Part shown: positions 1 to 64,000 of the stretch, piece by piece
Layout of the letters: the number at the start of each line of letters is the position of its first letter
How positions within the stretch are numbered: position 1 is the stretch's first letter
Source of the DNA: Patescibacteria group bacterium
GTDB taxonomy: Bacteria; Patescibacteriota; Patescibacteriia; UBA2591; UBA4787
Reading direction: 5' to 3'
NCBI GenBank assembly: GCA_028715115.1
Contig: JAQUSN010000002.1
Span: 132,944 to 196,943 of the forward strand
Length of the DNA: 64,000 bases
The notes under the pieces: model-generated
Seen by the model: the letters and a program-made list of their open reading frames with translations, nothing else
Told to the model about the DNA's origin: nothing
The model's database searches: none
Program-made: the position numbers and the translations under genes

Positions 1-174
1 CGAGAGTATCCTTGGTTACGACTTAGGATAGAGTGGTTTATAGGCGCTTCAAAAATGAAGTTACTTGGTGTAGGACGTTAAGGCATTTTAGATGTCGAAT
101 AAAATACAGCCCTAAATTCATCAACAATACGAATAAAGGGTAGTGATATTGACAGCATTCTACATAATCGTAAC

Positions 175-295
175 GCCAATGGCAATCTGTGCGTGCGCTA
201 CCTCTATTGGAATGGCAGCAGGTGGAGCTGGAACTACAACTGGCTTGACAACAACTTCAACGACAACAATCCGGCGCTGCTTCGCAACTCACTTC
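175..295 (+). repeat. DGR template repeat (TR) candidate. AAC/AAT-codon-rich tract: tgg aac tac aac tgg ctt gac aac aac ttc aac gac aac aat ccg gcg ctg ctt cgc.
   Basis: A run of AAC/AAT codons in one frame is the adenine-rich signature of DGR template repeats. It translates to the W-N-x-N style of C-type-lectin-fold variable regions. It is locally GC-rich relative to the genome. No ORF enters it from upstream; the frame is open from nt 103 but has no Met or start context. It lies directly beside the Avd-like and RT genes. Confidence 0.6.
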
Positions 296-704
296 ATTTC
301 TTCTCCCGATTCAGCTCGGGAGAAGTTTCTTTTAATAAATTACGGTGCCAACCGCCAAGCATTTTACCAATTTCATTAAGCGGTTCAGAGATAGCCAGAT
401 ATTTTTTGTTATCCAGCGACTTGATTAGCCAGGCAATTTGGAGAAAAAATTTTAGCAAGTCAAATCGGCTGACTGCTTTTTGCACATAAGGCAATTTCTT
501 GTCTTTGGGTAAATTTCCGGCGGTAAAAATTAACTCGATTACTTCGACGAATGTCGAATCAATTTTTGCACCCAAAGTAAAGCGTGATGTTTTGGGCAAG
601 TGTTGAACAATTTCGTGCCATAATTTGTAAGTTCCGATTAATCTATCTATGATTGGAAGGGTATTTAAAGCGGGGGGGGGGCAATTAAAGGAAGAATTTT
701 TCAT
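294..704 (-). CDS. avd: Avd-like four-helix-bundle accessory protein (DGR accessory variability determinant / 23S-rRNA-IVS four-helix-bundle family).
   Basis: From about residue 15 the product is all-helical. Its pattern (K.W..h...P....LG..I...V..A....K..Y...A..S...L...L.IA...K.L....Y..I...L.EIGKML.GW) matches the four-helix-bundle/Avd family. It is adjacent and divergent to the RT. The N-terminal 15 residues and the ATG at 704 are uncertain. Confidence 0.6.
   Translation of the reverse strand: MKNSSFNCPPPALNTLPIIDRLIGTYKLWHEIVQHLPKTSRFTLGAKIDSTFVEVIELIFTAGNLPKDKKLPYVQKAVSRFDLLKFFLQIAWLIKSLDNKKYLAISEPLNEIGKMLGGWHRNLLKETSPELNREKK
301..326 (+). promoter_or_regulatory. Perfect 9-bp stem-loop (cttctcccg / cgggagaag, 8-nt loop) immediately 3' of the AAC-rich repeat.
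   Basis: Seen directly in the sequence. GC-rich hairpins abutting DGR repeats are known to act in cDNA priming and homing. Whether this marks a TR or a VR end cannot be decided from sequence alone. Confidence 0.45.
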
Positions 705-1707
705 AAAAATTAAGTTAGATATTAAATTTAGTCAAATTACCGATTTAGAGAATTTACTCGAAGCCTGGCGAGAGTTTTTAAAGGGTAAAAAGAAAAAACC
801 TGATGTTGCGCTGTTTCAAAGGAATTTAATAGACAATATTTTTTCTTTACGCGACGATTTAATTAGCCGTACCTACAGGCACGGCGCTTATCAAGCTTTT
901 AATATTTCTGATCCTAAGCCAAGAAATATTCATAAAGCCACGGTGCGCGACAGGGTTTTACACCGTGCTATCTATCGTCAGCTTTATTCATTTTTTGATC
1001 GAATCTTTATCGCCAGTTCGTTTTCTTGTCGTCTTGGCAAAGGAACGCATCGAGGGCTTAAATATTTTCAATCCAATGGTTATAAAGTGAGTAAAAATAA
1101 TACCAGAACCGCTTGGATCTTAAAATGCGATATTAAGAAATTTTTCGCTAGCGTTGACCATAAAGCCTTGCTTAAAATTTTAGCCCAATATATTACCGAT
1201 CAAGATGTTTTATGGTTGCTCAAAGAGACTGTTGGCAGTTTTGAGAACAAGCCAAAAATAGGATTGCCGTTAGGCAATTTAACTTCGCAACTTTTTGCCA
1301 ACGTTTATCTTAACGAATTTGACCAATTTGTAAAACATAACCTAAAAGTTAAATATTATCTGCGCTATGCTGACGATTTTGTTTTACTCTCTGAAGATAA
1401 AAACTGGCTCGAGGGTCAGATTCCTCATCTTAAAACATTTCTTTCTGAAAGGTTACGCTTAACCATGCACCCACGAAAAATTTTTCTTAAAACCCTTGCT
1501 TCGGGTGTTGATTTTCTGGGCTGGGTTAATTTTTTCCACCATAGGGTGGTTAGGACGAGCACTAAAAAGAAGCTAACCAAGAGAATTAAAGCAAATCCGA
1601 CCAAAGAAACCATTGCTTCATATTTGGGATTATTGAGCCACGGGAATACATATAAATTAAAAAAGAAAATTAGACTGGCGGATAAATTCAAAAAAGACGG
1701 TGCGTGA
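649..1707 (+). CDS. DGR-type reverse transcriptase.
   Basis: RT motifs are present: YADDFVL (motif 5) and LPLGNLTSQLFANVYLNEFD (motif 4, with the SQ signature that, as far as I recall, marks DGR RTs). The N-terminus (NLLEAWREFLKGKKKK) is typical. At about 350 aa it has no maturase or endonuclease domain. A TR-like repeat and an Avd-like gene are adjacent. Confidence 0.8.
   Translation: MIGRVFKAGGGQLKEEFFIKIKLDIKFSQITDLENLLEAWREFLKGKKKKPDVALFQRNLIDNIFSLRDDLISRTYRHGAYQAFNISDPKPRNIHKATVRDRVLHRAIYRQLYSFFDRIFIASSFSCRLGKGTHRGLKYFQSNGYKVSKNNTRTAWILKCDIKKFFASVDHKALLKILAQYITDQDVLWLLKETVGSFENKPKIGLPLGNLTSQLFANVYLNEFDQFVKHNLKVKYYLRYADDFVLLSEDKNWLEGQIPHLKTFLSERLRLTMHPRKIFLKTLASGVDFLGWVNFFHHRVVRTSTKKKLTKRIKANPTKETIASYLGLLSHGNTYKLKKKIRLADKFKKDGA
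672..681. repeat. G10 homopolymer inside the overlapping 5' coding ends of the RT (reads KAGGGQ) and the Avd-like gene (reads CPPPA).
   Basis: Ten consecutive G in an AT-rich genome. It sits in codons 8-11 of both divergent overlapping ORFs. Confidence 0.9.
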
Positions 1708-1727
1708 GCAATCCGTCTTTTTTTTAT
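1692..1727. terminator. Bidirectional intrinsic terminator shared by the RT (+) and thrS (-): A-run, hairpin aagacgg/ccgtctt, then T8.
   Basis: Stem-loop flanked by an A-run and a T-run between convergent genes. The RT stop codon lies in the loop. Confidence 0.6.
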
Positions 1728-1745
1728 TAAAATAGATGAAAAATA

Positions 1746-3593
1746 TTATTTTTTATTATTAATCTCTTCTATAATTTTTTCGATAAATTTTTTCTTGGTC
1801 ATATTTTTGACCTCATCGCCGCCCTGCCCACCGGAGCCTTGGCGTAGGCGGGGAGCCCGAACGTTAAGATTTCTGCCTGATTTTTCTTTATCGCCGATAA
1901 CCAAGATATAAGGAATTTTATTTTTTTCGGCTTTACGTATTTTATAGCCAACGGTTTCATTCAAATCGTCAACTTCTACGCGTAAATCTAATTCATCAAA
2001 TTCTTTTTTAAGCTTCCGGCAAACTGCATCATGATTTTTGCCAACCGGGATTAGTTGAACTTGGATAGGCGAGAGCCAAACAGGGAAAGCGCCGCCGCAG
2101 TTTTCGATTAAGATAGCGACAAATCTTTCCATTGAGCCCAAAAGCGTACGGTGCAGCATAATAGGAGATTTTTCTTTGCCATCTTTATCAATATAAGTCA
2201 TTTGGAATCGAGTTGGCTCGTTCATGTCTAATTGGATTGTCGTGCCTTGCCATTCGCGGCCCATCGCGTCGACTGCCTTCAAATCAATAGCTGGACCATA
2301 GAATTTAGCGCCGCCAATGTCTTTTTGAAACTTTATTTTTCTCTTGGTCAATAATTCTTCTAAAACTTTTTCTGTGAATTGCCAAGTTTTTTCATTTTTA
2401 ATGTATTTATCTGTAATTTTTGGATCACGAACAGACAAATAAACATTCAATTTATTAAAACCAAAAGTTTTATTAATATCCAAGGCAAAATCAAGAATAC
2501 TATTAATTTCATCCACAAACTGATCTTCACGACAAATAATATGGGCATCGTCTTGAGTAAAGCCGCGCACTCTTAGCATTCCATGTAAAACACCGGATTT
2601 CTCGAAACGGTAAACACTACCCAATTCACACAGTCTCATCGGTAGATCTCGATAGCTTCGCAATTGTGATTTATAAATTCGGATATGAAAGGGGCAGTTC
2701 ATCGGTTTAATATAGTATTTTGTTTTTTCTCCAATATCTTTTTCCGCCATAGACATAGATGGATACATTCCTTCTTGAAAAGTCTCTAGATGGCCCGAAG
2801 TTTCCCAAAGGTTGCTAAGACCAATGTGAGGAGTATAGACGTATTGATAGCCGCGCTTACGATGTTGCTGCCGCCAATAATGTTCAATTTCTTCGCGTAC
2901 AATGGATAATTTCGGATGCCAAAGCACCAGGCCAGGTCCGACATAATCATCAATGCTGAATAAATCCAGGTCTTTGCCGATGCGACGATGGTCTCGTTTT
3001 TCGGCTTCTTCGATTTGTGTTAAATAACAGTCCAGGTCTTTCTGGCTGGCAAATGCCACGCCATAAACGCGCTGGAGCATTTTATTTTTTTCGTTGCCGC
3101 GCCAATAAGCGCCGGCAATTTTGGTCAATTTAAAGGCGCCTAAGCTTTGGGCGGAATTAACGTGCGGACCGCGGCATAAATCAATAAAATTTCCGGTTTG
3201 ATAAAGGCTGATGACGTTATTTTTATCCGTGGTCACTTCATGTTCGCCCTCTCCATTTAATTTAGTGGTGCCGTGTTTTTTGATATCTTCCAGAAGTTCA
3301 ACCTTGTAGGCTTGATTAAGTTTTTTGAAGGTAGAAATAGCCTCGTCAATCACGACCTCTCTTCGCTCAAATTTAACCCCGCGTTTAATCAATTGGCGCA
3401 TTTTTTGTTCGATTTTCGGCAAATCTTCCGGCGTTAAGGTACGTGGCAAATCAAAATCATAATAAAAGCCATTTTCAATTACCGGCCCAACGCCAAACTT
3501 AGCTTCGGGAAATAATTCTAAAATTGCAGCCGCGAGCAAGTGGCTGGTTGAATGGCGAACAACTTCGAGCTCAAATTTGTTTTTATCACTCAT
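1746..3593 (-). CDS. thrS: Threonyl-tRNA synthetase (short form without the N-terminal TGS extension).
   Basis: The N-terminal editing-domain sequence (HSTSHLLAAAILELFP) and a class II aaRS core give full-length similarity to ThrRS. Confidence 0.9.
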   Translation of the reverse strand: MSDKNKFELEVVRHSTSHLLAAAILELFPEAKFGVGPVIENGFYYDFDLPRTLTPEDLPKIEQKMRQLIKRGVKFERREVVIDEAISTFKKLNQAYKVELLEDIKKHGTTKLNGEGEHEVTTDKNNVISLYQTGNFIDLCRGPHVNSAQSLGAFKLTKIAGAYWRGNEKNKMLQRVYGVAFASQKDLDCYLTQIEEAEKRDHRRIGKDLDLFSIDDYVGPGLVLWHPKLSIVREEIEHYWRQQHRKRGYQYVYTPHIGLSNLWETSGHLETFQEGMYPSMSMAEKDIGEKTKYYIKPMNCPFHIRIYKSQLRSYRDLPMRLCELGSVYRFEKSGVLHGMLRVRGFTQDDAHIICREDQFVDEINSILDFALDINKTFGFNKLNVYLSVRDPKITDKYIKNEKTWQFTEKVLEELLTKRKIKFQKDIGGAKFYGPAIDLKAVDAMGREWQGTTIQLDMNEPTRFQMTYIDKDGKEKSPIMLHRTLLGSMERFVAILIENCGGAFPVWLSPIQVQLIPVGKNHDAVCRKLKKEFDELDLRVEVDDLNETVGYKIRKAEKNKIPYILVIGDKEKSGRNLNVRAPRLRQGSGGQGGDEVKNMTKKKFIEKIIEEINNKK

Positions 3594-3595
3594 AA

Positions 3596-4687
3596 TTATA
3601 AAGTTTTAAGCGAAATACGATCTTCGTTGGTAGGAGACTTAGTCACGAAAAATGGTGAAATTTTTATAACAAATCGTTCAACGTCTTCTATATTTTGCAG
3701 ATAAGATTTAATTTGATCTTTAGTTTTGCCAATGAAATAAACGCGGGCCAAAAGGTTGTTGTTTTCGTTAAGAATGGTTTCTCCGGCTAAATACATTTCA
3801 ATCGTCGCTCGCTGATTTTCGACATCGTAAGATTTTAATCGATAGCCGAAAGAAGAGCGGTCAACGCTGATTAATTTTTGTTCTGCCGGAACTTGGTTGA
3901 TTAGTTCTTGGTTGATAATTTTTAATAATTCATCTTCTTTTATTAGAGCCGCCGTAGTTTTTAGGGTCATTTTAACGGTAAAATTGTCTTTTTCTTCATT
4001 TACTTTTGCGTCAACTTGCGAGGAAACTACTTCTGGTCGAACCGCTATTTTCAGGCTCTGGTCATCTTTTTTCTTTTCAATATTTTCCAGCGCTTGTTTT
4101 TGCAGGCTATTTTTTAATGCGTTAGTCGCGTCATCTATATCTGTTTGCGTAACGATGCCAACTTTTTTAAAACCGCCGGTCATGGGCTCTTTGCTCTCGG
4201 CAAAAATCTTTTTTTGCAAAATAGCAGAAAGGCCGGGCAAGGTAAAGGTAGTCGGTCCTATTTCATAATCAGCGCCAGTTTTATCTGCTTTGATGTTCGC
4301 TTCAACTTTTTGGCCGGCTAAGACAATTATTTTTTGAGTCAGCCTGAATAATTTATTATCAGCTGATAAAAGGCGCGTGTTAGCAACTAGCGATTGGTTT
4401 TGGGCCGAATTATTGGTTATTATTACTTCGCCAGTGGCAAAGTCTTCCATGCTGGCCACGGTTTTAGGTTCGGCGGTTTGTTCGCCGCTGACAGTTTCTT
4501 CTATGATTTTTGCATTAACGGTGCCGGTAAAGTTAATTTCGGTGCGATGTTTTTTAGAATAAACCAATATGGTCGTACGGTATGACAATAATATCAAACC
4601 CAAAATCGTAAGAAGTAAAATAACGATAGTGAAAAGTCCAAAAAAATAACCAATCTTTTTATGCGGTGAAATAAATATAGTAGTCAT
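3596..4687 (-). CDS. Hypothetical membrane-anchored protein (N-terminal TM helix, extracytoplasmic domain).
   Basis: Long ORF in an operon position between dnaE and thrS. It has an N-terminal hydrophobic helix. No motif was recognised. Confidence 0.5.
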   Translation of the reverse strand: MTTIFISPHKKIGYFFGLFTIVILLLTILGLILLSYRTTILVYSKKHRTEINFTGTVNAKIIEETVSGEQTAEPKTVASMEDFATGEVIITNNSAQNQSLVANTRLLSADNKLFRLTQKIIVLAGQKVEANIKADKTGADYEIGPTTFTLPGLSAILQKKIFAESKEPMTGGFKKVGIVTQTDIDDATNALKNSLQKQALENIEKKKDDQSLKIAVRPEVVSSQVDAKVNEEKDNFTVKMTLKTTAALIKEDELLKIINQELINQVPAEQKLISVDRSSFGYRLKSYDVENQRATIEMYLAGETILNENNNLLARVYFIGKTKDQIKSYLQNIEDVERFVIKISPFFVTKSPTNEDRISLKTL

Positions 4688-4704
4688 ATGATTAATATAT
4701 CACA

Positions 4705-7700
4705 TTAATATTGCTTTGACAATAATTTTTGTTGAATTTTTTTAACGCTTTTTTCGATATTTTCTTCCATTAATTCTTCGGCTGTTTCGACGATTATTTT
4801 TGGCACGCCATCTTTGTCGGTTAAAGTTCCGGCCGCTAAAATAGTTTTATTTTCTTCAAAGAGATCAGGCATGACCAAAAGGGTTTTCGGGAACACTATG
4901 GCTTCGATGGAGCCGGATTCATCTTCTAATTTTATAAATAACATTGATTGCTTGTTTGAGGTTATAATTCTTTTAATATTAGTAATAATGCCGGCGATAA
5001 TCACGTAGCGCGTATTTAAGTTAGCGCCTTTTAAAAGTGAATTTATCGGTCTGGTCCATTTTTGTAATTCTTCTTTATGCTCTTTAAGCGGATGATCGGA
5101 GACGAATAATCCCAAAAGCTCTTTTTCCCAAAAAAGTTTTTGTTTTAATGGAGCAGGCTCGGTTTCGGTTAGGCGTAAACTGCTTTTGCCATTATTGTTT
5201 TGGAAAGAGCCAAAGAGATTTGTTTGGCCGTTCTGATGGTCTTGTTGTAACTTTTTATTGAAGTCAAGCAAAACCTCCATATTAACCAATAATTTATTTC
5301 TTTCGCCAAACTGGTCGAGGGATCCGGATTTTATAAAACTCTCAAGAGATTTTTTATTTAAGTCTTTTGTTTTAACGCGCGACAGAAAATCATCAAGTCC
5401 TTGATAGGCGCCGTTGGCTTTTCGTTCGGCAATAACTTCTTTAACAATACCTTCTCCGACATTTTTAATGGCTAGCAATCCGAATCTTATTTTTTTTGCT
5501 CCAACTACGGTAAAATTTTCTAAACTTTCGTTAATGTCGGGCGGGAGCACCTCCAATCCCATTTTTTTGCATTCTTCAACTTCAATAGCAATACGATCGC
5601 TGTCGTTTTGGTCGGAAGTTAAAAGAGCGGCCATAAATTCGGTGGGGTAGTTTGCCTTGAGATAGGCGGTTTGATAAGCGATTACGGCATAACAAGTAGC
5701 ATGTGATTTATTAAAACCATAACCGGCAAATGGTTCAATGAATTGCCAGACTCTTTCGGCCACTGAGCGATCGACGTTATTATTTATACATCCTTTGATG
5801 AATTTTACTTTTTGTTCTTGCAATAATTTGGCGATTTTTTTACCTACGGCTTTTCTCAAGACATCAGCTTCGGCCAAGGTGAAGCCTGCCAAGGCTCTAA
5901 CGGTTAGTAAAAGTTGTTCTTGATAAACGGCAATGCCATAAGTATTTTCCAGGATTGGTTTAAGTTTCGGATGCAAATAACTGGGTTCTTTTAATCCGTT
6001 TTTGGCGGCAATATAATCAGGGATAAGCTCCATCGGGCCGGGACGATACAAAGCAACCATGGCGATAATATCTTCCATCTGCGTTGGCTTTAATTGTTTT
6101 AGATATCGCCTCATGCCGCCGCTTTCAAATTGGAAAACGCCGATAGTGTAAGCAGCTTGGAATAATTTAAGAGTTTTCGGATCATTGAGCGGCAAATTAT
6201 CGAGATCAATTTCTTCTTTATAAATTCTTTTAATGATATTAAGCGCGGTTTCGATGAGCGTTAAATTTTTTAAACCCAAAAAGTCCATTTTCAACAAGCC
6301 CAATGCCTCCACGGCGTGCATCTCATATTGAGTGATGATAGTTTTTTCCGTGCCGGAAACATCATATTGTACCGGAACATATTGATCCAACGGTTCGGGC
6401 GTGATAACAATACCGCAGGCATGTTTAGACGCGTGGCGGGCGACGCCTTCTAGTTTTATTGCCGCGTTAATTATTTTTTTCACGTCAGAATTGGTGTCAT
6501 AATAATTTTTTAACTCAGATACTTTACTTAACGCTTCGCCCAATTTCATATTCATGGGAATCATTTTGGCCAACTTGTCGCAAAAGCTATAAGGATAATC
6601 CAAGACGCGACCGACGTCGCGCACCGCGGCGCGGGCAGCCATCGTCCCGAAAGTGATAATTTGCGCCACATGATCGCGGCCATATTTATTTTCAACATAA
6701 TGTATTACTTCATCGCGCCTGATATCGGCAAAATCTAAGTCAATATCAGGCATGGAGATTCTCTCCGGGTTTAAAAATCTTTCAAAAACTAAACCATAAG
6801 GCAGAGGATCGATATTAGTAATATTCAAAATATATGAAACGATTGAGCCGGCGGCTGAACCTCGGCCCGGTCCGACGACGATGCCATGTTCTTTAGCCCA
6901 CATAACAAAATCTTGGACAATTAAAAAGTAAGAAGCAAAGCCGGTTTTTTCGATAACGCTTAATTCGTATTTTAACCGTTCCATTACCTCGGGATTTTTG
7001 TCAGGATAGCGATGGGGCAGTCTCTCATAGCATAAATTACATAGGTAATCAAAGGGTGTTTCTCCTTCGGGCAGAGCAAAATAAGGGAGCTTGGTTTTAC
7101 CTAATTCTATCTCCAGGTTACAGGCATCGACGATTTTTTGCGTATTGGCAATGACTTCAGGATGATCCTTAAAGGCCTCTTCTATCATTTCTGGCGAACG
7201 GAAAGAATAGTCATCGCCCATCATATAAATCCGGTTATCGGTTTCTGATTTTTTTCTCTTCGTTTGCAGGCACAAAAGGATGTCTTGAATTTCAGCGTCT
7301 TCCTGGTGAATATAGTGGCAGTCGTTAGAGGCCACGATTGGAATATCGAATTTTTTGCTAAGCTCAAACATTTTTTTGTTAACGATTGATTGTTCCGGTT
7401 CGCCAGGATGGTGCTGTACTTCCAAATAAAAATTATCAGGGCCAAAAATTTCTTTATAATCTTGCAGGGCGCTTTCTAATTTGGCAGTTTGATTATTAAT
7501 TATTAATTTTGAAATTTCTCCGCCCAGACAAGCGCTCATGCCAATTAATCCTTGTGAATATTTTTTTAACGTCGGTTTATCGATTCTTGGTTTATAATAA
7601 AAACCCTCGAGGTGGGCAATGCTCGTGAGTTTAATTAAATTTTTGTATCCAATTTCATCTTTGGCAAGGAGCACCAGATGATAGGGCCGTTCGTCAATTT

Positions 7701-7935
7701 TTACCCGCTTGTCGTTCAGGCCGTTGGGGGCTAGATATACTTCGACGCCGATGATTGGTTTAATACCGGCCGCTTTGGCTTTTTGATAAAATTCAATGAC
7801 GCCATACATCACGCCGTGATCGGTAATGGCCAGAGATTTCATTTTGTATTTTTTTGCCTCTTCGATCAGATCTTCGATTTTAGCCATGCCGTCAAGAAGC
7901 GAAAAATGGGAGTGGACGTGAAGATGGTTAAACAT
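4705..7935 (-). CDS. dnaE: DNA polymerase III alpha subunit.
   Basis: PHP domain start (HLHVHSHFSLLDG), polymerase core, OB fold; 1076 aa. Confidence 0.95.
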   Translation of the reverse strand: MFNHLHVHSHFSLLDGMAKIEDLIEEAKKYKMKSLAITDHGVMYGVIEFYQKAKAAGIKPIIGVEVYLAPNGLNDKRVKIDERPYHLVLLAKDEIGYKNLIKLTSIAHLEGFYYKPRIDKPTLKKYSQGLIGMSACLGGEISKLIINNQTAKLESALQDYKEIFGPDNFYLEVQHHPGEPEQSIVNKKMFELSKKFDIPIVASNDCHYIHQEDAEIQDILLCLQTKRKKSETDNRIYMMGDDYSFRSPEMIEEAFKDHPEVIANTQKIVDACNLEIELGKTKLPYFALPEGETPFDYLCNLCYERLPHRYPDKNPEVMERLKYELSVIEKTGFASYFLIVQDFVMWAKEHGIVVGPGRGSAAGSIVSYILNITNIDPLPYGLVFERFLNPERISMPDIDLDFADIRRDEVIHYVENKYGRDHVAQIITFGTMAARAAVRDVGRVLDYPYSFCDKLAKMIPMNMKLGEALSKVSELKNYYDTNSDVKKIINAAIKLEGVARHASKHACGIVITPEPLDQYVPVQYDVSGTEKTIITQYEMHAVEALGLLKMDFLGLKNLTLIETALNIIKRIYKEEIDLDNLPLNDPKTLKLFQAAYTIGVFQFESGGMRRYLKQLKPTQMEDIIAMVALYRPGPMELIPDYIAAKNGLKEPSYLHPKLKPILENTYGIAVYQEQLLLTVRALAGFTLAEADVLRKAVGKKIAKLLQEQKVKFIKGCINNNVDRSVAERVWQFIEPFAGYGFNKSHATCYAVIAYQTAYLKANYPTEFMAALLTSDQNDSDRIAIEVEECKKMGLEVLPPDINESLENFTVVGAKKIRFGLLAIKNVGEGIVKEVIAERKANGAYQGLDDFLSRVKTKDLNKKSLESFIKSGSLDQFGERNKLLVNMEVLLDFNKKLQQDHQNGQTNLFGSFQNNNGKSSLRLTETEPAPLKQKLFWEKELLGLFVSDHPLKEHKEELQKWTRPINSLLKGANLNTRYVIIAGIITNIKRIITSNKQSMLFIKLEDESGSIEAIVFPKTLLVMPDLFEENKTILAAGTLTDKDGVPKIIVETAEELMEENIEKSVKKIQQKLLSKQY

Positions 7936-7952
7936 ATTTATAAATTAACGAG

Positions 7953-8195
7953 CTATTTCTGTCTTCTTTCTTTGATAAACTCGGTTACTTCTTTTATACC
8001 CTGTGTTATTAGGGCCATGAAGGTGGAAATTTTAATTTTTTCCTTTAAGTTTTCGGCAATTTTGTTAAAATGATTTATGACGCCAGATATTCTCTTTAAG
8101 ATAACCAGCCAATAAATCATAGAGATACAAACAAAAAGAGCCACTACGATTATGGCTGCACTGACGCTGTAATAAAAAAGATTTTGTGCGAACAT
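7953..8195 (-). CDS. Small hypothetical membrane protein (80 aa, one TM).
   Basis: ORF with a hydrophobic N-terminal segment on the same strand upstream of dnaE. Weak. Confidence 0.3.
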   Translation of the reverse strand: MFAQNLFYYSVSAAIIVVALFVCISMIYWLVILKRISGVINHFNKIAENLKEKIKISTFMALITQGIKEVTEFIKERRQK

Positions 8196-8293
8196 AGACT
8201 ATAAGTTAATATTTAAATATGTTAATAGCTTACCACTTTTTTCTTTTCAAGACAACCCCTTGTTGTTAATATTGTTTATGCTATAATGAATTT

Positions 8294-9154
8294 ATGGCTG
8301 ATTTAAACCAGGATCTAAACATTAAAGAAGTAAAATTTGCCAAATGGTATGAAACCAGGAAGGGTTTATTTAAAAAAATCCCGGTTTTGGTGCTAGTTTT
8401 AGTTTGTATTATAGTTTGGGCTGTTGGTATTAACCAGACTGTTAAATATTTTATAAACACTTCAGCATATCAGCAAACAATTTTTGGTTTAGTCAAAAAT
8501 TGGGTTGATTACGTTACTTATAACGAATCAAAAAAGCCTGCGCTTCCGGACGTAAATGTCGCGCCATTGATTTCGTATTTAGGTCCAGATAATTTATATC
8601 ATTATCATTTATTGGCCAAAGTCAAAAATAACGACAGCAATTGGATAATTTCATCGCTTAGCGGAGAATTTAAATTAGGGGACACGGTGATTTCTGTCAG
8701 TAATTTTTTTCTACCCAATGAGCAGAAATATTTAATGGCCTTAAATCAAACAAATCGTCAATTATTTTCTACGGCCGATTTTACCGTTACTGGTGTTTCT
8801 TGGCGCCGAGCAAGGCCGGACATTAAATCAAATCTATCCATAATCAATAATTTATCTTATCAGGACGTTAATTTTATACCCGGCGAAGTTGTCGGCGACA
8901 AAATTACGCCGGCGCGCGTTCAATTTATTGCCGCCAACCACTCAGCTTATTCTTTTTGGCAGACGATGGCTCAGCTTTTAATTTATCAAGGTAATAAAAT
9001 TGTTGACGCTTATCTCGTGCCCATAAATGATTGGATGACTGGCCAAGAAAAGTTCGTGGAAATAAATTTGATTCAACAATTTCCTTCTGTTACGAGGATT
9101 GAAATTATACCCAATATCGATTTGCTAAATAAAAATATTTTTATTAAGCCATAA
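8294..9154 (+). CDS. Hypothetical membrane-anchored protein (N-terminal TM).
   Basis: ATG preceded by an extended -10 (tgctataat). It is followed immediately by the SEDS gene. Confidence 0.5.
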   Translation: MADLNQDLNIKEVKFAKWYETRKGLFKKIPVLVLVLVCIIVWAVGINQTVKYFINTSAYQQTIFGLVKNWVDYVTYNESKKPALPDVNVAPLISYLGPDNLYHYHLLAKVKNNDSNWIISSLSGEFKLGDTVISVSNFFLPNEQKYLMALNQTNRQLFSTADFTVTGVSWRRARPDIKSNLSIINNLSYQDVNFIPGEVVGDKITPARVQFIAANHSAYSFWQTMAQLLIYQGNKIVDAYLVPINDWMTGQEKFVEINLIQQFPSVTRIEIIPNIDLLNKNIFIKP

Positions 9155-9155
9155 C

Positions 9156-10277
9156 ATGCCACTGATATTAAATCAAAGATTTAGATTAATAGACTGGGGA
9201 TTAATAATCCTTATTTTTCTTATAGTGGTTTTTGGTTTAATAGTGCAATATGATTTATCTTTTAATAATAACACAAGCGGGCTGTCTAATTTCACGAAGC
9301 AATTAATTTATTGTTTAATCGGTTTTATTTTGATTTTTATTTTAAGTCAATTAGATTTTCGCTATCTTAAATCAATTAGCTATATTTTTTACGGAGTAAT
9401 TTTATTAGCCCTTGTCGCTGTTCTTTTGTTTGGCAAGACTTTCCACGGAGTGAAAGGTTGGTTGTCGTTTGGCATTTTCAATTTTCAATTGGTTGAGCTG
9501 GCGAAGCTCGCCTCCATTATTGCTTTGGCTACCTTTTGGCAAAAGACTATTCGGCCTCTGCCGTTTAAACGTATTATTTTAAGCTTGGTTTTTGTCTTGC
9601 CGCCGATAATTTTAGTCGCTTTACAGCCAGACTTTGGTTCGGCGCTGGTTTTATTTTTGACCTGGTTGGGCATTATTGTTTTAGTTGATAATAATCCTAA
9701 GCATCTGGTCGCGATTTTTTTAACCATTGTTTTAGTGCTTATTTTAATGTATTTTTTTGTCTTTCATCAATATCAACGAGATAGGATTAGCACTTTGTTA
9801 AATCCCGGAGCCGATCCGCTTGGTCGCGGGTATCAAACTGCGCAATCGGCGATGGCCATCGGTTCTGGCGGTTGGTGGGGCAGGGGATTGTCGCTTAGTG
9901 CGCATGGATCTCTCAGTTACTTGCCGGCCGGACAAACTGATTTTATTTTTGCCGCCATTGCCGAGCGAGCCGGATTTTTAGGATGTCTTATTGTCTTCGG
10001 TTTGTTCTTTTTGTTATTCAGCCGGCTTAATAAATTGGTACAAAAAATTTATGATAATTTTGCCGCGCTTTTGACCATCGGTATTTTAATAAATTTAGTT
10101 ATTCATTTTGTTATAAATGTCGGAATGAATCTTGGTCTTTTGCCGGTCATTGGGGTTCCATTGCCTCTTTTAAGCTATGGCGGTAGTTATTTGTTGGTAA
10201 CGTTTATCTTTATCGGTTTAATACAAAGCATTAGTGTTCATCGTTTATTTATCGCCCAAGAAAAAGATTTAGCATAA
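9156..10277 (+). CDS. SEDS-family cell division/elongation protein (FtsW/RodA/SpoVE).
   Basis: Polytopic membrane protein with conserved FtsW/RodA motifs (GSGGWWGRGLS, PAGQTDFIFAAIAE). Confidence 0.85.
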   Translation: MPLILNQRFRLIDWGLIILIFLIVVFGLIVQYDLSFNNNTSGLSNFTKQLIYCLIGFILIFILSQLDFRYLKSISYIFYGVILLALVAVLLFGKTFHGVKGWLSFGIFNFQLVELAKLASIIALATFWQKTIRPLPFKRIILSLVFVLPPIILVALQPDFGSALVLFLTWLGIIVLVDNNPKHLVAIFLTIVLVLILMYFFVFHQYQRDRISTLLNPGADPLGRGYQTAQSAMAIGSGGWWGRGLSLSAHGSLSYLPAGQTDFIFAAIAERAGFLGCLIVFGLFFLLFSRLNKLVQKIYDNFAALLTIGILINLVIHFVINVGMNLGLLPVIGVPLPLLSYGGSYLLVTFIFIGLIQSISVHRLFIAQEKDLA

Positions 10278-10281
10278 TTTT

Positions 10282-10650
10282 ATGAAAATATTTATTGCTC
10301 ATTCAAGTAATTATGATTTTAAAAAAGAACTCTACGAGCCGCTTAGAGATTCTTCTTTAGACAAAGAACATAAAATTATTTTGCCTCAAGGAAAAGGATT
10401 TGAAACGATTACTCGAGATGTAATAAATGGATGTGATTTATTAGTGGCAGAAATTTCCTATCCCTCGACGGGGCTGGGCATTGAGTTGGGCTGGGCTGAT
10501 GTGGCTAAGATTCCGGCCATTGGCGTTTATAAAGAAGGAACGAGACCGTCTCCGGCAGTGAATAAAATGATAAAAGACTTTATTATTTACAATGATGCCG
10601 ATGATATGATCAATAAATTAAGAGAATATATTTCTAATCTTAAAAAATAA
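10282..10650 (+). CDS. Nucleoside 2-deoxyribosyltransferase-like / DNPH1-like Rossmann protein.
   Basis: Has the YPSTGLGIELGWA motif, which resembles the catalytic Glu loop of the NDT/Rcl family. 122 aa. Recognition by eye only. Confidence 0.4.
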   Translation: MKIFIAHSSNYDFKKELYEPLRDSSLDKEHKIILPQGKGFETITRDVINGCDLLVAEISYPSTGLGIELGWADVAKIPAIGVYKEGTRPSPAVNKMIKDFIIYNDADDMINKLREYISNLKK

Positions 10651-10651
10651 T

Positions 10652-11209
10652 ATGGGTAAGAAAGAAATACTAAATATTGTTGATGAAAACGATAATATAA
10701 TCGGACAAGAACAGAGAGAAAGAGTACATAAGAGTGGATTATTACATCGAGAAATTCATGTCTGGGTTTATAACGATAAAGGCGAGGTGTTATTGCAGAA
10801 AAGAGCGATGGATAAAGATACTTTTCCTGGATTATTTGACGCATCTGTTGGTGGACACGTTGACTTAAACCAAACCTATGAAGAAGCTGCCACTAGAGAG
10901 CTAGAGGAAGAAATTGGCGTTAAGGCTGACATAAAAGATTTATCTTATCTTATTAAAATGAGAGACAAAGATTATGATCAAAGTACCGGAATGACCAATA
11001 ATAGATTTTGGGTAGTTTATGCTTATAAATATAATGAGAACAAAGATAATTTAAGATTAGAAAAAGGAAAGGCGATAAGTCTGGAATTTTGGCCAATAAA
11101 CAGAATTATGAACGCCTCGGCTGAAGATAGAGAAAAATTCATTCCATTTTTGCTCGGCGATAAATATTCAATAATTTTTCAAGAAATAAAAAATTTAATT
11201 AAACAATAA
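10652..11209 (+). CDS. NUDIX hydrolase (IDI-like).
   Basis: Nudix box GGHVDLNQTYEEAATRELEEEIGV. Confidence 0.8.
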   Translation: MGKKEILNIVDENDNIIGQEQRERVHKSGLLHREIHVWVYNDKGEVLLQKRAMDKDTFPGLFDASVGGHVDLNQTYEEAATRELEEEIGVKADIKDLSYLIKMRDKDYDQSTGMTNNRFWVVYAYKYNENKDNLRLEKGKAISLEFWPINRIMNASAEDREKFIPFLLGDKYSIIFQEIKNLIKQ

Positions 11210-11210
11210 A

Positions 11211-11987
11211 ATGAAACTATATTTTAAAAATAAAAGCGGATTAAGATTGTGCGGTGTTTTGGACGAGCCGAAAAAGAAGGGTGACACTTGCGTTATTCTT
11301 TGCCATGGCCTGGGAGTAGATAAAAATGAATACAATAATATTTTCGTAAAACTTAAAAAGCGATTAGTACAAAAAGGAATGCCAGTTTTCAGGTTCGACT
11401 TTATGGCACATGGCGAAAGTCAAGGCAAGTCGATAAACATGACTATTATTAAAGAAAAATATGATTTAGAGGTCGCGGTAAGTTTTTTGAGAAAATTAGG
11501 TTATAAAAATTTCGGTATTTTGGGCGCCAGTTTTGGCGGCGGGGCAGTGGCGCTTTTTTCGGCTCAAAATAAGAAAATTATCAAAGCCGCAGTTTTATGG
11601 AATGCTTTAATAGACTATCATAGCATTTTAAAACCGACTTTGTCCTGGCCAAAACGTAATTTTGGTTCAGAGGCGATGAAAAGGTTAAAAAAATCAGGCT
11701 ATATTTTCATTGGCGGTTCTAAATTTAAAATGGGCAAGAAATTATTTTCGGAAATGAAGAAATTACATCCTGGCCAGATAATGGCTAAAACAAAAATACC
11801 GACTTTGTTTATCCACGGCACTAATGATAACTATATTCCATATCAAGACTCAGTTAAATATTCCAAGCTATTTAAAAATGCTAAAGTTAAGTTGCTTAAA
11901 GATGCCCAACACGGTTTTGATGATAGTAAAGAACACACCGAGGAGGCGATAAAATATACAACAGATTTTTTCGCCAAATTCATATAG
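11211..11987 (+). CDS. Alpha/beta hydrolase.
   Basis: Nucleophile elbow GASFGGG; C-terminal D/H region. Confidence 0.75.
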   Translation: MKLYFKNKSGLRLCGVLDEPKKKGDTCVILCHGLGVDKNEYNNIFVKLKKRLVQKGMPVFRFDFMAHGESQGKSINMTIIKEKYDLEVAVSFLRKLGYKNFGILGASFGGGAVALFSAQNKKIIKAAVLWNALIDYHSILKPTLSWPKRNFGSEAMKRLKKSGYIFIGGSKFKMGKKLFSEMKKLHPGQIMAKTKIPTLFIHGTNDNYIPYQDSVKYSKLFKNAKVKLLKDAQHGFDDSKEHTEEAIKYTTDFFAKFI

Positions 11988-12001
11988 TAGATAAAAATAA
12001 A

Positions 12002-12031
12002 AATGAGTAGCTTAAAACTCATTTTTATTTT
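12002..12031 (+). terminator. Intrinsic terminator after the alpha/beta hydrolase gene (aatgagt / actcatt, then a T-run).
   Basis: 7-bp stem followed by tttatttt. Confidence 0.6.
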
Positions 12032-12039
12032 AAAAGAAA

Positions 12040-12064
12040 CCGGCGCGGAACTAGTCCGCGCCGG
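12040..12064 (-). terminator. Intrinsic terminator for the minus-strand GC-rich operon (ccggcgcgga / tccgcgccgg). The stop codon sits in its loop and a T-rich run follows on the minus strand.
   Basis: Perfect 10-bp GC stem. Confidence 0.6.
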
Positions 12065-12269
12065 GAGATGGTTCTTGCTGCTGGAAGAGTGCCTTGTTCG
12101 GCATGCCGTCGGTTATGACTACGAGAACAGAGATGAGGGCACTGCCTATCTGCCACAGGATGAGTCTGATCACGAAAGGGCCCGGCATCATACAGAGCCC
12201 GATAGTGAGTCCAAGCCAGGCGCCTATGATAGACCAGAATATCACGTCTCTTGTCCCTAGATCCCTCAT
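12051..12269 (-). CDS. GC-rich small 2-TM membrane protein (72 aa), second gene of a two-gene GC-rich operon.
   Basis: Its ATG overlaps the upstream stop (ATGA). It has two hydrophobic helices and is visibly GC-rich in an AT-rich genome. Confidence 0.5.
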   Translation of the reverse strand: MRDLGTRDVIFWSIIGAWLGLTIGLCMMPGPFVIRLILWQIGSALISVLVVITDGMPNKALFQQQEPSPGAD

Positions 12270-12490
12270 GACGTCCCCGTAGGGCGGGCGTCAAGAGGCG
12301 TTTTTTCCGTAGCGATTTCGTACAAGAAAACCAGGATCAGGCTGATCACTAACCAGGCGCTGGTCAGTAACGGGACGCCCAGGCCGATGCACAGAACCTT
12401 CCATAGGTTCAGCATGTCGAAGTGGCAGATCCAGATGACGTACTTGATGCACGTCACGAACCAGACGATGAAACACACTAGAGAAATCAC
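12266..12490 (-). CDS. GC-rich small 2-TM membrane protein (74 aa; weak resemblance to PLD_N/YxlE-type small membrane proteins).
   Basis: GTG start with AAGGAGG 5 nt upstream. A promoter-like TTGACA ... TATAAT element lies upstream on the minus strand. GC-rich. Confidence 0.5.
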   Translation of the reverse strand: MISLVCFIVWFVTCIKYVIWICHFDMLNLWKVLCIGLGVPLLTSAWLVISLILVFLYEIATEKTPLDARPTGTS

Positions 12491-12577
12491 TCCTGCCTCC
12501 TTAGTTAGGTTGTATTTAATATTATATATTTTTGGTTAATTGTCAATCCATTTATACACCGAATATCTTAAATAACC

Positions 12578-12606
12578 TTGACAAGTTTCCCCCTTTATTT
12601 TATAAT
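12578..12606 (+). promoter_or_regulatory. Near-consensus sigma70-type promoter for rplY (TTGACA, 17 nt, TATAAT).
   Basis: Exact hexamers with 17-nt spacing, about 30 nt upstream of the rplY ATG. Confidence 0.65.
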
Positions 12607-12637
12607 TTTATCACTAACTATCTAAGTATTATTTGAT

Positions 12638-13324
12638 ATGACATTATCATTAAAAGCCAAAAGCCGTACGATTACTGGCGGCAAGGTAAATGAATTAAGG
12701 AAAGAAGGCCAAATTCCGGCTATTGTTTACGGCCATGGTTTTAAAAATGTAAACATTATCGTTTCTGATGGCGATTTTAAAAAAGTTTTTAAAGAAGCGG
12801 GCGAGAGTAGTTTGGTGAGTTTAGTCGTTGACGATGCTAAGCCGATTCAAGTTTTGGTTCACGATATTCAATATCAACCGCTTAAAAACACCATTCAACA
12901 CATTGATTTTTATCATGTCAAAGCTGACGAAAAAATTACTGCCGAAGCAGGCTTACGTTTTATCGGCGATGCTCCGGCTGTTAAAGAATTAAGTGGCGTT
13001 CTTGTGACCCCAATTACCAAAGTTAAAATCGAATGTCTACCCAAGGACCTGGTTCATGAATTAGAAGTTGACATTTCAACCTTAAACACCTTTGAAGATG
13101 CAATTAGAATAAAAGATTTAGTTGTGCCTGCAGGAATAAAAATTGTCGGATCGCTTGACGAAGTTGTGGCTTTAGTTGAAGCACCGAGAAGCGAAGAAGA
13201 ATTAAAGAGCTTGGAAGAAAAGCCAGAAGCCAAAGTTGAAGATGTTAAGACCGTAAAAGAAGAAACCAAGGCTGCCGAAGATAAAATCGAAGAAGAAAAA
13301 ACTACAGAAAAAACAGACAAATAA
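12638..13324 (+). CDS. rplY: Ribosomal protein L25 / general stress protein Ctc (long form with acidic/lysine-rich tail).
   Basis: N-terminal L25 fold sequence (KSRTITGGKVNELRKEGQIPAIVYG). Confidence 0.85.
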   Translation: MTLSLKAKSRTITGGKVNELRKEGQIPAIVYGHGFKNVNIIVSDGDFKKVFKEAGESSLVSLVVDDAKPIQVLVHDIQYQPLKNTIQHIDFYHVKADEKITAEAGLRFIGDAPAVKELSGVLVTPITKVKIECLPKDLVHELEVDISTLNTFEDAIRIKDLVVPAGIKIVGSLDEVVALVEAPRSEEELKSLEEKPEAKVEDVKTVKEETKAAEDKIEEEKTTEKTDK

Positions 13325-13329
13325 AAAAA

Positions 13330-14352
13330 ATGAAATCATATAGACATTTAAAACGAAACGATTTGGTTTTGTTTGGGTTAATTTTTATTTTACCCATTTT
13401 TTTATTATCCGGATGTACGAAGCCGACGCCGACTCAAATCGAAAACCAAGAACCAATCGGCCAGCCGAACTCATTGGACGGTGAGTATGTTTCGGTCAAT
13501 GTTGATTTAAAGCCGGTAGCTGTTTGTATTGATAATTTTTTTGTTTCTCGGCCGCAATCGGGATTAAATCAAGCTTCAATAGTTTATGAATTGCCGGTTG
13601 AAGCTAATATTAGCAGATTTTTAGCTGTTTATCGCGGAGATAAATTACCCGACAAAATTGGCCCAGTTCGTTCAGCTCGTCCATATTCGGCAGCTATTGC
13701 CGATGAATATCGCGCAGTTTATGTTCATGCCGGCGGCAGCCCGCAAGCTTTATCAGAGATTGCCAAAGATACTTACTGGATTAATAATATAGACGGATTG
13801 ACCAAACAAGATGTATATTTTTGGCGCGATAAAAATCGCCAGGCTCCGTATAACCTATATACTTCGGAAAATCAAATAGCTAAATTTAAACAAGACAATC
13901 AAATAAACAATATTGCTGATTTTACTTCTTGGCTATATGTTGATTTTAAAGAAAATGGTCAAGATTTATCAGATATAAAAATTACCGGTTATTTTGAACC
14001 AGTAGTTTGGAGTTACAATATTGCCACCAAAAAATACGAAAGATTTTTATTAGTTAACGGCCAAAAAGAAAAATTTATTGATGATAATAATGTCCAAATT
14101 AGTGCCAGTAATGTCATCGTACTTTTTACTAAGGTTAGCGTAATTGATAAAATCGGCCGGAAGCAGATTGATTTGGTCAGTGGTGGCAAGGCTTCAGTTT
14201 TTAATCACGGAGTTAAAACAGAAGGAACTTGGGAGAAAAAAAATAATCGGACAATCTTTTTAGACGCGTCCGGTCAAGAAATACCATTAATGAGGGGTAA
14301 TACTTGGGTTGAGATTATTTCTGCGGCAACAGGCACTCTTTCAAATCTTTAA
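13330..14352 (+). CDS. DUF3048-family lipoprotein (YerB-like).
   Basis: Signal peptide with lipobox LSGC. Similar to the DUF3048 core ([14 protein letters not shown]...ISRFLAVY...PVRSARPY). Confidence 0.6.
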
Positions 14353-15352
14353 TCAGATCATCTAGTTTTCCATCCATAATTTCATCGATATTAAACCAGC
14401 TTTTATTAATGCGGTGATCGGTGATGCGGTTTTGTGGGAAATTATAAGTTCTGATTTTTTCTACTCTTAGGGCGTGGCCGATTTGGCTGCGGCGTTGCTC
14501 GGTTAGATCGCCGAGCCTTTTTTCTTCTTGTTGAGCCATGAGCTTTGCGCGCAAAACTTTCATGGCTTTTTCTTTATTTTTTGATTGAGAGCGTTCTTCT
14601 TGAGAAGTGACGACTAAACCGGTCGGTTTATGGGTAATACGCACCGCAGTTTCTACTTTTTGTACGTTTTGGCCGCCCTTGCTAGAGGAACGATAGGTGT
14701 CAACGTCGATTTCATCGGGGCTAATGGTGATGTCGTGCTCGGTTGCTTCCGGTAAAACAGCGACCGAGGCCGTAGAAGTATGAACGCGGCCGTTTTTTTC
14801 CGTTTCCGGAACTCGCTGAACGCGATGCACGCCGCTTTCATATAATAAGATCGAGTAAGCCTTAGGTCCGCTGATACGGAAAACAATTTCTTTATAGCCG
14901 TAAATATCAGTTTGATTGGCGCTTAAAGTGTCGATAGACCAGCCCTGTCTTTCGGCAAAACGGCTATACATACGGAAAAGATTAGCGGCAAAAAGCGCAG
15001 CTTCTTCTCCGCCAGTACCAGCCCTAATTTCTACAATGACATTATTGAAGCTTTGGCTCGGGTCATCCTCGTTGATTAATTGTTCTTTTTGGGATTTTAA
15101 ATCATTTAATTCAGTTTGGGTAAGCGAGAGCATCTCTTGATCTTTTTCTTGTTTTAACATTTTTTCTAGATCGGTGATTTGCCGATCGAGAGAATTTATT
15201 TTTTCTAATTTATTAAGGCGTTGTTTGATTTGGGTATATTTTCTTGATAGCTCGGTTAATTTATTTTGATTAACTAAAACTTCCGGAAGCGTCATTTCCG
15301 TTTCTAGCTCACTAACTTGTTTTTTTAAATCATCGAGTTCGGACATATTCAT
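14315..15352 (-). CDS. prfA: Peptide chain release factor 1.
   Basis: GGQ motif ([19 protein letters not shown]) and RF1-type C-terminus ([16 protein letters not shown]). Convergent 38-nt overlap with the upstream gene. Confidence 0.9.
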
Positions 15353-15508
15353 AAAATAAAATACATTAATCAGTTTTTAACTAATTTAATGCATGTGTAA
15401 AAGAAATAATGCTATTGTCAAGCGAGTGAAGAATAAAGAAAAAAATATTTTTTTCTTTTTTGATCCGCCAACTGGCGGAAGCGCCGACAACACAGGGCAA
15501 AATGCCCT

Positions 15509-15784
15509 TTATTTTTTGCTTTTAGCCTTTTTAGTTTTATTGGCGGTTCCAGTGGTTTTGGTAGTGGGCTTGTGCATTTCTTGGCCCTTGGCGACCATTT
15601 TTTTAAACCTTTCTAATCGGCCGCTCGTATCTAATAATTTTTGTTTGCCGGTGAAAAATGGATGGCATTTCGAGCAGACTTCGACGTGGATTTCCGGCAT
15701 AGTCGAACCAACGGTTAAAATATTACCACAGCTGCAAATAATTTTTGCTTTAGGATAATACTTAGGATGAACATCTTTTTTCAT
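15509..15784 (-). CDS. rpmE: Ribosomal protein L31 with a K-rich C-terminal tail.
   Basis: [10 protein letters not shown]... and the CxxC...CxxCHPF zinc ribbon. Confidence 0.85.
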
Positions 15785-15979
15785 ATTTGGGAGATTAATG
15801 AATTATGTGGAAATTATAGCATACCTTAAAATATTTGACAAGGCCGGTTATCAAATTTCTAGGCAAGAGATAGGGGAAAAACGCCATAATATCTATTGCC
15901 AAAATTATTGCTATAGTATATAATGTAATAGCGAAAATTAAAAATCGCTTAATTAATATTTAGTAAAATTTAATTTTTT

Positions 15980-16690
15980 ATGGTTACTATTCCCACTTCC
16001 AATGAGTTATCTCAGGCGGCTGTTAGCATCGGTCATCGTTTGAATAAACGCCATCCCAAAATGGCTAAATATATTCAAGGTGCCAAAAACGGGATCAATT
16101 TGATTGACCTCAAGAAAACAGCTGAAAAATTAAAAGAAGCGCTTGATTATGTTGAACAATTGGGTGCGCAAAATGCTACCTTGGTTTTTGTGGCTACTAA
16201 GCCGGCCGCTAAGGGTTTGGTTAAAAAGTACGCCGAAGAAATCAATATGCCCTATATTAATCAGCGTTGGCTGGGCGGCACACTGACTAATTTTTCCACC
16301 ATTTCTAAATTAATAGAAAAATTGAAAAAATTATCCGATGGTAAGGAAAAGGGTGACTGGGAGAAATATACCAAAAAAGAACGTTTAAATATGGAAAAAG
16401 ATATGGATCGATTGGAATTTATGGTCGGCGGACTGAAAACTCTGACTAAGCTTCCTGATGCGGTTTATGTGGTTGATATTTTACAAGAAGCCACGGCTGT
16501 TGACGAGGCTCGTAAGAAAAAAGTGCCAATCGTAGCTATTACTGATACAAATACCAATCCGGAAAAGGTGACCTACGCCATTCCGGCCAATGACGATGCA
16601 ACCAAGTCGATCAATCTTATTACTGGTTTAATCGTCGAGGCCTATAAGCAGGGTCAGGTTAAAGCCAAAAAAGAAGTTAAAAAGGACTAA
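15980..16690 (+). CDS. rpsB: Ribosomal protein S2.
   Basis: Full-length S2 similarity. Confidence 0.95.
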   Translation: MVTIPTSNELSQAAVSIGHRLNKRHPKMAKYIQGAKNGINLIDLKKTAEKLKEALDYVEQLGAQNATLVFVATKPAAKGLVKKYAEEINMPYINQRWLGGTLTNFSTISKLIEKLKKLSDGKEKGDWEKYTKKERLNMEKDMDRLEFMVGGLKTLTKLPDAVYVVDILQEATAVDEARKKKVPIVAITDTNTNPEKVTYAIPANDDATKSINLITGLIVEAYKQGQVKAKKEVKKD

Positions 16691-17527
16691 ATGAATAAAG
16701 AAACAAAGTTAACCAAGAAATTATATTCTTCGATGGTGTTGAAGGAGTGGAAGAGATTGGAGAAAAACGCACTTCATAAACTCGAATTTGATACAACAAT
16801 TAAATTCTTAAAAAAATTTTTACCCAAGAAGGGATTTATTCTAGATGCCGGGGGCGGTCCGGGAAGGTATACGATTGCTTTAGCCAAAGCGGGCTATAAT
16901 GTGGCGCTTCTCGATTTAGTTCCAGAAAATATTGATTATGCTAAAAGAAAAATTATCAAAACCGGTACTGCAAAAAGAGTAAAACAGACCACGGTCGGTT
17001 CGATTACAGATCTTTCGATATATAAAGACAAGACATTTGATGCTACTATTTGTTTAGGTGGTCCATTGTCTCACGTTTATCCCGAGAAAATGCGCAGGAA
17101 AGCTATTTCAGAATTGGTTAGAGTAACTAAAGTTGGGAGTCCGATATTCATTTCAGTTATGAGCAAATTGGGCACCTTAACCTGTTGTCCTGGTAGTCCT
17201 TGGGAAGGGGAGATAAGTAGGACCAAAGATTTTAATCGTTTTGCCATAAAAGGTGATGACTATTTATGGCATCATGGAAAGGGCTATTGTCATTTTTTTG
17301 ATATAGTCGAATTAAAAAATTTAGTTCAGTCTAAGAAAAACATTGAAATATTGGATCAGGTTGGGCTAGAGGGCTTAGGATCTTCGCACGAAAAAGAAAT
17401 CGACAAAATGTCAAAAAAGCCAAAAATTTGGAAGAATTGGCTGAAGGTACATGAAAGATTTTGTACGCATCCAAGCGTAGTTGATACAAGTTTACATATG
17501 ATGATAATTTTTAAAAGAATAAAATAG
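16691..17527 (+). CDS. Class I SAM-dependent methyltransferase.
   Basis: Motif I ILDAGGGPGRYT. Confidence 0.75.
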   Translation: MNKETKLTKKLYSSMVLKEWKRLEKNALHKLEFDTTIKFLKKFLPKKGFILDAGGGPGRYTIALAKAGYNVALLDLVPENIDYAKRKIIKTGTAKRVKQTTVGSITDLSIYKDKTFDATICLGGPLSHVYPEKMRRKAISELVRVTKVGSPIFISVMSKLGTLTCCPGSPWEGEISRTKDFNRFAIKGDDYLWHHGKGYCHFFDIVELKNLVQSKKNIEILDQVGLEGLGSSHEKEIDKMSKKPKIWKNWLKVHERFCTHPSVVDTSLHMMIIFKRIK

Positions 17528-17554
17528 ATATTAATTTTATAATTTTATTTTACT

Positions 17555-18139
17555 ATGGCGAACGTTGAACTATTAAAAAGGTTGCGCGAGGACACCGGCG
17601 CAGGGATGAGCGATTGTCAAAAGGCTCTCGAAGAAGCTAAGGGCGATTTTGATAAAGCCGTCGAATATCTAAGAAAGCAAGGGCAAAAAATTGCCTTAAA
17701 TAAATCCGTCCGCACTATGCGCGAGGGCATTATTGACGCTTATGTCCATGCTAATAAAAAACTCGCCGTGTTGGTTGAAGTAAGCTGTGAGACTGATTTT
17801 GTAGCGCGCAATGAAATATTTAAAAATTTTGTCCATGATGTAGCCATGCAAGTGGCCGCGGCCAATCCGCGTTGGCTTTCTCCGGAAGATGTACCGGCAG
17901 AAGAAGTAGCGAAGGAAAAGGAAATTTACATTGAAGAATTAAAAAGAGAAAATAAGCCGGCCGAAATGATCGATAAAATTGCCACCGGCAAGATTAATAA
18001 ATTTTACACCGAAACTTGTTTGCTTAAACAAGCGTTCATAAAAGACGACAAAAAAACAATCGAAGACTTATTAAAAGAAGCAATCGCCAAAACTGGCGAA
18101 AATCTCAAAATTCAGAGATTTTGTCGCTTTAATATATGA
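17555..18139 (+). CDS. tsf: Elongation factor Ts (short form).
   Basis: N-terminal UBA-like LLKRLREDTGAGMSDCQKAL. Confidence 0.9.
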   Translation: MANVELLKRLREDTGAGMSDCQKALEEAKGDFDKAVEYLRKQGQKIALNKSVRTMREGIIDAYVHANKKLAVLVEVSCETDFVARNEIFKNFVHDVAMQVAAANPRWLSPEDVPAEEVAKEKEIYIEELKRENKPAEMIDKIATGKINKFYTETCLLKQAFIKDDKKTIEDLLKEAIAKTGENLKIQRFCRFNI

Positions 18140-19017
18140 TTTTAATTTGCCAAATTGCTCCTTGGGATAAGCCCCTTGAAGTTTCGCAAACCGGCGAGAA
18201 CGATGATATCGATAATAGTCATAACCTGAAAGTCGGAGATAAGATTATAATCAAAAACGAACAGGGGACTGATTTGGCGATGATTATAAAAATAAAAGCA
18301 GAGAGAAATAAAACGCCGGAATGCGACGACTGCAAAGAATGTCCTGGTGCAGTAGCCGTGGCTAAGGCCAACCCTTCTTTTCAGACTACGGCAGCCTTAG
18401 TCCGCAGAGCTACGATGAATGATTTGGATAAACAGACTAAAAAGGAAGAACACAAGCAATCATGTTTAACTGAATGCGAACAATTGATAAAAAAACACAA
18501 TTTGCCGATGAAGCTGATAGATGTAATCTTTCACTTTGACGGCGGTCGAATAACCTTTGCTTTTACCGCGGCCAACAAAGTTGATTTCCGCGAACTAGTC
18601 AAAGATTTGGCGAAAAAAATGCATCGCTCGATTCGTCTATATCAAGTTGGCGCGCGGCAAGAAGTTGAGATGACCGGCGACATTGGCCCATGCGGACAAT
18701 CTTTGTGCTGTATGAGTTTCCTGGAAAAATTAGGCAATGTAACGACCGAATTGATATTTGATCAACAAATAGCGCACCGGGGCGTCGATCGTTTGTCCGG
18801 CCCGTGCGGTAGATTAAAGTGCTGCTTGTTATTCGAAGAAGATAATTATAAAGAGTTGGCAAAAAATTTTCCAACGCAAGGCAGTTTTGTGAGAACTCCC
18901 CACGGAGACGGCAAAGTATCAGGATGGAAAATTTTGCGCCAAACCGTTATGGTAAGGATTGATGATGAAACGATGGTTGAAGTGCCGATTAGTGAAATAA
19001 AAAAAATCGAAAAATAA
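18136..19017 (+). CDS. PSP1 C-terminal domain protein (YaaT/RicT-like).
   Basis: Conserved Cys motifs GPCGQSLCC and GPCGRLKCC. ATGA overlap with tsf. Confidence 0.65.
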   Translation: MILICQIAPWDKPLEVSQTGENDDIDNSHNLKVGDKIIIKNEQGTDLAMIIKIKAERNKTPECDDCKECPGAVAVAKANPSFQTTAALVRRATMNDLDKQTKKEEHKQSCLTECEQLIKKHNLPMKLIDVIFHFDGGRITFAFTAANKVDFRELVKDLAKKMHRSIRLYQVGARQEVEMTGDIGPCGQSLCCMSFLEKLGNVTTELIFDQQIAHRGVDRLSGPCGRLKCCLLFEEDNYKELAKNFPTQGSFVRTPHGDGKVSGWKILRQTVMVRIDDETMVEVPISEIKKIEK

Positions 19018-19637
19018 TGAAGAATATATTTTGTTTAACTATTTTATTTTATTCAGTTATATCGCTCACTGGCTGCCAATGGCATAAAGTTAATAATCAA
19101 AATATGACCGCTAGCAAAAAAGCATTATTGGTTATAGCTTTTGATGGCTTTCAAGACGCTGAATATAGCGTTACGAAAAACATTCTAACTGAAGCCGGCA
19201 TAGCCGTGATTACAACCAGTACATCGCTCGGAACGGCGACTGGAAAATTCGGAGCCAAAGTGGAAATTGATAATTTAATCAGCAACGCCAATGTTAATGA
19301 TTATAATGCCGTAGTTTTTATAGGCGGACCCGGAGCAGAATCCATGATTAACGACTCGGTTGTTCAGCAATTAGCGATAAAGGCTAACCAAGAGCAAAAA
19401 ACATTAGCAGCGATTTGTGTGGCGCCGGCAATTCTAGCTCAGGCCGGAATTTTATCAGGGCGCGAGGCCACAGTTTGGTCATCGCCTCAAGACCAGGAAT
19501 TCGTCAATATTTTAAAAAATAAAAACGCCAAATATTTAGAACAGGGCGTAGTGGTTGACGGTAGATTCATTACCGCTAATGGTCCGGACGTAGCCAAGCA
19601 GTTTGGCGAAAAAATAGCCGAAATTTTAAATAAATAA
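19017..19637 (+). CDS. DJ-1/PfpI family protein with lipoprotein signal peptide.
   Basis: AICVAPAILAQAGIL nucleophile-elbow region; lipobox LTGC. Confidence 0.7.
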   Translation: MKNIFCLTILFYSVISLTGCQWHKVNNQNMTASKKALLVIAFDGFQDAEYSVTKNILTEAGIAVITTSTSLGTATGKFGAKVEIDNLISNANVNDYNAVVFIGGPGAESMINDSVVQQLAIKANQEQKTLAAICVAPAILAQAGILSGREATVWSSPQDQEFVNILKNKNAKYLEQGVVVDGRFITANGPDVAKQFGEKIAEILNK

Positions 19638-19638
19638 C

Positions 19639-20292
19639 ATGATTAAGGGAATTATTTTTGACTTTGACATGACGCTGGTTGATACGCTCGAAATCGGCCA
19701 TAAAATTTTTTGCGAGATGGAAAGAAAATACGGATTAAACGTATTTTCATTGTCTGAGAGAAAAGTTTGGGGAGAATCAAGAAAAAATTTTCTTTCGGCC
19801 GTCTGGCGCGCCAATAAGCATAAAATTCCATTAGAGAAAATAAATAAGATTCATTTGGCAGTGATGGATAAATTTTATAAAAATTGTCGTCTCAAAGATA
19901 TCGAAGTTCTAAAATTTTTTCAAAATCATAAAATAAAACTTGGTATTATTTCTAACAATTCAAACAGAATCGTCAAAAAGGTTTTGCGCATGCCGGTTAA
20001 TCGAGTGATAAAATTTGACGCTGTATTGTCGGCCGAAAAAAGTACCGACAATGTTTCCAAGGTTTCACTGATTAAGAAATGTTTGCGCAGATTGAATCTC
20101 AAAAAGTCGGAAGCGATTTATGTTGGTGATCATATTATGGATATTATTGCCGCCGAACGCGTTGACGTAATTTCAGCCGGCATTCCAACGGGATTATATA
20201 GTAAAAAAGAATTAAAAAAACATCACCCTGATTTGTTGATTAATAATTTCAGAGATCTTAAAAAGTATATTTTAGTGAATAATATTATTTAG
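19639..20292 (+). CDS. HAD-superfamily hydrolase.
   Basis: Motif I FDFDMTLVDT. Confidence 0.75.
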   Translation: MIKGIIFDFDMTLVDTLEIGHKIFCEMERKYGLNVFSLSERKVWGESRKNFLSAVWRANKHKIPLEKINKIHLAVMDKFYKNCRLKDIEVLKFFQNHKIKLGIISNNSNRIVKKVLRMPVNRVIKFDAVLSAEKSTDNVSKVSLIKKCLRRLNLKKSEAIYVGDHIMDIIAAERVDVISAGIPTGLYSKKELKKHHPDLLINNFRDLKKYILVNNII

Positions 20293-20315
20293 TTTTATTA
20301 ACTCCCTAAAATAAA

Positions 20316-22034
20316 ATGACCGTACAAGAAATAAAAAATCATCTTTTACAAATCCTAAAAAACAATTTACCAGAATTGTCGGGTAATGTTAATTTAGAAT
20401 TAGAAATTCCGCCGCAATCGGAAATGGGGCATCTGGCCATTGGTTGTTTTGAAATAGGCAGAATGACCAAGCATACACCCGGGAAAATTGCCACCGAATT
20501 GGCAAAAAAAATTCAAAGCGACGAAGTTATAGATAAGGTTAAACATACTGGACCTTATCTTAATTTTTTTCTAAAAAAAGACGTTTGGTTTAAATCAGTT
20601 TGCGATGAGATTTTAGCGACTGACAGCGTTTTTGGCCAGGCCGAAGACGGCAAAGGCAAAAGAATAATGATAGAATATTCTGGTCCCAACACCAACAAAC
20701 CACAGCACATTGGCCATTTGAGAAATGATTTTTTAGGTATGTCTGTGGCCAACCTATTTGCCGAATTAAATTTTGAGGTTATTAGAGTTAATTTAGTTAA
20801 TGATAGGGGTATCCATATTTGTAAATCAATGCTCGCTTATAAAAAATGGGGAGAAGATAAAACTCCGGAAAGCGAAAAAATAAAAGGAGATCATTTTGTT
20901 GGAAATTATTATGTGATGTTCACACAAAAGGCCAAAGAAGATCAGACTTTACTGGATGAAGCGCAAGAAATGCTCGTGAAATGGGAGTCGGGTGATAATG
21001 AAGTTATGGCCTTATGGCAAAAAATGAACAAGTGGGCGGTTGATGGCCTAAAAGAGACATATAAAAAGATTAACGTTGAATTCGATAAATATTATTACGA
21101 AAGCGAAACCTACAAACTCGGCAAAGACATAGTTTTAAAAGCATTAAAGGAAGGTTTGATTTATAAACGTGAAGATGGTGCAATTGAAATAGATTTAACG
21201 CCATATAATTTGGATAAAAAAGTTTTAATGCGAGCTGATGGCACTAGCGTTTATGTAACTCAAGATCTAGCCTTGGCAAAGTTAAGACAAGACGAATTTA
21301 GCCCCGATAGAGCTATTTATGTTGTTGGTTCAGAACAAGAGTATTATTTTAAGACCCTATTTACAATTTTAGCAATTTTTGGTTATGAATGGGCAAAAAA
21401 TTTATATCACTTATCGTATGGGATGGTATCTTTGCCTGATGGAAGATTGAAATCCAGAGAGGGTAGCGTTGCGGATGCCGATGATTTAATTGCTGAATTA
21501 GAAAATTTAGCCAAGGGTGAAGTCTTAGGCAGAAACAAAGAAATTACGCTGATAGAGGTTTCCGAACGGGCGGAAAAAATTGCTATGGCCGCGATAAAAT
21601 TTTATTTTCTTAAGATTAATCCTAAACAAAACATGGAATTTAATCCTGAAGAGTCAATTTCTTTGGACGGTGCGACCGGACCTTACATACAATATACTTA
21701 TGCTCGTATCCAAAGTATTTTGAAAAAAGCGCAAACTTTGCCGCAAGACGTTGATTACGGATGTTTAGGTGAACCCGGCGAAATCGAACTGGTTAAAATG
21801 TTGTTTATTTTTCCAGATGTGATAAAGCGCAGCGCCTTATCCATGGATCCGTCTTATTTGGCAAATTATTTATTAAAACTTTGCCAATATCTCAACGAAT
21901 TTTATCATCAACATCAGATTTTAGCTGCGGAAGAAAAATTAAAAAACGCTAGATTGAATTTAGTTAGTGCCGTGGCCAAGATAATTAATAAGGGTCTAAA
22001 TATTTTAGGCATCGAAACTTTAGATAGAATGTGA
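20316..22034 (+). CDS. argS: Arginyl-tRNA synthetase.
   Basis: HIGH motif (PNTNKPQHIGHLRN) and full-length ArgRS similarity. Confidence 0.95.
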   Translation: MTVQEIKNHLLQILKNNLPELSGNVNLELEIPPQSEMGHLAIGCFEIGRMTKHTPGKIATELAKKIQSDEVIDKVKHTGPYLNFFLKKDVWFKSVCDEILATDSVFGQAEDGKGKRIMIEYSGPNTNKPQHIGHLRNDFLGMSVANLFAELNFEVIRVNLVNDRGIHICKSMLAYKKWGEDKTPESEKIKGDHFVGNYYVMFTQKAKEDQTLLDEAQEMLVKWESGDNEVMALWQKMNKWAVDGLKETYKKINVEFDKYYYESETYKLGKDIVLKALKEGLIYKREDGAIEIDLTPYNLDKKVLMRADGTSVYVTQDLALAKLRQDEFSPDRAIYVVGSEQEYYFKTLFTILAIFGYEWAKNLYHLSYGMVSLPDGRLKSREGSVADADDLIAELENLAKGEVLGRNKEITLIEVSERAEKIAMAAIKFYFLKINPKQNMEFNPEESISLDGATGPYIQYTYARIQSILKKAQTLPQDVDYGCLGEPGEIELVKMLFIFPDVIKRSALSMDPSYLANYLLKLCQYLNEFYHQHQILAAEEKLKNARLNLVSAVAKIINKGLNILGIETLDRM

Positions 22035-22187
22035 ATGAGACTTGGTTTGCAATTTGTGATTGCAAGCCTTAGTCGGAATTCATCCGCCTACTGGCGGATA
22101 ACAATTTAATTAGTTATAGATGAATTTTAGTCCGTATATCGGGCCGATGAGTATAATCATTTAAATCGTTTAATATAATTTAAAAGT

Positions 22188-22892
22188 ATGGCAAACAAAA
22201 AGACCAAGAAGAACAAGACTATTATTTTTTCCATGGGCGGATCTATTGTCGTCCCGGATGAAATCGACGTTAAGTTCTTGAAAGTAATCAAAGGCTTTAT
22301 TTTAAATCTTTTAAGTCGCGGTTATCGATTGGTTATTATTATCGGCGGGGGAGAGTTGAGCAAAAAATACAATCAAGCGGCCAAAGCTTTATCGACCGTG
22401 ACCAATACTGATTTGGATTGGATGGGCATTGCTTGTACTAGAGTTAATGCTGAACTCGTGCGCGTAATTTTATCCAAGTATGCTTATCCAGAAGTTATCG
22501 CTGACCAAAATAAAATTAAAAATATCGGCAAATATAAATTAGTTTTGGCTTGCGGTTTAAAACCAGGCCAATCAACTGATGGCCAGGCCGTGGGTTGGGC
22601 GAAGAAATTGGGCGCTAAGGAAATTATTAACCTAACTAATCTTGACCGTGCTTATACCGCCGACCCAAAAAAAGATAAGAATGCCAAACCGCTGGATAAT
22701 GTCAGTTGGGCGCAATATAGAAAAATAGTCGGCGATAAATGGATTCCGCGTTTATCAACTCCATTTGATCCGACTGCTTCGAAATTAGCGCAAAAATATG
22801 GCATGCGCGTAGCGGTTTTGAACGGCCGAAAACTACAGAACCTGAAAAATTATTTGGCCGGCAAAAAATTTATCGGTACGCTTATTGAATAA
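22188..22892 (+). CDS. pyrH: UMP kinase (amino-acid-kinase family, archaeal-like short N-terminus).
   Basis: Gly-rich ATP loops (GGS...IIIGGGE), STDGQAVGWA and TADPKKD motifs. Confidence 0.75.
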   Translation: MANKKTKKNKTIIFSMGGSIVVPDEIDVKFLKVIKGFILNLLSRGYRLVIIIGGGELSKKYNQAAKALSTVTNTDLDWMGIACTRVNAELVRVILSKYAYPEVIADQNKIKNIGKYKLVLACGLKPGQSTDGQAVGWAKKLGAKEIINLTNLDRAYTADPKKDKNAKPLDNVSWAQYRKIVGDKWIPRLSTPFDPTASKLAQKYGMRVAVLNGRKLQNLKNYLAGKKFIGTLIE

Positions 22893-22915
22893 AAATATAT
22901 ATAAAATATATTTTC

Positions 22916-22945
22916 AAAAAATGAGTCAGTGATGGCTCATTTTTT
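22916..22945 (+). terminator. Intrinsic terminator after pyrH (aaaaatgag / ctcattttt).
   Basis: Stem-loop plus T-run. Confidence 0.55.
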
Positions 22946-22958
22946 GATTATAAAGGGG

Positions 22959-22987
22959 TTGACAAAATCATAAAAATGCGTTAATAT
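22959..22987 (+). promoter_or_regulatory. Consensus promoter for the GC-rich gene (TTGACA, 17 nt, TAATAT).
   Basis: Seen directly in the sequence. Confidence 0.55.
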
Positions 22988-23049
22988 AATAAAAGTGGCG
23001 GCATAAGTCGCTGCAAATTCCGATTATTTAGATAACGAAAGGAGTCCTC

Positions 23050-23427
23050 GTGGACGAAGCCCTGATCGGATTGATTATCCCCAAGTCTCCTTGGGCTATG
23101 GCCAAGGAGGCGAATACGCTGGGTGCGCTGATAACCATACTGCGCACTTACTACTTCTTCATGGTGGGCGTGCGCGACTGGAGACAGGTCGCAAACAACA
23201 TCAACGAGACATCGGTGCAGATTGTGGAAGAAACATCCAGCTGCGTAAGAGCAGAGGTTGATTTCACGGTTATGACCGATGCAGGTCTCTTCATCGGCGC
23301 GATGGCCGTGCACGTCAAGGCGCTCAATGCAACTTTGGCCGACAGCAGAATGACACAGCTGTCGACCTGGCTACAAAGAGCGATCGGCAACAGTACGTTC
23401 GTTCAGGTGATCCTGAGGACGAGATAG
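23050..23427 (+). CDS. GC-rich hypothetical protein (125 aa).
   Basis: GTG start with AAAGGAG 5 nt upstream. Consensus promoter and downstream terminator. Visibly GC-rich. No motif recognised. Confidence 0.5.
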   Translation: MDEALIGLIIPKSPWAMAKEANTLGALITILRTYYFFMVGVRDWRQVANNINETSVQIVEETSSCVRAEVDFTVMTDAGLFIGAMAVHVKALNATLADSRMTQLSTWLQRAIGNSTFVQVILRTR

Positions 23428-23446
23428 ACGGAGGTTTGACCATTCG

Positions 23447-23477
23447 GAGCCGTCGGCTTAGGCCGGCGGCTCTTTTC
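23447..23477 (+). terminator. Intrinsic terminator (gagccgtcggc / gccggcggctc, then a T-run).
   Basis: GC stem plus T-run. Confidence 0.55.
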
Positions 23478-23496
23478 TAATTATGCACAATTTCAA

Positions 23497-23727
23497 TTGA
23501 CGCAAATAAATAAGCAGAATATAATAAAAGAGATGGGGACTGGCACCACGCCTCAACTGCTGGGCCTTTAATGCCTCATCGAACGCATAAACTGGAGGTT
23601 ATCTATGCTGAGACGGCTTCTGAAGGACGAGAGCGGATAGTCGAGACGACGAAGAAGCGGAGCTCGCATAACGCGAGCTCGCACTCCCGGGGCGCACTGC
23701 GCTCTGGGAGTTTTTTTATGGAGTGGA
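23497..23727 (+). other. GC-rich mini transcription unit: exact TTGACG, 17 nt, TATAAT promoter (23497-23525); SD GGAGG; 11-codon ORF MLRRLLKDESG (23605-23640); strong 12-bp terminator plus T7 (23694-23727).
   Basis: All elements seen in the sequence. Possible small RNA or leader peptide. Confidence 0.35.
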
Positions 23728-23767
23728 TAACTTTAATTTACAAATTTTATTTATAAAATATAATAAA

Positions 23768-23985
23768 AAAAGACAAAGACAGAATCATTGTGTAAGTACA
23801 CCGGGTCTACGGATCCGGTGGGCATACCCAGGGAGGTATGAGATTGGTTTGGTAAGCTGAATGCCCGGCTAGCCCTTGTTCCGAATTCTTAGGAGCCCGG
23901 AGCCGAGGTACGCCAGGGAGAGCAGCGCCAGCCCCGGGGATGCAGATTGAGCTTCAGCTCTCTGCTCCCCGGGTATTATTTTTTT
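23768..23985 (+). ncRNA. Candidate GC-rich structured RNA of about 220 nt ending in an intrinsic terminator (cccgggga / tccccggg, then T7). Identity unknown.
   Basis: Non-coding and roughly 60% GC by eye. A promoter-like TTTACA ... TATAAT element lies upstream. The strong terminator at 23933-23985 is immediately before the rplJ promoter. Confidence 0.3.
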
Positions 23986-24008
23986 ATCTGGTCTGGGGAT
24001 AACTCTCG

Positions 24009-24204
24009 TTGACACTTAATTATTTTTGATTATACTAATTATATCTTAACCGTAGACAGTGTGGCCTTCGACGAATCGTCGGAGTTAATACACCAGCCCA
24101 CCGAGGTCAAAAGACATTTTATTGTCTGCGGTTATCCGCAGATTATTTATTATTACGAATTACATATTTTTAGATTTAATTTTTGGTTTTTAATTTTACT
24201 TTAT
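24009..24204 (+). promoter_or_regulatory. rplJ promoter (TTGACA, 16 nt, TATACT) and structured L10 leader with hairpins cgacgaatcgtcg and ctgcggttatccgcag.
   Basis: Promoter hexamers and several stem-loops in the 170-nt 5' UTR. Consistent with autoregulatory L10 leaders. Confidence 0.5.
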
Positions 24205-24732
24205 ATGGCTCTTACCCGAACAAAAAAAGAAAGCCTATTTACGAACATTAAGGACTTAGTCGCCAAGATGAAAAGTTTAGTTTTGATTGATTATTATGGC
24301 TTGAAGGTAAAAGAAGTAAATCAATTGCGGCAGGAACTTAGAAAAAATAATTGCCAATACGTCGTGGCTAAAAAAACTTTATTGAAAAAAGCTTTTAAAG
24401 AACAGGGACTCGAAGATGATTCAGTTGATAAGCTTCAGGGTGGCATTGGTATGGCCCTGGGATTAGAAGACGAGGTTGCTCCGGCTCGTGTCATTACTGC
24501 TTTTAAAAAAGATCATGACAAAATGAATATTCACGGCGGCATTTTTAATAAAGCTTTTATTACCCTAGAACAAGTTAAACAAATTTCCATTTTGCCGTCT
24601 AAAGAGCAATTATTGGCCCAAGTGGTTTATACCATCAAGGCGCCGCTTCAAAACATGGTTGGCGCAATGCATGGCAATTTAAGAAAATTGGTTTATGCTT
24701 TGCAGGCCGTGACTGATAAAAAGAAAAATTAA
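24205..24732 (+). CDS. rplJ: Ribosomal protein L10.
   Basis: L10 similarity from MALTRTKKE. The ATG at 24205 was chosen over the extended ORF that starts at 24061. Confidence 0.9.
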   Translation: MALTRTKKESLFTNIKDLVAKMKSLVLIDYYGLKVKEVNQLRQELRKNNCQYVVAKKTLLKKAFKEQGLEDDSVDKLQGGIGMALGLEDEVAPARVITAFKKDHDKMNIHGGIFNKAFITLEQVKQISILPSKEQLLAQVVYTIKAPLQNMVGAMHGNLRKLVYALQAVTDKKKN

Positions 24733-24792
24733 TAAATAATATTAAGGCGAATTGAAGCAATTAAGCAATCATTCGCAAAAAGAGATAATTAT

Positions 24793-25167
24793 ATGGATAA
24801 ATTCAAGGATTTAATGGAACAAATTGAGAAGATGACCGTTTTGGAATTGTCTGAGTTCGTCAAAGCTTTAGAAGAAAAGTTTGGCGTGACTGCTCAGGCC
24901 CCGATGATGATGGCTGCTGCCGGTCCGGCTGCTGCCGCTGCTCCGGCTGAAGAAAAGACCAGCTTCAATATTGAGTTGACTGAATCCGGCGCGAATAAAA
25001 TCGGCGTGATTAAAGTCATCCGCGAAGTCACTGCTTTAGGCTTGAAAGAAGCCAAAGATTTAGTTGACGGCGCTCCCAAAATGGTGAAAGAAGGAGCTGA
25101 CAAGACTGAAGCCGAAGAAATGAAGAAAAAGTTAGAAGCCGCTGGCGCGAAAGTCACCCTGAAGTAA
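24793..25167 (+). CDS. rplL: Ribosomal protein L7/L12.
   Basis: Ala-rich hinge and a conserved C-terminal domain. Confidence 0.95.
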
Positions 25168-25370
25168 AGACCTCAGCCCTTTGTTGCTAGCGCTCGCTCG
25201 GAAAAGAAAAAATAAATTTTTTCTTTCTCTCTCGCTTGCTTAGCAATAGCACTGATCAGCAATCATTAGAGAATCCACCAAACTCGTGGAGTGGGCATAG
25301 TTCCCACAAATGGCCCGAGTTGGTGGATTTCTTATTATAGCTCTTTGTATCTGATACATTAGAGCTATAA

Positions 25371-25404
25371 TAACCCTAAGCGAGCTTGCGAGCGCAGGGT
25401 AACC
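25371..25404 (+). repeat. 34-bp repeat unit taaccctaagcgagcttgcgagcgcagggtaacc (copy 1).
   Basis: Direct repeat shared with 25504-25537. Degenerate copies are at 25547-25577 and 25586-25610. Confidence 0.7.
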
Positions 25405-25503
25405 TTTAAACACTCTCAACTTTAGTTGGGAGCATGACTTGTGATTAGAAACAAAAAACCCCTGAGGAGGCTATGCGACGTAGGGTAACTTAAAGAAAAT
25501 AAA

Positions 25504-25537
25504 TAACCCTAAGCGAGTCCTCGAGCGCAGGGTTACC
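25504..25537 (+). repeat. 34-bp repeat unit taaccctaagcgagtcctcgagcgcagggttacc (copy 2).
   Basis: About 30 of 34 positions identical to copy 1. Confidence 0.7.
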
Positions 25538-25621
25538 ATAATACTTTATTGAGTGAGTCTGCGAGCGCAGAGTAACCTTAATGCCTTATTGAGCGAGTCG
25601 CAGGGCAGCCATTTGAACATA

Positions 25622-25654
25622 AAAAAACGAGCTCAAGTAAGCTCGTTTTTTATT
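25622..25654. terminator. Bidirectional terminator (aaaaacgagct / agctcgttttt).
   Basis: Perfect stem flanked by an A-run and a T-run, between a + region and the - gene ending at 25670. Confidence 0.6.
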
Positions 25655-25669
25655 TAAATATAGAAGCCC

Positions 25670-27976
25670 TTATTTTAATCCGACCTGATAAACTTTTTTA
25701 TCATTTAAGATCCAGGCCGTATCAGCTTTATCGTTGATGACAAAATCAGTCGTAGCGCCCAGTTCCGGAGCGGAAATTTGTTTAATCAATTCTCCTGTTT
25801 TATCGAAGATAACCAATCTTTGGTTGGTCGGCTCTAAGACGTAAAGATATTTATGGTCAGCATCGGTGAAAATTTTAGTCGGCTTTTGCAAAACCGGCAA
25901 AATATTTTTCAGGTTAAAATTTTGTTTGGCCCCACGATAGAATTTTATCATTTGTCCGTTATCAAGCATTACATATATGGCTCCATCAGCGGCAAAAGAA
26001 ACTCCGTTGTTTATTCCGGCCGCGCTGGTCAGCCAATTTTCTTCTTTGCCAAATCCGCTGGCAGTTTTGGTGTATTTTAAAATCAATGAATCTTTAGCGT
26101 CTAGGATATAAAGTTTGTCAGCATATACCAGAAAATCTTGCATGGTCAAATTTTGATGGCTGGTCTGAAGGTCAATGCTGGTAAAATTATCATTAACGGT
26201 ATTATAAGTTGCCAGACCATTGTTGTTATGAGAAAAGAGTAGGGAGTCTTTATCGAGCGGCGTGATTTCTTTCAAGTATCCCACGTCGACCGAACCTTTG
26301 TGCGCCAGATCAACCTTGTTGGTAGCTAAGTCGATTTTATAAATATAATTATTGGTCGGGTTAAAGAAATAAAGGAAACTGCCCAGCTTGGTTAATCCGC
26401 CGACCGAGATTTGCTTATCAACCTTACTTAAATCAGCCACGAGTTTTAAATTCGAGCTTATTTCCTGGTGTAAAATCGGCGCAGCCTGTTTGTCGATATC
26501 GGCTTTTAACTCGTTATAAGCCGTTCTTTGCGCTTCAGTTTGTTGCGGCAAGGTTTTTAGGAGTATGGTTATTTGGCTATAAATGCTGGTAGCCTTGGCC
26601 TTATCTTTATAAATCAAAGCCGAATACATTTGTTGTTCTAGGTCTTTAATTTGTTGGATGGAAACGTTTGATTTTTTAGCGTTTTGGCGGTTAAATTCCT
26701 GGCGGCAGGCGATAATTAGGCCGGTGGTTAAGAGAATGGCCACAATTAACAAGAGAATAATCAACAGCCGTTGCAAAGGAGAAAACCGCTGCGAACGGGC
26801 AGAAATTTTACCAAAGATTTGTTTTGCTTTATTGGTCGTTGGCGTGGTGTTTGTTTTTTTAATGCTGTTAAATAAATATTTAACGCCGTGATAAATCGTT
26901 GCGCCAATAGTTAAAATAATTCTCCAGATTAATGGTGGCGGTGGCGGTTCGAGTCCGTCCGGTTTGCCGCCAATAGAAAGTTCTTGCAAAATAGCTTCAG
27001 ATTCTTCAGAGCTAACAGGAGTAACTTGGTTTTTTATTTTGGGAGAAACAATAGAACGGCTTTCTTCTTGGTCTTCGACAATAATTTTATCATCTTTTGT
27101 TTCTTCTGGATTTTCTTCGGCTGAAACTTCGGAAGCTTCCTCGTCTTTTTTTTCTTCAATTATTTTTTCAACCGGTTGTTTATTTTTTTTACCGCGTTTT
27201 TGTTTCTTAATTGGTTCGGGGATTGGGGTTGGTTCTGACTCAGGGGTTGATTCTGGTTCTTTAACTTCAGCTGGCGCTTCTTTGACCGGCTCGGATTTTT
27301 CTTCAAGCTCTTCTTTTATTATCGGATTTTTTATGGTGATTAAACCGAGTGAAACTTTCTGGCTGAATTTTTTGAGCGCGGCATTTAATTTTTTTATTGA
27401 AATTTCATTTTTGTCGCGCAGATTTTCTTCAATGGTTTCTTCCGGTAGATAATCGAACAGATTGCTGGTGCCAAAAAACAATTGGTCGTTGTCTTCGAGC
27501 GTGCCGCTGATGATATTGGAAAATTTTCTGCTTTTATTTTCTTGGCCGAGCTCAATTAACTCTCCGTTTTGTCCGAGATAGGCGAGTGGCGAACCAATTT
27601 GGGCAAAGTGCACGTTGGGAGAATCAAAAACAGCGATGATGACGTTAAGAGTTTTATCTTTTAGGTCATAACCGCTGAAAAATTTATTCAAGTCCTGCAA
27701 AAAACTTTCAAATCTTTCGTACACGCCGGTAAAAGGCGCCTCGGAACCGAAATAAGCTTCTTTGATTAGGGTGATTAATCCTTCACTTAAACCCTTGGTC
27801 CAAACCAGGTCTTCGGGCGTGGGCACCAGCTTATATTCAATTTCTAACAAAAAGCTCATTCTTTCTTTCTTGTCCGAGTTGTTAGTATCTCCATAATTAA
27901 AAGCAGACACAAACTTACGCGTTCGGTCTGGATTTGAAAGGGATACTTTTTCGATATTTATCTTGTAGTTATCCAT
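25670..27976 (-). CDS. Large membrane protein. It has an N-terminal cytoplasmic domain, a Pro/Glu/Lys-rich low-complexity linker, one TM helix and a C-terminal beta-propeller-like (NHL/YVTN-like) repeat domain.
   Basis: 768-aa ORF. Repeated L[YI]xLDxxxxxL motifs in the C-terminal third. PPPPP and EPxxE low-complexity stretch. Central hydrophobic helix. Confidence 0.6.
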   Translation of the reverse strand: MDNYKINIEKVSLSNPDRTRKFVSAFNYGDTNNSDKKERMSFLLEIEYKLVPTPEDLVWTKGLSEGLITLIKEAYFGSEAPFTGVYERFESFLQDLNKFFSGYDLKDKTLNVIIAVFDSPNVHFAQIGSPLAYLGQNGELIELGQENKSRKFSNIISGTLEDNDQLFFGTSNLFDYLPEETIEENLRDKNEISIKKLNAALKKFSQKVSLGLITIKNPIIKEELEEKSEPVKEAPAEVKEPESTPESEPTPIPEPIKKQKRGKKNKQPVEKIIEEKKDEEASEVSAEENPEETKDDKIIVEDQEESRSIVSPKIKNQVTPVSSEESEAILQELSIGGKPDGLEPPPPPLIWRIILTIGATIYHGVKYLFNSIKKTNTTPTTNKAKQIFGKISARSQRFSPLQRLLIILLLIVAILLTTGLIIACRQEFNRQNAKKSNVSIQQIKDLEQQMYSALIYKDKAKATSIYSQITILLKTLPQQTEAQRTAYNELKADIDKQAAPILHQEISSNLKLVADLSKVDKQISVGGLTKLGSFLYFFNPTNNYIYKIDLATNKVDLAHKGSVDVGYLKEITPLDKDSLLFSHNNNGLATYNTVNDNFTSIDLQTSHQNLTMQDFLVYADKLYILDAKDSLILKYTKTASGFGKEENWLTSAAGINNGVSFAADGAIYVMLDNGQMIKFYRGAKQNFNLKNILPVLQKPTKIFTDADHKYLYVLEPTNQRLVIFDKTGELIKQISAPELGATTDFVINDKADTAWILNDKKVYQVGLK

Positions 27977-28018
27977 AAAATATAGTATAATATATTTTTA
28001 AATCTTGGCAACTTTTTA

Positions 28019-28456
28019 ATGTATTTATTTATCAACAATCTCATTGACGGCGAACTATATCTGGCCTTATTCGACAAACAAGGCGAGATAAAATCGAAAA
28101 TCTTGCATCGCACTACCGATCGCCGGGTAAATATCCTGATATATCTCGATAAATTATTAAAAGACGCGGCCATGCCCCTGGAAAAGATAAAGGGCTTGAT
28201 TGTAGTCAGTGGTCCGGGCTCTTTTTCTGGCATTCGCACGGCCCTAGCCATCACCAACACCTTGGCAATGGGATTAAAAATTCCGGCGGCCGGAGTTTAT
28301 CTTGATCCGAGTAAGTCAAACCAGGGCTTAATCAAACAGGGGTTGAAAAAATTACTAAGTAAGAATAAGAATACGTTGGTTATGCCGCATTATGGCGCGG
28401 AGCCAAACATCACCAAACCCAAATCTGCCATCTGGCGGAAGAAATCTTTAATTTAA
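28019..28456 (+). CDS. tsaB: tRNA t6A biosynthesis protein TsaB (YeaZ-like, short).
   Basis: VVSGPGSFSGIRTALAITNTLAMGL motif. Confidence 0.65.
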   Translation: MYLFINNLIDGELYLALFDKQGEIKSKILHRTTDRRVNILIYLDKLLKDAAMPLEKIKGLIVVSGPGSFSGIRTALAITNTLAMGLKIPAAGVYLDPSKSNQGLIKQGLKKLLSKNKNTLVMPHYGAEPNITKPKSAIWRKKSLI

Positions 28457-28470
28457 TTTAAATATATTTT

Positions 28471-29049
28471 ATGGCTAAAGCGCAATTGTTCAACAAGTTA
28501 AAAAAAGAGTACGACCATTATTACGTTTCTCGGCATCGGATTATTGCCGTGGCCAACGAAGCTCTAGCTAGTTCCAAGCAGGCGATTTTTGCCATGCATC
28601 GCGATGACATCAAAGACGCGGAAAAACTCCTGGCTTTAGCCGAAAAAAAATTAAAAAGCCTGAAAAAATATTTCGTGCAAAACTTTTTCCTCGAGGATGA
28701 AGGTGCCTATCGGGCGGCTATTGAAGAATACGTTGAAGCAAAATTGTTCTGGCAGGTTTTAACGACTGGCAAAATAGATTTTATCAAGACCGTTAATTTA
28801 TATTTTTCCGGTTATCTGGGCGGCTTATGCGATTTGACCGGCGAACTCTTGCGAAAAATGATTTTACTCGCCACGGCCGGTAAATTCAAAGAAGCTGGTA
28901 AATTAAAAGATCTGATGGCTGACATTGTCGCTGAATTGATTAAATTCAATTTGACCGGATATTTGCGCAACAAATACGACGGCGCTAAAAATAATTTACG
29001 CAAAGCCGAAGAAATTTTGTACGAAATTAAGATGAAGTCTCGTCAATAA
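28471..29049 (+). CDS. Hypothetical helical protein (possibly translin-like).
   Basis: All-alpha with an EEYVEA motif. Weak assignment. Confidence 0.3.
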   Translation: MAKAQLFNKLKKEYDHYYVSRHRIIAVANEALASSKQAIFAMHRDDIKDAEKLLALAEKKLKSLKKYFVQNFFLEDEGAYRAAIEEYVEAKLFWQVLTTGKIDFIKTVNLYFSGYLGGLCDLTGELLRKMILLATAGKFKEAGKLKDLMADIVAELIKFNLTGYLRNKYDGAKNNLRKAEEILYEIKMKSRQ

Positions 29050-29193
29050 TAAATAAAGGGGACGGAATCCTCCGCAGCTTCCAATTATTTAGTTCTGTTA
29101 TATAGGTTTGTTAATAAATTAAATAATTTATAATAATTTATACGCGATGCGCAGGAGGGTGAAGCCGTCAATAATATTGTCTAATTAGTATAT

Positions 29194-30813
29194 ATGCATA
29201 TCAATATTTTATTGCCTTTAGTCGGTTTAGCCCTGTTCCTTTATGGTCTGATTCACTTAAATTCATTGGTTCAGAAATTTTTTAGCGTTCGGGTCAGGGA
29301 TTATATCCGCCAGAGCGTCAGGCGGCCGTTTTCCGGAATTTTAGTCGGTTTAGTTTCGGCGGTTTTGGCGCAAAGCAGTTCAGCTTCGAATGTTTTGACT
29401 ATTGGCATGGTCAGTGCCGGACTGATAACTTTTTATCAATCTATCGGTATTTTGCTTGGCGCCGGCCTTGGCGGTACGATTAACGCCCAACTTATTGCTT
29501 TAAATTTTACGGCTATCGCGCCGCTTTTTATTATCATTGGTTTTTTACTATTGTTATTCACCCACGGCAAGAAAAAAGTTTTAGGCCAAATGGTTTTTCA
29601 TTTTGGCTTATTGTTTTTTGGTTTAAGTCTGATTGAAGCCAGTGGCGAATTATTTAAACATAGCCTGTTTTTAACCGAATTGCTGACCTCGGCGCAAACG
29701 CCGCTCATCGGTATTTTAATCGGTATTTTAGCCTCGATTGTTTTTCAAGCCAGCGCCATTCCGATCGGTCTGATGGTGATTTTTGCCGGACAGGGGATTG
29801 TGGGAATCGAGAGTGCCTTGCCCATTGTCTTGGGCGCTTGTTTGGGCACGACGATTGACATTGCCGAAATTATGGCAACCCTAACTGCCAAACGCGGCGG
29901 CCAGCGCGTGGCTCTGGCAAATTTTTTATTCCGCTTGGTCGGCCTGATAGTTCTTCTGCCGTTTTTGGGGAAATTCATCGAACTATTGAAAATAATTTAC
30001 ATTCAGCCGGCTTATCAGATCGCCTTGGGGAATATTTTATTTGCCTTGTTCACCGCCATTGTCGGTTTGATTTTACTAAAGCCGCTCACGTATTTAATTA
30101 AAAAAATAATTCCGGGCGAAGAAAAAAGCGTTTCCTTTTGGCCAGAGTATCTGGACAGCCGCCATATCAGCCAGCCGAAATTAGCCCTAGAAGGCACTAT
30201 TAAAGAATTGACGCGCATGACCGAAATTACAAGAAGCATGTATCAGGAAGCCGCGGGTTTGAATTTTAAATACAAGCCGGCTAATTTCCGCAGCGTAGAA
30301 TATTTGGAAATGGTCGTTGATAATTTACAAAAAGAAATTTTAATTTATCTTGATAAGATTTCCGAACAAAAAATGCCTCAGGAAGAATCTTCGCGCTTAT
30401 TGTATTATTCTATCATTGTCGACGACGTGGAACGTATTGCTGACTTATCGTTAAACATTGCCAAGCTCAGCCGTTATCAGAAAAAATATAAGCTTTGTCT
30501 GTCGCCGGAGGCTAATAATGAGTTGCAAAAATTTATGTCTTTGACGCTCAGTAACATCGATTACGCGGTTTCGCTTTTTGACAATCCCGGTTCAGAGACC
30601 ATTGAACACATTAAGGCCGTGGAGCAGGAGACAGATCATCTCTACAAACAATATCGCCAAAATCATTTTGCCAGATTTTTTGCCGGCACTTGCAGCGCCG
30701 AAGCCGGTCCGATCTTCATCGGCCTGTTGTCTAATCTGGAAAGAATCTCCGATCATTGTAAAAATATTGCCGACTATTGGCAAGAATTAAAAGAAAATTA
30801 TCTTCGCGCTTAA
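29194..30813 (+). CDS. Na+/phosphate cotransporter family protein with C-terminal PhoU-like domains.
   Basis: Polytopic N-terminal half with Na/Pi cotransporter-like repeats. Helical C-terminal half. Confidence 0.75.
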   Translation: MHINILLPLVGLALFLYGLIHLNSLVQKFFSVRVRDYIRQSVRRPFSGILVGLVSAVLAQSSSASNVLTIGMVSAGLITFYQSIGILLGAGLGGTINAQLIALNFTAIAPLFIIIGFLLLLFTHGKKKVLGQMVFHFGLLFFGLSLIEASGELFKHSLFLTELLTSAQTPLIGILIGILASIVFQASAIPIGLMVIFAGQGIVGIESALPIVLGACLGTTIDIAEIMATLTAKRGGQRVALANFLFRLVGLIVLLPFLGKFIELLKIIYIQPAYQIALGNILFALFTAIVGLILLKPLTYLIKKIIPGEEKSVSFWPEYLDSRHISQPKLALEGTIKELTRMTEITRSMYQEAAGLNFKYKPANFRSVEYLEMVVDNLQKEILIYLDKISEQKMPQEESSRLLYYSIIVDDVERIADLSLNIAKLSRYQKKYKLCLSPEANNELQKFMSLTLSNIDYAVSLFDNPGSETIEHIKAVEQETDHLYKQYRQNHFARFFAGTCSAEAGPIFIGLLSNLERISDHCKNIADYWQELKENYLRA

Positions 30814-30814
30814 T

Positions 30815-31654
30815 ATGGTAAAACGCTTTGAGGAAAAAAGATCTCCTGTTGCCGCCCGGTTTCATCAGCCGAAAAAAAGTTGCTTTCCTTGGATTTTCTG
30901 GCCGCTGGTCGGCTTGGTTATTATTTTCGCCATCTTTATTGCGCAAAATAAATATCTTTATATCACTACGGTCAGTGTCAAATATTTGCCGGCTAACGCT
31001 AAATACCGTCTGACCGACCAGGCGCAGATTACTAAACAGTTAAACGATTACATTAATCAGCCTTGGCTGAATTATTTCAAAAAAGATACGCCGTTGACTT
31101 TTTCGACTCAATACATTCTTAGCCATTTTGCCAAGGATGGGCGATTCGCCAGTACGAAAATCATCTGGCGTTTTCCGCATAAAATAGAACTCGCCTTGTA
31201 CGAAAAAGTCCCGGTGGCGATTTTGTCTGTTTCCGGCGACAAGGATTATTGGTTGGATAAAAACGGGGAGATCATTGCTCCGGCTACTAAACCGCTGACT
31301 GATTTGACTAATAATAACCAACCCGTGGTTTTGCCTATAATATATGACGAAACTAGCTCCAGTTATGGCTCAAAAGGCCTTTCAGATGCGCTTAAAATGG
31401 CTTTAGGCGTGTTTTCGGAGCTGAATGGGGTCAAATACCGTTTGGCGGTAAAAGACCTGAAAATAAGCGAAAATAGCGGTTATTTCCTGGGTGAAAGCAT
31501 GGCTGTTCCTGGTTTTAAAATCCTATGGCTATTGGACCAAAAGGAGATTAATTATGAAGTCGCCCGATTGAAAATTCTAATGGATAACAAATTTGCCAGC
31601 AGTAATCCGGAGTACGTTGACCTACGTTTCGGCGAAAAAGTTTATTATAAATAA
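30815..31654 (+). CDS. FtsQ/DivIB-like cell division protein (TM plus POTRA).
   Basis: N-terminal TM followed by a POTRA-like segment (KIIWRFPHKIELALYEKVPVAIL). Confidence 0.5.
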   Translation: MVKRFEEKRSPVAARFHQPKKSCFPWIFWPLVGLVIIFAIFIAQNKYLYITTVSVKYLPANAKYRLTDQAQITKQLNDYINQPWLNYFKKDTPLTFSTQYILSHFAKDGRFASTKIIWRFPHKIELALYEKVPVAILSVSGDKDYWLDKNGEIIAPATKPLTDLTNNNQPVVLPIIYDETSSSYGSKGLSDALKMALGVFSELNGVKYRLAVKDLKISENSGYFLGESMAVPGFKILWLLDQKEINYEVARLKILMDNKFASSNPEYVDLRFGEKVYYK

Positions 31655-31693
31655 TTATGAAAAAACTAATTAAAACTTTCTAATTTAATCGTT

Positions 31694-32143
31694 ATGAAAA
31701 AAACAATTTTCGTCGGTTTAATCATTCTGACTACGACCGTGTTGGTTGGCGCTGGCTGTAGCAATAGCAATCAAAAAGCCGGTGACCTGGCCAATACTTT
31801 GCCAGCTCAAACTAATGATAATCAGCCAGTTGTTTGCCAAGATCCGCCTTGTCTGGTGCAATATTTTCTTCGGTGTCAGCCGGCAACCTTAAGCATGAAT
31901 CTGGGCGAAGGAGTAACTTATGTAATTAAGGTTTTAGGATTAGAAGATGGTAAGTGTCATTGGCAAAGCACGATAACTTCTGGTCAAACCCCGTCATCAG
32001 AAACTAATGATTGTTATTATCCCTTAGCCGATATGACTACTGATACGATCGATCATCTTTTCGGTGCTGACAAAGTCGCGGGGAAAGAAGCGGTTTTGCA
32101 AGCGCAAAACAATTTATTCCAAGCCAACTGCACCGCTAAATAA
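31694..32143 (+). CDS. Hypothetical lipoprotein.
   Basis: Signal peptide plus lipobox VGAGC. Confidence 0.5.
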   Translation: MKKTIFVGLIILTTTVLVGAGCSNSNQKAGDLANTLPAQTNDNQPVVCQDPPCLVQYFLRCQPATLSMNLGEGVTYVIKVLGLEDGKCHWQSTITSGQTPSSETNDCYYPLADMTTDTIDHLFGADKVAGKEAVLQAQNNLFQANCTAK

Positions 32144-32179
32144 TTTTGTACTTAGTATTTCATATTTTATATATTCTTT

Positions 32180-32920
32180 GTGCTTATTCTCTACGCTTTT
32201 CTTTCGGCTCTTATTGTCAGCTTGATTTCGCTAATCGGCGTTTTTACTTTGAGTATAAAAAAAGAAGCACTGAATAAAATCGTTCACGTCTTGGTCGCTT
32301 TTGCCGTGGGCGGACTATTCGGCGACGCGATAATTCATTTGATCCCCGAAGCTTTTAAAACAAACCCCAACAGCTTATCAGTTTCATTACTAATTCTGTT
32401 GGGTATTTTTATTTTTTTCGGAATGGAGAAAATTTTGCGCTGGCGGCATTGCCACGAGAGTGATTGTCCCGAGCATCACCACTTGGCCACTATGAACTTA
32501 GTAGGCGATGCAGTGCATAATTTTATCGACGGTTTGATTATCGGCGTCAGTTTTATGGTCAGCTTACCGCTCGGCTTGGCAACTACCGTGGCAGTTGTTT
32601 TGCATGAAATTCCCCAGGAGGTGGCTGATTTTGGCGTACTGATTTATGCCGGCGTGCCGGTTAAAAAAGCCTTGGGTTATAATTTTTTGTCAGCCTTGTT
32701 GGCAGTTTTGGGGGTGGCCATGGCGGCCTTAGTCGGTAAATATGTGACGAACTTTTCTGATTTATTGATTCCAATTACTGCCGGCGGTTTTATCTATATT
32801 GCTGGTTCGGATCTGATCCCTGAACTTCACCATCAAACCCAAATATCGCATTTTCTAAAGCAATTAATCTTTATTTTGCTAGGCCTCGGCATTATGGTGC
32901 TTTTATTATTTTTAGGGTAA
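32180..32920 (+). CDS. ZIP-family metal transporter (ZupT-like).
   Basis: HNFIDGLIIG and VLHEIPQEVADFGVL motifs. Confidence 0.85.
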   Translation: MLILYAFLSALIVSLISLIGVFTLSIKKEALNKIVHVLVAFAVGGLFGDAIIHLIPEAFKTNPNSLSVSLLILLGIFIFFGMEKILRWRHCHESDCPEHHHLATMNLVGDAVHNFIDGLIIGVSFMVSLPLGLATTVAVVLHEIPQEVADFGVLIYAGVPVKKALGYNFLSALLAVLGVAMAALVGKYVTNFSDLLIPITAGGFIYIAGSDLIPELHHQTQISHFLKQLIFILLGLGIMVLLLFLG

Positions 32921-33006
32921 AATATAGACAAAAGTTAATATCAGGCGTTTTATTCGTGTTTTTGATAACAAGATTAGTATAATTATGAAATACTAATATT
33001 TAAATC

Positions 33007-33870
33007 ATGAATAATTTAAATCAAAATTTATATTCTCGTTTCGGACGGACAATTGATCTTGATAAAGTCCAGAATGGTTTTAAATTATGCGTTAAGAATG
33101 CGGCGCTTGAATATATAACGCCACTTTCCTATCTTAATGAAACAGATGAATTAATAGACATAAAAAATCAGACACTTAAAGAATTATGCCGACAAATGTT
33201 CGCAGATCAGGACAAATACAACAGCGTTTACGGACTCGAGTATTTTATAAAATCTCAACTTTATGACAGCATGGATCCTTTTCAAGAATCTCTTTTAAAA
33301 TTACAAATATTTTTGAATATTATTTTCCGTAATAATTCTAATAAATTATTACTCCATGAATTTAATCAATTTATTATAGAATTAGAAAAATATATTAGCG
33401 ACTTTCCAATTTTAGGAATAATGATTAAAAAATATAAATTAAAATCACCGCAGATTTTGCCCACTACCTCAAAAATATTCAAACAAAATATAAAAAATAC
33501 CTTAGGACTTTTAGAATTAAATGATAAATATAAGCATATACTTTCTTCTTTTGAAGATGGTTTAAAAGAATTTTTATCTGCCAAAACAATAGAAAAGTAT
33601 AAAAATGTTGTTGAAGACATGTATTCGGCTCTTGATGAGTTAGCAAAAGTTATATTTGATGATAAAAATAAGGGCTTTAAACATTTATTAAATAAAGAAA
33701 ATATAAAGTTATTCAGTTGTGGTTTTCAAAAAGAAATATATAACAATCTTCGTAAATGGATGGATCTTATTAAACATGGAACAAAAAAGGATCTTAATAA
33801 AAATGATATTGAGATAATCATTGATATGACGGGCAATTTAATTAGATTTATGATTTTAAAAATAAAATAA
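33007..33870 (+). CDS. Hypothetical all-alpha protein (accessory island gene 1).
   Basis: ORF in an extra-AT-rich block. No confident motif. Confidence 0.5.
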   Translation: MNNLNQNLYSRFGRTIDLDKVQNGFKLCVKNAALEYITPLSYLNETDELIDIKNQTLKELCRQMFADQDKYNSVYGLEYFIKSQLYDSMDPFQESLLKLQIFLNIIFRNNSNKLLLHEFNQFIIELEKYISDFPILGIMIKKYKLKSPQILPTTSKIFKQNIKNTLGLLELNDKYKHILSSFEDGLKEFLSAKTIEKYKNVVEDMYSALDELAKVIFDDKNKGFKHLLNKENIKLFSCGFQKEIYNNLRKWMDLIKHGTKKDLNKNDIEIIIDMTGNLIRFMILKIK

Positions 33871-33921
33871 TATTTAAATTTTATACCTAAAAAACATATT
33901 TAAATAATATAAAAAAGATTT

Positions 33922-35058
33922 ATGATAATTTCGGAACTAAAGGAAATATTTGGTTGGTCAACAGAAAGAGATGATTTTATTATCGGAAAAGATAGTTTTT
34001 CAGACCTGCAAATAAATTCGACACCATTTGAGCAATTTTATTATTTTTTTCATCAAAAAGACAGAAGACTAATAAAGCAATTTGTTCTTAACAAGGGTAA
34101 GCGAGTAGACCATATATGCAGAGTGGATCTTATAAAAAAAGATAGTAAATTTGCACCCCGATTATCATTTTCCATCCGCGATAAAGCAAGAAAAATAACA
34201 GAGCAAGAGGAGGCAGAAAAAACTAATATAAAAGCTAACGTTAGTTTATGTGATTGTTCTAATAATTTTTGGAAATTGATTTCTTTTCTTAAAACATTGC
34301 AGGACATAGAAATTCCAGAAGACAAATTCTCTCTTGTGTCTCAAAAAGAAGAAGAAATTGTATCTGCCCTGCATAATCGAGGATCAGGTAGTGTTTTAAA
34401 TATTATTAAACAACTTTCACAATCACCAGATATTTCCTTAACACAAGAAGATGTTAATTCTCTCTTAAAGAGAAGAGAGAAATTAATTAATTTCGAAGAG
34501 GCTCTAAAAAAATATCAAAGTGATGAAGGATGGTGGCAAAATTTTTTTGAACAAAATAAATGGATTTTTGGTTATGGTTTAAACTATGAAATTCTGAAGA
34601 ACCAACAATCACAGCCACATTATGGAGGCGATAAAGTTGATGGATCTGGCGGTCAGCGGGGCGACAACCTTATGTCTACAACTGGCGATTTAAATTTTAC
34701 AGTTTTGGTTGAGATAAAAACTCCAGCCACCAAGCTTTTACAGGGAGTGCAAGAAATTAGAAATGGTGCGTGGAGCTTGTCTAAAGATCTAACCGATGCT
34801 TTGTCTCAAATACTAGCGAACATTCAAACATGGGATAAATGTGGATCAGAGCAACCAGCGAATAGGGATAAACTCGAGAAAGATTCAGTTTTTACTATTA
34901 AACCAAAGGGCATTATTGTTATTGGCGCGCTGGGTCAGCTTGATGATAGAAATAAAAGAGAAACATTTCAACGTTTTAGAAAATCGGTTCACGGAATCGA
35001 TATTATTACTTTTGACGAATTATTTGAAAGAGCTCAATTTATTGTTCAAAGTGATTAG
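33922..35058 (+). CDS. Hypothetical protein with a C-terminal PD-(D/E)xK-like motif (GDLNFTVLVEIK); possibly DUF4263/Shedu-like.
   Basis: D...E.K arrangement in the C-terminal third, and the size. Assignment by eye only. Confidence 0.4.
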   Translation: MIISELKEIFGWSTERDDFIIGKDSFSDLQINSTPFEQFYYFFHQKDRRLIKQFVLNKGKRVDHICRVDLIKKDSKFAPRLSFSIRDKARKITEQEEAEKTNIKANVSLCDCSNNFWKLISFLKTLQDIEIPEDKFSLVSQKEEEIVSALHNRGSGSVLNIIKQLSQSPDISLTQEDVNSLLKRREKLINFEEALKKYQSDEGWWQNFFEQNKWIFGYGLNYEILKNQQSQPHYGGDKVDGSGGQRGDNLMSTTGDLNFTVLVEIKTPATKLLQGVQEIRNGAWSLSKDLTDALSQILANIQTWDKCGSEQPANRDKLEKDSVFTIKPKGIIVIGALGQLDDRNKRETFQRFRKSVHGIDIITFDELFERAQFIVQSD

Positions 35059-35066
35059 GGTTTTAA

Positions 35067-35627
35067 ATGTCATATTTAATGAAAAAATTAGGAGAAATAA
35101 AAATTGCGTGGTTGGTACTGTGGACTTGTTCTGGTCAAAACGAAGATGAATGTTTAAGAAAAGTAGGTATTTATGAAAAAGTTGCGGATATAATTAGTGC
35201 GAGGAAAGATTTTGACCAAATTATTGAAATTGCAAAAGATATTTATAAGCAAAAGATGCTCTCATTTTCAAAGAGGATTTATCTTTCTAATTATTCACTG
35301 GGGAATAAACGTAAGAAAGAATTTTTTAGCACAGAAGTTCCGGTTTTTACGCACTATCAATCTGATGTTTATAGAACTTTAATGAAATTAATTCAAGAAA
35401 AAGGGATTAAAAATAAAAAAGCAGAAAAGATGTCTGAAAGATGGAGTAGACATCCTCAATTCATAACGGTCGGACATAATCCATGCCTCGAAATAACTAA
35501 AGTGTTCAATTTATCTGTTTCTGAAGATAAAAATGGTGAGGAATTTTTAGAATGGGATCGTCTATTAGCAAGTGGTAATTTTAAGAGAGAAGAATATAGG
35601 CGCAAAAAAATAAATTATGGCCAATAA
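35067..35627 (+). CDS. Hypothetical protein (accessory island gene 3).
   Basis: ORF only. Confidence 0.4.
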   Translation: MSYLMKKLGEIKIAWLVLWTCSGQNEDECLRKVGIYEKVADIISARKDFDQIIEIAKDIYKQKMLSFSKRIYLSNYSLGNKRKKEFFSTEVPVFTHYQSDVYRTLMKLIQEKGIKNKKAEKMSERWSRHPQFITVGHNPCLEITKVFNLSVSEDKNGEEFLEWDRLLASGNFKREEYRRKKINYGQ

Positions 35628-36246
35628 ATATTTAAAGAGAAAGATTAGAAATTATGAAATATATAAAACAATGCTTATATCTATTTTGATGTGTTTGTCT
35701 TTTTTTACTGGCGAATATGTTTATTCTAAAAAATTTTTTGGTGATATTATAGTAAACATTATAGTGGGGCTGGTTCTTGGTATCATTGGTGCAATTTTGA
35801 CTATTATTTTTGAGAATTACATGATTAGTCAGGCTCGTTATAGAAAAGGGCTTGAATTGGAATCACAGGTAGAAGATAAATTAAAAAGACTAAGAATTAA
35901 ATATGAACCCCACCTAGAAGATGGTCACGGTGATTTGGATTTTTTACTTAGTGGAAATAATAATTTTTATGGGATAGAAGTTAAAAATCAATCAGGCCTT
36001 ATAAGATTTGAAAATAATAATCTTATGATTTCTAATTTTAAGAATACCTATATTTTAAAGAACTTATTAAAACACTGTAAACTAATTAGAGATATAAAAT
36101 TTGGAGATAGTTCAGATAGATTCATTAAACCCATACTCATTTTTGGTTATAAAGCTGTTGTTGATATCCCACAAAATAAGATCAAGTTCAATAATGTAGA
36201 AATTATAGTTGCCACTATTAATGATTTTGAGCGCTATATTATTTAG
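35617..36246 (+). CDS. Membrane-anchored NERD-domain (nuclease-related) protein.
   Basis: N-terminal TM helices. GDLDFLLSGNNNFYGIEVKNQSG matches the NERD / PD-(D/E)xK core (D..D.LL.G....Y.IE.KN.SG). Confidence 0.5.
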   Translation: MANKYLKRKIRNYEIYKTMLISILMCLSFFTGEYVYSKKFFGDIIVNIIVGLVLGIIGAILTIIFENYMISQARYRKGLELESQVEDKLKRLRIKYEPHLEDGHGDLDFLLSGNNNFYGIEVKNQSGLIRFENNNLMISNFKNTYILKNLLKHCKLIRDIKFGDSSDRFIKPILIFGYKAVVDIPQNKIKFNNVEIIVATINDFERYII

Positions 36247-36267
36247 TTGTTATTAAAATTCGGCAGC

Positions 36268-36300
36268 GATTTTGCGTCCGCCTCCGCCCGTATTCTCAAT
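36268..36300 (+). repeat. 33-bp GC-rich direct repeat, left copy: gattttgcgtccgcctccgcccgtattctcaat.
   Basis: Matches 36881-36915 at about 28 of 33 positions. The core is CCGCCTCCGCCCG. Confidence 0.7.
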
Positions 36301-36336
36301 ACTCTGACTTTGAATAAATTAAAATAAATAAATAAA

Positions 36337-36882
36337 ATGATAAAAATAAAACGGGGAAGACAATTATCTAAAGAATTTATAAAGCAATGGAACACCGCTG
36401 TTGACAGAGAATTTGAATGTAATGAGTTTTTAGATCCACAAAAAAGAAATAGTTTTTCAAAAGATATTTTTTTCATACTTACTGAAAAGAAAAAGATAAA
36501 ATCAATAGCAAGAATAAAGGAATATTCTGTTATTTTTGAAGAAAAACGATATAAAGTCTTGGGCATTACGGATATGGTTTCTTTAAAAAAGGGTCATGGT
36601 TATGGGATAAAATTAGTTAAATCCATGATTAGATATATTAAAAAAACTAAAAAAACGGAAATAAGTTTCTGTCATCCAAAAAATACTAATTTTTATAAAA
36701 AAGGCGGATTTATAATTATAAAAAATGCAGTTAAACAGTTTTATTACAAAGATAAATCAGGTAAGGTTATAAAAAATAATTGGGATAAAGATCTCCTTTG
36801 TATAAATGGAACAGATAATCTAATAAATAAAATTAAATCTTATCCCAAACAAAAGATACAAATGTCAACCAAATTTTTCTGA
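36337..36882 (+). CDS. GNAT-family N-acetyltransferase.
   Basis: Motif A-like KKGHGYGIKLVKSMIRY. Confidence 0.55.
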   Translation: MIKIKRGRQLSKEFIKQWNTAVDREFECNEFLDPQKRNSFSKDIFFILTEKKKIKSIARIKEYSVIFEEKRYKVLGITDMVSLKKGHGYGIKLVKSMIRYIKKTKKTEISFCHPKNTNFYKKGGFIIIKNAVKQFYYKDKSGKVIKNNWDKDLLCINGTDNLINKIKSYPKQKIQMSTKFF

Positions 36883-36915
36883 TTTTGCCGCCGCCTCCGC
36901 CCGCATCTTAACCCT
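36881..36915 (+). repeat. 33-bp GC-rich direct repeat, right copy: gattttgccgccgcctccgcccgcatcttaacc.
   Basis: See the left copy. It starts at the GNAT stop codon. Confidence 0.7.
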
Positions 36916-36943
36916 CCTCACTAAACCAACTTTAAATTAGTTT

Positions 36944-37450
36944 ATGCTATTCAATATTTTATTTACCGTTATTGTTGGCTCGTTGCTCCATTTTACTTTT
37001 AATTTTGCCCACCAGGCCAAGATCGTCGGTTTGTTTTCGGCGGTCAACGAAAGTAGTTGGGAGCATTTGAAACTGGCAGTCATGCCCATGGCGCTCATTG
37101 CTTTATGGTGGGCGATTAACGGTAAGCGGAGGCCGAATAATTTTTGGCTATCGCGGGCCGTGGCCATGTATCTAGCGCCGATTTTAATCTTATTGATTTT
37201 TTACGATTACACAGCTATTTTAGGTAAGAATTATTTGCCTTTAGACATCAGCACGTTTATCCTGGCCGTTATTCTTGCTGAATTAGTCGCCAGATGGATT
37301 ACCAAAAAGCCAGAATTTTCCCGGCGCTATAATCCAATTTTTCAAGCCGCCATCATCCTTCTCGTAGCCATTTTCATAGTCTTTACCTTTTATCCGCCGC
37401 AAAATATTCTTTTCCTTGACCCCATCACCCTCACCTATGGTCTAAAATAA
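36944..37450 (+). CDS. Hypothetical polytopic membrane protein.
   Basis: Four to five hydrophobic helices. Confidence 0.5.
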   Translation: MLFNILFTVIVGSLLHFTFNFAHQAKIVGLFSAVNESSWEHLKLAVMPMALIALWWAINGKRRPNNFWLSRAVAMYLAPILILLIFYDYTAILGKNYLPLDISTFILAVILAELVARWITKKPEFSRRYNPIFQAAIILLVAIFIVFTFYPPQNILFLDPITLTYGLK

Positions 37451-37516
37451 CATTCTAACATTCTCCCTAATTCGCATAAGACGGCGAACGGGCGAAGCGA
37501 AAGAATGTTAGAATGT
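37450..37516. repeat. Perfect 15-bp inverted repeat (acattctaacattct / agaatgttagaatgt) enclosing a 37-nt GC-rich loop.
   Basis: Seen directly in the sequence. It begins at the stop codon of the upstream gene and no T-run follows. Confidence 0.8.
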
Positions 37517-37533
37517 CTAAAACATAAATATTT

Positions 37534-37860
37534 ATGGTTAAAAACAAATCAATTGATATAAAAAAAATGCAGAAAATAGTTGATAATTGGGTGAAGACAA
37601 ATACCCAGGGATATTGGAAACCAAATAACATGATGTTAAGATTAATGGAAGAAATTGGTGAGCTTTCCAGAGCTATTAATCATAAATTTGGCGAAAAGAA
37701 AAAGAAATCTCAAGAAATCGATCAAGAAATTAGCCTGGAAATAGCCGATGTTCTTTTTGCCATAACTTGCATTGCTAATTCTTTGAATATAGATCTGACA
37801 GAAGCCTTTAAACGTATGATAGAAAAATATGAAAAGCGAGATAAATATCGCCATCGCTAA
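37534..37860 (+). CDS. MazG-like nucleotide pyrophosphohydrolase (small, single domain).
   Basis: EEIGELSRAI ... EIADVL motif. Confidence 0.7.
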   Translation: MVKNKSIDIKKMQKIVDNWVKTNTQGYWKPNNMMLRLMEEIGELSRAINHKFGEKKKKSQEIDQEISLEIADVLFAITCIANSLNIDLTEAFKRMIEKYEKRDKYRHR

Positions 37861-37877
37861 ATATTTTTTAATAATTT

Positions 37878-38516
37878 ATGAAACAAAAAGTTGTCGTATT
37901 TTCTCCACATCCTGATGATGACCTGATTGGATGCGGCGGCAGCTTGATTAATCACCTAAAAGAAGGGGCTGATGTTTTGGTCGTATATTTAACCTCCGGG
38001 GAATTAGGAACATTAGGCTATATCCCAAAAAAATTAGCTAAAATAAGAGAAACAGAAGCTAGAAGTGCTGCTAAAATTATCGGCCTTAAAAAATTGATTT
38101 TTTTAAGACAACCGGACAGCTGCTTAAAATTTACTAAAAAATTATTAGCCAAGGTTGTAAAAATTATTTCCCATGAAAAACCAAACATAATATATATACC
38201 TCACGCAAAAGAAAACAACGCAGATCATGTGGCTACATATAAAATAGTTAAATCGGCAGTTAAAAATGTTTTAACAAAAAAGGGCAATCGTATTGCCCCT
38301 ATTATTTTAGAATATGAAATTTGGACCACCCTACAGAATTATAACTATATCGAAGATATAAGCAGATCAATGAATCTTAAAATTTTAGCGCTTAAAAAAC
38401 ACAAGACTCAACTTATTTCTAAAAATTATGCCGAAGCGGCTAAAAATTTAGCGCGATATAGAGGAATTATGACCGGCAAAGGCAATTATGTAGAAGTATT
38501 TAAAATGATAAATTAA
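37878..38516 (+). CDS. PIG-L/LmbE-family N-acetylglucosaminyl deacetylase.
   Basis: VVVFSPHPDDDLIGCGGSL motif. Confidence 0.8.
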   Translation: MKQKVVVFSPHPDDDLIGCGGSLINHLKEGADVLVVYLTSGELGTLGYIPKKLAKIRETEARSAAKIIGLKKLIFLRQPDSCLKFTKKLLAKVVKIISHEKPNIIYIPHAKENNADHVATYKIVKSAVKNVLTKKGNRIAPIILEYEIWTTLQNYNYIEDISRSMNLKILALKKHKTQLISKNYAEAAKNLARYRGIMTGKGNYVEVFKMIN

Positions 38517-39697
38517 TGATGGCGAACAACATTTAAAAATGCCAGGAATTCATTCGCCCTTGAACTTGAATTAGTTTTTTTCATTAATTGTTGATAAGTA
38601 TTTTTAAAATCACTATATAATTCACAGTTGGCACAGGCGGGATAACTTCGTAGATTTACGGGGTTTGTTTTTTTTCTAAATTCAGCATATTTTACATTAT
38701 TCCAAATTTTAGAAAATTTTTCTTTATGAATGTTTCCCATACGATATTGTCGCCTTTTAGCGTCAAAAGCATCACCTCTGGTATCGTAATATAAATACAT
38801 ACAAGGAAACACAAATCCGTGGGCGTCAACCAGAGAATACATATAACACTTAAAGCAGGGCACAGGGTAATCTAAAAATAAATTTTTAACTCTCAGTCCG
38901 CGTCCATCATAATCTTTTCCCAGTTTTCCCTTTACCAGCATGTCGATAAATGGCGTAATATCCAATCGTTTGTCATTTTTAAAATTTTTAAGGAATTTTT
39001 TAATAAGAGGATAGTCTGATTTTAAGACGTTTAATCTTGGTTCTTCATGAATAGCCTCTATTCTTACTTCGTCTACGCCGAGTTTCTTGGCCAGACCTGA
39101 TAAGTGCGCAAGATCTTTGACATTATCTTTTTGTAAAACAAAATTAATTCTTATTTTAGTCTTATTGCTCGGTTTTTCTTTTCTAGATTTATTTAGTTCT
39201 TTTATAGATTTTATCACTTTATCAAACATGCCCGGTACACCCCTTATTTTATCATGTGTTTCTTTGGTAACGCCATCGACAGAAAAGCAGACATTGGCAT
39301 TATTTTTAACTAAACTTTTAATTATCGCTTTATTAAGATTAGTTCCGTTGGTATATGGAGCGGCCTCTAGGCCTAGAGTAGTGAGATGGTCAATTAATTC
39401 GGTAAAATCTTTTCTTAACGTAGGTTCTCCGCCGGAGAGAACAACGATTTTTGTTCCCATCTTTTTAACCTCAGTAAAAAGATTCTTTAATTCGCTAGTG
39501 GTTAGATCGCTGCCGGATTTTTTATAAGTTGACCATCGCCACCTTTTACACATTTGACAACGAGAATTGCATGTGTTAGTTATTTCAACCTGAAAGAGAA
39601 GGGGACCCAAAAAATTATGCAAATCATTAGATCTATAATGACATCTAAGTTGCTTTATAAAATTAGCATTAACATTTTTTTTAAATTTTATCGTCAT
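38513..39697 (-). CDS. Radical SAM protein with a C-terminal SPASM/twitch-like Cys cluster.
   Basis: CNSRCQMC (CxxxCxxC) and C-terminal CFKC...C...C..C cysteines. Confidence 0.8.
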   Translation of the reverse strand: MTIKFKKNVNANFIKQLRCHYRSNDLHNFLGPLLFQVEITNTCNSRCQMCKRWRWSTYKKSGSDLTTSELKNLFTEVKKMGTKIVVLSGGEPTLRKDFTELIDHLTTLGLEAAPYTNGTNLNKAIIKSLVKNNANVCFSVDGVTKETHDKIRGVPGMFDKVIKSIKELNKSRKEKPSNKTKIRINFVLQKDNVKDLAHLSGLAKKLGVDEVRIEAIHEEPRLNVLKSDYPLIKKFLKNFKNDKRLDITPFIDMLVKGKLGKDYDGRGLRVKNLFLDYPVPCFKCYMYSLVDAHGFVFPCMYLYYDTRGDAFDAKRRQYRMGNIHKEKFSKIWNNVKYAEFRKKTNPVNLRSYPACANCELYSDFKNTYQQLMKKTNSSSRANEFLAFLNVVRHH

Positions 39698-39704
39698 ATA
39701 TTTA

Positions 39705-40507
39705 TTAAAGCTTTTTAATTACAAGTAAAATATGACGGCCAGAACCTAAAATACTTTTTTCGGTACATGTATTTATCTCCAAGTCTATTAAGGCTTGCCA
39801 GTTTTTTTTAGATTTTTTTATTTTTGATAAATTTAATATTTCTATCTCAGAGCTGATGCCAGGAATAGTGGCCGTTTCTAATATTTTACAATTTAGTTTC
39901 GTAAAAAGATTAGTAAATTCATTAACGGTAAGTAGGCCTGTTTCAAATCCTTCGTGAAATTCTTTTGCTTTGCCGGTTTTAAATAGCTTTTTAGCACTAG
40001 AGATATCATCGTTCATTATATAGGCCCTTAGAAACCCCAGCTTACTATCAGCGCTAACGATCAATTTTCCATTGCGTTTTGTTACTCTAATCAACTCTTT
40101 TGCAGCGATACGCCTTTTTTCTAATGTATAAGAGATAGAATCTCCTAGACAGATAACAAAGTCAAAAGTATTATTTTTAAAACGACTTAAGTCAACAATG
40201 TCTCCTAACTCAAGCTGCACCTTTTTTAGTAAATGATTTTTTGTTATATTTTTTTCGCGATTGTTAGGCACTTATCAGAGATATCGAACAATATCACGTT
40301 TAAATTTTTTTTAGCCATTAAAATCGTATTATAACCCGTCCCACCTCCGGCATCGAGGACTAAACCAGTTTTGGGTATATATTTATTAATAAAATATCTA
40401 GGCAAAATAACCCTAAGAGAGCGGTCGTCTTGTTCGTCTTTATTTTCAGAGCAAGCGTAATTGTTCCAAAATGATTTTACTTTTTGGGGGTTGTATTTTT
40501 TTGGCAT
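39705..40507 (-). pseudogene. Frameshifted class I SAM methyltransferase, paralog of 16691-17527. The reading frame is broken at a T7 (A7 on the coding strand) tract at 40249-40255.
   Basis: Two overlapping ORFs (40244-40507 and 39705-40271) together align along the full length of the intact paralog. Adding one A would restore ...IAKKNITKNH... Confidence 0.6.
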
Positions 40508-40527
40508 AATGCTATAATTAATACTAT

Positions 40528-41412
40528 ATGGAACACCTCAATATATCTGTTATAATTGCGGTTTCCGACGACATTCTCATAAAAGAGTGCGTTGATAGTG
40601 TTGATGAAGACGTGGAAATAGTGATTGCTCTAAATGGAGCTACTTATGAAGTTGAAAAAATAGTAAAAAGTTTGAAAAACGTGAGATATGTCGAATTGCC
40701 GGAAAGAAATATCGGCAAGGCAAATAATTTAGCTATTAGCGCCGCTACGAATCAGCGGCTTATTTTTATGGATTCAGATTGTGTATTTACTCCCGGATCA
40801 ATCAGAAAATTATATTTTGGACTTGATGATTATAAAATAGCTAAGGGCAGAGTTCTATTTAAGCACAAAAATTTTGAGACGCGACTTGTAGCAAAAACCA
40901 GAGAAGTGAACACAACCACCGAACTTACAGCCTTTAAACCATGTCTTGCTATCAGAAAAGATTTAATTAACGATGTTGGTTATATCTTTGATGATGATAT
41001 ACATTTTCGAGAAGATTACGATTTGACCTGCCGTGTATTTGCAAAAAAGATACCTATAAAATTTGTGCCAGAAGCTAGCGTCTACCATACGCCGCTTCCT
41101 GTTTATTATGATTTAAGAAGCTCGTTTCGATATGGTTGCGGCCATCGAATTGGCATAAAAGAAGGTGTCCTTAAGGGATCATTGTTGTGGGGTGGCGATA
41201 AAAGTATTACAAATAGCTTATTATTGGATGCTAAAAGAATTTTTTATTGCCCAAGATATTTATTAAAGATAAAACGAACGAAGGGTGTTTTGGTGAGCCT
41301 GTATTCGATCATCTGGATGGCGAGCTTTACGTTGGGGTATTATTGTCAGGAAATGTTTAAGGTTTTTAAGGTTGAAGCGAAAAAATTATACAGACCTTGC
41401 AAGAATGTCTAG
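40528..41412 (+). CDS. GT2-family glycosyltransferase.
   Basis: GT-A N-terminus (ISVIIAVSDD) and DSD (DxD) motif. Confidence 0.8.
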   Translation: MEHLNISVIIAVSDDILIKECVDSVDEDVEIVIALNGATYEVEKIVKSLKNVRYVELPERNIGKANNLAISAATNQRLIFMDSDCVFTPGSIRKLYFGLDDYKIAKGRVLFKHKNFETRLVAKTREVNTTTELTAFKPCLAIRKDLINDVGYIFDDDIHFREDYDLTCRVFAKKIPIKFVPEASVYHTPLPVYYDLRSSFRYGCGHRIGIKEGVLKGSLLWGGDKSITNSLLLDAKRIFYCPRYLLKIKRTKGVLVSLYSIIWMASFTLGYYCQEMFKVFKVEAKKLYRPCKNV

Positions 41413-42600
41413 CCCCTCTTTAGCTGTTTTTTTATCAATATTTAGAGCAGGGAAGATAGTTAATTTATAAGGTCCACAATCAGAGATAAGAAGCCCATTT
41501 TTCTGGCAGTTTTTAACTATTTTAAGCGCATAATTCTTTTTATTAAATTCTATTCCAATAGCCAGTCCGGCAATTCTAATATTAGCCGGATATTTAAATT
41601 TCATTTCTTTTAATCTTTTAAAGAAATATTTATTCATTTTATCAACATTTTTAAATAATTGTTTTTTGTTATTTAAAATTATTTTTATATTTTTTAAGGC
41701 TAAATATACGCTCAAAGGGTGCCAACCAAACGTTGAGTAATAGCCGGTATTAAAATCAGAGACTGACTTAGCGATATTTTTAGTCATAATAGTCGCTCCT
41801 AATGGTCCGTAACCGCCACCGATTGCCTTGGCCATACATAATATATCTGGCTTTAGGTTATAATGCTCTGAAGCAAATAATTTGCCGGTTCTGCCAAAGC
41901 CGGTGGCGACTTCGTCGGCAATAAACAGGGTACCATATTTTTTACAAGCTTTTTGTACTATTTTATAGAATTCTTTTTCGGGAATCTCGACGCCTAAGTT
42001 CATGATGATTGGCTCAGAAATAAATGCGGCTACGTCTCTTTTTTTTAGTAATTTTTCGATTTGCTTTCCGGCCTTAGCGTTTAGGGGAGGGCTAATTTTA
42101 TAGCATTGCGGCATAAGATTTTTGTAGTACTTTCTAAATTTTGACGATCCAACACTCATAGCACCGATAGAATGTCCGTGATAAGCTCCTTCGATAGATA
42201 TAAATTTTTTTCTTTTTGTATAGGTCATGGCCGCTTGTATGGCAATTTCTACTGCTTCGGTTCCTCCGGTACAGCGAAAAGTTTTTACTAATTTTCCCGG
42301 TGTTATTTTAGCTAAAATTTCTGCTAGTTCAATCCAAGGTTTGTATAAATAATAAGGATTAACATAAAATGGCTCTTTAAATTTTTTAACCGCCTTTAAA
42401 ATTTCTTTTTTATTCCACCCAATATTACCGACGCACCAACCCATTAAAAAGTCTATATATTTTTTATGATTTTTATCATATAAAAAAGAATCCTCTGATT
42501 TAATAATTTCAAGAGGATTTAGAGGAGAGACTCTTCCCAAATATAGGCTATCCTTGCGTATTAAAGCCCCAGAGTTCATATGTGGATAATTATAGCACAA
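41386..42600 (-). CDS. Class III PLP-dependent aminotransferase.
   Basis: FIADEVATGFGRTG and the Lys region (CMAKAIGGG). Confidence 0.85.
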   Translation of the reverse strand: MCYNYPHMNSGALIRKDSLYLGRVSPLNPLEIIKSEDSFLYDKNHKKYIDFLMGWCVGNIGWNKKEILKAVKKFKEPFYVNPYYLYKPWIELAEILAKITPGKLVKTFRCTGGTEAVEIAIQAAMTYTKRKKFISIEGAYHGHSIGAMSVGSSKFRKYYKNLMPQCYKISPPLNAKAGKQIEKLLKKRDVAAFISEPIIMNLGVEIPEKEFYKIVQKACKKYGTLFIADEVATGFGRTGKLFASEHYNLKPDILCMAKAIGGGYGPLGATIMTKNIAKSVSDFNTGYYSTFGWHPLSVYLALKNIKIILNNKKQLFKNVDKMNKYFFKRLKEMKFKYPANIRIAGLAIGIEFNKKNYALKIVKNCQKNGLLISDCGPYKLTIFPALNIDKKTAKEGLDILARSV

Positions 42601-42668
42601 TCTTTCATTTTTGCAATAGAAGGGGTATAATCATAATATATTATATTTAAGATGTTTTAAAATATGTT

Positions 42669-43550
42669 ATGACTAAGAAGATATTAATCGTGGTTTTGAT
42701 TTTATTTGCCGTTGGGGTTGCTTTTACGATTTTAACTAGGTATTTTGCCGTTCCTAAGCAAAATGATAGTGTGGTTGTCGGCGGAGATCGCGACGCTCAT
42801 GGCTGTATTGGTTCGGCTGGTTATTCTTGGTGCGAGGTAAAACAAAAATGTCTTCGCCCGTTCGAAGAATTTTGCGCTGATAAAATGACCGAAATGCTGG
42901 GTGGCGCTGAAGAAACCTCGAATATCAAATTTACTTTACGAGGTGAAGAAAATTTTAATTGGCTGGTCAAAGATGAAAATGTTTGGGCAACCGAAACGCT
43001 AAGTGGCTTGGTATATCAAGCTCAAGGAGTGAAAATGACTGATTATAATAAAATCGAAAAATTTATCGATGACAATTATAAAGTTGATAATAATAACGCG
43101 GCTGATGGTGTGGGCGCCGGCCAACGCGGCTTTATTATGGATTATTCAGTTTGTTTATTAAGTTTTCGGGCCGGGCAGATAAAACAAATCATAAATGCGC
43201 CAAGCGAACCGATAATGGATGATTTAAACGTGACGATTACTTGCGGCTATTTTAATCCTAATAACGCGACAGGAATTTCTATTGGCCAACAAGTGCAGCA
43301 GATTTTAGCCGCTAAATACAAAAAATTTGCAGCTGATGTAGCGATTAGCGTAGTTAGATTTACTGATTCATACGCGGCTGGCGGTGTGACCTTTTCGCAA
43401 ACCAACGGAGAGGGCGGACTTTTCCTGGCTATGAAAAAAGACGGAGCGTGGCAAGTGGTTTATGATGGCAACGGCAGCATTGATTGCCAAAAAATGAGAC
43501 AAGAATATGGTTTTCCGGATCAGATTCTTAAGCCAAACTTTTGCGATTAA
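42669..43550 (+). CDS. Hypothetical secreted or membrane-anchored protein.
   Basis: N-terminal TM or signal sequence; Cys pairs. Confidence 0.5.
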   Translation: MTKKILIVVLILFAVGVAFTILTRYFAVPKQNDSVVVGGDRDAHGCIGSAGYSWCEVKQKCLRPFEEFCADKMTEMLGGAEETSNIKFTLRGEENFNWLVKDENVWATETLSGLVYQAQGVKMTDYNKIEKFIDDNYKVDNNNAADGVGAGQRGFIMDYSVCLLSFRAGQIKQIINAPSEPIMDDLNVTITCGYFNPNNATGISIGQQVQQILAAKYKKFAADVAISVVRFTDSYAAGGVTFSQTNGEGGLFLAMKKDGAWQVVYDGNGSIDCQKMRQEYGFPDQILKPNFCD

Positions 43551-43592
43551 AATTCATAAAATATCAATATTTTTAAGTTAAAATAGGGGAGT

Positions 43593-44213
43593 ATGAAAAG
43601 GTCAAGCGTCATCTTCATAATCGCTGCTTTATTAATATTAGTCGCGTCATTTGCCTTGTTGTTTTGGAATTCAAAGAGCACTATAGTCCAATGCACCATG
43701 GAAGCAAAATTATGCCCGGATGGTTCTTATGTTGGACGAATCGGGCCGAATTGCGAATTCGAACCGTGTCCTGATGAAAACAACCCCGATGATTTATGGA
43801 AGACGACCACGGATAGTGCTACGGGTATAACTTTTAAATATCCGGAAGCTTTATTGACTCAGTATATAGGTGTAGTAGATTGGCCGCCGAAAATCCAAGT
43901 AGTAAATGAATCATTTTCTTGCACCGAAGCCGGTAATGAAATTATGTCAGGCGGTTTAACACAAAAAAGAATAGTTGATAACCGTACTTATTGCGTGACC
44001 AAAGAAAGCGGAGCTGCAGCTGGCACGACCTATACTAATTATGCTTATGCATTTGCGCATAATAAGCAAACCATAATTTTAACTTTTAGTTTACGCGCCC
44101 CCAATTGCGATAATTACGAAGATCCGCAAAAAACCGCCTGCAAAAACGAGCAACAAGCTTTTGATTTAGATAGTTTAATCGATCGCATCGCTTTAAGCAT
44201 GGAATTTAAATAA
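43593..44213 (+). CDS. Hypothetical secreted or membrane-anchored protein.
   Basis: N-terminal TM; Cys-rich N-terminal region. Confidence 0.5.
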   Translation: MKRSSVIFIIAALLILVASFALLFWNSKSTIVQCTMEAKLCPDGSYVGRIGPNCEFEPCPDENNPDDLWKTTTDSATGITFKYPEALLTQYIGVVDWPPKIQVVNESFSCTEAGNEIMSGGLTQKRIVDNRTYCVTKESGAAAGTTYTNYAYAFAHNKQTIILTFSLRAPNCDNYEDPQKTACKNEQQAFDLDSLIDRIALSMEFK

Positions 44214-44214
44214 T

Positions 44215-44853
44215 ATGAAAACAAAACTCAGTAATTTAATTTTTATCATCATTATTCTCGCTTCTATTGTGGTGGGCGTGTGGGCATATTCGCGACTGCC
44301 GAGCGTTATTGCCACGCACTGGAACGCGGCCGGCCAGGTAGATGGTTATATGAGTAAGTTTTGGGGAATATTTTTAACCCCGATAATAATGATATTCATG
44401 TTTATTTTGTATTTAGTTATTCCCAAAATAGATCCGTTAAAAACCAATATCGCGTCATTCGGAAAATATTATAATTTATTTTGGATTTTATTCGAAGTAT
44501 TTCTACTTTATATTTATGTTTTGCAATTAGGTTGGAATTTTGGTTGGCAGTTTAATTTTTCCGTCATGATTATTCCCGCCTTTGCTTTTCTCTGGTATTT
44601 TTTGGGCGCGTTTTTACCCAAAGCAAAACGCAATTGGTTTTTCGGCATTCGCAATCCCTGGACGCTTTCGAGCGACGTAGTTTGGGAAAAGACCCATCGT
44701 TTGGCCGGAGCGTTTTTTAAGGCTGCAGCTCTAATCTCACTTATCGGATTTTTCTTTCCAAGCAGTTCGATTTTTTTCGTGATAATACCGGTTTTAGCAT
44801 TTGCCATCGCCACATTTATTTATTCATATGTGCAATTTAAAAAATTAAAATAA
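44215..44853 (+). CDS. SdpI/YhfL-family membrane protein (DUF1648 plus SdpI-like).
   Basis: GIRNPWTLSSDVVWEKTHRLAG motif and polytopic topology. Confidence 0.6.
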   Translation: MKTKLSNLIFIIIILASIVVGVWAYSRLPSVIATHWNAAGQVDGYMSKFWGIFLTPIIMIFMFILYLVIPKIDPLKTNIASFGKYYNLFWILFEVFLLYIYVLQLGWNFGWQFNFSVMIIPAFAFLWYFLGAFLPKAKRNWFFGIRNPWTLSSDVVWEKTHRLAGAFFKAAALISLIGFFFPSSSIFFVIIPVLAFAIATFIYSYVQFKKLK

Positions 44854-44877
44854 GAACGATATACTTATATAAGAAGC

Positions 44878-44905
44878 AAAAACGAACCGAATTGGTTCGT
44901 TTTTA
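44878..44905 (+). terminator. Intrinsic terminator (aacgaacc / ggttcgtt, then a T-run).
   Basis: Perfect 8-bp stem followed by ttttt. Confidence 0.65.
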
Positions 44906-44964
44906 TATAAGCAAACCCCCCGACCAAACGTCGAGGGGGTGCACGTAAGTGCATTGAACCTCCT

Positions 44965-45174
44965 TTAGCTCTGAAATGTTATCTTGCGCCAGGTTATCCT
45001 GACGAGCGTGACCGGTATCAGAACGGCTATCGTGGCATAGAACCGGAGTCGTTTGAGCGCCTTGTCCATCCATTCGGCAATTACCACCATCAGCCAGATG
45101 ATGAGCTTGCCCAGTTCAGCAGACTCAGCGCTCGACGGTCCGTAGGGATCGGTGGGCGAGAAGTCGTTGTTCAT
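44965..45174 (-). CDS. GC-rich small 2-TM membrane protein (69 aa).
   Basis: ATG with AGGAG 5 nt upstream. It is driven from a palindromic divergent promoter. A GC-rich hairpin terminator lies downstream (44907-44940). GC-rich. Confidence 0.5.
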   Translation of the reverse strand: MNNDFSPTDPYGPSSAESAELGKLIIWLMVVIAEWMDKALKRLRFYATIAVLIPVTLVRITWRKITFQS

Positions 45175-45192
45175 AATAACTCCTATATAATA

Positions 45193-45251
45193 AATATAGC
45201 ATATTTTTTACACTTAGTCAATATTGACAAAAACTAAAAATATGCTATATT
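45193..45251. promoter_or_regulatory. Nested palindrome forming symmetric divergent promoters. The outer 16-bp inverted repeat (aatatagcatattttt / aaaaatatgctatatt) supplies a TATATT -10 on both strands. The central palindrome gtcaatattgac supplies TTGACA (+) and TTGACT (-).
   Basis: Seen directly in the sequence. Spacings are 16 nt (+) and 17 nt (-). Confidence 0.6.
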
Positions 45252-45276
45252 AAAAATAACCTTAAAGGAGGTTCGT

Positions 45277-45654
45277 ATGTTCGAACGTGCAGATTCCGGA
45301 AGCGGTCATCGTTTCCCCGAACCGCCCGAGCCGGCAGAAAACTTCCGCTGGTTCATGGAAGCCAGCCATGCCCACCGCGTCCTACCGATCCGCGTAGTCG
45401 GTGGCCCCCTGAAGTCCCTTAACGGTGACGGGCTCTTGAGCCTTGAGTTCGCTCTGGCCCGCAGAAGCGGCCGCCGGAATGAGCCCATGGTCGCCGAGAT
45501 CCACGTCCTCAGTCACGAGCAGGTTACCGACAGCATGATGTCGGTAATCGGTCCGGTAGTCGCCGTTGACGGTTTGCGAACCGAGTCGCACCGGTCGGCG
45601 ACAATCACCTTCGATCACATCAAGCAGACGGGAACGTTGCGGTTTCTGCAGTAG
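45277..45654 (+). CDS. GC-rich hypothetical soluble protein (125 aa).
   Basis: AAAGGAGG 7 nt before the ATG. A perfect terminator lies downstream. One 60-nt stretch of the ORF counted by hand was 37/60 GC. Confidence 0.55.
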   Translation: MFERADSGSGHRFPEPPEPAENFRWFMEASHAHRVLPIRVVGGPLKSLNGDGLLSLEFALARRSGRRNEPMVAEIHVLSHEQVTDSMMSVIGPVVAVDGLRTESHRSATITFDHIKQTGTLRFLQ

Positions 45655-45669
45655 AGTTCCCGAGCACCC

Positions 45670-45702
45670 GAGCGCCGAGGTCCTCTCGGCGCTCTTCTTT
45701 TT
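45670..45702 (+). terminator. Intrinsic terminator (gagcgccgag / ctcggcgctc, loop gtcct, then a T-run).
   Basis: Perfect 10-bp stem. Confidence 0.7.
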
Positions 45703-45726
45703 ATATATTTTAAAACAAAAAGAGAA

Positions 45727-45754
45727 GGCGAGCCGCAAAGAACTGCGGCTCGCC
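45727..45754 (-). terminator. Perfect 10-bp hairpin (ggcgagccgc / gcggctcgcc) with a T-rich run on the minus-strand side. Candidate terminator of a minus-strand transcript from the 45.76-46.1 kb structured region.
   Basis: Seen directly in the sequence. Confidence 0.4.
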
Positions 45755-45757
45755 ATG

Positions 45758-45960
45758 TAACGGGAGGGCGGACCTGCCCACAAACGGTCGACTTGACTTT
45801 GCTCCCCTTGCCCAAGTCAGTGGTCGACTGTCCGCCTCCTGGCGTACCCCGTGAAGTACATCGATTCAGTCAATCCTGGCACATATTTCCGTCACAGGAC
45901 TCGCAGTAGAGTGACAGAAAAGCGCGGGTCCTTCGTTCACCACGCCCCAAAGGAGGTTAT
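45758..45960. other. GC-rich structured noncoding segment. It holds a long imperfect hairpin (gggagggcggac ... gtccgcctcc enclosing gtcgacttgactt / aagtcagtggtcgac) and further stem-loops. Candidate sRNA or cis element.
   Basis: No ORF has start signals. It contains an orphan AAAGGAGG with no start codon in range. Several long complementary segments. Confidence 0.3.
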
Positions 45961-46213
45961 ACGATATAGGGACAGGATTTAACCGATGTACGGAAGGAAA
46001 CCCATTTAAGGGAAAAGGGACGCCAATAACACCTCCGATTGTGATATAATAGCAGAAAGGTAAAATTTTGTCAAGTCCCAAAGTGGCATTATAAGGTGGT
46101 TTTATTAACATTTAGTCAGAGCTAAACTTGATGATTTGCACATTAATGCTTCCAATTATTTAGTAAAATGGTATTATATATATTATTAGTTTAATCATTA
46201 AAAACATATAATT

Positions 46214-46681
46214 ATGAAAAAGGGCCAGGTCGTTATCTTTTTATTAACAATTATTGTCGCGCTAACCGGCAGTGTTATTACAGATTTAGGTATGAACTGG
46301 TACGGAATGATTAATTTGCCCAATTTTACGCCGCCAGGGGCTATGATTGGTCTTGTTTGGACGCTTATATTTATTTTAGCAATGGTTTCGGCGATGATTA
46401 TCTGGAGAAGAAAAGAATTTAGCAGAATTTATCGCCAACAAATAATGATTTTATTCGGCGTGAATGCATTTTTGAATATTTTTTGGAGTTTTTTATTTTT
46501 CTCTGCGCATAGTTTATATTTTTCTATTTGGGAAGCGGGGCTATTGGGTTTATCAGTATTGGCTCTAATTATATCTATTTGGCCAAAATCCAAGACAGCC
46601 GCCAGCTTATTAATTCCATATTTTCTTTGGGTTAGCTTTGCTACATATTTAACATATTCAGTTTGGTTATTAAATAAATAA
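46214..46681 (+). CDS. tspO: TspO/MBR-family tryptophan-rich sensory protein.
   Basis: Five-TM Trp-rich protein with TspO motifs (LNIFWSFLFF, PYFLWVSFATYL). Confidence 0.8.
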   Translation: MKKGQVVIFLLTIIVALTGSVITDLGMNWYGMINLPNFTPPGAMIGLVWTLIFILAMVSAMIIWRRKEFSRIYRQQIMILFGVNAFLNIFWSFLFFSAHSLYFSIWEAGLLGLSVLALIISIWPKSKTAASLLIPYFLWVSFATYLTYSVWLLNK

Positions 46682-46711
46682 AAAAGATTGAGAACAATCT
46701 TTGTAAATAAA

Positions 46712-46745
46712 GGGCGGGACTCCGGTTAGGGAGCCCCGCTTTTGA
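46712..46745. terminator. Bidirectional terminator between tspO (+) and the GC-rich minus-strand gene (gcgggactcc / ggagccccgc, then tttt).
   Basis: Imperfect GC stem with T-runs on both sides. Confidence 0.5.
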
Positions 46746-46762
46746 AAGCCGAACGGCCGCGA

Positions 46763-47044
46763 TCAGGTTGTGGGCTTGGGGGCGGGGACCACGTGGGCCC
46801 AGAAGTTGCAGCCCAGAGGGTCGCCGATCATGAGTGCATCACCGCGCCCCGGCTTCTTCTCGGAGATCACGAGAAAGCCTGTTCCGTTGGGCGGAGGGGA
46901 GACCCACCTCTGGTTCGTCGGATCGAAGCCGACCATTGCCTCGGAATAGGCCGGGCTTATCTCGTGGGGTTGAGAGGGGATGACGGTGCCGTCAGCGGGG
47001 AAGACAACCGTTCCGCTTACCGGCGTAGTTGCGCCTTCGGTCAC
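46763..47044 (-). CDS. GC-rich hypothetical protein (93 aa).
   Basis: GTG start with AAGGAGG 5 nt upstream. A TTGACA, 16 nt, TATATT promoter on the minus strand. GC-rich. Confidence 0.55.
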   Translation of the reverse strand: MTEGATTPVSGTVVFPADGTVIPSQPHEISPAYSEAMVGFDPTNQRWVSPPPNGTGFLVISEKKPGRGDALMIGDPLGCNFWAHVVPAPKPTT

Positions 47045-47093
47045 GAATACCTCCTTAGGGTAATGAATGTAGGGGACTTACTCGAACATTTAT

Positions 47094-47172
47094 AATATAC
47101 AACTTTTATACATTTTGTCAAGATTACAGGTGAATTTTATTAACTTGACTTTTGACTAAAATCGTTTATAAT
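47094..47172. promoter_or_regulatory. AT-rich divergent promoter region. Minus strand: TTGACA (47116-47121) and TATATT (47094-47099). Plus strand: TTGACT (47145-47150), 16 nt, TATAAT (47167-47172).
   Basis: Seen directly in the sequence. Confidence 0.55.
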
Positions 47173-47197
47173 ATAAAACAACAGGAGGAATTACCGA

Positions 47198-47629
47198 ATG
47201 AAGTCATTGCTAACCGCAATCGTGATCGTGGTGGTAATAATCCTCCCGTCACGACTGGCGGCACAACCCGTTTCCCCGTGGTCCAAGGTCTGTCTGGAGA
47301 GCTCGTCCGACGAATGGAGCAGGTGCGAAAGATACACGCGCCTGATTGATTCGTCAGGATCATGGATTGTCATCAAGAGGACGCTTTCTCGCGATGGGAT
47401 ACTGGTTCTCGACGTTTCCTACCAGGCGAGTACCGACAGTATCAAGTGGGCATGTTATGATGTCTGTGATGATACGGTCAGCGGCACTGGTGACATTGAA
47501 GCGATCCTCGGCGACATCTACGACTACTGGCAGGATGGCGTCTTCGCAGACCTACCGATCGTGGTTCGTGGAGGGGTGTGGTCAATGATCGCCCCCTTCA
47601 AGCTATCGGAGGGCGAGCTTAGTGAGTAG
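47198..47629 (+). CDS. GC-rich secreted protein (143 aa; signal peptide, 4 Cys).
   Basis: AGGAGG 8 nt before the ATG. N-terminal signal peptide (MKSLLTAIVIVVVIILPSRLAAQP). GC-rich. Terminator at 47634-47667. Confidence 0.55.
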   Translation: MKSLLTAIVIVVVIILPSRLAAQPVSPWSKVCLESSSDEWSRCERYTRLIDSSGSWIVIKRTLSRDGILVLDVSYQASTDSIKWACYDVCDDTVSGTGDIEAILGDIYDYWQDGVFADLPIVVRGGVWSMIAPFKLSEGELSE

Positions 47630-47745
47630 TATCGGCCGGGCATGGCGCGAAAGCGTCATTCCCGGCCTTATATTTTAATCCCCAGTCGCGATTGACAAAC
47701 TCGGTTTATGCTTCATAATTAAATATTAATTCGTGATTTCATTTA

Positions 47746-48378
47746 ATGAATAATCCAGAGACCATGATCATGGCCATCAAAAAAGAAATTTTATTTAAAG
47801 ATGGCTATTTTGAAGGATTTCGAGAGAAGAATATTCTCGATTATGAAGCCCAGATTTTAGCTAATTATAGTTATTATCAACGTACGGCCGTGGAGCATGA
47901 TAAAAATCTGAAACAGCCGATTGGTTACGCGGTCATAATTAATCCAAAATTAAAAAAAGTTTTCGCTTATCAACGCGCGAATAAAGAAAAAGAATATAGC
48001 GAAAAAAGATTATGGGGCCGTTGGTCTTGGGGTGTTGGCGGACATGTCGAGAAAGATGATTTAGAAAAAGGCAACCCCATTAGAATTAGCACCCTAAGAG
48101 AAGTGGAGGAAGAAGCTGGATTAAACGCCAAAGAACAAGATTTAGATATTTTGGGCTATATTAATAACGATACTGACGATGTAGGCAGCGTTCATATTGG
48201 TATTTTGTATGTTTTAAAAACAGACTTGGAAGAGTTTAAATCAACCAACCAGGAAATTATCACGAGCGGAATGAAAACAATTGAAGAATTGGAAGAAATT
48301 ATTAATTCACAGAATTATCAAGTTGAGGAATGGGCAAAAATATCTTGGCCGGTTATCAAAAATTATTTAAAAAATTAA
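47746..48378 (+). CDS. NUDIX hydrolase.
   Basis: Nudix box GGHVEKDDLEKGNPIRISTLREVEEEAGL. Confidence 0.7.
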   Translation: MNNPETMIMAIKKEILFKDGYFEGFREKNILDYEAQILANYSYYQRTAVEHDKNLKQPIGYAVIINPKLKKVFAYQRANKEKEYSEKRLWGRWSWGVGGHVEKDDLEKGNPIRISTLREVEEEAGLNAKEQDLDILGYINNDTDDVGSVHIGILYVLKTDLEEFKSTNQEIITSGMKTIEELEEIINSQNYQVEEWAKISWPVIKNYLKN

Positions 48379-48401
48379 TTTGTAATGTAAATTTATAATA
48401 T

Positions 48402-48599
48402 ATGGCCTATAGTAAGTGTAAAAAATGCGGCATGCCGCTAAAAAATGAAGAAGGCGCCGAAGATAGTTGCGCTTGTAATCAAGATCTTTGTAAGTATTGT
48501 TGCGAGTGCAACTTCGGCTGCCAATGTGGCTGCAAGGAAGAAAGTGAAGGACGAAACGACACGAATGAAAGCGATGACTTTCAAAACAACGTAGAATAA
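48402..48599 (+). CDS. Small Cys-rich protein (65 aa; metallothionein-like or zinc-ribbon).
   Basis: 15 Cys in CxxC / CxC / CC arrangements. Host-like AT-rich codons. Confidence 0.4.
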   Translation: MAYSKCKKCGMPLKNEEGAEDSCACNQDLCKYCCECNFGCQCGCKEESEGRNDTNESDDFQNNVE

Positions 48600-48660
48600 C
48601 CCGGAGGACCGGAGGAAAAGAAAAAAAATAACAAAAATACTAAAAATTTTAGTAAAGATT

Positions 48661-50037
48661 TTGTTTTTTACGAAAAATATTATGAAGATTAAATTTTGGG
48701 GCGGAGTAGGGGAGGTTACCGGTTCAAATCATCTTTTAGAAGATCAAAATAATAAAATTTTGATCGATTGCGGTATGTTTCAGGGCGCCGACCAGGCTTT
48801 CGAAAAAAATAGCGCCGATTTTTCATACGACCCTCATGAAATTGAGGGTGTTTTAATTACTCATGCCCATATCGACCATATCGGTCGTTTACCTAAGTTA
48901 GTTAGAGACGGTTTTGATAAAAACATCTATTCTACGGCGCCCACCAAGGATATGGCTTATCATCTTTTGCTGGATTCTTATGCGATTATGAGCAAAAACT
49001 TTGCCACCAAAAATATGGTTATTTATGATGAGGCCGACATTGCAAAAACGATGTCTTTATGGAAAGTTGTGCCATATCACCATAAATTTTCTATTAAAAA
49101 TTTTGACATAGAATATATTGACGCCGGTCATATTTTAGGTTCAGCGTCGCTGAGAATAACTTCAGGCAATAATAAAATATTATTTTCCGGCGATTTGGGT
49201 AATGTACCTTCGCCAATAGTAAAAGATACGGAATATTTTACTGAATCAGCCGATTACGCATTGCTTGAATCGACCTATGGCGCTAGGATTCATGAATCAG
49301 CCTCCAATAGAAAACAATTATTGAAAGACCACATCATCGATGCTGTTCGTAAAAAATCTGTTTTATTAATTCCGGCTTTTGCCATGGAACGTACACAAGA
49401 ATTATTATATGAAATTAACGATATGGTAGAAAAAAAAGAATTGCCCGCCGTGCCGATTTTTGTTGATAGTTCGTTATCTATTAAATTAACTAAAATCTAC
49501 GATAAATATTCAAGTGATCCAAATTTTTTCGACCAAGAAGCCATAAAATTAATTAAAGCAGGCGACGATATTTTTAATTTTGCCGGTTTAACATATACTC
49601 CGACCGTTGAAGAATCGAAAAAAATAAATGATTTTCCGGCGCCCAAAGTCATTATTGCCAGTTCAGGTATGAGCGAAGGCGGTCGCATTATTCATCATGA
49701 AGTCAGATATTTACCTGATCCCAATGCCACGATTTTGTTTGTCGGATTTCAAGCGTATGGCTCCAAAGGCAGGCAGGTTTTAGATGGAGCCAAAAAAATA
49801 CAAATTTTAGGCCAAGAGATAGATATTAAAGCGCAAGTTAAAAAGATTGGCGGATATTCTGCTCATGCTGATCAACCCTTGCTTTTAAAATGGGCAAAAG
49901 AATCTAAGAATGGCTTGAAGAAAATGTTTATTACCCATGGCGACTTGGATCAGGCTCAGATTTTAGCTAAAAAAGTCAACGACGAGACCGGCGTAGAAAC
50001 AATTATTCCTGGATTTGGCCAGACCATCGAATTATAA
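48661..50037 (+). CDS. Metallo-beta-lactamase / beta-CASP family ribonuclease (RNase J / CPSF-like).
   Basis: HAHIDHIG (HxHxDH) and a C-terminal beta-CASP region with GYSAHAD. Confidence 0.8.
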   Translation: MFFTKNIMKIKFWGGVGEVTGSNHLLEDQNNKILIDCGMFQGADQAFEKNSADFSYDPHEIEGVLITHAHIDHIGRLPKLVRDGFDKNIYSTAPTKDMAYHLLLDSYAIMSKNFATKNMVIYDEADIAKTMSLWKVVPYHHKFSIKNFDIEYIDAGHILGSASLRITSGNNKILFSGDLGNVPSPIVKDTEYFTESADYALLESTYGARIHESASNRKQLLKDHIIDAVRKKSVLLIPAFAMERTQELLYEINDMVEKKELPAVPIFVDSSLSIKLTKIYDKYSSDPNFFDQEAIKLIKAGDDIFNFAGLTYTPTVEESKKINDFPAPKVIIASSGMSEGGRIIHHEVRYLPDPNATILFVGFQAYGSKGRQVLDGAKKIQILGQEIDIKAQVKKIGGYSAHADQPLLLKWAKESKNGLKKMFITHGDLDQAQILAKKVNDETGVETIIPGFGQTIEL

Positions 50038-50052
50038 ATTATTTATAAGAAA

Positions 50053-50074
50053 GCCGCCCCGGTTAAGGGGCGGC
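50053..50074. terminator. Bidirectional terminator (gccgcccc / ggggcggc). It overlaps the 3' coding end of the minus-strand Cys-rich gene.
   Basis: Perfect 8-bp GC stem between convergent genes. Confidence 0.6.
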
Positions 50075-50302
50075 AGTAAACATGGACGGGGATTGACCTC
50101 TGTGGCGGACCCGTGTCCGGGTTTGTCTGGGCCGAACGAGCGGGGAGATGGGGCAGGCGATCATCTTCTCTTGATAGTATCTTGAGCAAGTAGCGCAGCA
50201 GGACTTAAGACATTTGTTGGTCTTGGGGCATCCTTTTGCCAGGTTACATCCTTCGCAGCATGGATGTAGTTTGCCACCACAGCCAGCAGGGTTACTGTCC
50301 AT
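50063..50302 (-). CDS. GC-rich Cys-rich small protein (79 aa from the SD-preceded Met; 11 Cys in CC/CxxC patterns, metallothionein-like N-terminus, basic tail).
   Basis: GGAGG 7 nt upstream of the ATG at 50302. The ORF-track ATG at 50326 has no SD. A TTGACA lies at about 50356-50361 on the minus strand. GC-rich. The last 8 codons are encoded by the terminator hairpin. Confidence 0.45.
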   Translation of the reverse strand: MDSNPAGCGGKLHPCCEGCNLAKGCPKTNKCLKSCCATCSRYYQEKMIACPISPLVRPRQTRTRVRHRGQSPSMFTAAP

Positions 50303-50812
50303 AGGAGAGCCTCCATAGTTTGGCATATCTATAGCTTAATACTATTTTAGAGGTTTGTCAATTATTTATTTATATATTTATTTTACGACACTTGATAATT
50401 TAATTATCTTTTTTTGTTTATTTTAATAATCAGATTTTTAATAAAAGAGGCTTAAGTTTTATTAAAATCATTGTTAAAAAGGGGAAACATGGACTAAACC
50501 GATAAAATCGAGCATATCTGATAAATAACTGAACTTAGATACATATCCTTGATCTATTACCTATGTGCCCTACAATTTTAAAAAATTTTTATAATAAAGT
50601 TGAGATAGATATCAAGAATAGAGCAGTGAAAAACAAAAAATATTTTTTTAATAAAATAGATGGAGTATATATCATCTTTTAAGGTTAAAAAACAAACAAA
50701 ATAGGCCTTTTATTAGAAGACCTATTTTGTTGAAGATCCTGACTTGGCTTCGTAAAAGGTATATTGTGCGACGCTGTATATCTAGAAAAACCTTATATCC
50801 CCTTTAATATAT

Positions 50813-50821
50813 GGGGGGGGG
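50813..50821. repeat. G9 homopolymer (preceded by cccc) in an intergenic region.
   Basis: Seen directly in the sequence. Confidence 0.9.
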
Positions 50822-51052
50822 TTATTTTATTTCGACTGATTGGTCGGTGGTGACTGCTTTGGCTTCTACGATTGACCAAATTTTGAAATATTGGGTCGTA
50901 AACCAGATGCCGAAAAGGAAAATCATAACAACCAGAATCGTGAGAATGATAACGGCTAAACTGGAGTCCATGGGTTTATGCCACCAGCCATAAGATGAAC
51001 CGACAATGCTTGGATACTTAGTACTGCGATAGTCCCCGCTTCCAAAGGTCAT
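50822..51052 (-). CDS. Small hypothetical single-TM protein (76 aa) upstream of the M23 peptidase gene.
   Basis: ORF with a central hydrophobic helix. Weak. Confidence 0.3.
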   Translation of the reverse strand: MTFGSGDYRSTKYPSIVGSSYGWWHKPMDSSLAVIILTILVVMIFLFGIWFTTQYFKIWSIVEAKAVTTDQSVEIK

Positions 51053-51065
51053 GGTAATGTATTTA

Positions 51066-52289
51066 TTAAATTAAATAGTTTAAAGGATTAGTCGGGATAC
51101 CATTTGATCTTACCTCAAAATGTAAATGTGGTCCAGTGCAAAAGGGTCCAGCGCCAGGAGTGCCAGGAATGCCACCAGTACGGCCAATAGTAGATCCTCG
51201 TTGAACATATTGCCCTTCGCTTACATAAATCGCGCTGACGTGGCCATAGACGGTTGAAATGCCGTCTCGATGGACTAACATAATATAGCTATACCCCATT
51301 CCGGCGTTTACGGCCTTAGCAACATAACCGGAAGCCGGTGCGCGAATGGCTGTGCCATGTGCAACGCGTATATCGATAGCTGGATGTTGACCGATTGACC
51401 TGATAAAAGGATATTCTGGATCATGAAAACTTGTAGTAATGACATTTTGAGGAACCGGCCAAGATAAAACCAATGGTCCCCCACCCTCTTCGAGGTTATT
51501 AAGCATTTCTTGATTTTTTTGGTCGGCAATCTTTTTTCTAAGCAATTGTTCGGCGGTGGCCATGTCTCGTTCGGCTTTTTTTTGTTCACTAACGGCTTGC
51601 GCCAATAAGGCCTGGTATTTCCATTCAGCGCCTCGAGTTTGGGTTAATAAATTATTTTCCGCCTGGCGCTCTAGCGAAGATTGTTGTTTTTGTTGAACTA
51701 AATCCTGCTTGAGATTAGAAAGAGTTTGTTTTTTTTCTTGCAGAGCATTTTGTTGAGTCTCCAATCCGTCTTTAATCAGTTTCATTTTTTCCAGATTGTC
51801 TTGTAAGTTGCCCTGCAGATCTTCGAGATACTTTGCTTGATTTAAAAATTCAGAAATATTACCGTTTAATAAAAATATTTCCAAAGAATTTTTATTGTCA
51901 TTCTGATTAATCATTTGCAACATAGTGATCAATTGCTCTTTTCGCACATCAATCTGATCATATTGATTATTGATTTGTAACTCTAAGCTTTGTATTGATA
52001 ATTCTGTTTCGGTAATAGATTCTTGTTTTTCTTTAATAGCTGCATTAGTTTTGGCAATTTGATTATCTAAGATGCTGATTTGATTTTTTAAAGTCGTAGC
52101 CTGTTTTTGCACCTGATCGATTTTATCTTGATATACTTTTTGTTGTTCCTGCAATTGTTTTATCTTGGCATTTTGTTGCTCTATCTGTTTTTGGAGATCA
52201 TCGACCGGCGAAGCATAAGCAAAATGATTTGTCGACAATAAAAAAAAGCCGCAACAAAATATAAATATAATGAAAAACGCTTTTTTCAT
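51066..52289 (-). CDS. M23-family peptidase with an N-terminal coiled coil (EnvC/LytM-like).
   Basis: Signal peptide, long Q/K-rich coiled coil, C-terminal HxxxD ... HLHFE M23 motifs. Confidence 0.85.
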   Translation of the reverse strand: MKKAFFIIFIFCCGFFLLSTNHFAYASPVDDLQKQIEQQNAKIKQLQEQQKVYQDKIDQVQKQATTLKNQISILDNQIAKTNAAIKEKQESITETELSIQSLELQINNQYDQIDVRKEQLITMLQMINQNDNKNSLEIFLLNGNISEFLNQAKYLEDLQGNLQDNLEKMKLIKDGLETQQNALQEKKQTLSNLKQDLVQQKQQSSLERQAENNLLTQTRGAEWKYQALLAQAVSEQKKAERDMATAEQLLRKKIADQKNQEMLNNLEEGGGPLVLSWPVPQNVITTSFHDPEYPFIRSIGQHPAIDIRVAHGTAIRAPASGYVAKAVNAGMGYSYIMLVHRDGISTVYGHVSAIYVSEGQYVQRGSTIGRTGGIPGTPGAGPFCTGPHLHFEVRSNGIPTNPLNYLI

Positions 52290-52315
52290 TTTAAATAATA
52301 GTAAGAAATATAATT

Positions 52316-53833
52316 TTAACTCATTAAATTAAGCTTGTCGAGGGCCAAATCAATACGTCGGATAGCCTCAGAAAAACCAAGAACTTCGGCAATTTCTGCA
52401 GGCGGCGGCGATGATTTTTCGCCGGTCAAGGCGACCCTAAATGGCCAAAAAATATCACCCACTCCCCTATCTTTGCCAAGACAGTTTAATATATTTTGAA
52501 CATTTTGCGCTTTAAAATTATTTGACGAAAGCTTATTTAAATTATTTTTAATTAATTCTAAATTGCTTTTCGTGGTGGCTACGTCACTTTTTTTCCAAAT
52601 AAGTATTTGCGGATCATAATTTAATTCTTTAATAAAGAAAAATTTAGTTTTTTCAGGAATATCATTTAAGACTTTTAATCGTTCCTGCTCGAGCTTTATG
52701 ATTTTTGATAACCACTTAATGTCTATTTTAATGCCAGAGCTTTTAATAAATATTTGCGATCCGTCTTGGCGAATAAAATCGGCATTAATAAGATATGGCA
52801 AACACAGCCTGGTCAGCTCCTCGGTGTTTTTTTTACGGATATAACAGCCGTTCATCCAATCAAGTTTTTCTAAATTAAAAATTGCGCCGGCCTTTTGCAC
52901 CTTTTCAATAGAAAATTCTTTAATTAATTCTTTTAAAGAAAATATTTCTCTGTTATCGCCCGGATTCCAACCTAAGAGCGCCAAAAAATTTAAGAATGCT
53001 TCCGGCAGATAGCCTTTGGCTAAATAATCTTCTGCAGCTACGTCTCCTTGGCGTTTTGACAATTTCGAACGGTCGGGGTTTAACAGTAGCGGAACATGTC
53101 CGAAGCGCGGTAAGTCCCAACCAAAAGATTGATATATGAAAACATGTTTAGGCACGCTCGAGATCCACTCTTCGGCTCTTAGAACATGAGTGATGTTCAT
53201 CAAATGATCGTCGATGACATTGGCTAAATGATAGGTCGGAAATCCATCTGATTTTATAATAACCGCGTCATCAACATCGCGATAATTAAATTCAATATCG
53301 TTGCGAATTAAATCTTTTATTTTCACTATCCCCTGCTCTGGTATTTTCAACCTTATAACATAAGGTTGCCCTGAGCGAAGTCGAAGAGCGACCTCTTCTT
53401 TATTTAATCTTCGGCAGCGTTCATCATACATCGGCGGAAGTTTTTTTGCCGTTTGTTTTTCGCGCATTTTATCCAACTCTTGCTCGGTACAAAAACAATA
53501 ATAAGCGTTCCCCTCGTCTATTAATTTTTGCGCAAAATTTTTATAAATATCTAAACGCTGCGTTTGGAAGTACGGTCCTACTTTGCCCATTTCTTTTATT
53601 TGCTCCTTTTTATCAAGATATGGCCCTTCGTCCCAATCAAGCCCAAAATCTTGCAGGGTTTTTATTAAACTCTCAACTGCGCCAGAGACATATCGTTTTT
53701 GGTCGGTATCTTCAATACGCAGAAGCATTTTACCTTTATAGTGCCTGGCAAAAAGCCAATTAAAAAGAAAAGTGCGTAAGCTCCCGACGTGTAAATAACC
53801 GGTTGGAGATGGTGCAAAGCGGACTCGAACCAT
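52316..53833 (-). CDS. gltX: Glutamyl-tRNA synthetase.
   Basis: HIGH-type motif (PSPTGYLHVGS) and KLSKR. Confidence 0.9.
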   Translation of the reverse strand: MVRVRFAPSPTGYLHVGSLRTFLFNWLFARHYKGKMLLRIEDTDQKRYVSGAVESLIKTLQDFGLDWDEGPYLDKKEQIKEMGKVGPYFQTQRLDIYKNFAQKLIDEGNAYYCFCTEQELDKMREKQTAKKLPPMYDERCRRLNKEEVALRLRSGQPYVIRLKIPEQGIVKIKDLIRNDIEFNYRDVDDAVIIKSDGFPTYHLANVIDDHLMNITHVLRAEEWISSVPKHVFIYQSFGWDLPRFGHVPLLLNPDRSKLSKRQGDVAAEDYLAKGYLPEAFLNFLALLGWNPGDNREIFSLKELIKEFSIEKVQKAGAIFNLEKLDWMNGCYIRKKNTEELTRLCLPYLINADFIRQDGSQIFIKSSGIKIDIKWLSKIIKLEQERLKVLNDIPEKTKFFFIKELNYDPQILIWKKSDVATTKSNLELIKNNLNKLSSNNFKAQNVQNILNCLGKDRGVGDIFWPFRVALTGEKSSPPPAEIAEVLGFSEAIRRIDLALDKLNLMS

Positions 53834-53896
53834 AATAAAATAAAAAATAATAAGCTAATTCAATATAATTTTATCACGAGCTAATTAAAAGGCAAA

Positions 53897-54763
53897 TTAT
53901 TTCGTGCTTTCTATTCTAGCCCATGGCTTATTAAAATCAGGACGAATAATTCTTTGTTCCCAAAAGATAATTAGCCATAAGTATAAGCGCGCTAAATACA
54001 ATAAAATAGTCCACCAAAACTCTCGCAAGTTACTTGGATAAACGAATAAAAATTTAAATCCGCCAACCAGCTCGCCGTAAAAATTTCTTTCTTTATTAAG
54101 CGAACCTATCTTTTGTTTATAGCCGCCGGTAGATCGTTTTTTTTGCAATAACCAATCTTTGAAATTATTGGGATATTTTACGTAAACGAATGCCTGTGGT
54201 ATATATTCGATGCGATATTGTTTTACTCGAATCATTTGCGTTATTAGCCCGTCTTCTGATAGGGCGTTTTCGGGAACCAGCTCGAATAAGTTTTTACGAA
54301 ATGCATAATAATAGCCAGAACATGGAAAAATCATGTTTCTTATTCTTAGCCAATGGGCGGCTTCGGTTAAAAAATGCGCCCAATAGCCAAAGATATTGTT
54401 TCTAGAATTAATCGGCAGAGGATGTCCGGTAGCGGCGCCAACAGAAGCGTTATCAAAACATGAAACTAAAAAATTCAGTGTATTCTCTCCTATCCAAACA
54501 TCGCCATCAGTTAAAACCAAAATATCACCACGCGCCGCCTGAACGGCCAAATTAAGCGCCGCCGGTTTACCGCGGTGTTCATCTTTTATATATCTTATTT
54601 GTTGGTAACGGTCTATGAAGTTTTTGGCCACTTGCTCGCTTTCGGCGTCTGGACCGACGATTAATATTTCGTAATCAAAGGTCGGCTTCTGATTTAAAAC
54701 GCAATTAATAGCATTAGCAAGCGTATCTTTTTCTTTATAGGTTGTAATAATAATGGAAACCAT
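53897..54763 (-). CDS. GT2-family glycosyltransferase.
   Basis: SIIITTYKE ... DGD motifs. Confidence 0.8.
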   Translation of the reverse strand: MVSIIITTYKEKDTLANAINCVLNQKPTFDYEILIVGPDAESEQVAKNFIDRYQQIRYIKDEHRGKPAALNLAVQAARGDILVLTDGDVWIGENTLNFLVSCFDNASVGAATGHPLPINSRNNIFGYWAHFLTEAAHWLRIRNMIFPCSGYYYAFRKNLFELVPENALSEDGLITQMIRVKQYRIEYIPQAFVYVKYPNNFKDWLLQKKRSTGGYKQKIGSLNKERNFYGELVGGFKFLFVYPSNLREFWWTILLYLARLYLWLIIFWEQRIIRPDFNKPWARIESTK

Positions 54764-54826
54764 AAATTATTATAGCGGCATCAAAACTTATAATTAGCGA
54801 AAAATTAGTAATTGGTAGGAAATTTA

Positions 54827-55396
54827 TTAAAGCAAATTAAATTTTTCTATAACAGAATATTTTGCGCCCGCCCTGCTTAATTCGCTTTTCATCAAATCAA
54901 TAGATTCAATGGTGAAGTTTATTTTATCTATTTTTAGATCAGGCAAATTGAACTCAAAGGGATAATTTAGGCGCGCCAAAGTCAAGTGCATTTGCCATGG
55001 TCGATCGTCTATTTCAACTCCAAGAGGAATAAGCAATGCGCCAAGCTCGCGGCGCAATTCATATAAAATATTTTTTGCCGAAATTTCTTGATTGCCAACA
55101 AAGATAACACGCGGTTTTTTTAAGTTGGGAAATCCACCCAAATCAGTCAAACATAATTTAGTTTTAGAATATTTGTTGACCGTTTTTTCCATGATTTCTT
55201 TGACTTTTTCCACGCCTGTTTCGTTCAAATAACCCAAAAAATGCAAAGTTAAGTGTATTCCGGTCTCGTTTACCCATTTTATGGGTAAATCTTTATTGTT
55301 TGACTTGAGTAAATCAATAATTTTAGCCAAATAATCTTTGACGTTTTGTGGCAAATTAATCGCGATAAAACAACGAGTTTTGTGCCCTAGATCCAT
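54827..55396 (-). CDS. thpR: RNA 2',3'-cyclic phosphodiesterase (2H phosphoesterase, LigT/ThpR).
   Basis: Two H-x-T-x motifs (HLTLHFLG and HLTLARL). Confidence 0.8.
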   Translation of the reverse strand: MDLGHKTRCFIAINLPQNVKDYLAKIIDLLKSNNKDLPIKWVNETGIHLTLHFLGYLNETGVEKVKEIMEKTVNKYSKTKLCLTDLGGFPNLKKPRVIFVGNQEISAKNILYELRRELGALLIPLGVEIDDRPWQMHLTLARLNYPFEFNLPDLKIDKINFTIESIDLMKSELSRAGAKYSVIEKFNLL

Positions 55397-55481
55397 ATTT
55401 TACATATATTATAACTTATAATCCACGCCTAGGCAAGAAGTTAACATTATTTTATTGTTTTTATGTGGTATAATATTAGTT

Positions 55482-56489
55482 ATGAAAGAAGCGTTATTAT
55501 ATAAAAAATTAAAAAATCAAATCGTTCAATGCCATGTTTGCAATCATTATTGCGTTTTAAAAAGCGGTGCGCGCGGTCATTGCGGAGTCAGACTGAATGC
55601 GAACGGGAAGTTATATAATTTGACATATGGTAAATTAATTGCCTTGAACATTGATCCGGTTGAGAAAAAGCCATTATTTCATTTTATGCCTGGAACGCAG
55701 GCGCTGTCTTTAGCGACTATTGGTTGTAATTTTCAATGTCAAAATTGCCAGAATGCCGATATTTCGCAAGCGACCAAGCAGGACCAAGAAATTACCGGCG
55801 AAGAATGGCCAGCGCAAAAAATAATTGAGATGGCACTCAAAAAAAATATCACCAGCATTGCTTATACATATACCGAGCCAACCATATTTTTAGAATATGC
55901 GCTGGAGATTATGAAGCTGGCTCACCAAAATAAATTAAAAAATATTTGGGTTTCAAATGGGTATTTTTCTAAAGAAACATTTGGCCTTATTCGTCCATAT
56001 TTAGATGCCATTAATATTGATTTGAAATTTTTTAACGATAAAATCTATCAAGATGTGTGTGGAGCGCGCTTAGAGCCGATCTTGAAAAACCTAAAACAAG
56101 TTTATAAAAATAAAATTCATTTGGAAGTCGCGACCTTGTTAATTCCCGGTTATACTGACAAGGGACCGCAGTTAAGAAATATAGCCAAGTTCATTAAAAA
56201 TAAACTAAGTAATAGCGTACCTTGGCATATTTCTCGCTTTTATCCGGCATATAAAATGATTAACATTGAACCAACCACCCCCAATACAATTGATACGGCA
56301 TATGAAATTGGCAAATCAATCGGTTTAAAATACGTTTACGTCGGTAATGTGGTTAACGATGTTCGAGAAAACACGATTTGCCCTAATTGCGGTAAATCTA
56401 ATATTGTTCGTAGTGGCCATCAAATCAAGCGCCTAGATAAATGCGGACATTGTTATAATTGCAATTATGATTTAAGTATTTTTAAGTAA
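55482..56489 (+). CDS. Radical SAM enzyme of the AmmeMemoRadiSam / PFL-activase-like type.
   Basis: N-terminal Cys ribbon (CHVCNHYC...HCGVR) and CxxxCxxC (GCNFQCQNCQN). The ATG at 55482 lies downstream of the extended -10 tggtataat and is preferred over the TTG at 55455. Confidence 0.7.
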   Translation: MKEALLYKKLKNQIVQCHVCNHYCVLKSGARGHCGVRLNANGKLYNLTYGKLIALNIDPVEKKPLFHFMPGTQALSLATIGCNFQCQNCQNADISQATKQDQEITGEEWPAQKIIEMALKKNITSIAYTYTEPTIFLEYALEIMKLAHQNKLKNIWVSNGYFSKETFGLIRPYLDAINIDLKFFNDKIYQDVCGARLEPILKNLKQVYKNKIHLEVATLLIPGYTDKGPQLRNIAKFIKNKLSNSVPWHISRFYPAYKMINIEPTTPNTIDTAYEIGKSIGLKYVYVGNVVNDVRENTICPNCGKSNIVRSGHQIKRLDKCGHCYNCNYDLSIFK

Positions 56490-56500
56490 CTGTGGATAAA

Positions 56501-56567
56501 TTAGCACTCTTGCTTGACGAGTGCTAACATAGTAGTATAATATATATTAGTTGCCAAATAGGCAACT
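56501..56567 (+). promoter_or_regulatory. Promoter embedded in a palindrome. The 9-bp inverted repeat ttagcactc / gagtgctaa encloses the -35 (TTGACG, 56514-56519) of a TATAAT (56536-56541) promoter. A 7-bp hairpin (agttgcc / ggcaact, 56549-56567) follows in the 5' UTR of the GIY-YIG gene.
   Basis: Seen directly in the sequence. Confidence 0.5.
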
Positions 56568-56584
56568 TTAAGTTATCATAAAAT

Positions 56585-56881
56585 ATGCCCAGTAACAAAA
56601 CTTCACCAGTGTTCTTCTATTCTTACGTGCTCTATAGCCCCAAAGACGACCATAACTATATAGGTTATACCAACAATTTAAAAAAACGACTTCAAGAACA
56701 CTGGAAAGGAGAAAGTTTTGCTACCAAGGGCAGATTGCCATTAAAATTAATCTACTTTGAGGCATCACTTCACCAAGAAGATGCCAAACAAAGAGAAAAA
56801 TATCTAAAAACCACGGATGGTCGAAGGTTTTTAGCTAAACGATTAAAACACTATCGTACCAATAATGTTTGGCATCTTTAG
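56585..56881 (+). CDS. GIY-YIG nuclease family protein (small, stand-alone).
   Basis: [29 protein letters not shown] matches the GIY-YIG motif. Confidence 0.8.
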
Positions 56882-56901
56882 TGAAGTTGTTGTTACTGGG
56901 T

Positions 56902-59511
56902 ATGAATAATTTTACTATTAAAGCACAAGAAGCATTGCAAGATGCGCATAATATCGCCATGGAGTATGATCAGCAGCAAGTTGATACTCCTCATTTAATG
57001 TTAGCCCTAATCAGACAAGATGAGGGCGTTGTTTTGGCTATTTTTAAAAAATTAGGGGTTGACGTAGAGCGTTTTAAACAAGAATTAGAAAAAATTATTG
57101 AATATTTGCCTAATGTTAAAATTGGCGGCCCGGCCAACATTGCCGAAGTTTATATTACTCCCCTACTCCAACGAAGTCTATTTTTGGCCAACAAAGAAGC
57201 GGCCCGCTTAAAAGATGAATATGTTTCTACCGAGCACTTACTTTTAGGATTACTGGGGGTTAATTCCGTAGTAAAAGAATTAGCCAAGAAATTTAAAATA
57301 GATCCCGAGCAAATTTTAAAGGTTTTAGTAAGCGTGCGAGGCACTGAACGCATCACTGAACCGGAGCCCGAAGTAAAATATCAAGTTTTAGAAAAATATA
57401 CAAATAATTTAACTGAAGCGGCCAGACAAGAAAAAATAGATCCGATTATCGGGCGTGATGAAGAAATCCGCCGCTTGATTCAGGTCTTATCTCGTCGAAC
57501 AAAAAATAACCCAGTGTTAATCGGCGAAGCCGGCGTTGGCAAAACGGCCATTGCCGAAGGACTGGCGCAGCGAATAGTAAGCGGAGACGTTCCCGAGTCG
57601 CTCAAGAATAAAGAATTGATATCATTAGATTTAGGAAGTTTAATCGCCGGCACTAAATTTCGCGGTGAATTTGAAAATCGCCTCAAAGCCGTATTAAAAG
57701 AAATAAAACGCGCTGGAAATTATATATTATTTATCGACGAATTACATACATTGGTTGGCGCCGGCGCAGCCGAGGGCGCTATTGATGCGTCGAATATGTT
57801 AAAACCGGTATTATCGCGAGGAGAGCTGCATTGTATCGGCGCAACTACGCTAAAAGAATACCAAAAATATATTGAAAAAGATCCGGCCCTAGAACGCCGC
57901 TTCCAACCGGTATTAGTTATTGAACCGTCTATTGAAGATTCAACCGCTATTTTAAGAGGAATTAAAGAAAAATATGAAGTTCATCACGGTGTTAGAATAA
58001 CCGACGATGCGATTGTCGCAGCCGTTAAATTATCTTCCCGTTATATTACTGATAGATTTTTGCCAGATAAAGCCGTTGATTTAATGGACGAAGCGGCTTC
58101 ATCCCTTCGAATGCAAATCGAAAGTGAACCAGAGGAAGTTGATAAATTAAAAAGAAAGATTAAACAATTAGAAATAGAAAAAACAGCCATTAAGGGCGAC
58201 AAGAGCGCTAAAGATAAATTAACAAAAATTAACAAAGAATTGGCAAATTTAAAGGAAGAATATTCCAAATGGGAGATAAAATGGAAGACGGAAAAAGAAA
58301 TTATTACGGCATTAAGAGAAATTAAACAAAAAATAGATGAACTAAAACAAGAAAAAGAAATTGCTGAACGTTATGGCGATCTACAAAAAGTTGCCGAGAT
58401 AAAATATGGTCAAATCCCAGTTGCCGAAAAAGAAGCCATATCTCTCCACAAAAAACTAAATAATATCCAAAAAGAAAACAGAATTCTTAAAGAAGAAATA
58501 ACCGCTGAAGACATTGCTAAGGTCGTAGCTCACTGGACCGGCATTCCGTTAACTAAAATGCTAGAAGAAGAAACCAGAAAGCTGGCTCGCCTGGAAGAAG
58601 AGATCCATAAAAGATTAATTGATCAGGAAGAAGCCGTTGTTTCTGTCGCCAATGCTATTCGTCGAAACCGCGCCGGCATTAGTGAAGAAAATAAACCGAT
58701 TGGTTCGTTTATGTTCATCGGTCCGAGTGGCGTTGGTAAAACCGAATTAGCACGCGCTTTAGCTGAATTCATGTTCGACACAGAGCAGGCTTTGGTGCGA
58801 CTTGATATGTCTGAATATATGGAAAAGCACACTGTTTCTAAAATGATTGGCTCTCCACCTGGCTATGTTGGTTATGACGAAGGTGGGCAATTAACCGAAA
58901 TCATCCGCCGAAAACCGTATAGCGTAATTTTATTTGACGAAATAGAAAAGGCCCATCCTGACGTTTTTAATATTTTACTGCAAATATTAGACGATGGACG
59001 ATTAACCGACGCTAAAGGTAGGGTTGTTAATTTTAAGAATGCGATAATTATCATGACCTCTAACCTAGGCTCTGAATTAATACAAGAACAAGCCAAGCGA
59101 TCTGACTTCGGGTTTACGTCGGAAAAAGAAGACAATGGCTATAAAATAATCAAAGATAAAATATTTTTCAGGTTAAAAGAATATTTTCGCCCCGAATTTT
59201 TGAATAGAATCGATGAAATTATTGTTTTTAAGGCTTTAAACAAAGACGATATCAAAAAAATCGTCGACTTACAACTAAAACGTCTGGAGAAAAGGTTGAC
59301 GGAAAAGAAAATAAAGTTAATAATTAATAATGACGTTAAAGACCGATTAGCCGAACAAGGATATGACCCTGTTTTTGGCGCTCGCCCGTTGAAAAGACTG
59401 ATCCAAAGGGAAATTTTGGACAGATTAGCCATGGAAATCGTCAGTGGCAGAATAATTGACGGACAAAAAGTAAAAGTAACCTTAAAAAATAAAAAGATTA
59501 CCCTAGAATGA
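56902..59511 (+). CDS. clpB: ATP-dependent chaperone ClpB.
   Basis: Two AAA+ modules ([15 protein letters not shown]; [15 protein letters not shown]), a long middle coiled coil, and a Clp N-domain starting at MNNFTIKAQ. The ATG at 56902 is preferred over the TTG at 56869. Confidence 0.95.
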
Positions 59512-60878
59512 ATAGCCAATTAGGCAAAAAATCAATCGGCATTATCGCTTTATTGTTGTTTTTTGCAATTCCTAATTTTTCGTTTGCTCTGACTTTTGAC
59601 CCTAATTATATTATTTCAGATCACGAATTAACGAATTGGCAAAGCGCGACCAAAGACGAAATAATAGGATTCTTAAAAGGAAAAGGCGGTGCCTTGTCAG
59701 CATATTATACTTCTGATTTAGATAATCAGGTTAAACATGCCGGAGAAATAATTTATAATGCCGCCACAAGATACCAAATTAATCCCTTAGTCATTGTAAC
59801 GATTGTCCAAAAAGAGCAAACCCTTGTAACTCGCCAAGCCATAAAGAGCACGCAATATGATTGGGCTACCGGCTTTGCTTGTTATGACAACCGCAACCCA
59901 GTTAGCCGTTTTAGCGGTTTTACCATTCAGGTAGACAGAACCGCCTGGCGTTTAAGATATTTTTTGGAACATCCTTGGGAATTTACTTATCGAGCCGGAC
60001 AAGTGTATAAAATTAGCGGCCGAAAAGTCAGACCGCAAAATTTGGCTACCGCCGCTTTATATAATTATACTCCATATATAAATGGTAATAAACTTTTTTG
60101 GCAAATTTGGCAATCATGGTTTGCCAAAAAGGGATCTTTACCTAACGGCAGTTTAGTCCGGGCTTATGGCGAAAAAGGAGTTTGGTTGATTCAAAATAAT
60201 TTACGCCGCCCATTCTATTCTCGAGCAGTATTTTTGGCCAGTTATAGTTTTAGTAAAGTTAAAGAAATACCAAAAGAAGAATTAAATAGATATGAAGTTG
60301 GCGAACCGATGAGCTTTTCCAATTATTCTTTATTAAAGGCTTCTGGCGGCGAAGTATTTTTACTAGTAGACGGTTATCGACGGAAAATTGCCAGCGATGC
60401 GCTGCTTAAAGAGATAGGATTTTTACCCCAGGAAATTATTCCAGTTGAACAGACCGATCTATTGCAATATCCCGAAGGTAAAACAATTGCTACTCCCTAC
60501 CCTTCAGGAGCAATATTGCAAGACAAGGGTACGAATTTGATTTACTATATTCAAGAAAATCTCAAATATCCTATTATTGACGAAGTTATTTTGTATAATA
60601 ATTTTCCTTATGATCAGATTATAGATAGCAACACCGAAGAATTAGCTAATTTCATTACCACAGAACCCCTGAGACTGCGAGATGGCACATTGGTAAAAAA
60701 CAGTTATAGTCCCGCAATATATGTAATTGCTCAAGGCAAAAAAATGCCTATCGCTAATATGGAAACGTTTGACGCTTTGGGGTATAATTTAAATAATGTT
60801 TTATATATTAACGACGCGGTGCTTAATCTTCATCCCGCCGGTGACATTTTGGACATTAAGAATATTAGTAGGTTATAA
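59508..60878 (+). CDS. Hypothetical secreted protein (456 aa).
   Basis: Signal peptide. ATGA overlap with the clpB stop. Confidence 0.55.
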
Positions 60879-60887
60879 TAAAATATT

Positions 60888-61673
60888 ATGATTTCTTTTG
60901 CGGCAATTACTCCGCACCCGCCGATTATTATTCCCGACATTGGGAAAGATAATTTAAGTTTGGCTAAGAAAACAATTGAAGGCATGGAAAAACTCGCCAG
61001 GCGGCTTAAAAGGGCCAATCCGGATGTTATTATTGTTATTTCTCCTCACGGAACTATTTTTGCTGACGCATTTTCTATAAATTTATCGGAAAAATATAAG
61101 GCTGATTTTAAACAATTTGGCGACGTTAGCACCAAATTAAATTTTTCCGGAGATGTTGTTTTGACTCATAGAATTTTTGAAAAACTGGAGGCCAAAATGC
61201 CGGTAATGATGTTGAATAATCCCAAACTTGACCATGGCGCAGCGGTTCCGTTATATTATTTAACGCAACACATTAAAAATTCTTCTATCATTCCGATCGG
61301 CTACTCATTATTAAGCTATCAGGATCACCTCGATTTTGGACAAAAAATAAAGGAAGAAATATTTTTATCCGATAAAAAAATAGCTATCATCGCCTCCGGT
61401 GATTTGTCGCATCGCTTGACCTTTGACGCACCGGCTGGTTATAATCCAAACGGAAAAATATTCGATGATAAACTTATTTCGTTATTAAAAACTAAATCGT
61501 GGAAACAAATATTAGATTTAGATCAAGGATTAATCAATGACGCAGGAGAGTGTGGCTTAAGGTCGATTTTAATTTTACTGGGCATAATAAAAAATCTTAA
61601 TTATAAACCGGAATTATTATCCTATGAAGGACCATTCGGCGTCGGTTATCTGGTTATGAATTTCAAACTTTAA
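60888..61673 (+). CDS. LigB/Memo-superfamily (class III extradiol dioxygenase-like) protein.
   Basis: N-terminal AAITPHPP ... VIIVISPHG pattern, typical of the LigB fold. The Memo-type HAGYxYSG motif is absent. Confidence 0.45.
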   Translation: MISFAAITPHPPIIIPDIGKDNLSLAKKTIEGMEKLARRLKRANPDVIIVISPHGTIFADAFSINLSEKYKADFKQFGDVSTKLNFSGDVVLTHRIFEKLEAKMPVMMLNNPKLDHGAAVPLYYLTQHIKNSSIIPIGYSLLSYQDHLDFGQKIKEEIFLSDKKIAIIASGDLSHRLTFDAPAGYNPNGKIFDDKLISLLKTKSWKQILDLDQGLINDAGECGLRSILILLGIIKNLNYKPELLSYEGPFGVGYLVMNFKL

Positions 61674-61748
61674 TCACATATTACACACATTAATTATACA
61701 AAAAATAGGTGCCATAAACACCTATTTTTGTATTTAAAATAAGTCAAT

Positions 61749-63251
61749 TTATTTAATTTTGTAAATCCAAATCTTTTTCAAGGCCTCTTTAGCCGCACTT
61801 AAATGTAAAATACTGCTAGTGTAAAGAGTAAACAATACATCGCCAGTCTTAACCGGTTCCTTGATCATTTTATGAAAATATATTCCGGCGGTTTTTGTAC
61901 CCGGAGCGCCAAGCAATCGGCAGATTTCAACTAGATTTTTATTATGCACCTCGGTTATTCTGCCGGTTTTATGCGCGATAATATCAAGTTTTATCTTGCC
62001 TTGTTTTATTTGTTCAGAATCCAGAGGCTTACCGCCTTGAATAGTGATAATTTGTTTCATTTTTTTCCAAGCATTGCCATTAATTAAGGCTTTGCGCGAA
62101 AAATAAGAACCCAACCCTTTCTTGACCTTGCCGGTTAATTCTAATAATTTGCCTGCTAATAAAATAGACTTTTCTTCTAGGTCAATCGGCCGATTCTCTT
62201 TTTGTTGTAAAACGCGTAAGACGTCTCTGGCTTCAAGTGTCGGACCAATACCCTTGCCAATCGGGCCTTTAACCGATTTACTGATAATAATTTTTATTTT
62301 AATATTAAATTTTTTAGCTAAAAATAGGAATAAGTTAGCAATTTTGCGAGCATCTTTCATATTTGTTACTTTGGCGGTCGGTCCGACCGGAATATCTAAG
62401 ATTAAATGAGTAACTCCTTCGCCCACCTTCTTCGCAATAATTGAAACAATCATTTTATTATATAATTCAATCCCGAGCTTATAGACAATGCTTAAAATTC
62501 GATCATCGGCTGGCGCAATGTCTTCGGCGCCCCAAACCAAGAAAGCGTTTGCTTTTTTAATAAACTTTTGTAAATCTTTGGCGCCGAAAGTTACGGGTGC
62601 TAAAACTTCGAACGTATCAGCAGTGCCAGCCGCCGAAGTAACGGCCCTGGTTGATGTTTTGGGAATAATAATGCCGTAGCTGGCGATTATTGCCACGATA
62701 ATTGGTGTAACTCGATTCCCAGGAATACCGCCAATAGAATGTTTATCGACGACAATATTGCCAAATCGAAAAATTTTTCCGGTATAAGCGATGGCTTTTG
62801 CTAAATAGAATAATTCTCGCCGAGATAAACAAGTGCTCTTTGAAAAAGCGCCGGCGACAAAAAAGGCCATTTCAGCATCATCTAATTTATATTCTACTAC
62901 GTCGTTAATAATCGAATAAATTTCTTTATAAGATAATTTTTTGCCCAATATCTTTTTTTGGATAGCCTTTATAGATTCTGAATGAGTTGATAGGGTGAGT
63001 TGAATTAATTTATTATTTTCAAATCGGCACTTATTAATAATATCTTCAAATAATCCAATTTGACCCGGCTTAACCATGCTGTCGGTAATATCGACAATAA
63101 CCTCTCTAGTGTGTTTGCCCCAGCGCAATAATAACTGATCGCCGGCCCTTAGGCCATTTCTTTGCGCATCGGCATTATTAATAATCACCACCCAAGGACT
63201 GCCTGTTTCGATATCTAGTTTTTTGACGCGAAGGAAAAAGAAATTTTTCAT
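61749..63251 (-). CDS. AMP phosphorylase (thymidine-phosphorylase family with N-terminal extension).
   Basis: Glycosyltransferase family 3 core (HSIGGIPGNRVTPIIVAIIAS ... TSAAGTADTFE). About 500 aa with the AMPpase-type N-domain. Adjacent to RuBisCO. Confidence 0.8.
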   Translation of the reverse strand: MKNFFFLRVKKLDIETGSPWVVIINNADAQRNGLRAGDQLLLRWGKHTREVIVDITDSMVKPGQIGLFEDIINKCRFENNKLIQLTLSTHSESIKAIQKKILGKKLSYKEIYSIINDVVEYKLDDAEMAFFVAGAFSKSTCLSRRELFYLAKAIAYTGKIFRFGNIVVDKHSIGGIPGNRVTPIIVAIIASYGIIIPKTSTRAVTSAAGTADTFEVLAPVTFGAKDLQKFIKKANAFLVWGAEDIAPADDRILSIVYKLGIELYNKMIVSIIAKKVGEGVTHLILDIPVGPTAKVTNMKDARKIANLFLFLAKKFNIKIKIIISKSVKGPIGKGIGPTLEARDVLRVLQQKENRPIDLEEKSILLAGKLLELTGKVKKGLGSYFSRKALINGNAWKKMKQIITIQGGKPLDSEQIKQGKIKLDIIAHKTGRITEVHNKNLVEICRLLGAPGTKTAGIYFHKMIKEPVKTGDVLFTLYTSSILHLSAAKEALKKIWIYKIK

Positions 63252-63259
63252 AATATTAT

Positions 63260-64000
63260 CTATAAATTACTTTTATTTTTCCAGTAATCGAGGGCGACTT
63301 TTAGTTCAGGACGGGTTTCGGCAAATTTCTCTAGCGGGATATGGCTCATGGCCGCTTCAACAGAAGCGCGAGCAGCCTTAGCGCCAGCATAAGTGCCGTC
63401 CGGATGGCCATGAATACCGCCGCCAAAATTTATAATAAGGTCTTTGCCTAATATTTTCATCAATCGAGGCGTTAAAGCCGGATGCAATCCGCCCGAGGCG
63501 ATAGGCATAACCGGCTTAATCTTACTTAAATCTTCTTTCAAGCTATGGAAATGCCCCCAATCTTCCTTTAATAAATTATCAATATCGGTTACTTCAGACT
63601 TTTCGCCTTCCATTTTACCAACTACGGTTCCGGTGTGGAGCTGATCAATGCCGGCCAAGCGCGATAGATGGGCAATCACCGACATAGCAATGCCTTGATT
63701 TTTGCTACGAGTAAAAGTCGAATGTCCCGCTCGATGACCATGAATAATCAGCCCTAAGTTTTGCGCTCGCAACTCTTGAATCGAAGAAAAGCCGGTGCTT
63801 ACAATATCAATCATGGCACAAGTACCGCCCATTTTTTTAATATACTTAGCTCGCTTAATCATTTCACTGGTTGGAGCCGTGACATTAAAAGCACAAACCT
63901 TTTTTTCGCCGGTTTTTATTTCTGCCTTTTTTGCTAAGGCTAAAGTTAACTTTACCCGTTTAGTAAAATGATTAAAGTCTTGATCTGTTAAATTTTCATC
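63260..64000 (-). CDS. rbcL: RuBisCO large subunit, form II/III-like (3' part; the gene continues upstream beyond the window end).
   Basis: GGGIHGHPDGTYAGAKAARASVEA and HTGTVVGKMEGE motifs. The frame stays open to nt 64000. Confidence 0.85.
   Translation of the reverse strand, partial: DENLTDQDFNHFTKRVKLTLALAKKAEIKTGEKKVCAFNVTAPTSEMIKRAKYIKKMGGTCAMIDIVSTGFSSIQELRAQNLGLIIHGHRAGHSTFTRSKNQGIAMSVIAHLSRLAGIDQLHTGTVVGKMEGEKSEVTDIDNLLKEDWGHFHSLKEDLSKIKPVMPIASGGLHPALTPRLMKILGKDLIINFGGGIHGHPDGTYAGAKAARASVEAAMSHIPLEKFAETRPELKVALDYWKNKSNL

What the first reader, a model, noticed from the sequence alone, without database searches (positions are those of the whole stretch)
33007..36246. Extra-AT-rich accessory block encoding putative nuclease-type proteins (a possible defense island)
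Four consecutive hypothetical genes are noticeably more AT-rich than the flanking core genes. One (33922-35058) carries a C-terminal D...VLVEIK PD-(D/E)xK-like motif and a size compatible with DUF4263/Shedu-type nucleases. Another (35617-36246) is a membrane-anchored protein with a good NERD-domain core (GDLDFLLSG...YGIEVKNQSG). The first gene is all-helical and could be HEPN-like. None is a housekeeping function, and the block sits between a ZIP transporter gene and a cassette-like GNAT gene.
Basis: partly seen in the sequence, partly recalled or inferred. Interest (0 to 1): 0.55.

Follow-up and report, generated by a model that had tools for sequence, protein, structure and literature searches.

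The report
Small anti-phage defence island with Shedu
A 4-kb AT-rich insert in an ultra-small (Patescibacteria) bacterial chromosome carries a genuine Shedu anti-phage nuclease, a membrane-anchored NERD nuclease and two orphan genes that elsewhere sit inside restriction-modification operons, so it is an ordinary mosaic defence island with two uncharacterised candidate defence genes.

Summary
The four ORFs are at the stated coordinates. With the adjacent GNAT gene they have the five lowest GC3 values of the window's 63 ORFs (0.19-0.24 vs median 0.35).

- **Gene 2 (33922-35058)** is a type I Shedu nuclease. It matches PADLOC SduA at E=5.8e-145 over its full length and Pfam SduA_C at 1.9e-30. Catalytic D248/E264/K266 align with solved B. 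cereus SduA.
- **Gene 4 (35617-36246)** is a membrane-anchored NERD nuclease, above the Pfam cutoff, with D..ExK invariant in 10 of 10 homologs.
- **Gene 1 (33007-33870)** is not demonstrably HEPN. It is a divergent member of the untested PADLOC candidate family PDC-S32. In 17 of 30 metagenome loci its homologs sit in or beside type I or III-like R-M operons.
- **Gene 3 (35067-35627)** is an orphan (48 Patescibacteria homologs, no family or fold match). It is nested in type I R-M operons in 2 of 5 other contexts.

None of the four co-occur elsewhere, so this is a mosaic of independent modules, not one operon-system. No integrase, viral relative or R-M gene lies nearby. An empty-site test failed because no close relative was available. 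This is a new member of a known kind, of moderate interest, mainly for the two orphan families.

The parts
32921..33006 (.). Left boundary of the low-GC block: intergenic spacer after the ZIP transporter gene (32180-32920).
   Evidence: GC3 steps from 0.47 in ZIP to 0.21 in the next gene. No repeat or att-like sequence was found here.
33007..33870 (+). P1: 287-aa all-helical protein, a divergent member of the PDC-S32 candidate-defence superfamily. Conserved R11, H257, E269 and R280.
   Evidence: 57 homologs with no Pfam domain. The profile reaches 216 clusters. 40 of 81 distant relatives hit PADLOC PDC-S32 at up to 1.8e-38. hhalign of A1 vs A3 gives probability 99.9%, E=5.7e-37. The AF2 model has pLDDT 91.5. 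Homologs sit between hsdS and hsdR.
33853..33911 (.). AT-rich ~25-nt imperfect tandem repeat (about 2 copies) in the P1-SduA spacer. It may be a promoter or operator region for sduA (inference only).
   Evidence: TRF rows, 82-83% matches; sequence. Promoter-like hexamers lie at 33880-33926, but the scan is at chance level for this AT-rich DNA.
33922..35058 (+). SduA: type I Shedu nuclease, with a variable N-terminal region (~1-190) and a C-terminal DUF4263 PD-(D/E)xK domain (200-367). Catalytic residues D248, E264 and K266.
   Evidence: PADLOC PDLC00391 E=5.8e-145 over residues 4-377. Pfam PF14082 E=1.9e-30. PDB 8TI8 E=5.7e-21 with the catalytic residues aligned. Full-length relatives on Streptomyces plasmids are annotated as Shedu.
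35067..35627 (+). P3: 182-186-aa alpha/beta orphan protein. Its family is confined to Patescibacteria-type contigs and is repeatedly nested in R-M or defence loci. It overlaps the next gene by 11 nt.
   Evidence: 48 homologs at 48-68% identity with no Pfam domain. Contexts are L012 and L014 (inside type I R-M), L092 (defence island), L091 (after DUF5677) and L011 (solitary). There is no hit in Pfam, PADLOC, NCBIfam, PHROGs, PDB or BFVD. AF2 pLDDT is 80.6.
35617..36246 (+). P4: membrane-anchored NERD-domain (PD-(D/E)xK-type) nuclease. It has a transmembrane helix at ~41-68 and a weaker hydrophobic segment at ~17-31. The nuclease core is E82, D106, D108 and E121-x-K123.
   Evidence: Pfam NERD 26.8 bits against a cutoff of 22.1. 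All 10 family members keep the motif. Kyte-Doolittle 19-residue maximum is 2.73. NCBI names it 'nuclease-related domain-containing protein'.
36268..36293 (+). GC-rich 26-nt direct repeat, copy 1 (GATTTTGCGTCCGCCTCCGCCCGTAT), 22 nt after the P4 stop codon.
   Evidence: the repeat finder family D7. Two matches against 0 expected by chance. No stable fold.
36337..36882 (+). GNAT acetyltransferase (181 aa). It has the lowest GC3 of the window and belongs compositionally to the block. It is bracketed by the 26-nt direct repeats.
   Evidence: Pfam Acetyltransf_9 E=1.8e-7, 31.6 bits against a cutoff of 25. GC3 is 0.19.
36881..36906 (+). GC-rich 26-nt direct repeat, copy 2 (GATTTTGCCGCCGCCTCCGCCCGCAT). 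It overlaps the GNAT stop codon and marks the right boundary of the low-GC block before DUF6512 (36944-37450).
   Evidence: Absent from 90 other loci.

Best explanation
The block is a small, horizontally acquired defence island in the chromosome of a Patescibacteria (CPR) bacterium. It is assembled from independent single-gene modules rather than forming one multi-gene system.

1. **SduA is a type I Shedu nuclease.** By homology to the studied E. coli and B. cereus enzymes, it should form an oligomer whose variable N-terminal domain holds the PD-(D/E)xK domain inactive. Phage-specific DNA features, such as free DNA ends, would then be recognised and the invading DNA nicked or cut.
2. **P4 is a membrane-tethered NERD (PD-(D/E)xK) nuclease.** It may degrade DNA at the inner face of the membrane, for instance on entry. 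This step is inferred.
3. **P1 is a divergent member of the PDC-S32 candidate-defence superfamily.** These genes normally sit between hsdS and hsdR of type I R-M operons, the same position as PrrC-type restriction-linked abortive-infection genes. Its conserved H257/E269/R280 cluster in the C-terminal helices suggests an enzymatic effector. The activity is unknown and this step is inferred.
4. **P3 is an orphan alpha/beta protein** that is likewise nested in R-M operons elsewhere. It is a further candidate defence or accessory gene with no mechanistic handle.
5. **The GNAT gene is a separate cassette-like insertion**, bracketed by 26-nt direct repeats.

Shown here: gene identities, catalytic residues, composition, and the independent distribution of the families. 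Inferred: anti-phage activity in this organism, and the mechanisms of P1, P3 and P4.
For: **Shedu identity.** PADLOC SduA E=5.8e-145 over the full length. Pfam SduA_C 106.5 bits. 8TI8 alignment with D/E/K conserved, and 8TI9 is the E-to-A mutant at that very position. Type I architecture and mechanism are taken from 10.1101/2023.08.10.552762 and 10.1101/2023.08.10.552793.

**NERD.**

**P1 and PDC-S32.**. Of 30 metagenome loci, P1 homologs are adjacent to type I hsd genes in 13, to type III-like mod/res genes in 4, to a type ISP enzyme plus a HEPN gene in 1, to an SLFN-like helicase in 1, and to an Abi_alpha-like gene in 1. PDC families were defined by embedding in BREX, DISARM and type I R-M systems (10.1101/2024.01.29.577857).

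**P3 contexts.** Two of five other contexts are inside type I R-M operons and one is in an AlwI-RM/AAA_15-21/SocA island.

**Independence of the modules.** No locus other than the source contig carries more than one of the four genes.

**Foreign composition.** The five lowest GC3 values of 63 ORFs are contiguous.

**Chromosomal core flanks.** DnaE, ThrRS, ArgRS, ClpB and RNase J are in the window. No viral-contig relatives were found.
Against: - No experimental data exist for any of these genes, or for PDC-S32.
- The empty-site test failed for lack of close relatives, so 'acquired' rests on composition and patchy distribution.
- No integrase, transposase or flanking att repeat defines the island as a whole.
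- The genes are tightly packed and co-directional, and P3/P4 overlap by 11 nt. That would also fit co-transcription and some functional coupling.
- P1's own hit to a PDC-S32 HMM is weak (E=0.0029). Membership is established only through intermediate sequences.
- P1 and P3 have no fold match, so their 'defence' role is guilt by association.
- Some homologs sit among housekeeping genes (L009, L011, L077, L078).
Confidence: 0.72

Rival explanations
1. The genes form one or two co-functional multi-gene systems. Either P1 is a sensor or partner for SduA, giving a two-component Shedu like KELShedu, or P3 is an antitoxin, regulator or partner of the NERD nuclease, or both. They would be transcribed as one operon.
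For: All genes are on the same strand with short spacers of 51 and 8-20 nt. P3 and P4 overlap by 11 nt. No convincing internal terminator was found. All share the same composition. Elsewhere P3's stop codon also overlaps a downstream effector-like gene: a HEPN gene in L014 and hsdS in L012. A two-component Shedu does exist (10.1101/2025.09.13.674623).
Against: None of 30 metagenome P1 loci, the P1 contexts, five P3 contexts or seven NERD-homolog loci shows the pairing. tblastn finds no second block gene in any of them. KELA is a 12.6-kDa DNA-binding protein 3 bp upstream of its nuclease, unlike the 287-aa P1 with its 51-nt gap. This SduA matches a single-gene PADLOC model over its full length. 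Gene overlaps are commonplace in compact CPR genomes (established knowledge).
Confidence: 0.12
2. The block is cargo of a decayed mobile element, such as a prophage remnant, an integrative element or an integron-like cassette array. In that case the nucleases would serve the element (exclusion or addiction) rather than host immunity.
For: The composition is foreign. The GNAT gene is bracketed by 26-nt direct repeats, like an attL/attR pair. Shedu genes are often on transposons (1,110 of 5,499) and prophages (121).
Against: No integrase, transposase or phage structural gene lies within +/-10 kb. The four families have no relatives on 2.9 million viral contigs. The repeats bracket only the GNAT gene, are not palindromic or attC-like, and do not fold. 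No repeat flanks the block as a whole.
Confidence: 0.1
3. The block is not a defence island. On this reading the low GC reflects weakly expressed or fast-evolving lineage-specific genes, and the nucleases have housekeeping or DNA-uptake roles. CPR bacteria scavenge nucleotides, and a membrane-anchored NERD nuclease could process imported DNA.
For: A second low-GC stretch with biosynthetic genes follows at 37.5-42.6 kb, so low GC is not specific to defence. NERD homologs elsewhere sit among non-defence genes (L017, L021). Some P1 and P3 homologs are solitary among core genes. CPR bacteria cannot synthesise nucleotides (general knowledge; also stated in the abstract listed).
Against: SduA is a full-length member of an experimentally validated anti-phage family with intact catalytic residues. 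P1 and P3 homologs are strongly associated with R-M operons. The sharp GC3 step at both edges, next to native-composition genes, argues for acquisition.
Confidence: 0.06

Closest known systems
Type I Shedu (SduA; B. cereus 8TI8/8TI9, E. coli SduA)
   Same: Both have a C-terminal DUF4263 PD-(D/E)xK domain with aligned D/E/K catalytic residues. Both have a long variable N-terminal region, a size of ~380 aa (type I mean 386 aa), a single-gene architecture and a defence-island setting.
   Different: The N-terminal ~150 residues do not align with the solved B. cereus protein; the alignment starts at residue 152. The sensed signal may therefore differ. The host is a Patescibacteria MAG. Full-length relatives on annotated plasmids are only 30-34% identical.
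PADLOC PDC-S32 (candidate single-gene defence found by 'guilt by embedding', Payne et al., bioRxiv 10.1101/2024.01.29.577857)
   Same: P1 is homologous over its full length to proteins that hit the PDC-S32 HMMs. Its family shows the defining behaviour of nesting inside type I R-M operons.
   Different: P1 itself barely scores on the HMM (E=0.0029). It belongs to a ~290-aa Patescibacteria-type subfamily at about 23% identity to the PDC-S32 group. This copy is not embedded in an R-M system, and there is none in the window. PDC-S32 itself is untested.
Restriction-linked abortive-infection genes (PrrC/RloC type) embedded in type I R-M operons
   Same: They share the genomic position inside hsd operons, often translationally coupled, for both P1 homologs (hsdS-P1-hsdR) and P3 homologs (hsdM...P3-hsdS). 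Payne et al. cite PrrC as the archetype found almost only embedded in type I R-M.
   Different: There is no sequence or fold similarity to PrrC or RloC, no ABC-ATPase domain, and no anticodon-nuclease or HEPN motif. The analogy is positional only.
NERD-domain nucleases in defence contexts (e.g. HEC-02, an ATPase plus NERD pair, Payne et al.)
   Same: Both carry a NERD PD-(D/E)xK-type domain with a conserved D..ExK motif. HEC-02 shows that a NERD-containing system can give anti-phage activity.
   Different: P4 is a small single-domain protein fused to N-terminal membrane helices, with no partner ATPase. It matches no PADLOC model. Its ~10 homologs are not consistently in defence islands.

Membership tests
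Shedu (SduA) | DUF4263 / SduA_C domain above the curated threshold | tested here: met
   PF14082 scores 106.5 bits against a cutoff of 27, over residues 200-367.
Shedu (SduA) | Full-length match to a defence-finder SduA model | tested here: met
   PADLOC PDLC00391 E=5.8e-145 over residues 4-377 of 378. Seventeen further SduA models also hit.
Shedu (SduA) | PD-(D/E)xK catalytic residues aligned with a solved SduA | tested here: met
   D248, E264 and K266 align with the B. cereus D...E-I-K. 8TI9 carries the E-to-A mutation at that position, and E264A is catalytically dead.
Shedu (SduA) | Type I architecture: long N-terminal region followed by C-terminal DUF4263 | tested here: met
   378 aa, with the domain at 200-367. 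The type I mean is 386 aa.
Shedu (SduA) | Oligomeric nuclease that protects against phage | not testable with these tools
   Needs biochemistry and phage assays.
NERD nuclease | Pfam NERD domain above the gathering score | tested here: met
   26.8 bits against a cutoff of 22.1, over residues 78-176.
NERD nuclease | Conserved acidic residues and an ExK motif of the PD-(D/E)xK core | tested here: met
   E82, D106, D108, E121 and K123 are invariant in 10 of 10 family members.
   19-residue Kyte-Doolittle windows reach 2.73 at residues ~41-68. The segment is conserved as hydrophobic in all homologs. This was a hydropathy test only; no dedicated topology predictor was run.
HEPN (proposed for P1) | Rx4-6H motif at the start of the last helix | tested here: not met
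   The only superfamily-wide histidine (H257) is directly preceded by K or R. R249 lies 7 residues before it and is not conserved. The conserved arginine (R280) is 23 residues downstream in another helix.
HEPN (proposed for P1) | Profile similarity to any HEPN family | tested here: not met
   No HEPN Pfam, NCBIfam or PADLOC hit for P1 or for 81 distant relatives. No HEPN chain appears in PDB profile searches at E<=10. hhalign against a PF05168 HEPN protein gives probability 0.1%.
HEPN (proposed for P1) | Four-helix up-down bundle fold similar to solved HEPN domains | tested here: inconclusive
PDC-S32 (PADLOC candidate) | Match to the PDC-S32 HMMs | tested here: inconclusive
   P1 alone scores E=0.0029 on PDLC04997. 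However, 40 of 81 profile-detected relatives hit PDLC04998 at up to 1.8e-38, and the P1 family aligns to them with hhalign probability 99.9%. This shows superfamily membership. A direct family call was not reached.
PDC-S32 (PADLOC candidate) | Embedded in R-M, BREX or DISARM operons | tested here: met
   This holds for the family: 13 type I and 4 type III-like of 30 loci. This particular copy is not embedded, and the window has no R-M genes.
Two-component Shedu (KELShedu) | Small DNA-binding partner gene immediately upstream that co-occurs with the nuclease | tested here: not met
   KELA is 12.6 kDa with a 3-bp gap. P1 is 287 aa with a 51-nt gap and never co-occurs with SduA in 30+ loci.
Integron gene cassette (GNAT) | attC-type imperfect palindrome downstream of the ORF | tested here: not met
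   The 26-nt flanking repeats are direct, not inverted, and the regions do not fold better than shuffled sequence (z = +0.3 to -1.9).

The most novel reading that the evidence does not exclude
P3 (and, less strongly, the P1 subfamily) may be a previously undescribed anti-phage or R-M-accessory protein family specific to Patescibacteria. P3 has a fold with no detectable relative among the solved and viral-protein structures searched and is absent from PADLOC, Pfam and NCBIfam. It is typically nested inside type I R-M operons and translationally coupled to variable downstream effectors (HEPN, hsdS, NERD). That pattern would fit a portable sensor or regulator module that plugs into different nucleases.
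Probability: 0.3. Interest if true: 0.55.

Novelty: new member of a known kind. Interest (0 to 1): 0.38.

Why it matters
CPR/Patescibacteria have tiny genomes. According to a groundwater survey they show a high density of defence systems per Mb but few systems per genome, and they may hide systems that current tools miss (PMC12259885).

This locus shows a canonical Shedu nuclease in such a genome. Next to it are two well-conserved orphan families (P1 with ~216 clusters, P3 with ~48 homologs) that elsewhere live inside R-M operons. That is exactly the 'guilt by embedding' signature used to nominate new defence genes. If they are functional, they would add CPR-specific entries to the defence catalogue and give two small, confidently modelled proteins for testing. 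The Shedu and NERD calls themselves are routine annotation.

Tried and rejected
1. **HEPN assignment for P1.** Rejected. There is no Rx4-6H motif and no profile hit. The only support is a weak Foldseek hit to 2hsb.
2. **Two-component Shedu (P1 + SduA).** Rejected on lack of co-occurrence and dissimilarity to KELA.
3. **P3-NERD as a conserved pair.** Rejected. NERD homologs have other upstream genes (a GIY-YIG 80-aa ORF in L021, an unrelated 79-aa ORF in L017, not similar to each other). P3 homologs have other downstream genes.
4. **Empty-site test via ZIP-anchored loci in 185,579 species genomes.** The best ZIP identity was 51%, with no synteny and no block homologs, so the test was uninformative.
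5. **Phage origin.** No relatives of P1, P3, SduA or NERD were found on viral contigs. PHROGs gave only a Shedu-like hit.
6. **Fold searches.**
   - Foldseek against PDB for P1 and P3, and against BFVD for P3, gave nothing at E<=0.001.
7. **Attachment site or structured RNA at the GC-rich repeat.** There are only two copies. No fold and no Rfam family were found, and it does not occur in other loci.
8. **Promoter and terminator scan.** Counts were at chance level in this AT-rich DNA, so it says nothing about operon structure.
9. **Literature and supplement search for 'PDC-S32'.** No description was found.


Full report
**1. Observation.** All are on the + strand. The spacers are 51 nt and 8-20 nt, and P3 and P4 overlap by 11 nt.

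GC falls to 0.24-0.35 across 33-37 kb, against 0.40-0.42 immediately upstream and 0.376 for the window. At third codon positions the step is abrupt. ZIP has GC3 of 0.47. P1, SduA, P3, NERD and GNAT have 0.21, 0.24, 0.23, 0.22 and 0.19. DUF6512 has 0.51. These five genes have the five lowest GC3 values among the window's 63 ORFs. The chance that the five lowest are contiguous is about 8e-6.

The window is a chromosome segment of a Patescibacteria MAG (GCA_028686935.1, contig JAQUBC010000012.1). It carries core genes including DnaE, ThrRS, ArgRS, ClpB and RNase J.

**2. Gene 2 is a bona fide Shedu nuclease.** It matches PADLOC's SduA model PDLC00391 over its full length (residues 4-377, E=5.8e-145) and 17 other SduA models. 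It also matches Pfam SduA_C/DUF4263 (E=1.9e-30, 106.5 bits against a cutoff of 27).

It aligns to the solved B. cereus SduA (8TI8, E=5.7e-21). D248, E264 and K266 lie opposite the catalytic D...E-x-K. The 8TI9 entry carries the E-to-A substitution at exactly that column, and E264A is the published catalytically dead mutant.

Its size and layout, a long N-terminal region followed by C-terminal DUF4263, are those of type I Shedu (mean 386 aa). Full-length relatives at 30-34% identity on Streptomyces plasmids are annotated as Shedu.

By homology, the mechanism is an oligomeric PD-(D/E)xK nuclease. Its N-terminal domains auto-inhibit and sense invader DNA, through free DNA ends in E. coli SduA and activation by loss of N-terminal-domain inhibition in B. 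cereus. The N-terminal ~150 residues here do not align to the solved protein, so the trigger may differ.

**3. Gene 4 is a membrane-anchored NERD nuclease.** Pfam NERD scores 26.8 bits against a cutoff of 22.1. In an alignment with its nine non-identical database homologs, all Patescibacteria-type, residues E82, G-D106-L-D108, G119-x-E121-x-K123-N124 are invariant. A strongly hydrophobic helix (residues ~41-68, Kyte-Doolittle 2.73) and a weaker one (~17-31) precede the domain.

It hits no PADLOC model. Its homologs are not consistently in defence neighbourhoods. A defence role is therefore plausible, since a NERD-containing system, HEC-02, has been validated, but it is not shown.

**4. Gene 1 is not demonstrably HEPN, but it is defence-associated.** P1 has no Pfam, NCBIfam or PHROG family. 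It has 57 close homologs of uniform length (~290 aa). An exhaustive profile search finds 216 clusters.

Of 81 distant relatives, 40 hit PADLOC PDC-S32 (best E=1.8e-38) and 13 hit a second PDC-S32 model. The P1 family aligns to them over 264 columns with hhalign probability 99.9% (E=5.7e-37). P1 alone scores only E=0.0029. PDC families are untested candidates nominated because they are embedded in BREX, DISARM or type I R-M operons (10.1101/2024.01.29.577857).

I verified that behaviour for the P1 subfamily.
- Three of four look-ups place it between hsdS and hsdR with overlapping stop and start codons.
- Among 30 metagenome loci, 13 are adjacent to type I hsd genes.
- Four are adjacent to type III-like mod/res genes.
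- One is adjacent to a type ISP enzyme plus a HEPN gene.
- One is adjacent to an SLFN-type helicase.
- One is adjacent to an Abi_alpha-like gene.
- Most of the remainder are too short to judge.

The AlphaFold model is confident (pLDDT 91.5, pTM 0.88) and is all-helical with one beta-hairpin. Foldseek against the PDB gives nothing significant. A HEPN domain (2hsb) appears only at rank 15 (probability 0.60, E=2.1).

The residues conserved across the superfamily are R11, H257, E269 and R280. There is no Rx4-6H motif, no HEPN profile similarity, and no resemblance to the KELShedu partner KELA. I therefore reject HEPN membership. An enzymatic effector is still possible.

**5. Gene 3 is a true orphan.** It has 48 homologs at 48-68% identity. 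There are no hits in Pfam, PADLOC, NCBIfam, PHROGs or PDB profiles, whether for the single sequence or for all 47 family members. The AlphaFold model is an alpha/beta protein (pLDDT 80.6) without a Foldseek match in PDB or BFVD.

Its five other contexts are as follows.
- L012 and L014: inside type I R-M operons between hsdM and hsdS.
- L092: an island with an AlwI R-M, AAA_15/21 ATPases and SocA/Panacea.
- L091: directly after a DUF5677 gene.
- L011: solitary.

In three contexts, including this window, its stop codon overlaps the start of a variable downstream gene: HEPN, hsdS or NERD.

**6. Architecture.** None of the P1, P3 or NERD loci examined contains a second member of the quartet. The window has no R-M genes. 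The block is therefore a mosaic of independent modules, not a conserved operon-system.

No integrase or transposase is nearby. None of the four families is found on viral contigs.

The GNAT gene (Acetyltransf_9, E=1.8e-7) is bracketed by a 26-nt GC-rich direct repeat at 36268-36293 and 36881-36906 (23 of 26 identical; 0 expected by chance). The repeat does not fold, has no other copy, and matches no Rfam family. This suggests a separate insertion event but remains unexplained.

**7. What could not be done.**
- The test against close relatives failed. ZIP-anchored loci from 185,579 species genomes reach only 51% identity and share no synteny.
- Promoter and terminator scans are at chance level in this AT-rich DNA.

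**8. Verdict.** Shedu is certain, NERD is solid, and the HEPN guess is not supported.

The Shedu and NERD components are known kinds. The modest novelty lies in two conserved orphan families (a P1/PDC-S32-like subfamily and P3). In Patescibacteria these behave as R-M-embedded genes, and here they are found detached, next to Shedu. Interest is moderate at 0.38. Novelty class: new member of a known kind.

Noticed in passing
window 36268-36293 and 36881-36906: A 26-nt GC-rich (~69% GC) direct repeat, GATTTTGC(G/C)(T/G)CCGCCTCCGCCCG(T/C)AT, brackets the GNAT gene exactly. Each copy begins at or just after a stop codon. There are only two copies in the window and none in 90 other loci. It has no stable fold and no Rfam hit. 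It may be an attL/attR-like scar of a single-gene insertion.
   Followed up: partly
window 23050-23427, 45277-45783, 46742-47095, 47198-47629: There are several 0.4-kb patches of 0.54-0.60 GC (GC3 up to 0.70) in a 0.376-GC window. Their ORFs have no Pfam hit. No tRNA is found, and no Rfam family even at E<=0.1. Their nature is unexplained; they could be foreign DNA, unannotated structured RNA or novel genes.
   Followed up: partly
window 37534-42600: A second, milder low-GC stretch (GC3 0.26-0.33) lies just after the native-composition DUF6512 gene. It encodes a small MazG, a PIG-L deacetylase, a radical-SAM/SPASM protein, methyltransferases, a GT2 glycosyltransferase and an aminotransferase. 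It is probably a separately acquired glycan or peptide-modification cluster.
   Followed up: no
window 25512-25599: A 40-nt tandem repeat (2.2 copies, 81% matches) with a GC-rich unit, AGCGAGTCCGCGAGCGCAGAGTAACC..., lies just downstream of the 768-aa ORF 25670-27976(-). That ORF has no Pfam family.
   Followed up: no
L003/L004, L012, L014 (type I R-M operons of Patescibacteria-type contigs): These hsd operons are packed with several embedded small ORFs besides the P1 and P3 homologs. L003 has DUF2321 and ORFs of 252, 198, 400 and 144 aa. L012 has ORFs of 89, 175 and 189 aa. L014 has a 446-aa ORF, a 208-aa HEPN gene, a 222-aa ORF and DUF4268. They are a rich source of further 'guilt-by-embedding' candidates.
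   Followed up: no
L017-L019 (NERD homolog P0112) and L078 (P1 homolog): The NERD homolog in a Komeilibacteria genome lies ~4 kb beyond the 3' end of a ZIP + Fur gene pair. This echoes the ZIP gene bordering the block here (ZIP identity 36%). One P1 homolog sits near a Cation_efflux zinc transporter. This could be coincidence or a recurrent insertion hotspot next to metal-transporter genes.
   Followed up: no
window 33853-33911: An AT-rich ~25-nt imperfect tandem repeat (about 2 copies) lies in the spacer between P1 and sduA, overlapping promoter-like hexamers. It could be a regulatory site for sduA.
   Followed up: no
contig SRR32573209_2126 (L011): A P3 homolog (P0083) and a P1 homolog (P0029) both list a longest contig of 29,249 bp, so they may lie on the same contig. 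The 14.5-kb stretch fetched around P3 contains no P1 homolog, so they are at least several kb apart. That contig also carries an AbiEii gene.
   Followed up: partly

Follow-up and report, generated by a model that had tools for sequence, protein, structure and literature searches.

The window analysed here, a 64-kb stretch of DNA from the genome of an uncultured Patescibacteria bacterium (candidate phyla radiation, CPR), carries two orphan ORFs that point outward from a shared spacer. The left-hand ORF (44965..45174, minus strand) encodes a basic, helical protein of 69 aa with two hydrophobic stretches, and the right-hand ORF (45277..45654, plus strand) a soluble, Arg-rich protein of 125 aa. 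Each has an SD 5 nt ahead of its ATG, namely AGGAG (45180..45184, minus strand; -6.8 kcal/mol) for the 69-aa ORF and AAAGGAGGT (-12.4 kcal/mol) for the 125-aa ORF, whose translation start region of SD, ATG at 45277 and first five codons spans 45263..45291 on the plus strand. The 125-aa ORF is followed by a predicted intrinsic terminator of 11 pairs and a T run (45670..45694, plus strand). The 69-aa ORF is followed by a first predicted intrinsic-terminator-like hairpin (44916..44938, minus strand; 9 pairs, 7 of them G-C, weak T tract) and by a predicted two-way terminator hairpin (44877..44905), which ends the upstream host SdpI-like gene on the plus strand and is the second terminator of the 69-aa transcript on the minus strand. 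The divergent GC-rich pair described in the initial annotation, with its compact two-way promoter region and an SD and terminator on each side, is borne out, as is the soluble 125-aa protein on the plus strand.

Both ORFs are genuine coding sequence as judged by their 3-nt periodicity, which is significant in the 69-aa ORF (p=0.001) as well as in the 125-aa ORF (p=0.0005); their GC3 values are 0.71 and 0.73. Their GC contents are 54% and 61%, respectively, versus 37.6% in the window. The 69-aa protein begins with a 20-residue acidic N-terminus, and its hydrophobic stretches of 13-17 residues reach 19-residue Kyte-Doolittle maxima of 1.41 and 1.57. Its AlphaFold2 model is a single long helix (residues 15-68, pLDDT 85) and is uninformative for fold search. 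The two hydrophobic stretches behind its earlier description as a 2-TM protein are therefore present, but two transmembrane segments are uncertain, given stretches of 13-17 residues and one predicted long helix. For the 125-aa protein, the AlphaFold2 model (pLDDT 34) is unusable for fold search. Its composition departs from that of the host, with GARP 0.31, FYMINK 0.18 and R/(R+K) 0.86, as compared with host values of 0.20, 0.35 and 0.28. The 125-aa transcript also folds better than its shuffles (z-score -4.1).

Homology searches, which the initial annotation had proposed for both products, returned self-matches alone and no family. More specifically, a word-indexed search across 5.8 billion proteins recovered no more than the query itself for either protein, and for the 125-aa protein a full phmmer run over 1.84 billion cluster representatives had the same outcome. 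Neither protein matched Pfam, NCBIfam, PHROGs, PADLOC or PDB sequences, and the 125-aa protein matched no DNA-binding family. No match was obtained when eight GC-rich islands were scanned against Pfam in six frames for donor genes in another frame or strand, when phage and plasmid collections were searched by blastn, or when IMG/VR was scanned with four cassette proteins and the palindrome described below. The orphan status of the other cassette proteins is defined against family libraries and 90%-identity clusters alone.

DNA identical to the locus, including the host-to-cassette junctions, occurs in the NCBI MAGs GCA_028713815.1 and GCA_028686935.1 and in the independent Logan assemblies SRR22315506, SRR22315507 and SRR22315509. 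The sequence is not an assembly artefact, and the suggestion of a designed element is excluded because the locus occurs in several independent environmental assemblies. Ordinary metabolic homologs or a palindrome missing from the reads would have counted against the earlier reading; no such homologs were found, and the palindrome is present in the independent assemblies. The pair is surrounded by chromosomal housekeeping genes (SdpI-like, TspO, NUDIX, RNase J, rplJ and L25), with no phage genes present and no PHROG matches. Gene calls in the 64-kb window included no recombinase, no mobile-element gene and no regulator (HTH, RHH or similar). No close relative was found: the nearest TspO is 54% identical (GTDB species representatives) and the nearest RNase J 52% (JGI metagenomes), and neither of these loci shares a neighbour with the one studied here.

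The divergent promoter region

The spacer between the two ORFs contains an outer perfect inverted repeat of 16 nt, AATATAGCATATTTTT and AAAAATATGCTATATT (45193-45208 and 45236-45251), and an inner perfect palindrome of 12 nt, GTCAATATTGAC (45217-45228). Superimposed on these repeats are two predicted promoters. The plus-strand promoter consists of TTGACA at 45224-45229, a 16-nt spacer and TGcTATATT ending at 45251 (11/12 matches), and the minus-strand promoter of TTGACT at 45221->45216, a 17-nt spacer and TGcTATATT ending at 45193 (10/12 matches). Both are near-consensus sigma-70-type promoters with the TG of an extended -10. The left repeat arm (45193..45208, minus strand) corresponds to the extended -10 module of the leftward promoter, TGcTATATT plus an A tract, and the right arm (45236..45251, plus strand) to that of the rightward promoter, while the inner palindrome is included in the back-to-back -35 hexamers at 45216..45229 (TTGACT on the minus and TTGACA on the plus strand).

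The nested palindrome and the two -10 and two -35 boxes are present where the initial annotation had placed them. Its description of a perfectly symmetric element with overlapping -35 boxes does not apply. The promoter spacers differ in length (16 versus 17 nt), the outer repeat is centred on 45222.0 and the inner palindrome half a bp away on 45222.5, and the 8 and 7 nt between the repeat blocks are mutually unrelated in sequence. The -35 hexamers stand side by side with a 2-bp gap, and the two separate -10 boxes lie 38 bp apart. The predicted start sites, at about 45186 (minus) and 45258 (plus), are separated by about 72 bp.

To a large extent, the symmetry is a product of two mirrored consensus promoters, but the 16-nt identity exceeds what chance provides. 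When the 102-nt spacer was shuffled 20,000 times, a perfect repeat this long (at least 16 nt) appeared once; with the hexamers and TG of both promoters kept in place, 18 of 20,000 shuffles produced one (~1e-3). Within the identity, the 10 nt that precede the -10 box are unconserved in 38 other promoter-like sites of the window, and the other two divergent cassette spacers have repeats of just 7 nt. Each 16-nt arm is itself a small palindrome, AATAT-N3-ATATT, giving three palindromes spaced about 23 bp apart. The initial annotation had expected an operator for a dimeric regulator; no regulator gene is called in the window, and a search for the palindrome elsewhere, as it had suggested, found no further copy in the 64 kb, in an extra 20 kb of the same genome or in viral contigs including IMG/VR. 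Since mirrored consensus promoters yield most of the palindrome automatically, an operator is not required as an explanation.

A consensus scan of the region yielded 21 promoter-like sites, versus 9.7+/-3.3 expected. The promoter DNA is AT-rich (22% GC), as is host DNA, and the GC-rich part starts exactly at the SD and ORF.

A mirrored start block and the neighbouring units

A further inverted repeat connects the end of the 69-aa gene with the beginning of the 125-aa gene. An inverted copy of the 125-aa translation start, comprising TAAAGGAGGTTC, an ATG and ACGTGCA, is located at 44940..44967 on the minus strand, its right-hand partner being the 125-aa start region at 45263-45291. Since the 69-aa ORF uses the TAA of this block as its stop codon, it terminates inside an inverted copy of the SD, ATG and first codons of the 125-aa ORF. 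The core is a perfect 12-nt inverted repeat (44956-44967 / 45263-45274); the 12-mer by itself has a chance probability of 4.7%, and the extension beyond it p ~0.003. In addition, AAAGGAGGTT occurs three times in the 64 kb, always in this locus, as against 0.17 expected. The ATG of the mirrored block opens a 29-codon ORF (44865-44954), a probable relic that extends across both terminators.

At the level of sequence, the mirrored block and the 16-nt identity indicate a likely inverted duplication or inversion. The 28-nt imperfect repeat further suggests that the ancestral arrangement was probably an operon-like 69aa-125aa pair, later rearranged by inversion. A 69-aa stop codon within an inverted 125-aa start resembles an operon junction and lends some indirect support to a functional pair. 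The comparison with toxin/immunity or addiction modules drawn in the initial annotation gains to this extent as regards the pairing, but no positive evidence for a toxin role was found. An 11-nt inverted repeat (44964-44974 / 46116-46126) was considered no more than chance would give, and the two divergent transcripts have no direct repeats in common. Antisense pairing of the divergent mRNAs was also rejected, as the 19-nt repeat I3 makes the RNAs similar and not complementary.

Converging on the 125-aa gene is a GC-rich, sRNA-like unit, hereafter unit B (45715..46074, minus strand), with a predicted promoter (TTGACA-17-TATTAT, 46074->46046) and a predicted terminator (45754->45727). Unit B has no periodic ORF (p=0.48), folds with a z-score of -4.0 and has no Rfam match. 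It carries AACCUCCUUUGGGG (45945-45958), which is complementary to the SD region of the 125-aa ORF. The resulting 14-bp helix is the best among 64 translation start regions and was reached in 44 of 5000 shuffles (~0.01), while just 5-6 bp are possible with the 69-aa mRNA. Further along, the same build recurs at 46763..47629 in a second pair of divergent GC-rich orphans, made up of a 93-aa ORF (46763-47044, minus strand) and a 143-aa signal-peptide ORF (47198-47629, plus strand), with predicted back-to-back promoters at 47121->47094 and 47145-47172.

GC-rich mini-genes and known genetic systems

The pair belongs to a wider population, as ORFs of this type number at least seven in the window, spread over about nine GC-rich units with promoter and terminator. 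ORFs that are both GC3 outliers and equipped with a strong SD number 5 in the 64 kb, versus 2 per 984 kb at other AT-rich loci (~38-fold). Host genes have a GC3 of 0.353+/-0.072 (maximum 0.52, n=58), and an SD of at least -6 kcal/mol in strength precedes only 1 of 51 of them, or 1 of 36 with independent gene calls; among the cassette ORFs, six of seven have SDs of -6.8 to -12.4 kcal/mol. The motif AAGGAGG is found six times in the 64 kb, which is the chance level, and five of these copies fall within cassettes. All seven ORFs show strong in-frame 3-nt periodicity with GC3>GC1>GC2, while three or four neighbouring GC-rich units that lack an ORF are non-periodic (p=0.1-0.8). There is no paralogy among the cassettes, nor do they share terminal repeats or a mobile-element signature.

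Judged by GC3, the Arg-rich make-up of the products and the strong SDs, both ORFs of the pair clearly appear foreign to their Patescibacteria host, and these features suggest moron-like, horizontally acquired orphan cassettes as the best label. No donor or homolog was found although assemblies of the same samples were in the protein collection, which leaves a simple, recent acquisition from a sampled organism unsupported. Transfer en bloc is likewise not an easy explanation, because the promoters are host-like and AT-rich and the GC-rich part sets in only with the SD and ORF.

Phage morons are defined by their own sigma-70-type promoter and intrinsic terminator, a deviant GC content and a position outside the surrounding gene set, and they are often orphans (PMC5567305). 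The units described here resemble them in having a promoter and terminator, predicted from consensus scans, for autonomous transcription, and in their composition (GC 54-61% versus 37.6%; GC3 0.71-0.73 versus 0.35+/-0.07). They differ in lying between chromosomal housekeeping genes and not in a prophage, in being about 20 points richer in GC than the host, in occurring partly as divergent pairs and partly without an ORF, and in carrying SDs within a genome that does not use them.

The layout of the spacer recalls tetR-tetA of Tn10, an outward-facing gene pair with a spacer of about 100 bp, promoters interleaved with palindromes and one membrane product. Here, too, the spacer measures about 100 bp, palindromes are interleaved with promoter elements and one product is a predicted, though uncertain, membrane protein. 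Unlike in Tn10, there is no TetR-type regulator and no HTH or other DNA-binding domain in either product; furthermore, the palindromes coincide with the promoter hexamers and both proteins are orphans. Another point of reference is the class of bidirectional promoters that arise from -10 symmetry, which, in the account of Warman et al. 2021 given by PMC10268837 and PMC12825309, share one -10 region and have start sites 7-25 bp, mostly 18 bp, apart. The two have in common a pseudo-symmetric DNA, divergent transcription and a symmetry that derives from the promoter consensus. The present spacer falls outside the class, as it has two separate -10/-35 sets with predicted starts about 72 bp apart.

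Small toxin systems offer partial parallels. Type I toxin-antitoxin loci such as fst/RNAII of par and tisB/istR-1 encode a toxin usually shorter than 60 aa with one transmembrane helix. As in these loci, a small hydrophobic protein is encoded by a gene that has its own strong predicted promoter and a terminator, an adjacent sRNA-like unit contains a stretch that could pair with a ribosome-binding site, and convergent transcripts have adjacent terminators. However, unit B is complementary to the 125-aa mRNA and is no antisense RNA to the would-be toxin, and no family matched. The candidate itself is larger than typical toxins at 69 aa, and its two hydrophobic stretches (13-17 residues) lie in one predicted long helix. 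Type II systems are co-directional overlapping operons, whereas these genes are divergent and retain only a relic operon-like junction, and without a match in Pfam, NCBIfam, PADLOC or PDB neither a DNA-binding antitoxin nor a known toxin family is represented.

The mirrored repeats invite comparison with promoter invertons of the fimS type, in which a promoter segment of about 300 bp is bordered by 9-bp inverted repeats. A promoter-bearing segment of about 300 bp with flanking perfect inverted repeats of 12 bp is found here as well. It differs in that all assemblies have one orientation, no recombinase is called in the window, the segment holds a whole gene and the promoter is already two-way. 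Integron cassettes, in turn, are arrays of promoterless ORFs next to an integrase, each ending in attC; the units of the window are scattered, have their own promoters and show neither a shared repeat nor an integrase.

Interpretation of the locus and its alternatives

We favour the reading, with a probability of roughly 55%, that the locus is a self-contained, moron-like accessory module of two foreign orphan coding genes with mirrored predicted promoters. The two genes would be transcribed outward from back-to-back near-consensus promoters, each with its own SD and terminator, and would represent horizontally acquired units, similar to phage morons, placed among housekeeping genes. Both would be expressed at similar strength with no dedicated regulator, and the two promoters may compete for RNA polymerase because the upstream region of each overlaps the core of the other. 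The products may be a small membrane-associated protein and a cytosolic partner, and unit B may mask the ribosome-binding site of the 125-aa ORF.

Alternatively, the palindromes could be operators. The central GTCAATATTGAC, the AATAT-N3-ATATT arms or all of these would then be bound by a dimeric or tetrameric repressor, either the product of a gene elsewhere or the 125-aa protein, which would shut both promoters simultaneously, as TetR does at tetR/tetA. The 16-nt identity goes beyond promoter needs (18 of 20,000 conditional shuffles) at positions that are unconserved in the 38 other sites, each arm is palindromic within a set of three palindromes about 23 bp apart, and such repeats are missing from the other divergent cassette spacers. 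We nevertheless hold an operator to be unlikely, though it keeps some weight: no DNA-binding protein is called in the window and the 125-aa protein matches no DNA-binding family, back-to-back -35 hexamers give the central palindrome automatically, and the absence of the motif from the 64 kb, the 20 kb more and the viral contigs points to no regulon. The mirrored start block could instead mark a live switch. Inversion of the 319 bp from 44956 to 45274, which contain the 69-aa gene and both promoters, would create a 69aa-125aa operon and direct the other promoter to the 29-codon ORF. The perfect 12-bp inverted repeat sits exactly at the junctions of stop codon and SD with its similarity extended beyond them, the junctions appear on inspection well formed in either orientation, and by analogy size and layout are like those of the fimS switch. 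However, the two NCBI MAGs and the three Logan assemblies all have the segment in a single orientation, and gene calls in the window include no invertase. Chance by itself gives the 12-mer a probability of 4.7%, and the 29-codon ORF crosses two terminators like a relic. Together, these points make a functioning switch improbable.

What the genes do could be toxin/immunity or addiction, with the 69-aa protein as a membrane toxin or holin-like protein and the 125-aa protein and/or unit B as antidote. The 69-aa protein is small, basic, hydrophobic and confidently predicted to be helical; the two genes share a relic operon junction; the second pair likewise joins a membrane or secreted protein to a soluble one; and the convergent, sRNA-like unit B is complementary to a ribosome-binding site. 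Such an RNA recalls the layout of the type I locus par/fst. Yet no toxin, antitoxin or defence family was matched, the genes are divergent and neither overlapping nor co-directional, and 69 aa with a 20-residue acidic N-terminus exceeds typical type I toxins. Unit B, moreover, pairs with the 125-aa mRNA and not with that of the hydrophobic protein (5-6 bp only), by a modest statistic (p ~0.01), and we consider such a role doubtful. More radically, the GC-rich stretches could be structured non-coding RNAs with accidental ORFs, given that stop codons are few in GC-rich sequence, that GC-rich islands in AT-rich genomes are usually structured RNA, that the 125-aa transcript has a fold z-score of -4.1 and that three or four neighbouring GC-rich units lack a coding signal. 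The in-frame periodicity with GC3>GC1>GC2 in seven ORFs, both of the pair included, and the absence of Rfam matches rule against this reading; in addition, the SDs are suitably spaced from the ATGs and the ORFs occupy the whole interval between promoter and terminator, which leaves it hardly credible.

A broader and decidedly speculative extension of the accessory-module reading, which we think rather unlikely, is that self-contained mini-genes, foreign in composition and in translation signals, are dispersed through the chromosome of this lineage together with GC-rich small RNAs and form an accessory-gene pool of a new kind. The region at 44.9-46.1 kb would then be a three-part module of membrane protein, soluble partner and RBS-masking RNA, either rearranged by inversion at its SD-containing repeats or still switchable in this way. 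If this were true, the gene pool might serve host-cell interaction or expression outside the normal translation regime. Absence of the anti-SD has been reported for uL1-lacking Parcubacteria (PMC9297842), and the ribosome of this host may lack it as well.

Taken alone, the palindromic promoter is a neat but ordinary outcome of back-to-back consensus promoters. Of greater interest is the unusually dense set of orphan mini-genes in a small, episymbiont-type genome, which depart from host genes in three independent respects, codon GC, amino acid composition and SD use, and are nonetheless wired with host-type promoters. If this pattern is genome-wide, it would provide a handle on how CPR bacteria take up and express foreign DNA, on SD pairing by their ribosomes, and on small proteins and RNAs in symbiosis.

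The divergent gene pair

The 69-aa open reading frame (ORF) at 44965-45174 (-) and the 125-aa ORF at 45277-45654 (+) are true genes. Both display 3-nt periodicity (p=0.001 and p=0.0005, respectively), as do, strongly, five more GC-rich ORFs in the window, and GC-rich units without a long ORF show none (p=0.1-0.8). In the ORF frame, GC content follows the order GC3>GC1>GC2, with values of 0.71/0.49/0.41 for the 69-aa gene and 0.73/0.64/0.45 for the 125-aa gene. An Rfam search over both ORFs returned no match. Each ORF begins 5 nt past a Shine-Dalgarno sequence (SD) and terminates shortly 5' of a terminator, signals that the initial annotation had also noted; the two terminator-like hairpins of the minus-strand gene (44916-44938 and 44877-44905) fall outside the interval first assigned to the pair.

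By sequence comparison, both proteins are complete orphans. With the 125-aa protein as query, neither 5.8 billion proteins searched through a word index nor 1.84 billion cluster representatives scanned in full with phmmer contained a relative, and the word-indexed search with the 69-aa protein returned only the protein itself. Neither protein matched Pfam, NCBIfam, PHROGs, PADLOC or PDB sequences; eight GC-rich islands translated in all six frames gave no Pfam match either, and scans of phage and plasmid DNA collections and IMG/VR were equally negative. None of these searches gave either product a homolog of an ordinary metabolic kind. AlphaFold2 without an alignment gave an unusable model of the 125-aa protein (pLDDT 34) and a confident single helix for residues 15-68 of the 69-aa protein (pLDDT 85). 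The latter had been described as a protein with two transmembrane segments; it does contain two hydrophobic stretches of 13-17 residues with DKALKRLR between them, but its 19-residue windows reach 1.41 and 1.57, slightly below the usual threshold of 1.6. Taken with the single-helix model, these values make a membrane association plausible and leave the two-segment topology unproven.

Exact matches to both proteins were found on contigs of up to 308,640 bp in four uncultured Patescibacteria MAGs, including GCA_028713815.1 and GCA_028686935.1, and both ORFs were also recovered in independent Logan assemblies of SRR22315506, -07 and -09; other stretches of the window are represented in the Logan assembly of SRR22315508. 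Copies from different assemblies, compared over 6 kb at the locus, are identical or one base apart, with the palindrome between the genes present throughout. The single base that differs within these 6 kb among the MAGs alters codon 118 of a neighbouring gene (47198-47629) for a 143-aa secreted orphan protein, a non-synonymous change (D118V). Junctions between AT-rich host genes and GC-rich genes also occur on short independent contigs, which rules out an assembly chimera as well as the designed element that had at first been considered.

Mirrored promoter signals and inverted repeats

What the initial annotation described at this locus is confirmed apart from minor details. The spacer between the two genes can be read as a two-way promoter, an interpretation supported by the consensus character of its elements. 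A perfect 16-nt inverted repeat (45193-45208/45236-45251) makes up the outer block, each arm of which forms an extended -10 module, AAAAATA-TG-C-TATATT, and supplies a TATATT -10 box for its strand, as initially described. The inner palindrome GTCAATATTGAC (45217-45228) contains the -35 boxes for both strands, TTGACT (45221->45216, - strand) and TTGACA (45224-45229, + strand), which are adjacent and 2 bp apart, not overlapping as had been claimed. Nor is the arrangement perfectly symmetric: the spacers measure 17 and 16 nt, placing the two symmetry axes half a base pair apart, and the 8 and 7 nt that separate the blocks bear no relation to each other. A promoter scan scored the - promoter 10/12 and the + promoter 11/12, with a TG extension in both; the surrounding 4.5-kb region holds 21 promoter-like sites versus 9.7+/-3.3 expected from shuffles. 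Predicted start sites lie at ~45186 (-) and ~45258 (+), with predicted leaders of 12 and 19 nt.

An outward-pointing pair of consensus promoters is an inverted repeat by construction (TGTCAA..TTGACA, ATTATA..TATAAT). In 20,000 shuffles of the 102-nt spacer, a perfect repeat of 16 nt or more arose once, against 18 times in 20,000 when the hexamers and TG of both promoters were kept constant. The symmetry is ~20-fold less surprising than its appearance, yet real, at about p=1e-3, and the palindrome as such is largely explained. Across 38 other promoter-like sites of the window, the 10 positions 5' of the -10 box share no more than AT-richness, and the two other divergent spacers adjoining GC-rich genes have longest repeats of only 7 nt. 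The initial annotation had also suggested that such symmetry could mark the operator of a dimeric regulator, a rival reading that is unsupported though conceivable; the motif has no further copy in the rest of the window, the other loci searched or IMG/VR, which argues against a regulon-type operator.

A second mirrored block involves AAAGGAGGTT, which occurs three times in 64 kb (0.17 expected), each time inside the locus formed by the pair and unit B, a GC-rich unit (45715-46074, -; 45.7-46.07 kb) that converges on the 125-aa gene. Two of the copies make a perfect 12-nt inverted repeat, TAAAGGAGGTTC, whose right copy (45263-45274, +) serves the 125-aa gene as its SD and whose left copy (44956-44967, -) ends the 69-aa ORF with its TAA and is followed by an ATG. 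Beyond the 12-mer, the two sides also share the ATG and, in register, ACGTGCA (44940-44967 -/45263-45291 +). The 12-mer by itself has a 4.7% probability of chance occurrence; the extension past it reaches p ~0.003 in a register-limited shuffle test and is not significant in a looser global-alignment test. The left copy's ATG starts just a 29-codon ORF (44865-44954), which crosses both terminators and is therefore relic-like. The simplest reading would be a former operon, 69aa-TAA/AGGAGG-ATG-125aa, turned into the present divergent layout by an inverted duplication or inversion that copied the -10 module along. The inverted repeats also bracket a 319-bp segment (44956-45274) carrying the 69-aa gene and both promoters, which could in principle flip between them; however, all assemblies hold it in a single orientation, and no invertase is present among the gene calls of the window.

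GC-rich units across the window

Among the host genes, GC3 averages 0.353+/-0.072 (maximum 0.52, n=58), against 0.71 and 0.73 in the 69-aa and 125-aa ORFs and 0.66-0.76 in five other small ORFs, corresponding to z-scores of 4-6. The 125-aa protein has GARP, FYMINK and R/(R+K) values of 0.31, 0.18 and 0.86, compared with 0.20, 0.35 and 0.28 in the host. This amino-acid make-up is shifted like the codons, which indicates that GC pressure acted over a long evolutionary time, beyond synonymous drift. Unexpectedly, SDs are all but missing from the host genes: an anti-SD duplex of <=-6 kcal/mol is found at only 1 of 51 host gene starts (1 of 36 with independent gene calls), and 6 of the 7 GC-rich ORFs have duplexes of -6.8 to -12.4 kcal/mol (starts at 12490, 23050, 45174, 45277, 47044 and 47198). 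The six copies of AAGGAGG in the window are as many as chance would give, and five of them lie within GC-rich units. According to a published survey, the anti-SD motif is absent from the 16S rRNA of many Parcubacteria, especially those lacking uL1 (PMC9297842); in the window, which does not include the 16S gene, neither rplK nor rplA precedes rplJ.

Every GC-rich unit listed here has a near-consensus promoter and a terminator, and the orphan units G, E, C/D and H also have an SD of their own. Besides the pair itself (unit A, 44.9-45.7 kb), they comprise unit G (12051-12490, -; 12.0-12.5 kb), which encodes membrane proteins of 74 and 72 aa in two coupled ORFs; unit E (23050-23427, +; 23.0-23.5 kb), with a 125-aa ORF; units F1 (23497-23722, +; 23.5-23.7 kb) and F2 (23737-23985, +; 23.74-23.99 kb) as well as unit B, all without a periodic ORF; a second divergent pair, C/D (46.7-47.65 kb), encoding a 93-aa soluble protein (46763-47044, -) and a 143-aa protein (47198-47629, +) with a signal peptide and four Cys; and unit H (50040-50352, -; 50.0-50.35 kb), with either a Cys-rich 87-aa ORF or a 51-aa ORF, lacking periodicity. 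No repeats or paralogy are shared among the units, and the ~10 kb next to the right edge of the window contain no GC-rich unit. A uniform scan (ORF >=50 aa, GC3 >=0.25 above genome GC, GC3>GC1>GC2, SD <=-8 kcal/mol) identified 5 ORFs in the 64 kb of the window; 984 kb of AT-rich sequence from other loci yielded 2. The GC-rich islands of RNase J-linked relatives (859 kb) are mostly tRNAs, tmRNA and parts of ordinary genes.

F1 and F2, located between an amino-acid-kinase gene and rplJ, have fold z-scores of -4.0 and -4.6 and no Rfam match, and are candidate new small RNAs; one of them contains an 11-codon ORF behind a good SD. Unit B (promoter 46074->46046, terminator 45754->45727) has a predicted RNA of ~330 nt with a fold z-score of -4.0, no coding periodicity and no Rfam match, and carries the third AAAGGAGGTT copy antisense to its predicted transcript. 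Through AACCUCCUUUGGGG, this RNA could form a 14-bp helix with the SD region of the 125-aa mRNA, or, with one bulge, a helix of 19 bp that extends through the AUG (-25 to -28 kcal/mol). The 14-bp helix is the best among 64 translation start regions of the window (next 12 bp, median 8 bp) and was matched in 44 of 5000 shuffles; the pairing segment has average accessibility in the predicted fold. We regard this putative pairing as a lead, not a result.

The window has a GC content of 37.6% and encodes housekeeping functions (DNA polymerase III alpha, ThrRS, ArgRS, GluRS, L25, L10, L7/L12, FtsW, RNase J, an M23 peptidase and AMP-salvage genes); among its gene calls there is neither an integrase nor a transposase, and no phage gene or DNA-binding regulator either. 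At its left edge (294-1707) lies a diversity-generating retroelement consisting of an Avd-like protein (294-704, -) and a reverse transcriptase (649-1707, +), with no template/variable repeat pair detected in the initial 3 kb of the window. At 24032-24196 (+), a ribosomal protein L10 leader scores just under the Rfam gathering threshold (40.9 versus 44 bits, E=7e-5), which places the true start of rplJ downstream of the GTG at 24061, the first one in frame. Downstream of rplL (25369-25584), a 43-nt repeat, AATAACCCTAAGCGAG...GCGCAGGGTAACC, occurs three times with hairpin potential in each copy, the second and third being 81% and 65% identical to the first. A very AT-rich island (33007-37000, GC3 0.19-0.24) with defence-type genes (Shedu SduA_C and NERD domains) deviates in composition oppositely to the GC-rich units. 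An archaeal-type AMP salvage set, typical of the candidate phyla radiation (CPR), spans 61749-63862 and ~10 kb past the right edge, with AMP phosphorylase, a form III-like RuBisCO and ribose-1,5-bisphosphate isomerase.

Origin and possible working of the cassettes

It is established that the pair comprises two real, foreign orphan genes with mirrored consensus promoter, SD and terminator signals, that the repeats are non-random, and that several similar units exist. Judged by sequence criteria, the two ORFs are foreign to the host genome, and horizontal acquisition of the GC-rich units is favoured because of their composition, amino-acid usage and SDs. Such acquisition leaves unexplained that very large sequence collections contain no donor or homolog, and that GC-richness starts exactly at the SD, the promoter DNA being native-looking.

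Phage morons, accessory genes with their own promoter and terminator, are recognized by criteria including these autonomous signals and deviant GC (PMC5567305); the GC-rich units show these two of three features, but lie outside any prophage. The bidirectional promoters of Warman et al. have one -10 box in common and start sites 7-25 bp apart (PMC10268837), whereas those of the pair are predicted ~72 bp apart, which sets it outside that class. A toxin/immunity module, initially suggested by the pairing of a membrane with a soluble protein, is unsupported though likewise conceivable as a rival, and the defining features of type II toxin-antitoxin loci (orientation, domains) are lacking; the units likewise fail those of integron cassettes, and type I loci, tetR/tetA regions and fimS-type invertons resemble them only loosely.

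We propose that neither gene has a dedicated regulator and that both are transcribed from promoters of near-equal strength. With start sites this close and the upstream region of either promoter overlapping the core of the other, the two may compete for RNA polymerase. Together the genes would yield a small membrane-associated protein and a soluble partner, and translation of the 125-aa gene could be damped by unit B. On the comparison with known systems, we interpret the finding as moron-like orphan cassettes that were probably acquired horizontally and that a mirrored pair of predicted promoters serves. What is unusual is how densely mini-genes that are foreign in both composition and translation occur in a CPR genome whose own genes are SD-less.

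Follow-up and report, generated by a model that had tools for sequence, protein, structure and literature searches.

Organization of the divergent locus

Two small divergent genes, separated by a spacer of 153 nt, are located at positions 46712-47667 of the window (the whole 64-kb stretch of DNA that was analysed). In both units, the ribosome-binding site is strong and a separate hairpin terminator is present (Table 1). The features listed for this divergent GC-rich pair in the original prediction were all found in place, namely the AT-rich spacer, the TTGACA and TTGACT -35 boxes, the AAGGAGG and AGGAGG sequences, the GTG start codon of the minus-strand gene and the terminators at both ends.

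Table 1. Coordinates of the features at and next to the divergent gene pair (the hyphen in the signal peptide sequence marks the predicted cleavage site).
Feature	Position	Strand	Details
AT-rich hairpin 3' of the native TspO gene	46683..46702	+	AAAGAUUG-AGAA-CAAUCUUU, dG -6.5 kcal/mol, z -4.0
Left-edge GC-rich hairpin terminator, ending the 93-aa unit on the minus strand	46714..46739		10 pairs, 8 of them G-C
93-aa ORF, GTG start	46763..47044	-	acidic, pI 5.0, 26% Pro+Gly
Shine-Dalgarno AAGGAGG of the 93-aa ORF	47050..47056	-	5 nt upstream of GTG
Predicted promoter, 93-aa unit	47094..47121	-	TTGACA-16-TATATT, 11/12 consensus matches
Predicted promoter, 143-aa unit	47145..47172	+	TTGACT-16-TATAAT, 11/12 consensus matches
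Shine-Dalgarno AGGAGG of the 143-aa gene	47183..47188	+	9 nt upstream of ATG
143-aa ORF, ATG start	47198..47629	+	
Predicted signal peptide, residues 1-22	47198..47263	+	MK / SLLTAIVIVVVIIL / PSRLAA-QP
Mature protein and stop codon	47264..47629	+	121 aa, acidic, pI 4.3, 13.5 kDa
Right-edge GC-rich hairpin terminator	47634..47667	+	dG -28.9 kcal/mol, z -5.6, then UUAUAUUUU

The locus forms an island with a GC content of 54.5%, set in flanks of 32-34%. Both ORFs display 54-64% GC against 37.6% for the window, the spacer between them has 29%, and the break in composition falls exactly on the ORF boundaries. The order GC3 > GC1 > GC2 was observed in both ORFs, with GC3 values of 0.66-0.76 compared with 0.32-0.40 (about 0.34) in the native neighbour genes. 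The amino-acid composition of both products is also of the GC type, as GC1 and GC2 are raised and the frequency of Arg is at least that of Lys.

The island lies in an intergenic site with the native TspO and NUDIX genes on either side. All the neighbour genes are cellular, coding for TspO (identified through Pfam PF03073, E 3e-34), NUDIX, DUF1648/SdpI-like and beta-CASP nuclease proteins. Just outside the GC-rich islands, the native genes end in AT-rich terminators of their own, and the hairpin downstream of the TspO gene marks the end of host-type DNA directly ahead of the island. The left-edge terminator, read from 46739 to 46714, is followed by CCUUUAUUU, its tail being scored as CCTTTATTTA. 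Since the same hairpin is followed by TTTT on the plus strand, it could also block read-through from TspO. The junctions of the island are spanned by two further sequences, the independent Logan contig L002 (100% identity) and L001, a sister MAG (99.97%), and an assembly artefact at these positions is ruled out.

The promoters were called from their match to the consensus alone. Together with the ribosome-binding sites, they are host-type and among the strongest of the window, and the two -35 boxes are 23 nt apart. The GC content of the promoters is 22-29%, as compared with 46-52% in the intergenic DNA of CPR relatives with 50-53% GC. A 15-nt direct repeat, TTTATAATATA[C/A]AAC, overlaps both -10 boxes and is found nowhere else in the window in exact form. 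It consists mostly of the -10 box and AT-rich context, and similar motifs are displayed by the units at 23 kb.

The 143-aa protein and its family

An ORF with at least 80% of the length of the plus-strand ORF arose in 3.4% of dinucleotide shuffles, and its combined coding signal was reached by none of 1000 chance ORFs. Its annotated frame was also picked by a codon model trained, in a leave-one-out manner, on the other GC-rich ORFs of the window. The presence of a signal peptide was judged by inspection and hydropathy. The N-terminus of the product shows the features of Sec type I substrates, with a positive n-region, a hydrophobic h-region (core of 14 residues; Kyte-Doolittle 2.99 over residues 4-18) and small residues at -3 and -1. 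Neither a lipobox nor a sortase motif was detected in the protein.

Two homologues only, P0010 and P0011, were identified among about 15 billion proteins, in a search that included 1.84 billion cluster representatives and 5.8 billion clusters. They are tandem paralogues encoded on one 1751-bp contig of the JGI metagenome 3300075153 (IMG), and show 46% (by alignment; 45% with BLASTP) and 43% identity, respectively, to the protein of the window. Direct scans of metagenome and genome contigs for this family yielded nothing. A block with the sequence SPWSxVCLESSSDxWSxCERYTR is conserved across the three members. The signal peptide announced for the plus-strand product is borne out by the family, as its position and an AXA-type site are kept in all three proteins (LAA-Q in the window, AVA-ES in P0010 and VAA-WS in P0011). 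The earlier designation as a 4-Cys protein is correct for the protein of the window (Cys at 32, 43, 86 and 90) and does not extend to the family, in which Cys43 is the sole invariant Cys. We conclude that the 143-aa ORF encodes a genuine protein.

An AlphaFold2 model of the full-length protein, obtained from the three-sequence alignment, was unusable (pLDDT 51.5). Once the signal peptide was removed and P0011 added, the pLDDT rose to 79.6 with a pTM of 0.73. The mature domain was predicted to fold into an antiparallel beta-meander of six strands, with two helices following at the C-terminus. Neither the PDB nor the viral models of BFVD contained a significant match to this fold, and searches of the PDB sequences with either product returned nothing significant (best E of 0.096 for the 143-aa protein). 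As had been stated initially, no family was recognised for either product: Pfam, NCBIfam, PHROGs and PADLOC gave no match for the two products, the homologues, the similar gene pair at 45 kb or the ORFs of the other GC-rich units. Taken from its model, the mature domain is a candidate for a new small secreted fold. The family is extremely rare (three sequences in the proteins searched) and yet provides a confident alpha/beta model.

The 143-aa precursor would be exported by the Sec pathway and cut after Ala22, so that a 13.5-kDa acidic alpha/beta protein would be set free at the cell surface or outside the cell. In this episymbiotic lineage, contact with the host is believed to be mediated by surface and secreted proteins. 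The mature protein of such an episymbiotic CPR cell would most plausibly bind to a surface or a ligand, belonging either to the partner or to the environment.

Coding potential of the 93-aa ORF

In 21% of the dinucleotide shuffles, an ORF arose that had 80% or more of the length of the 93-aa ORF, whose length alone therefore says little. The GC1/2/3 values of this ORF are 0.61/0.55/0.76. Its GC3 excess was matched by 6 of 1000 chance ORFs, and the GC3 excess together with the codon-model advantage by a single one of 1000. The annotated frame was the best of six in the leave-one-out codon model. The GTG is the first possible start codon after the perfect AAGGAGG, and the ORF occupies its unit from the promoter through to the terminator. 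The RNA of this region is devoid of excess structure (fold z -0.05).

A structured RNA in place of the genes was rejected, given this fold score and the Rfam search, which produced no gathering-score match anywhere in the window and, for 44.7-47.9 kb, no relevant one at E<=1. Likewise, no tRNA or tmRNA genes were found. Some other GC-rich units of the window are apparently non-coding.

It could be argued that only the 143-aa gene is real and that the 93-aa ORF has arisen by chance, the minus-strand unit giving a non-coding or antisense transcript or representing a decaying remnant. Besides the outcome of the shuffles, a 117-aa ORF that overlaps on the opposite strand speaks for this possibility, as does the lack of any homologue among about 15 billion proteins or in the PDB, plasmid, phage-record and IMG/VR searches. 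Moreover, the gene was called by Logan only and is absent from the NCBI annotation, and the product is rich in Pro and Gly and somewhat low in complexity. Against it stand the ribosome-binding site placed just ahead of the first possible start, the span from promoter to terminator that the ORF fills, the rarity of its GC3 excess among chance ORFs, the preference of the codon model for its frame, and the unstructured RNA with no Rfam match. We thus regard a chance ORF as unlikely. The 93-aa ORF is probably coding and its product probably cytoplasmic, as originally assumed, with no hydrophobic segment detected in the protein.

Relationship between the two genes

The locus has the same architecture as the pair at 45 kb, a likeness that had been noticed before. 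There, divergent promoters are also present (at 45221 on the minus and 45224 on the plus strand), with terminators at both ends (44938..44916 and 45670..45694), and the genes encode a membrane protein and a soluble protein. Each of the two pairs joins an exported or membrane product to a soluble one, which could hint at a functional theme.

In the original prediction, the pair was proposed to be an effector/immunity-like arrangement. In a module of this kind, the secreted 143-aa protein would be the antagonistic effector, and the producer would be protected by the cytoplasmic 93-aa protein. One secreted and one soluble product with a promoter region in common, a 15-nt repeat that could serve as a common operator, and the composition of the 45-kb pair would fit such a module. 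So would the only base difference at the locus between two near-identical strains, which is nonsynonymous and located in the secreted protein (D118V). The layout itself argues against this module, since the genes are divergent and terminated separately, and co-transcription is not expected. No toxin, immunity or defence family was found in Pfam, NCBIfam, PHROGs or PADLOC, and after Sec export the protein would be out of reach of a cytoplasmic protector. Co-occurrence of the two genes elsewhere did not emerge either. As the 93-aa ORF is without any relatives, there is neither co-variation nor co-occurrence to be seen, and the only other locus of the 143-aa family holds two tandem paralogues. 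According to the gene calls of that 1751-bp contig, P0010 and P0011 have same-strand neighbours and no divergent partner, and the gap of 255 nt at this locus is too short for the 93-aa ORF. As far as this single contig allows a test, the lack of co-occurrence that had been named in advance as grounds for refuting the original prediction is what was observed. An effector/immunity module appears quite improbable on these grounds.

Divergent genes sharing a spacer are also a common layout of a regulator and its target. The 93-aa protein, encoded in the opposite direction, could then be a transcription factor that controls the secreted protein, possibly via the 15-nt repeat, whose exact copies in the window are limited to the two -10 boxes. 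Neither Pfam nor NCBIfam shows a DNA-binding domain, however, and a Pro/Gly-rich acidic protein is unlike small DNA-binding proteins. The repeat itself is largely accounted for by the -10 box and its context. Such a regulatory pair is considered very improbable.

GC-rich islands and origin of the locus

About five intergenic GC-rich islands made of self-contained units were located in the window, at 12.0-12.5, 22.95-24.0, 44.9-46.05, 46.7-47.7 and 50.05-50.33 kb. They account for about 6% of the window and yet lie directly downstream of 6 of the 14 near-consensus promoter matches. No paralogy was detected among the GC-rich ORFs or cassettes at the protein level, and the sequence shared by their DNA is limited to the -10 region. 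Three base differences, corresponding to two mutational events, were recorded between the two near-identical strains; all three are nonsynonymous and all three fall within cassettes.

The explanation that we favour, with moderate confidence, is that the locus consists of two independent, horizontally acquired, moron-like orphan cassettes inserted back to back in an AT-rich CPR genome. Each cassette would be fully equipped for expression, its small GC-rich ORF being preceded by a near-consensus sigma-70 promoter and a strong Shine-Dalgarno sequence and followed by a GC-rich hairpin terminator. The GC3 contrast suggests that both ORFs came from GC-richer donors by horizontal transfer, and they would now stand under recipient-type AT-rich promoters, as is the case with autonomous phage morons. 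The 93-aa product would be soluble, cytoplasmic and unrelated to the 143-aa protein, and the two genes would share a spacer because of the insertion site, not as a toxin/immunity or regulator/target pairing.

No synteny was observed with the nearest relatives (beta-CASP protein with 53% identity, GTDB genomes; TspO with 58%, JGI metagenomes). The small ORFs of the islands were absent from all 160 relative loci sampled, among which neither a donor lineage nor an empty site was found. The insertion is therefore deduced from composition alone. A simple whole-fragment transfer fails to explain the mosaic of GC-rich ORFs and AT-rich promoters, and since GC3 shows no drift toward AT, the spacer cannot simply have drifted either. 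There are no phage genes or integrases near the locus. IMG/VR contained no relative of five cassette proteins, the phage records likewise yielded none, the plasmid search gave no match, and the four small ORFs of the 45-kb and 47-kb islands had no match in PHROGs. By tblastn, just one marginal match to a structural protein of a cyanophage was obtained (54 residues, E = 0.01), and it was judged to be due to chance. Literature searches on the accessions and on GC-rich islands in CPR genomes revealed nothing relevant.

Alternatively, the genes could be native, with their GC-richness kept up by selection that acts, for instance, on mRNA stability or on how very highly expressed small genes are translated. 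The host-type promoters and ribosome-binding sites, the shift in composition exactly at the ORF boundaries and the lack of mobile-element genes nearby are all consistent with this idea. The GC3 difference from the neighbour genes, however, far exceeds known expression-linked codon bias, and the ribosomal protein genes of the same window do not form GC-rich islands of this kind. The GC-type amino-acid composition and the absence of the genes from all relatives sampled also argue against native genes, which we hold to be improbable.

Taken by itself, the locus is of modest weight, as it comprises two orphan genes, one of them secreted. It is also one case of a repeated pattern, in which sharply delimited GC-rich ORF or RNA bodies sit on very AT-rich consensus promoters. 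A much broader proposal is that the genome is peppered with autonomous foreign GC-rich micro-cassettes (ORFs and non-coding RNAs) under host-type, near-consensus AT-rich promoters and with terminators of their own, and that the 143-aa protein is a secreted factor with an unseen fold that acts on a partner organism and evolves by diversifying selection, in keeping with the three nonsynonymous differences between the strains. Although we see this proposal as speculative and unlikely to hold as a whole, it would, if true, amount to a version of morons that is chromosomal and independent of phages, and to a route by which an ultra-small episymbiont acquires and strongly expresses foreign microproteins. 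Should the pattern extend to the whole genome and hold for CPR bacteria in general, it would inform how streamlined symbionts gain and express new genes.

Comparison with known systems

The N-terminal Lys, the 14-residue core, the helix-breaking Pro and the small residues at -3 and -1, kept in all three family members, are shared between the 143-aa protein and Sec-dependent small secreted proteins of monoderm bacteria; unlike these, its mature domain fits no described family. With polymorphic toxin or bacteriocin-immunity pairs, the locus has in common a small secreted protein encoded beside a small cytoplasmic one. Toxin-immunity pairs, however, are co-directional, co-transcribed and co-occurring and carry recognisable domains, none of which applies to the 47-kb pair.

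Horizontally acquired ORFans and genomic islets resemble the two genes in being lineage-restricted and intergenic, with no or almost no homologues and with non-host codon usage. As a rule, bacterial ORFans have a higher AT content than the genome that carries them. The genes at 47 kb, on the contrary, are much GC-richer, each of them is fully equipped with a near-consensus promoter, and several such units occur within 64 kb.

Morons are defined by their own promoter and terminator and by a deviant GC content (PMC3594210). The cassettes share with phage morons of the HK97 gp15 type a small ORF with its own sigma-70 consensus promoter and factor-independent terminator, a sharp GC contrast to the neighbours and a position between unrelated genes. 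In contrast to phage morons, the 47-kb locus lies outside any phage or recognisable prophage, and its cassettes pair a recipient-type promoter with a foreign-type ORF. The likeness to morons is thus an analogy that covers architecture only.

Sequence and predicted fold of the 143-aa protein

For the 143-aa protein, 5.8 billion clusters were searched with a word index and 1.84 billion representatives exhaustively with a HMMER profile; only two homologues emerged, P0010 (134 aa, 46% alignment identity) and P0011 (137 aa, 43%). Across the family alignment, the signal peptide, a SPWSxVCLESSSDxWSxCERYTR block and the motif WQDGVF..LP..R..W are conserved, and the coding signal of the ORF exceeds that of all 1000 chance ORFs. 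Homologues, conservation at the protein level and a coding signal beyond chance show that the 143-aa ORF is a gene.

The N-terminus consists of MK, a 14-residue hydrophobic core (Kyte-Doolittle 2.99), a proline and the sequence LAA-QP, with AVA-ES and VAA-WS at the matching cleavage position in the homologues. By inspection, the precursor carries a type I Sec signal peptide, in agreement with the original prediction; it contains no lipobox. The mature product has 121 aa (13.5 kDa, pI 4.3). The protein does possess the four cysteines by which it had been labelled, but these are no family signature: among the three family sequences Cys43 is the sole invariant one, while Cys32 is present in two.

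Modelling of the full-length protein with AlphaFold2 from three sequences was poor (pLDDT 51.5), and that of the mature part from four sequences reached a pLDDT of 79.6 and a pTM of 0.73. The predicted fold comprises six antiparallel strands in succession, then two helices. The gene is best filed as encoding a very rare, putatively Sec-secreted alpha/beta protein.

Coding potential of the 93-aa ORF

The divergent 93-aa ORF is less certain as a gene than the 143-aa ORF. It is not annotated by NCBI, no homologue was found in any collection searched, and ORFs of similar length occur in 21% of shuffles of the same GC-rich stretch. Its frame displays a GC3 of 0.76, above GC1 (0.61) and GC2 (0.55), and ranks first of six with a codon model trained on other GC-rich ORFs only. 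The GC3 excess is matched by 6 of 1000 chance ORFs, and GC3 excess and codon-model advantage jointly by a single one. The ribosome-binding site is perfect and the ORF occupies the whole span from promoter to terminator. The transcript showed neither excess RNA structure (z -0.05) nor a match to an Rfam family. Translation of the ORF is considered likely on these sequence features. The product is acidic, with 26% Pro+Gly, one cysteine and no hydrophobic segment; if made, it would be cytoplasmic.

Architecture of the locus

The window belongs to a metagenome-assembled genome of Patescibacteria (CPR). Exact look-ups in NCBI records gave the local protein order DUF1648/SdpI, 69 aa, 125 aa, TspO, 143 aa, NUDIX; the locus is flanked by the native TspO (Pfam E 3e-34) and NUDIX genes. 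All elements described for the divergent pair (-35 boxes, Shine-Dalgarno sequences, GTG start on the minus strand, terminators at both ends) were located at their sites, and the likeness to the neighbouring 45-kb pair holds, the layout being identical in kind. The -35 boxes of both promoters are 23 nt apart within a spacer of 153 nt (29% GC) from start codon to start codon. GC content amounts to 64% in the 93-aa ORF, 54% in the 143-aa ORF, 32-34% in the flanks and 37.6% in the window overall. The junctions of the locus are real: an independent Logan assembly contig (100% identical) runs across them, as does a sister MAG that differs at 3 of 11,441 bp.

Features of the locus, of GC-rich units and of other elements in the window
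Feature	Position	Strand	Description
93-aa ORF	46763-47044	-	GTG start
RBS of 93-aa ORF		-	AAGGAGG, five bases before GTG
Promoter of 93-aa unit		-	TTGACA-16-TATATT
Terminator of 93-aa unit		-	10-bp GC-rich hairpin, then U-rich tail
15-nt direct repeat	47089-47103, 47165-47179	+	TTTATAATATA[C/A]AAC
143-aa ORF	47198-47629	+	upstream AGGAGG and TTGACT-16-TATAAT
Terminator of 143-aa unit	47634-47667	+	very stable hairpin, dG -28.9 kcal/mol, z -5.6, then UUAUAUUUU
GC-rich islands	12.0-12.5, 22.95-24.0, 44.9-46.05, 46.7-47.7, 50.05-50.33 kb		
Two-gene unit	12051-12490	-	promoter near 12545, GC-rich terminator near 12040-12065
Three tandem units	22950-24000	+	consensus promoter and terminator each
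First tandem unit	23050-23427	+	125-aa orphan ORF, GTG start
Second tandem unit	23532-23716	+	185-nt structured, z -3.55; possible 13-aa ORF after GGAGG
Third tandem unit	23772-23988	+	217-nt structured, z -4.15
L10 leader match	24032-24196	+	40.9 bits (gathering 44), E 8e-5
45-kb pair	44903-45700	-/+	69 aa (minus), 125 aa (plus)
Unit without plausible ORF	45715-46040	-	promoter TTGACA-17-TATTAT (46074..46046), strong terminator (45754..45727)
Cys-rich 65-aa ORF	48402-48599	+	many CxxC and CC motifs
Cys-rich 87-aa ORF	50063-50326	-	GC-rich, own promoter and terminator

Each of the divergent promoters has its -10 box covered by the direct repeat, which has no further exact copy in the 64-kb window. 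It consists mostly of the -10 box and its AT-rich context, and similar motifs are found at other units; it could be an operator or merely an extended -10 context.

Relationship between both genes

A secreted product facing a cytoplasmic one had suggested an effector/immunity-like arrangement. This proposal was not borne out: the genes form separate divergent transcription units, neither product matched a toxin, immunity, defence or DNA-binding family in the family libraries (in line with the earlier remark that no family was recognised), and no divergent partner is called at the only other locus of the 143-aa family. The latter is a 1751-bp JGI contig. There P0011 and P0010 follow each other on the same strand with 255 nt between them, and one more gene in that orientation lies on either side. 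As far as the gene calls of one short contig can tell, both genes do not co-occur elsewhere, the outcome that had been named beforehand as refuting the proposal. Nothing in the sequences supports a functional pair; the repeat over both -10 boxes weakly favours common control.

GC-rich cassettes across the window

Taken alone the locus is of modest interest; the genome-wide cassette pattern would be of more, if general. Five intergenic GC-rich islands, about 6% of the window, contain around ten self-contained units, namely small orphan ORFs, several of which are Cys-rich or hydrophobic, plus three or more structured transcripts that appear to be non-coding. GC-rich units lie directly downstream of 6 of the 14 near-consensus promoter matches in the window. 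Native genes adjoining the islands retain weak AT-rich hairpins of their own immediately outside them. The order GC3>GC1>GC2 is common to all small cassette ORFs, which predict one another's frames, the Cys-rich ORF excepted; otherwise no sequence relationship among them and no match in family libraries was detected.

In the 45-kb pair, the 69-aa protein has two hydrophobic segments and the 125-aa protein is soluble and Arg-rich; neither has a match in the protein-family libraries searched. The palindrome AGTCAATATTGACA is where the -35 boxes of this pair overlap. As at 47 kb, one exported or membrane product is combined with a soluble one. Between this pair and TspO lies a GC-rich unit of ~320 nt without plausible ORF (fold z-score -3.96, no Rfam match), a candidate novel structured RNA.

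The -10 context ATATAATAAAA recurs in all three tandem units, which lie between an amino-acid-kinase gene on one side and the L10 leader on the other; none has an Rfam match. The leader itself, which scores below the Rfam threshold and immediately precedes the L10 and L7/L12 genes, probably represents a genuine though divergent form of the L10 leader in CPR. The two-gene unit encodes small hydrophobic orphans of 74 and 72 aa (GC3 0.76 and 0.67) and adjoins the native gene for L25, which has a perfect 12/12 promoter match. A beta-CASP nuclease gene is flanked by two Cys-rich small orphan ORFs without Pfam or NCBIfam match; the candidate 87-aa frame received no codon-model support.

Comparison with the sister MAG over 11,441 bp revealed three base differences only (47550; 50294-50295), all nonsynonymous and within GC-rich cassettes. 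One changes residue 118 of the 143-aa protein (D118V); the other two form a double substitution, AGT>AAC, that results in S11N in the 87-aa Cys-rich ORF. Cassettes represent 21% of the compared 11.4 kb, and the chance of both events falling inside is about 0.05. This is suggestive of cassettes evolving faster or under diversifying selection, with too few events to conclude.

Origin of the cassettes and comparison with phage morons

The best explanation of the locus is that the 93-aa and 143-aa units are horizontally acquired, compositionally foreign orphan cassettes, independent of each other. Nearest relatives are too distant to reveal an insertion directly and showed no synteny. Most of the closest beta-CASP-based relatives (L004-L008, L040; 50-53% identity) have genomes of 50-53% GC, while another, L003, has 36.5%, against 37.6% in the source genome of the window; this spread indicates that genome GC varies widely in this part of Patescibacteria.

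In composition, the ORFs look donor-like and the promoters recipient-like. Where CPR relatives have genomes of 50-53% GC, their intergenic DNA is 46-52% GC, versus 22-29% here. Simple decay of the spacers is not an option, since synonymous sites have not drifted toward AT. Promoterless GC-rich ORFs may have been captured beside host-type promoters, the donors may have unusually AT-rich control regions, or selection may maintain the composition. Under the preferred reading of foreign cassettes, each would act as an autonomous expression unit.

The nearest parallel described is the phage moron, which is defined by having a promoter and a terminator of its own and by deviating in GC content from its neighbours (PMC3594210). 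No PHROG match was obtained for the four small ORFs of the 45-kb and 47-kb islands, no IMG/VR relative for five cassette proteins tested, and no convincing match in phage and plasmid records. Own promoter, own terminator and deviant GC are all present at the locus; unlike a moron, it does not reside in a phage genome and its neighbours are cellular genes. With three features present and phage residence missing, the locus is, by analogy, moron-like in its working but stands outside the moron class.
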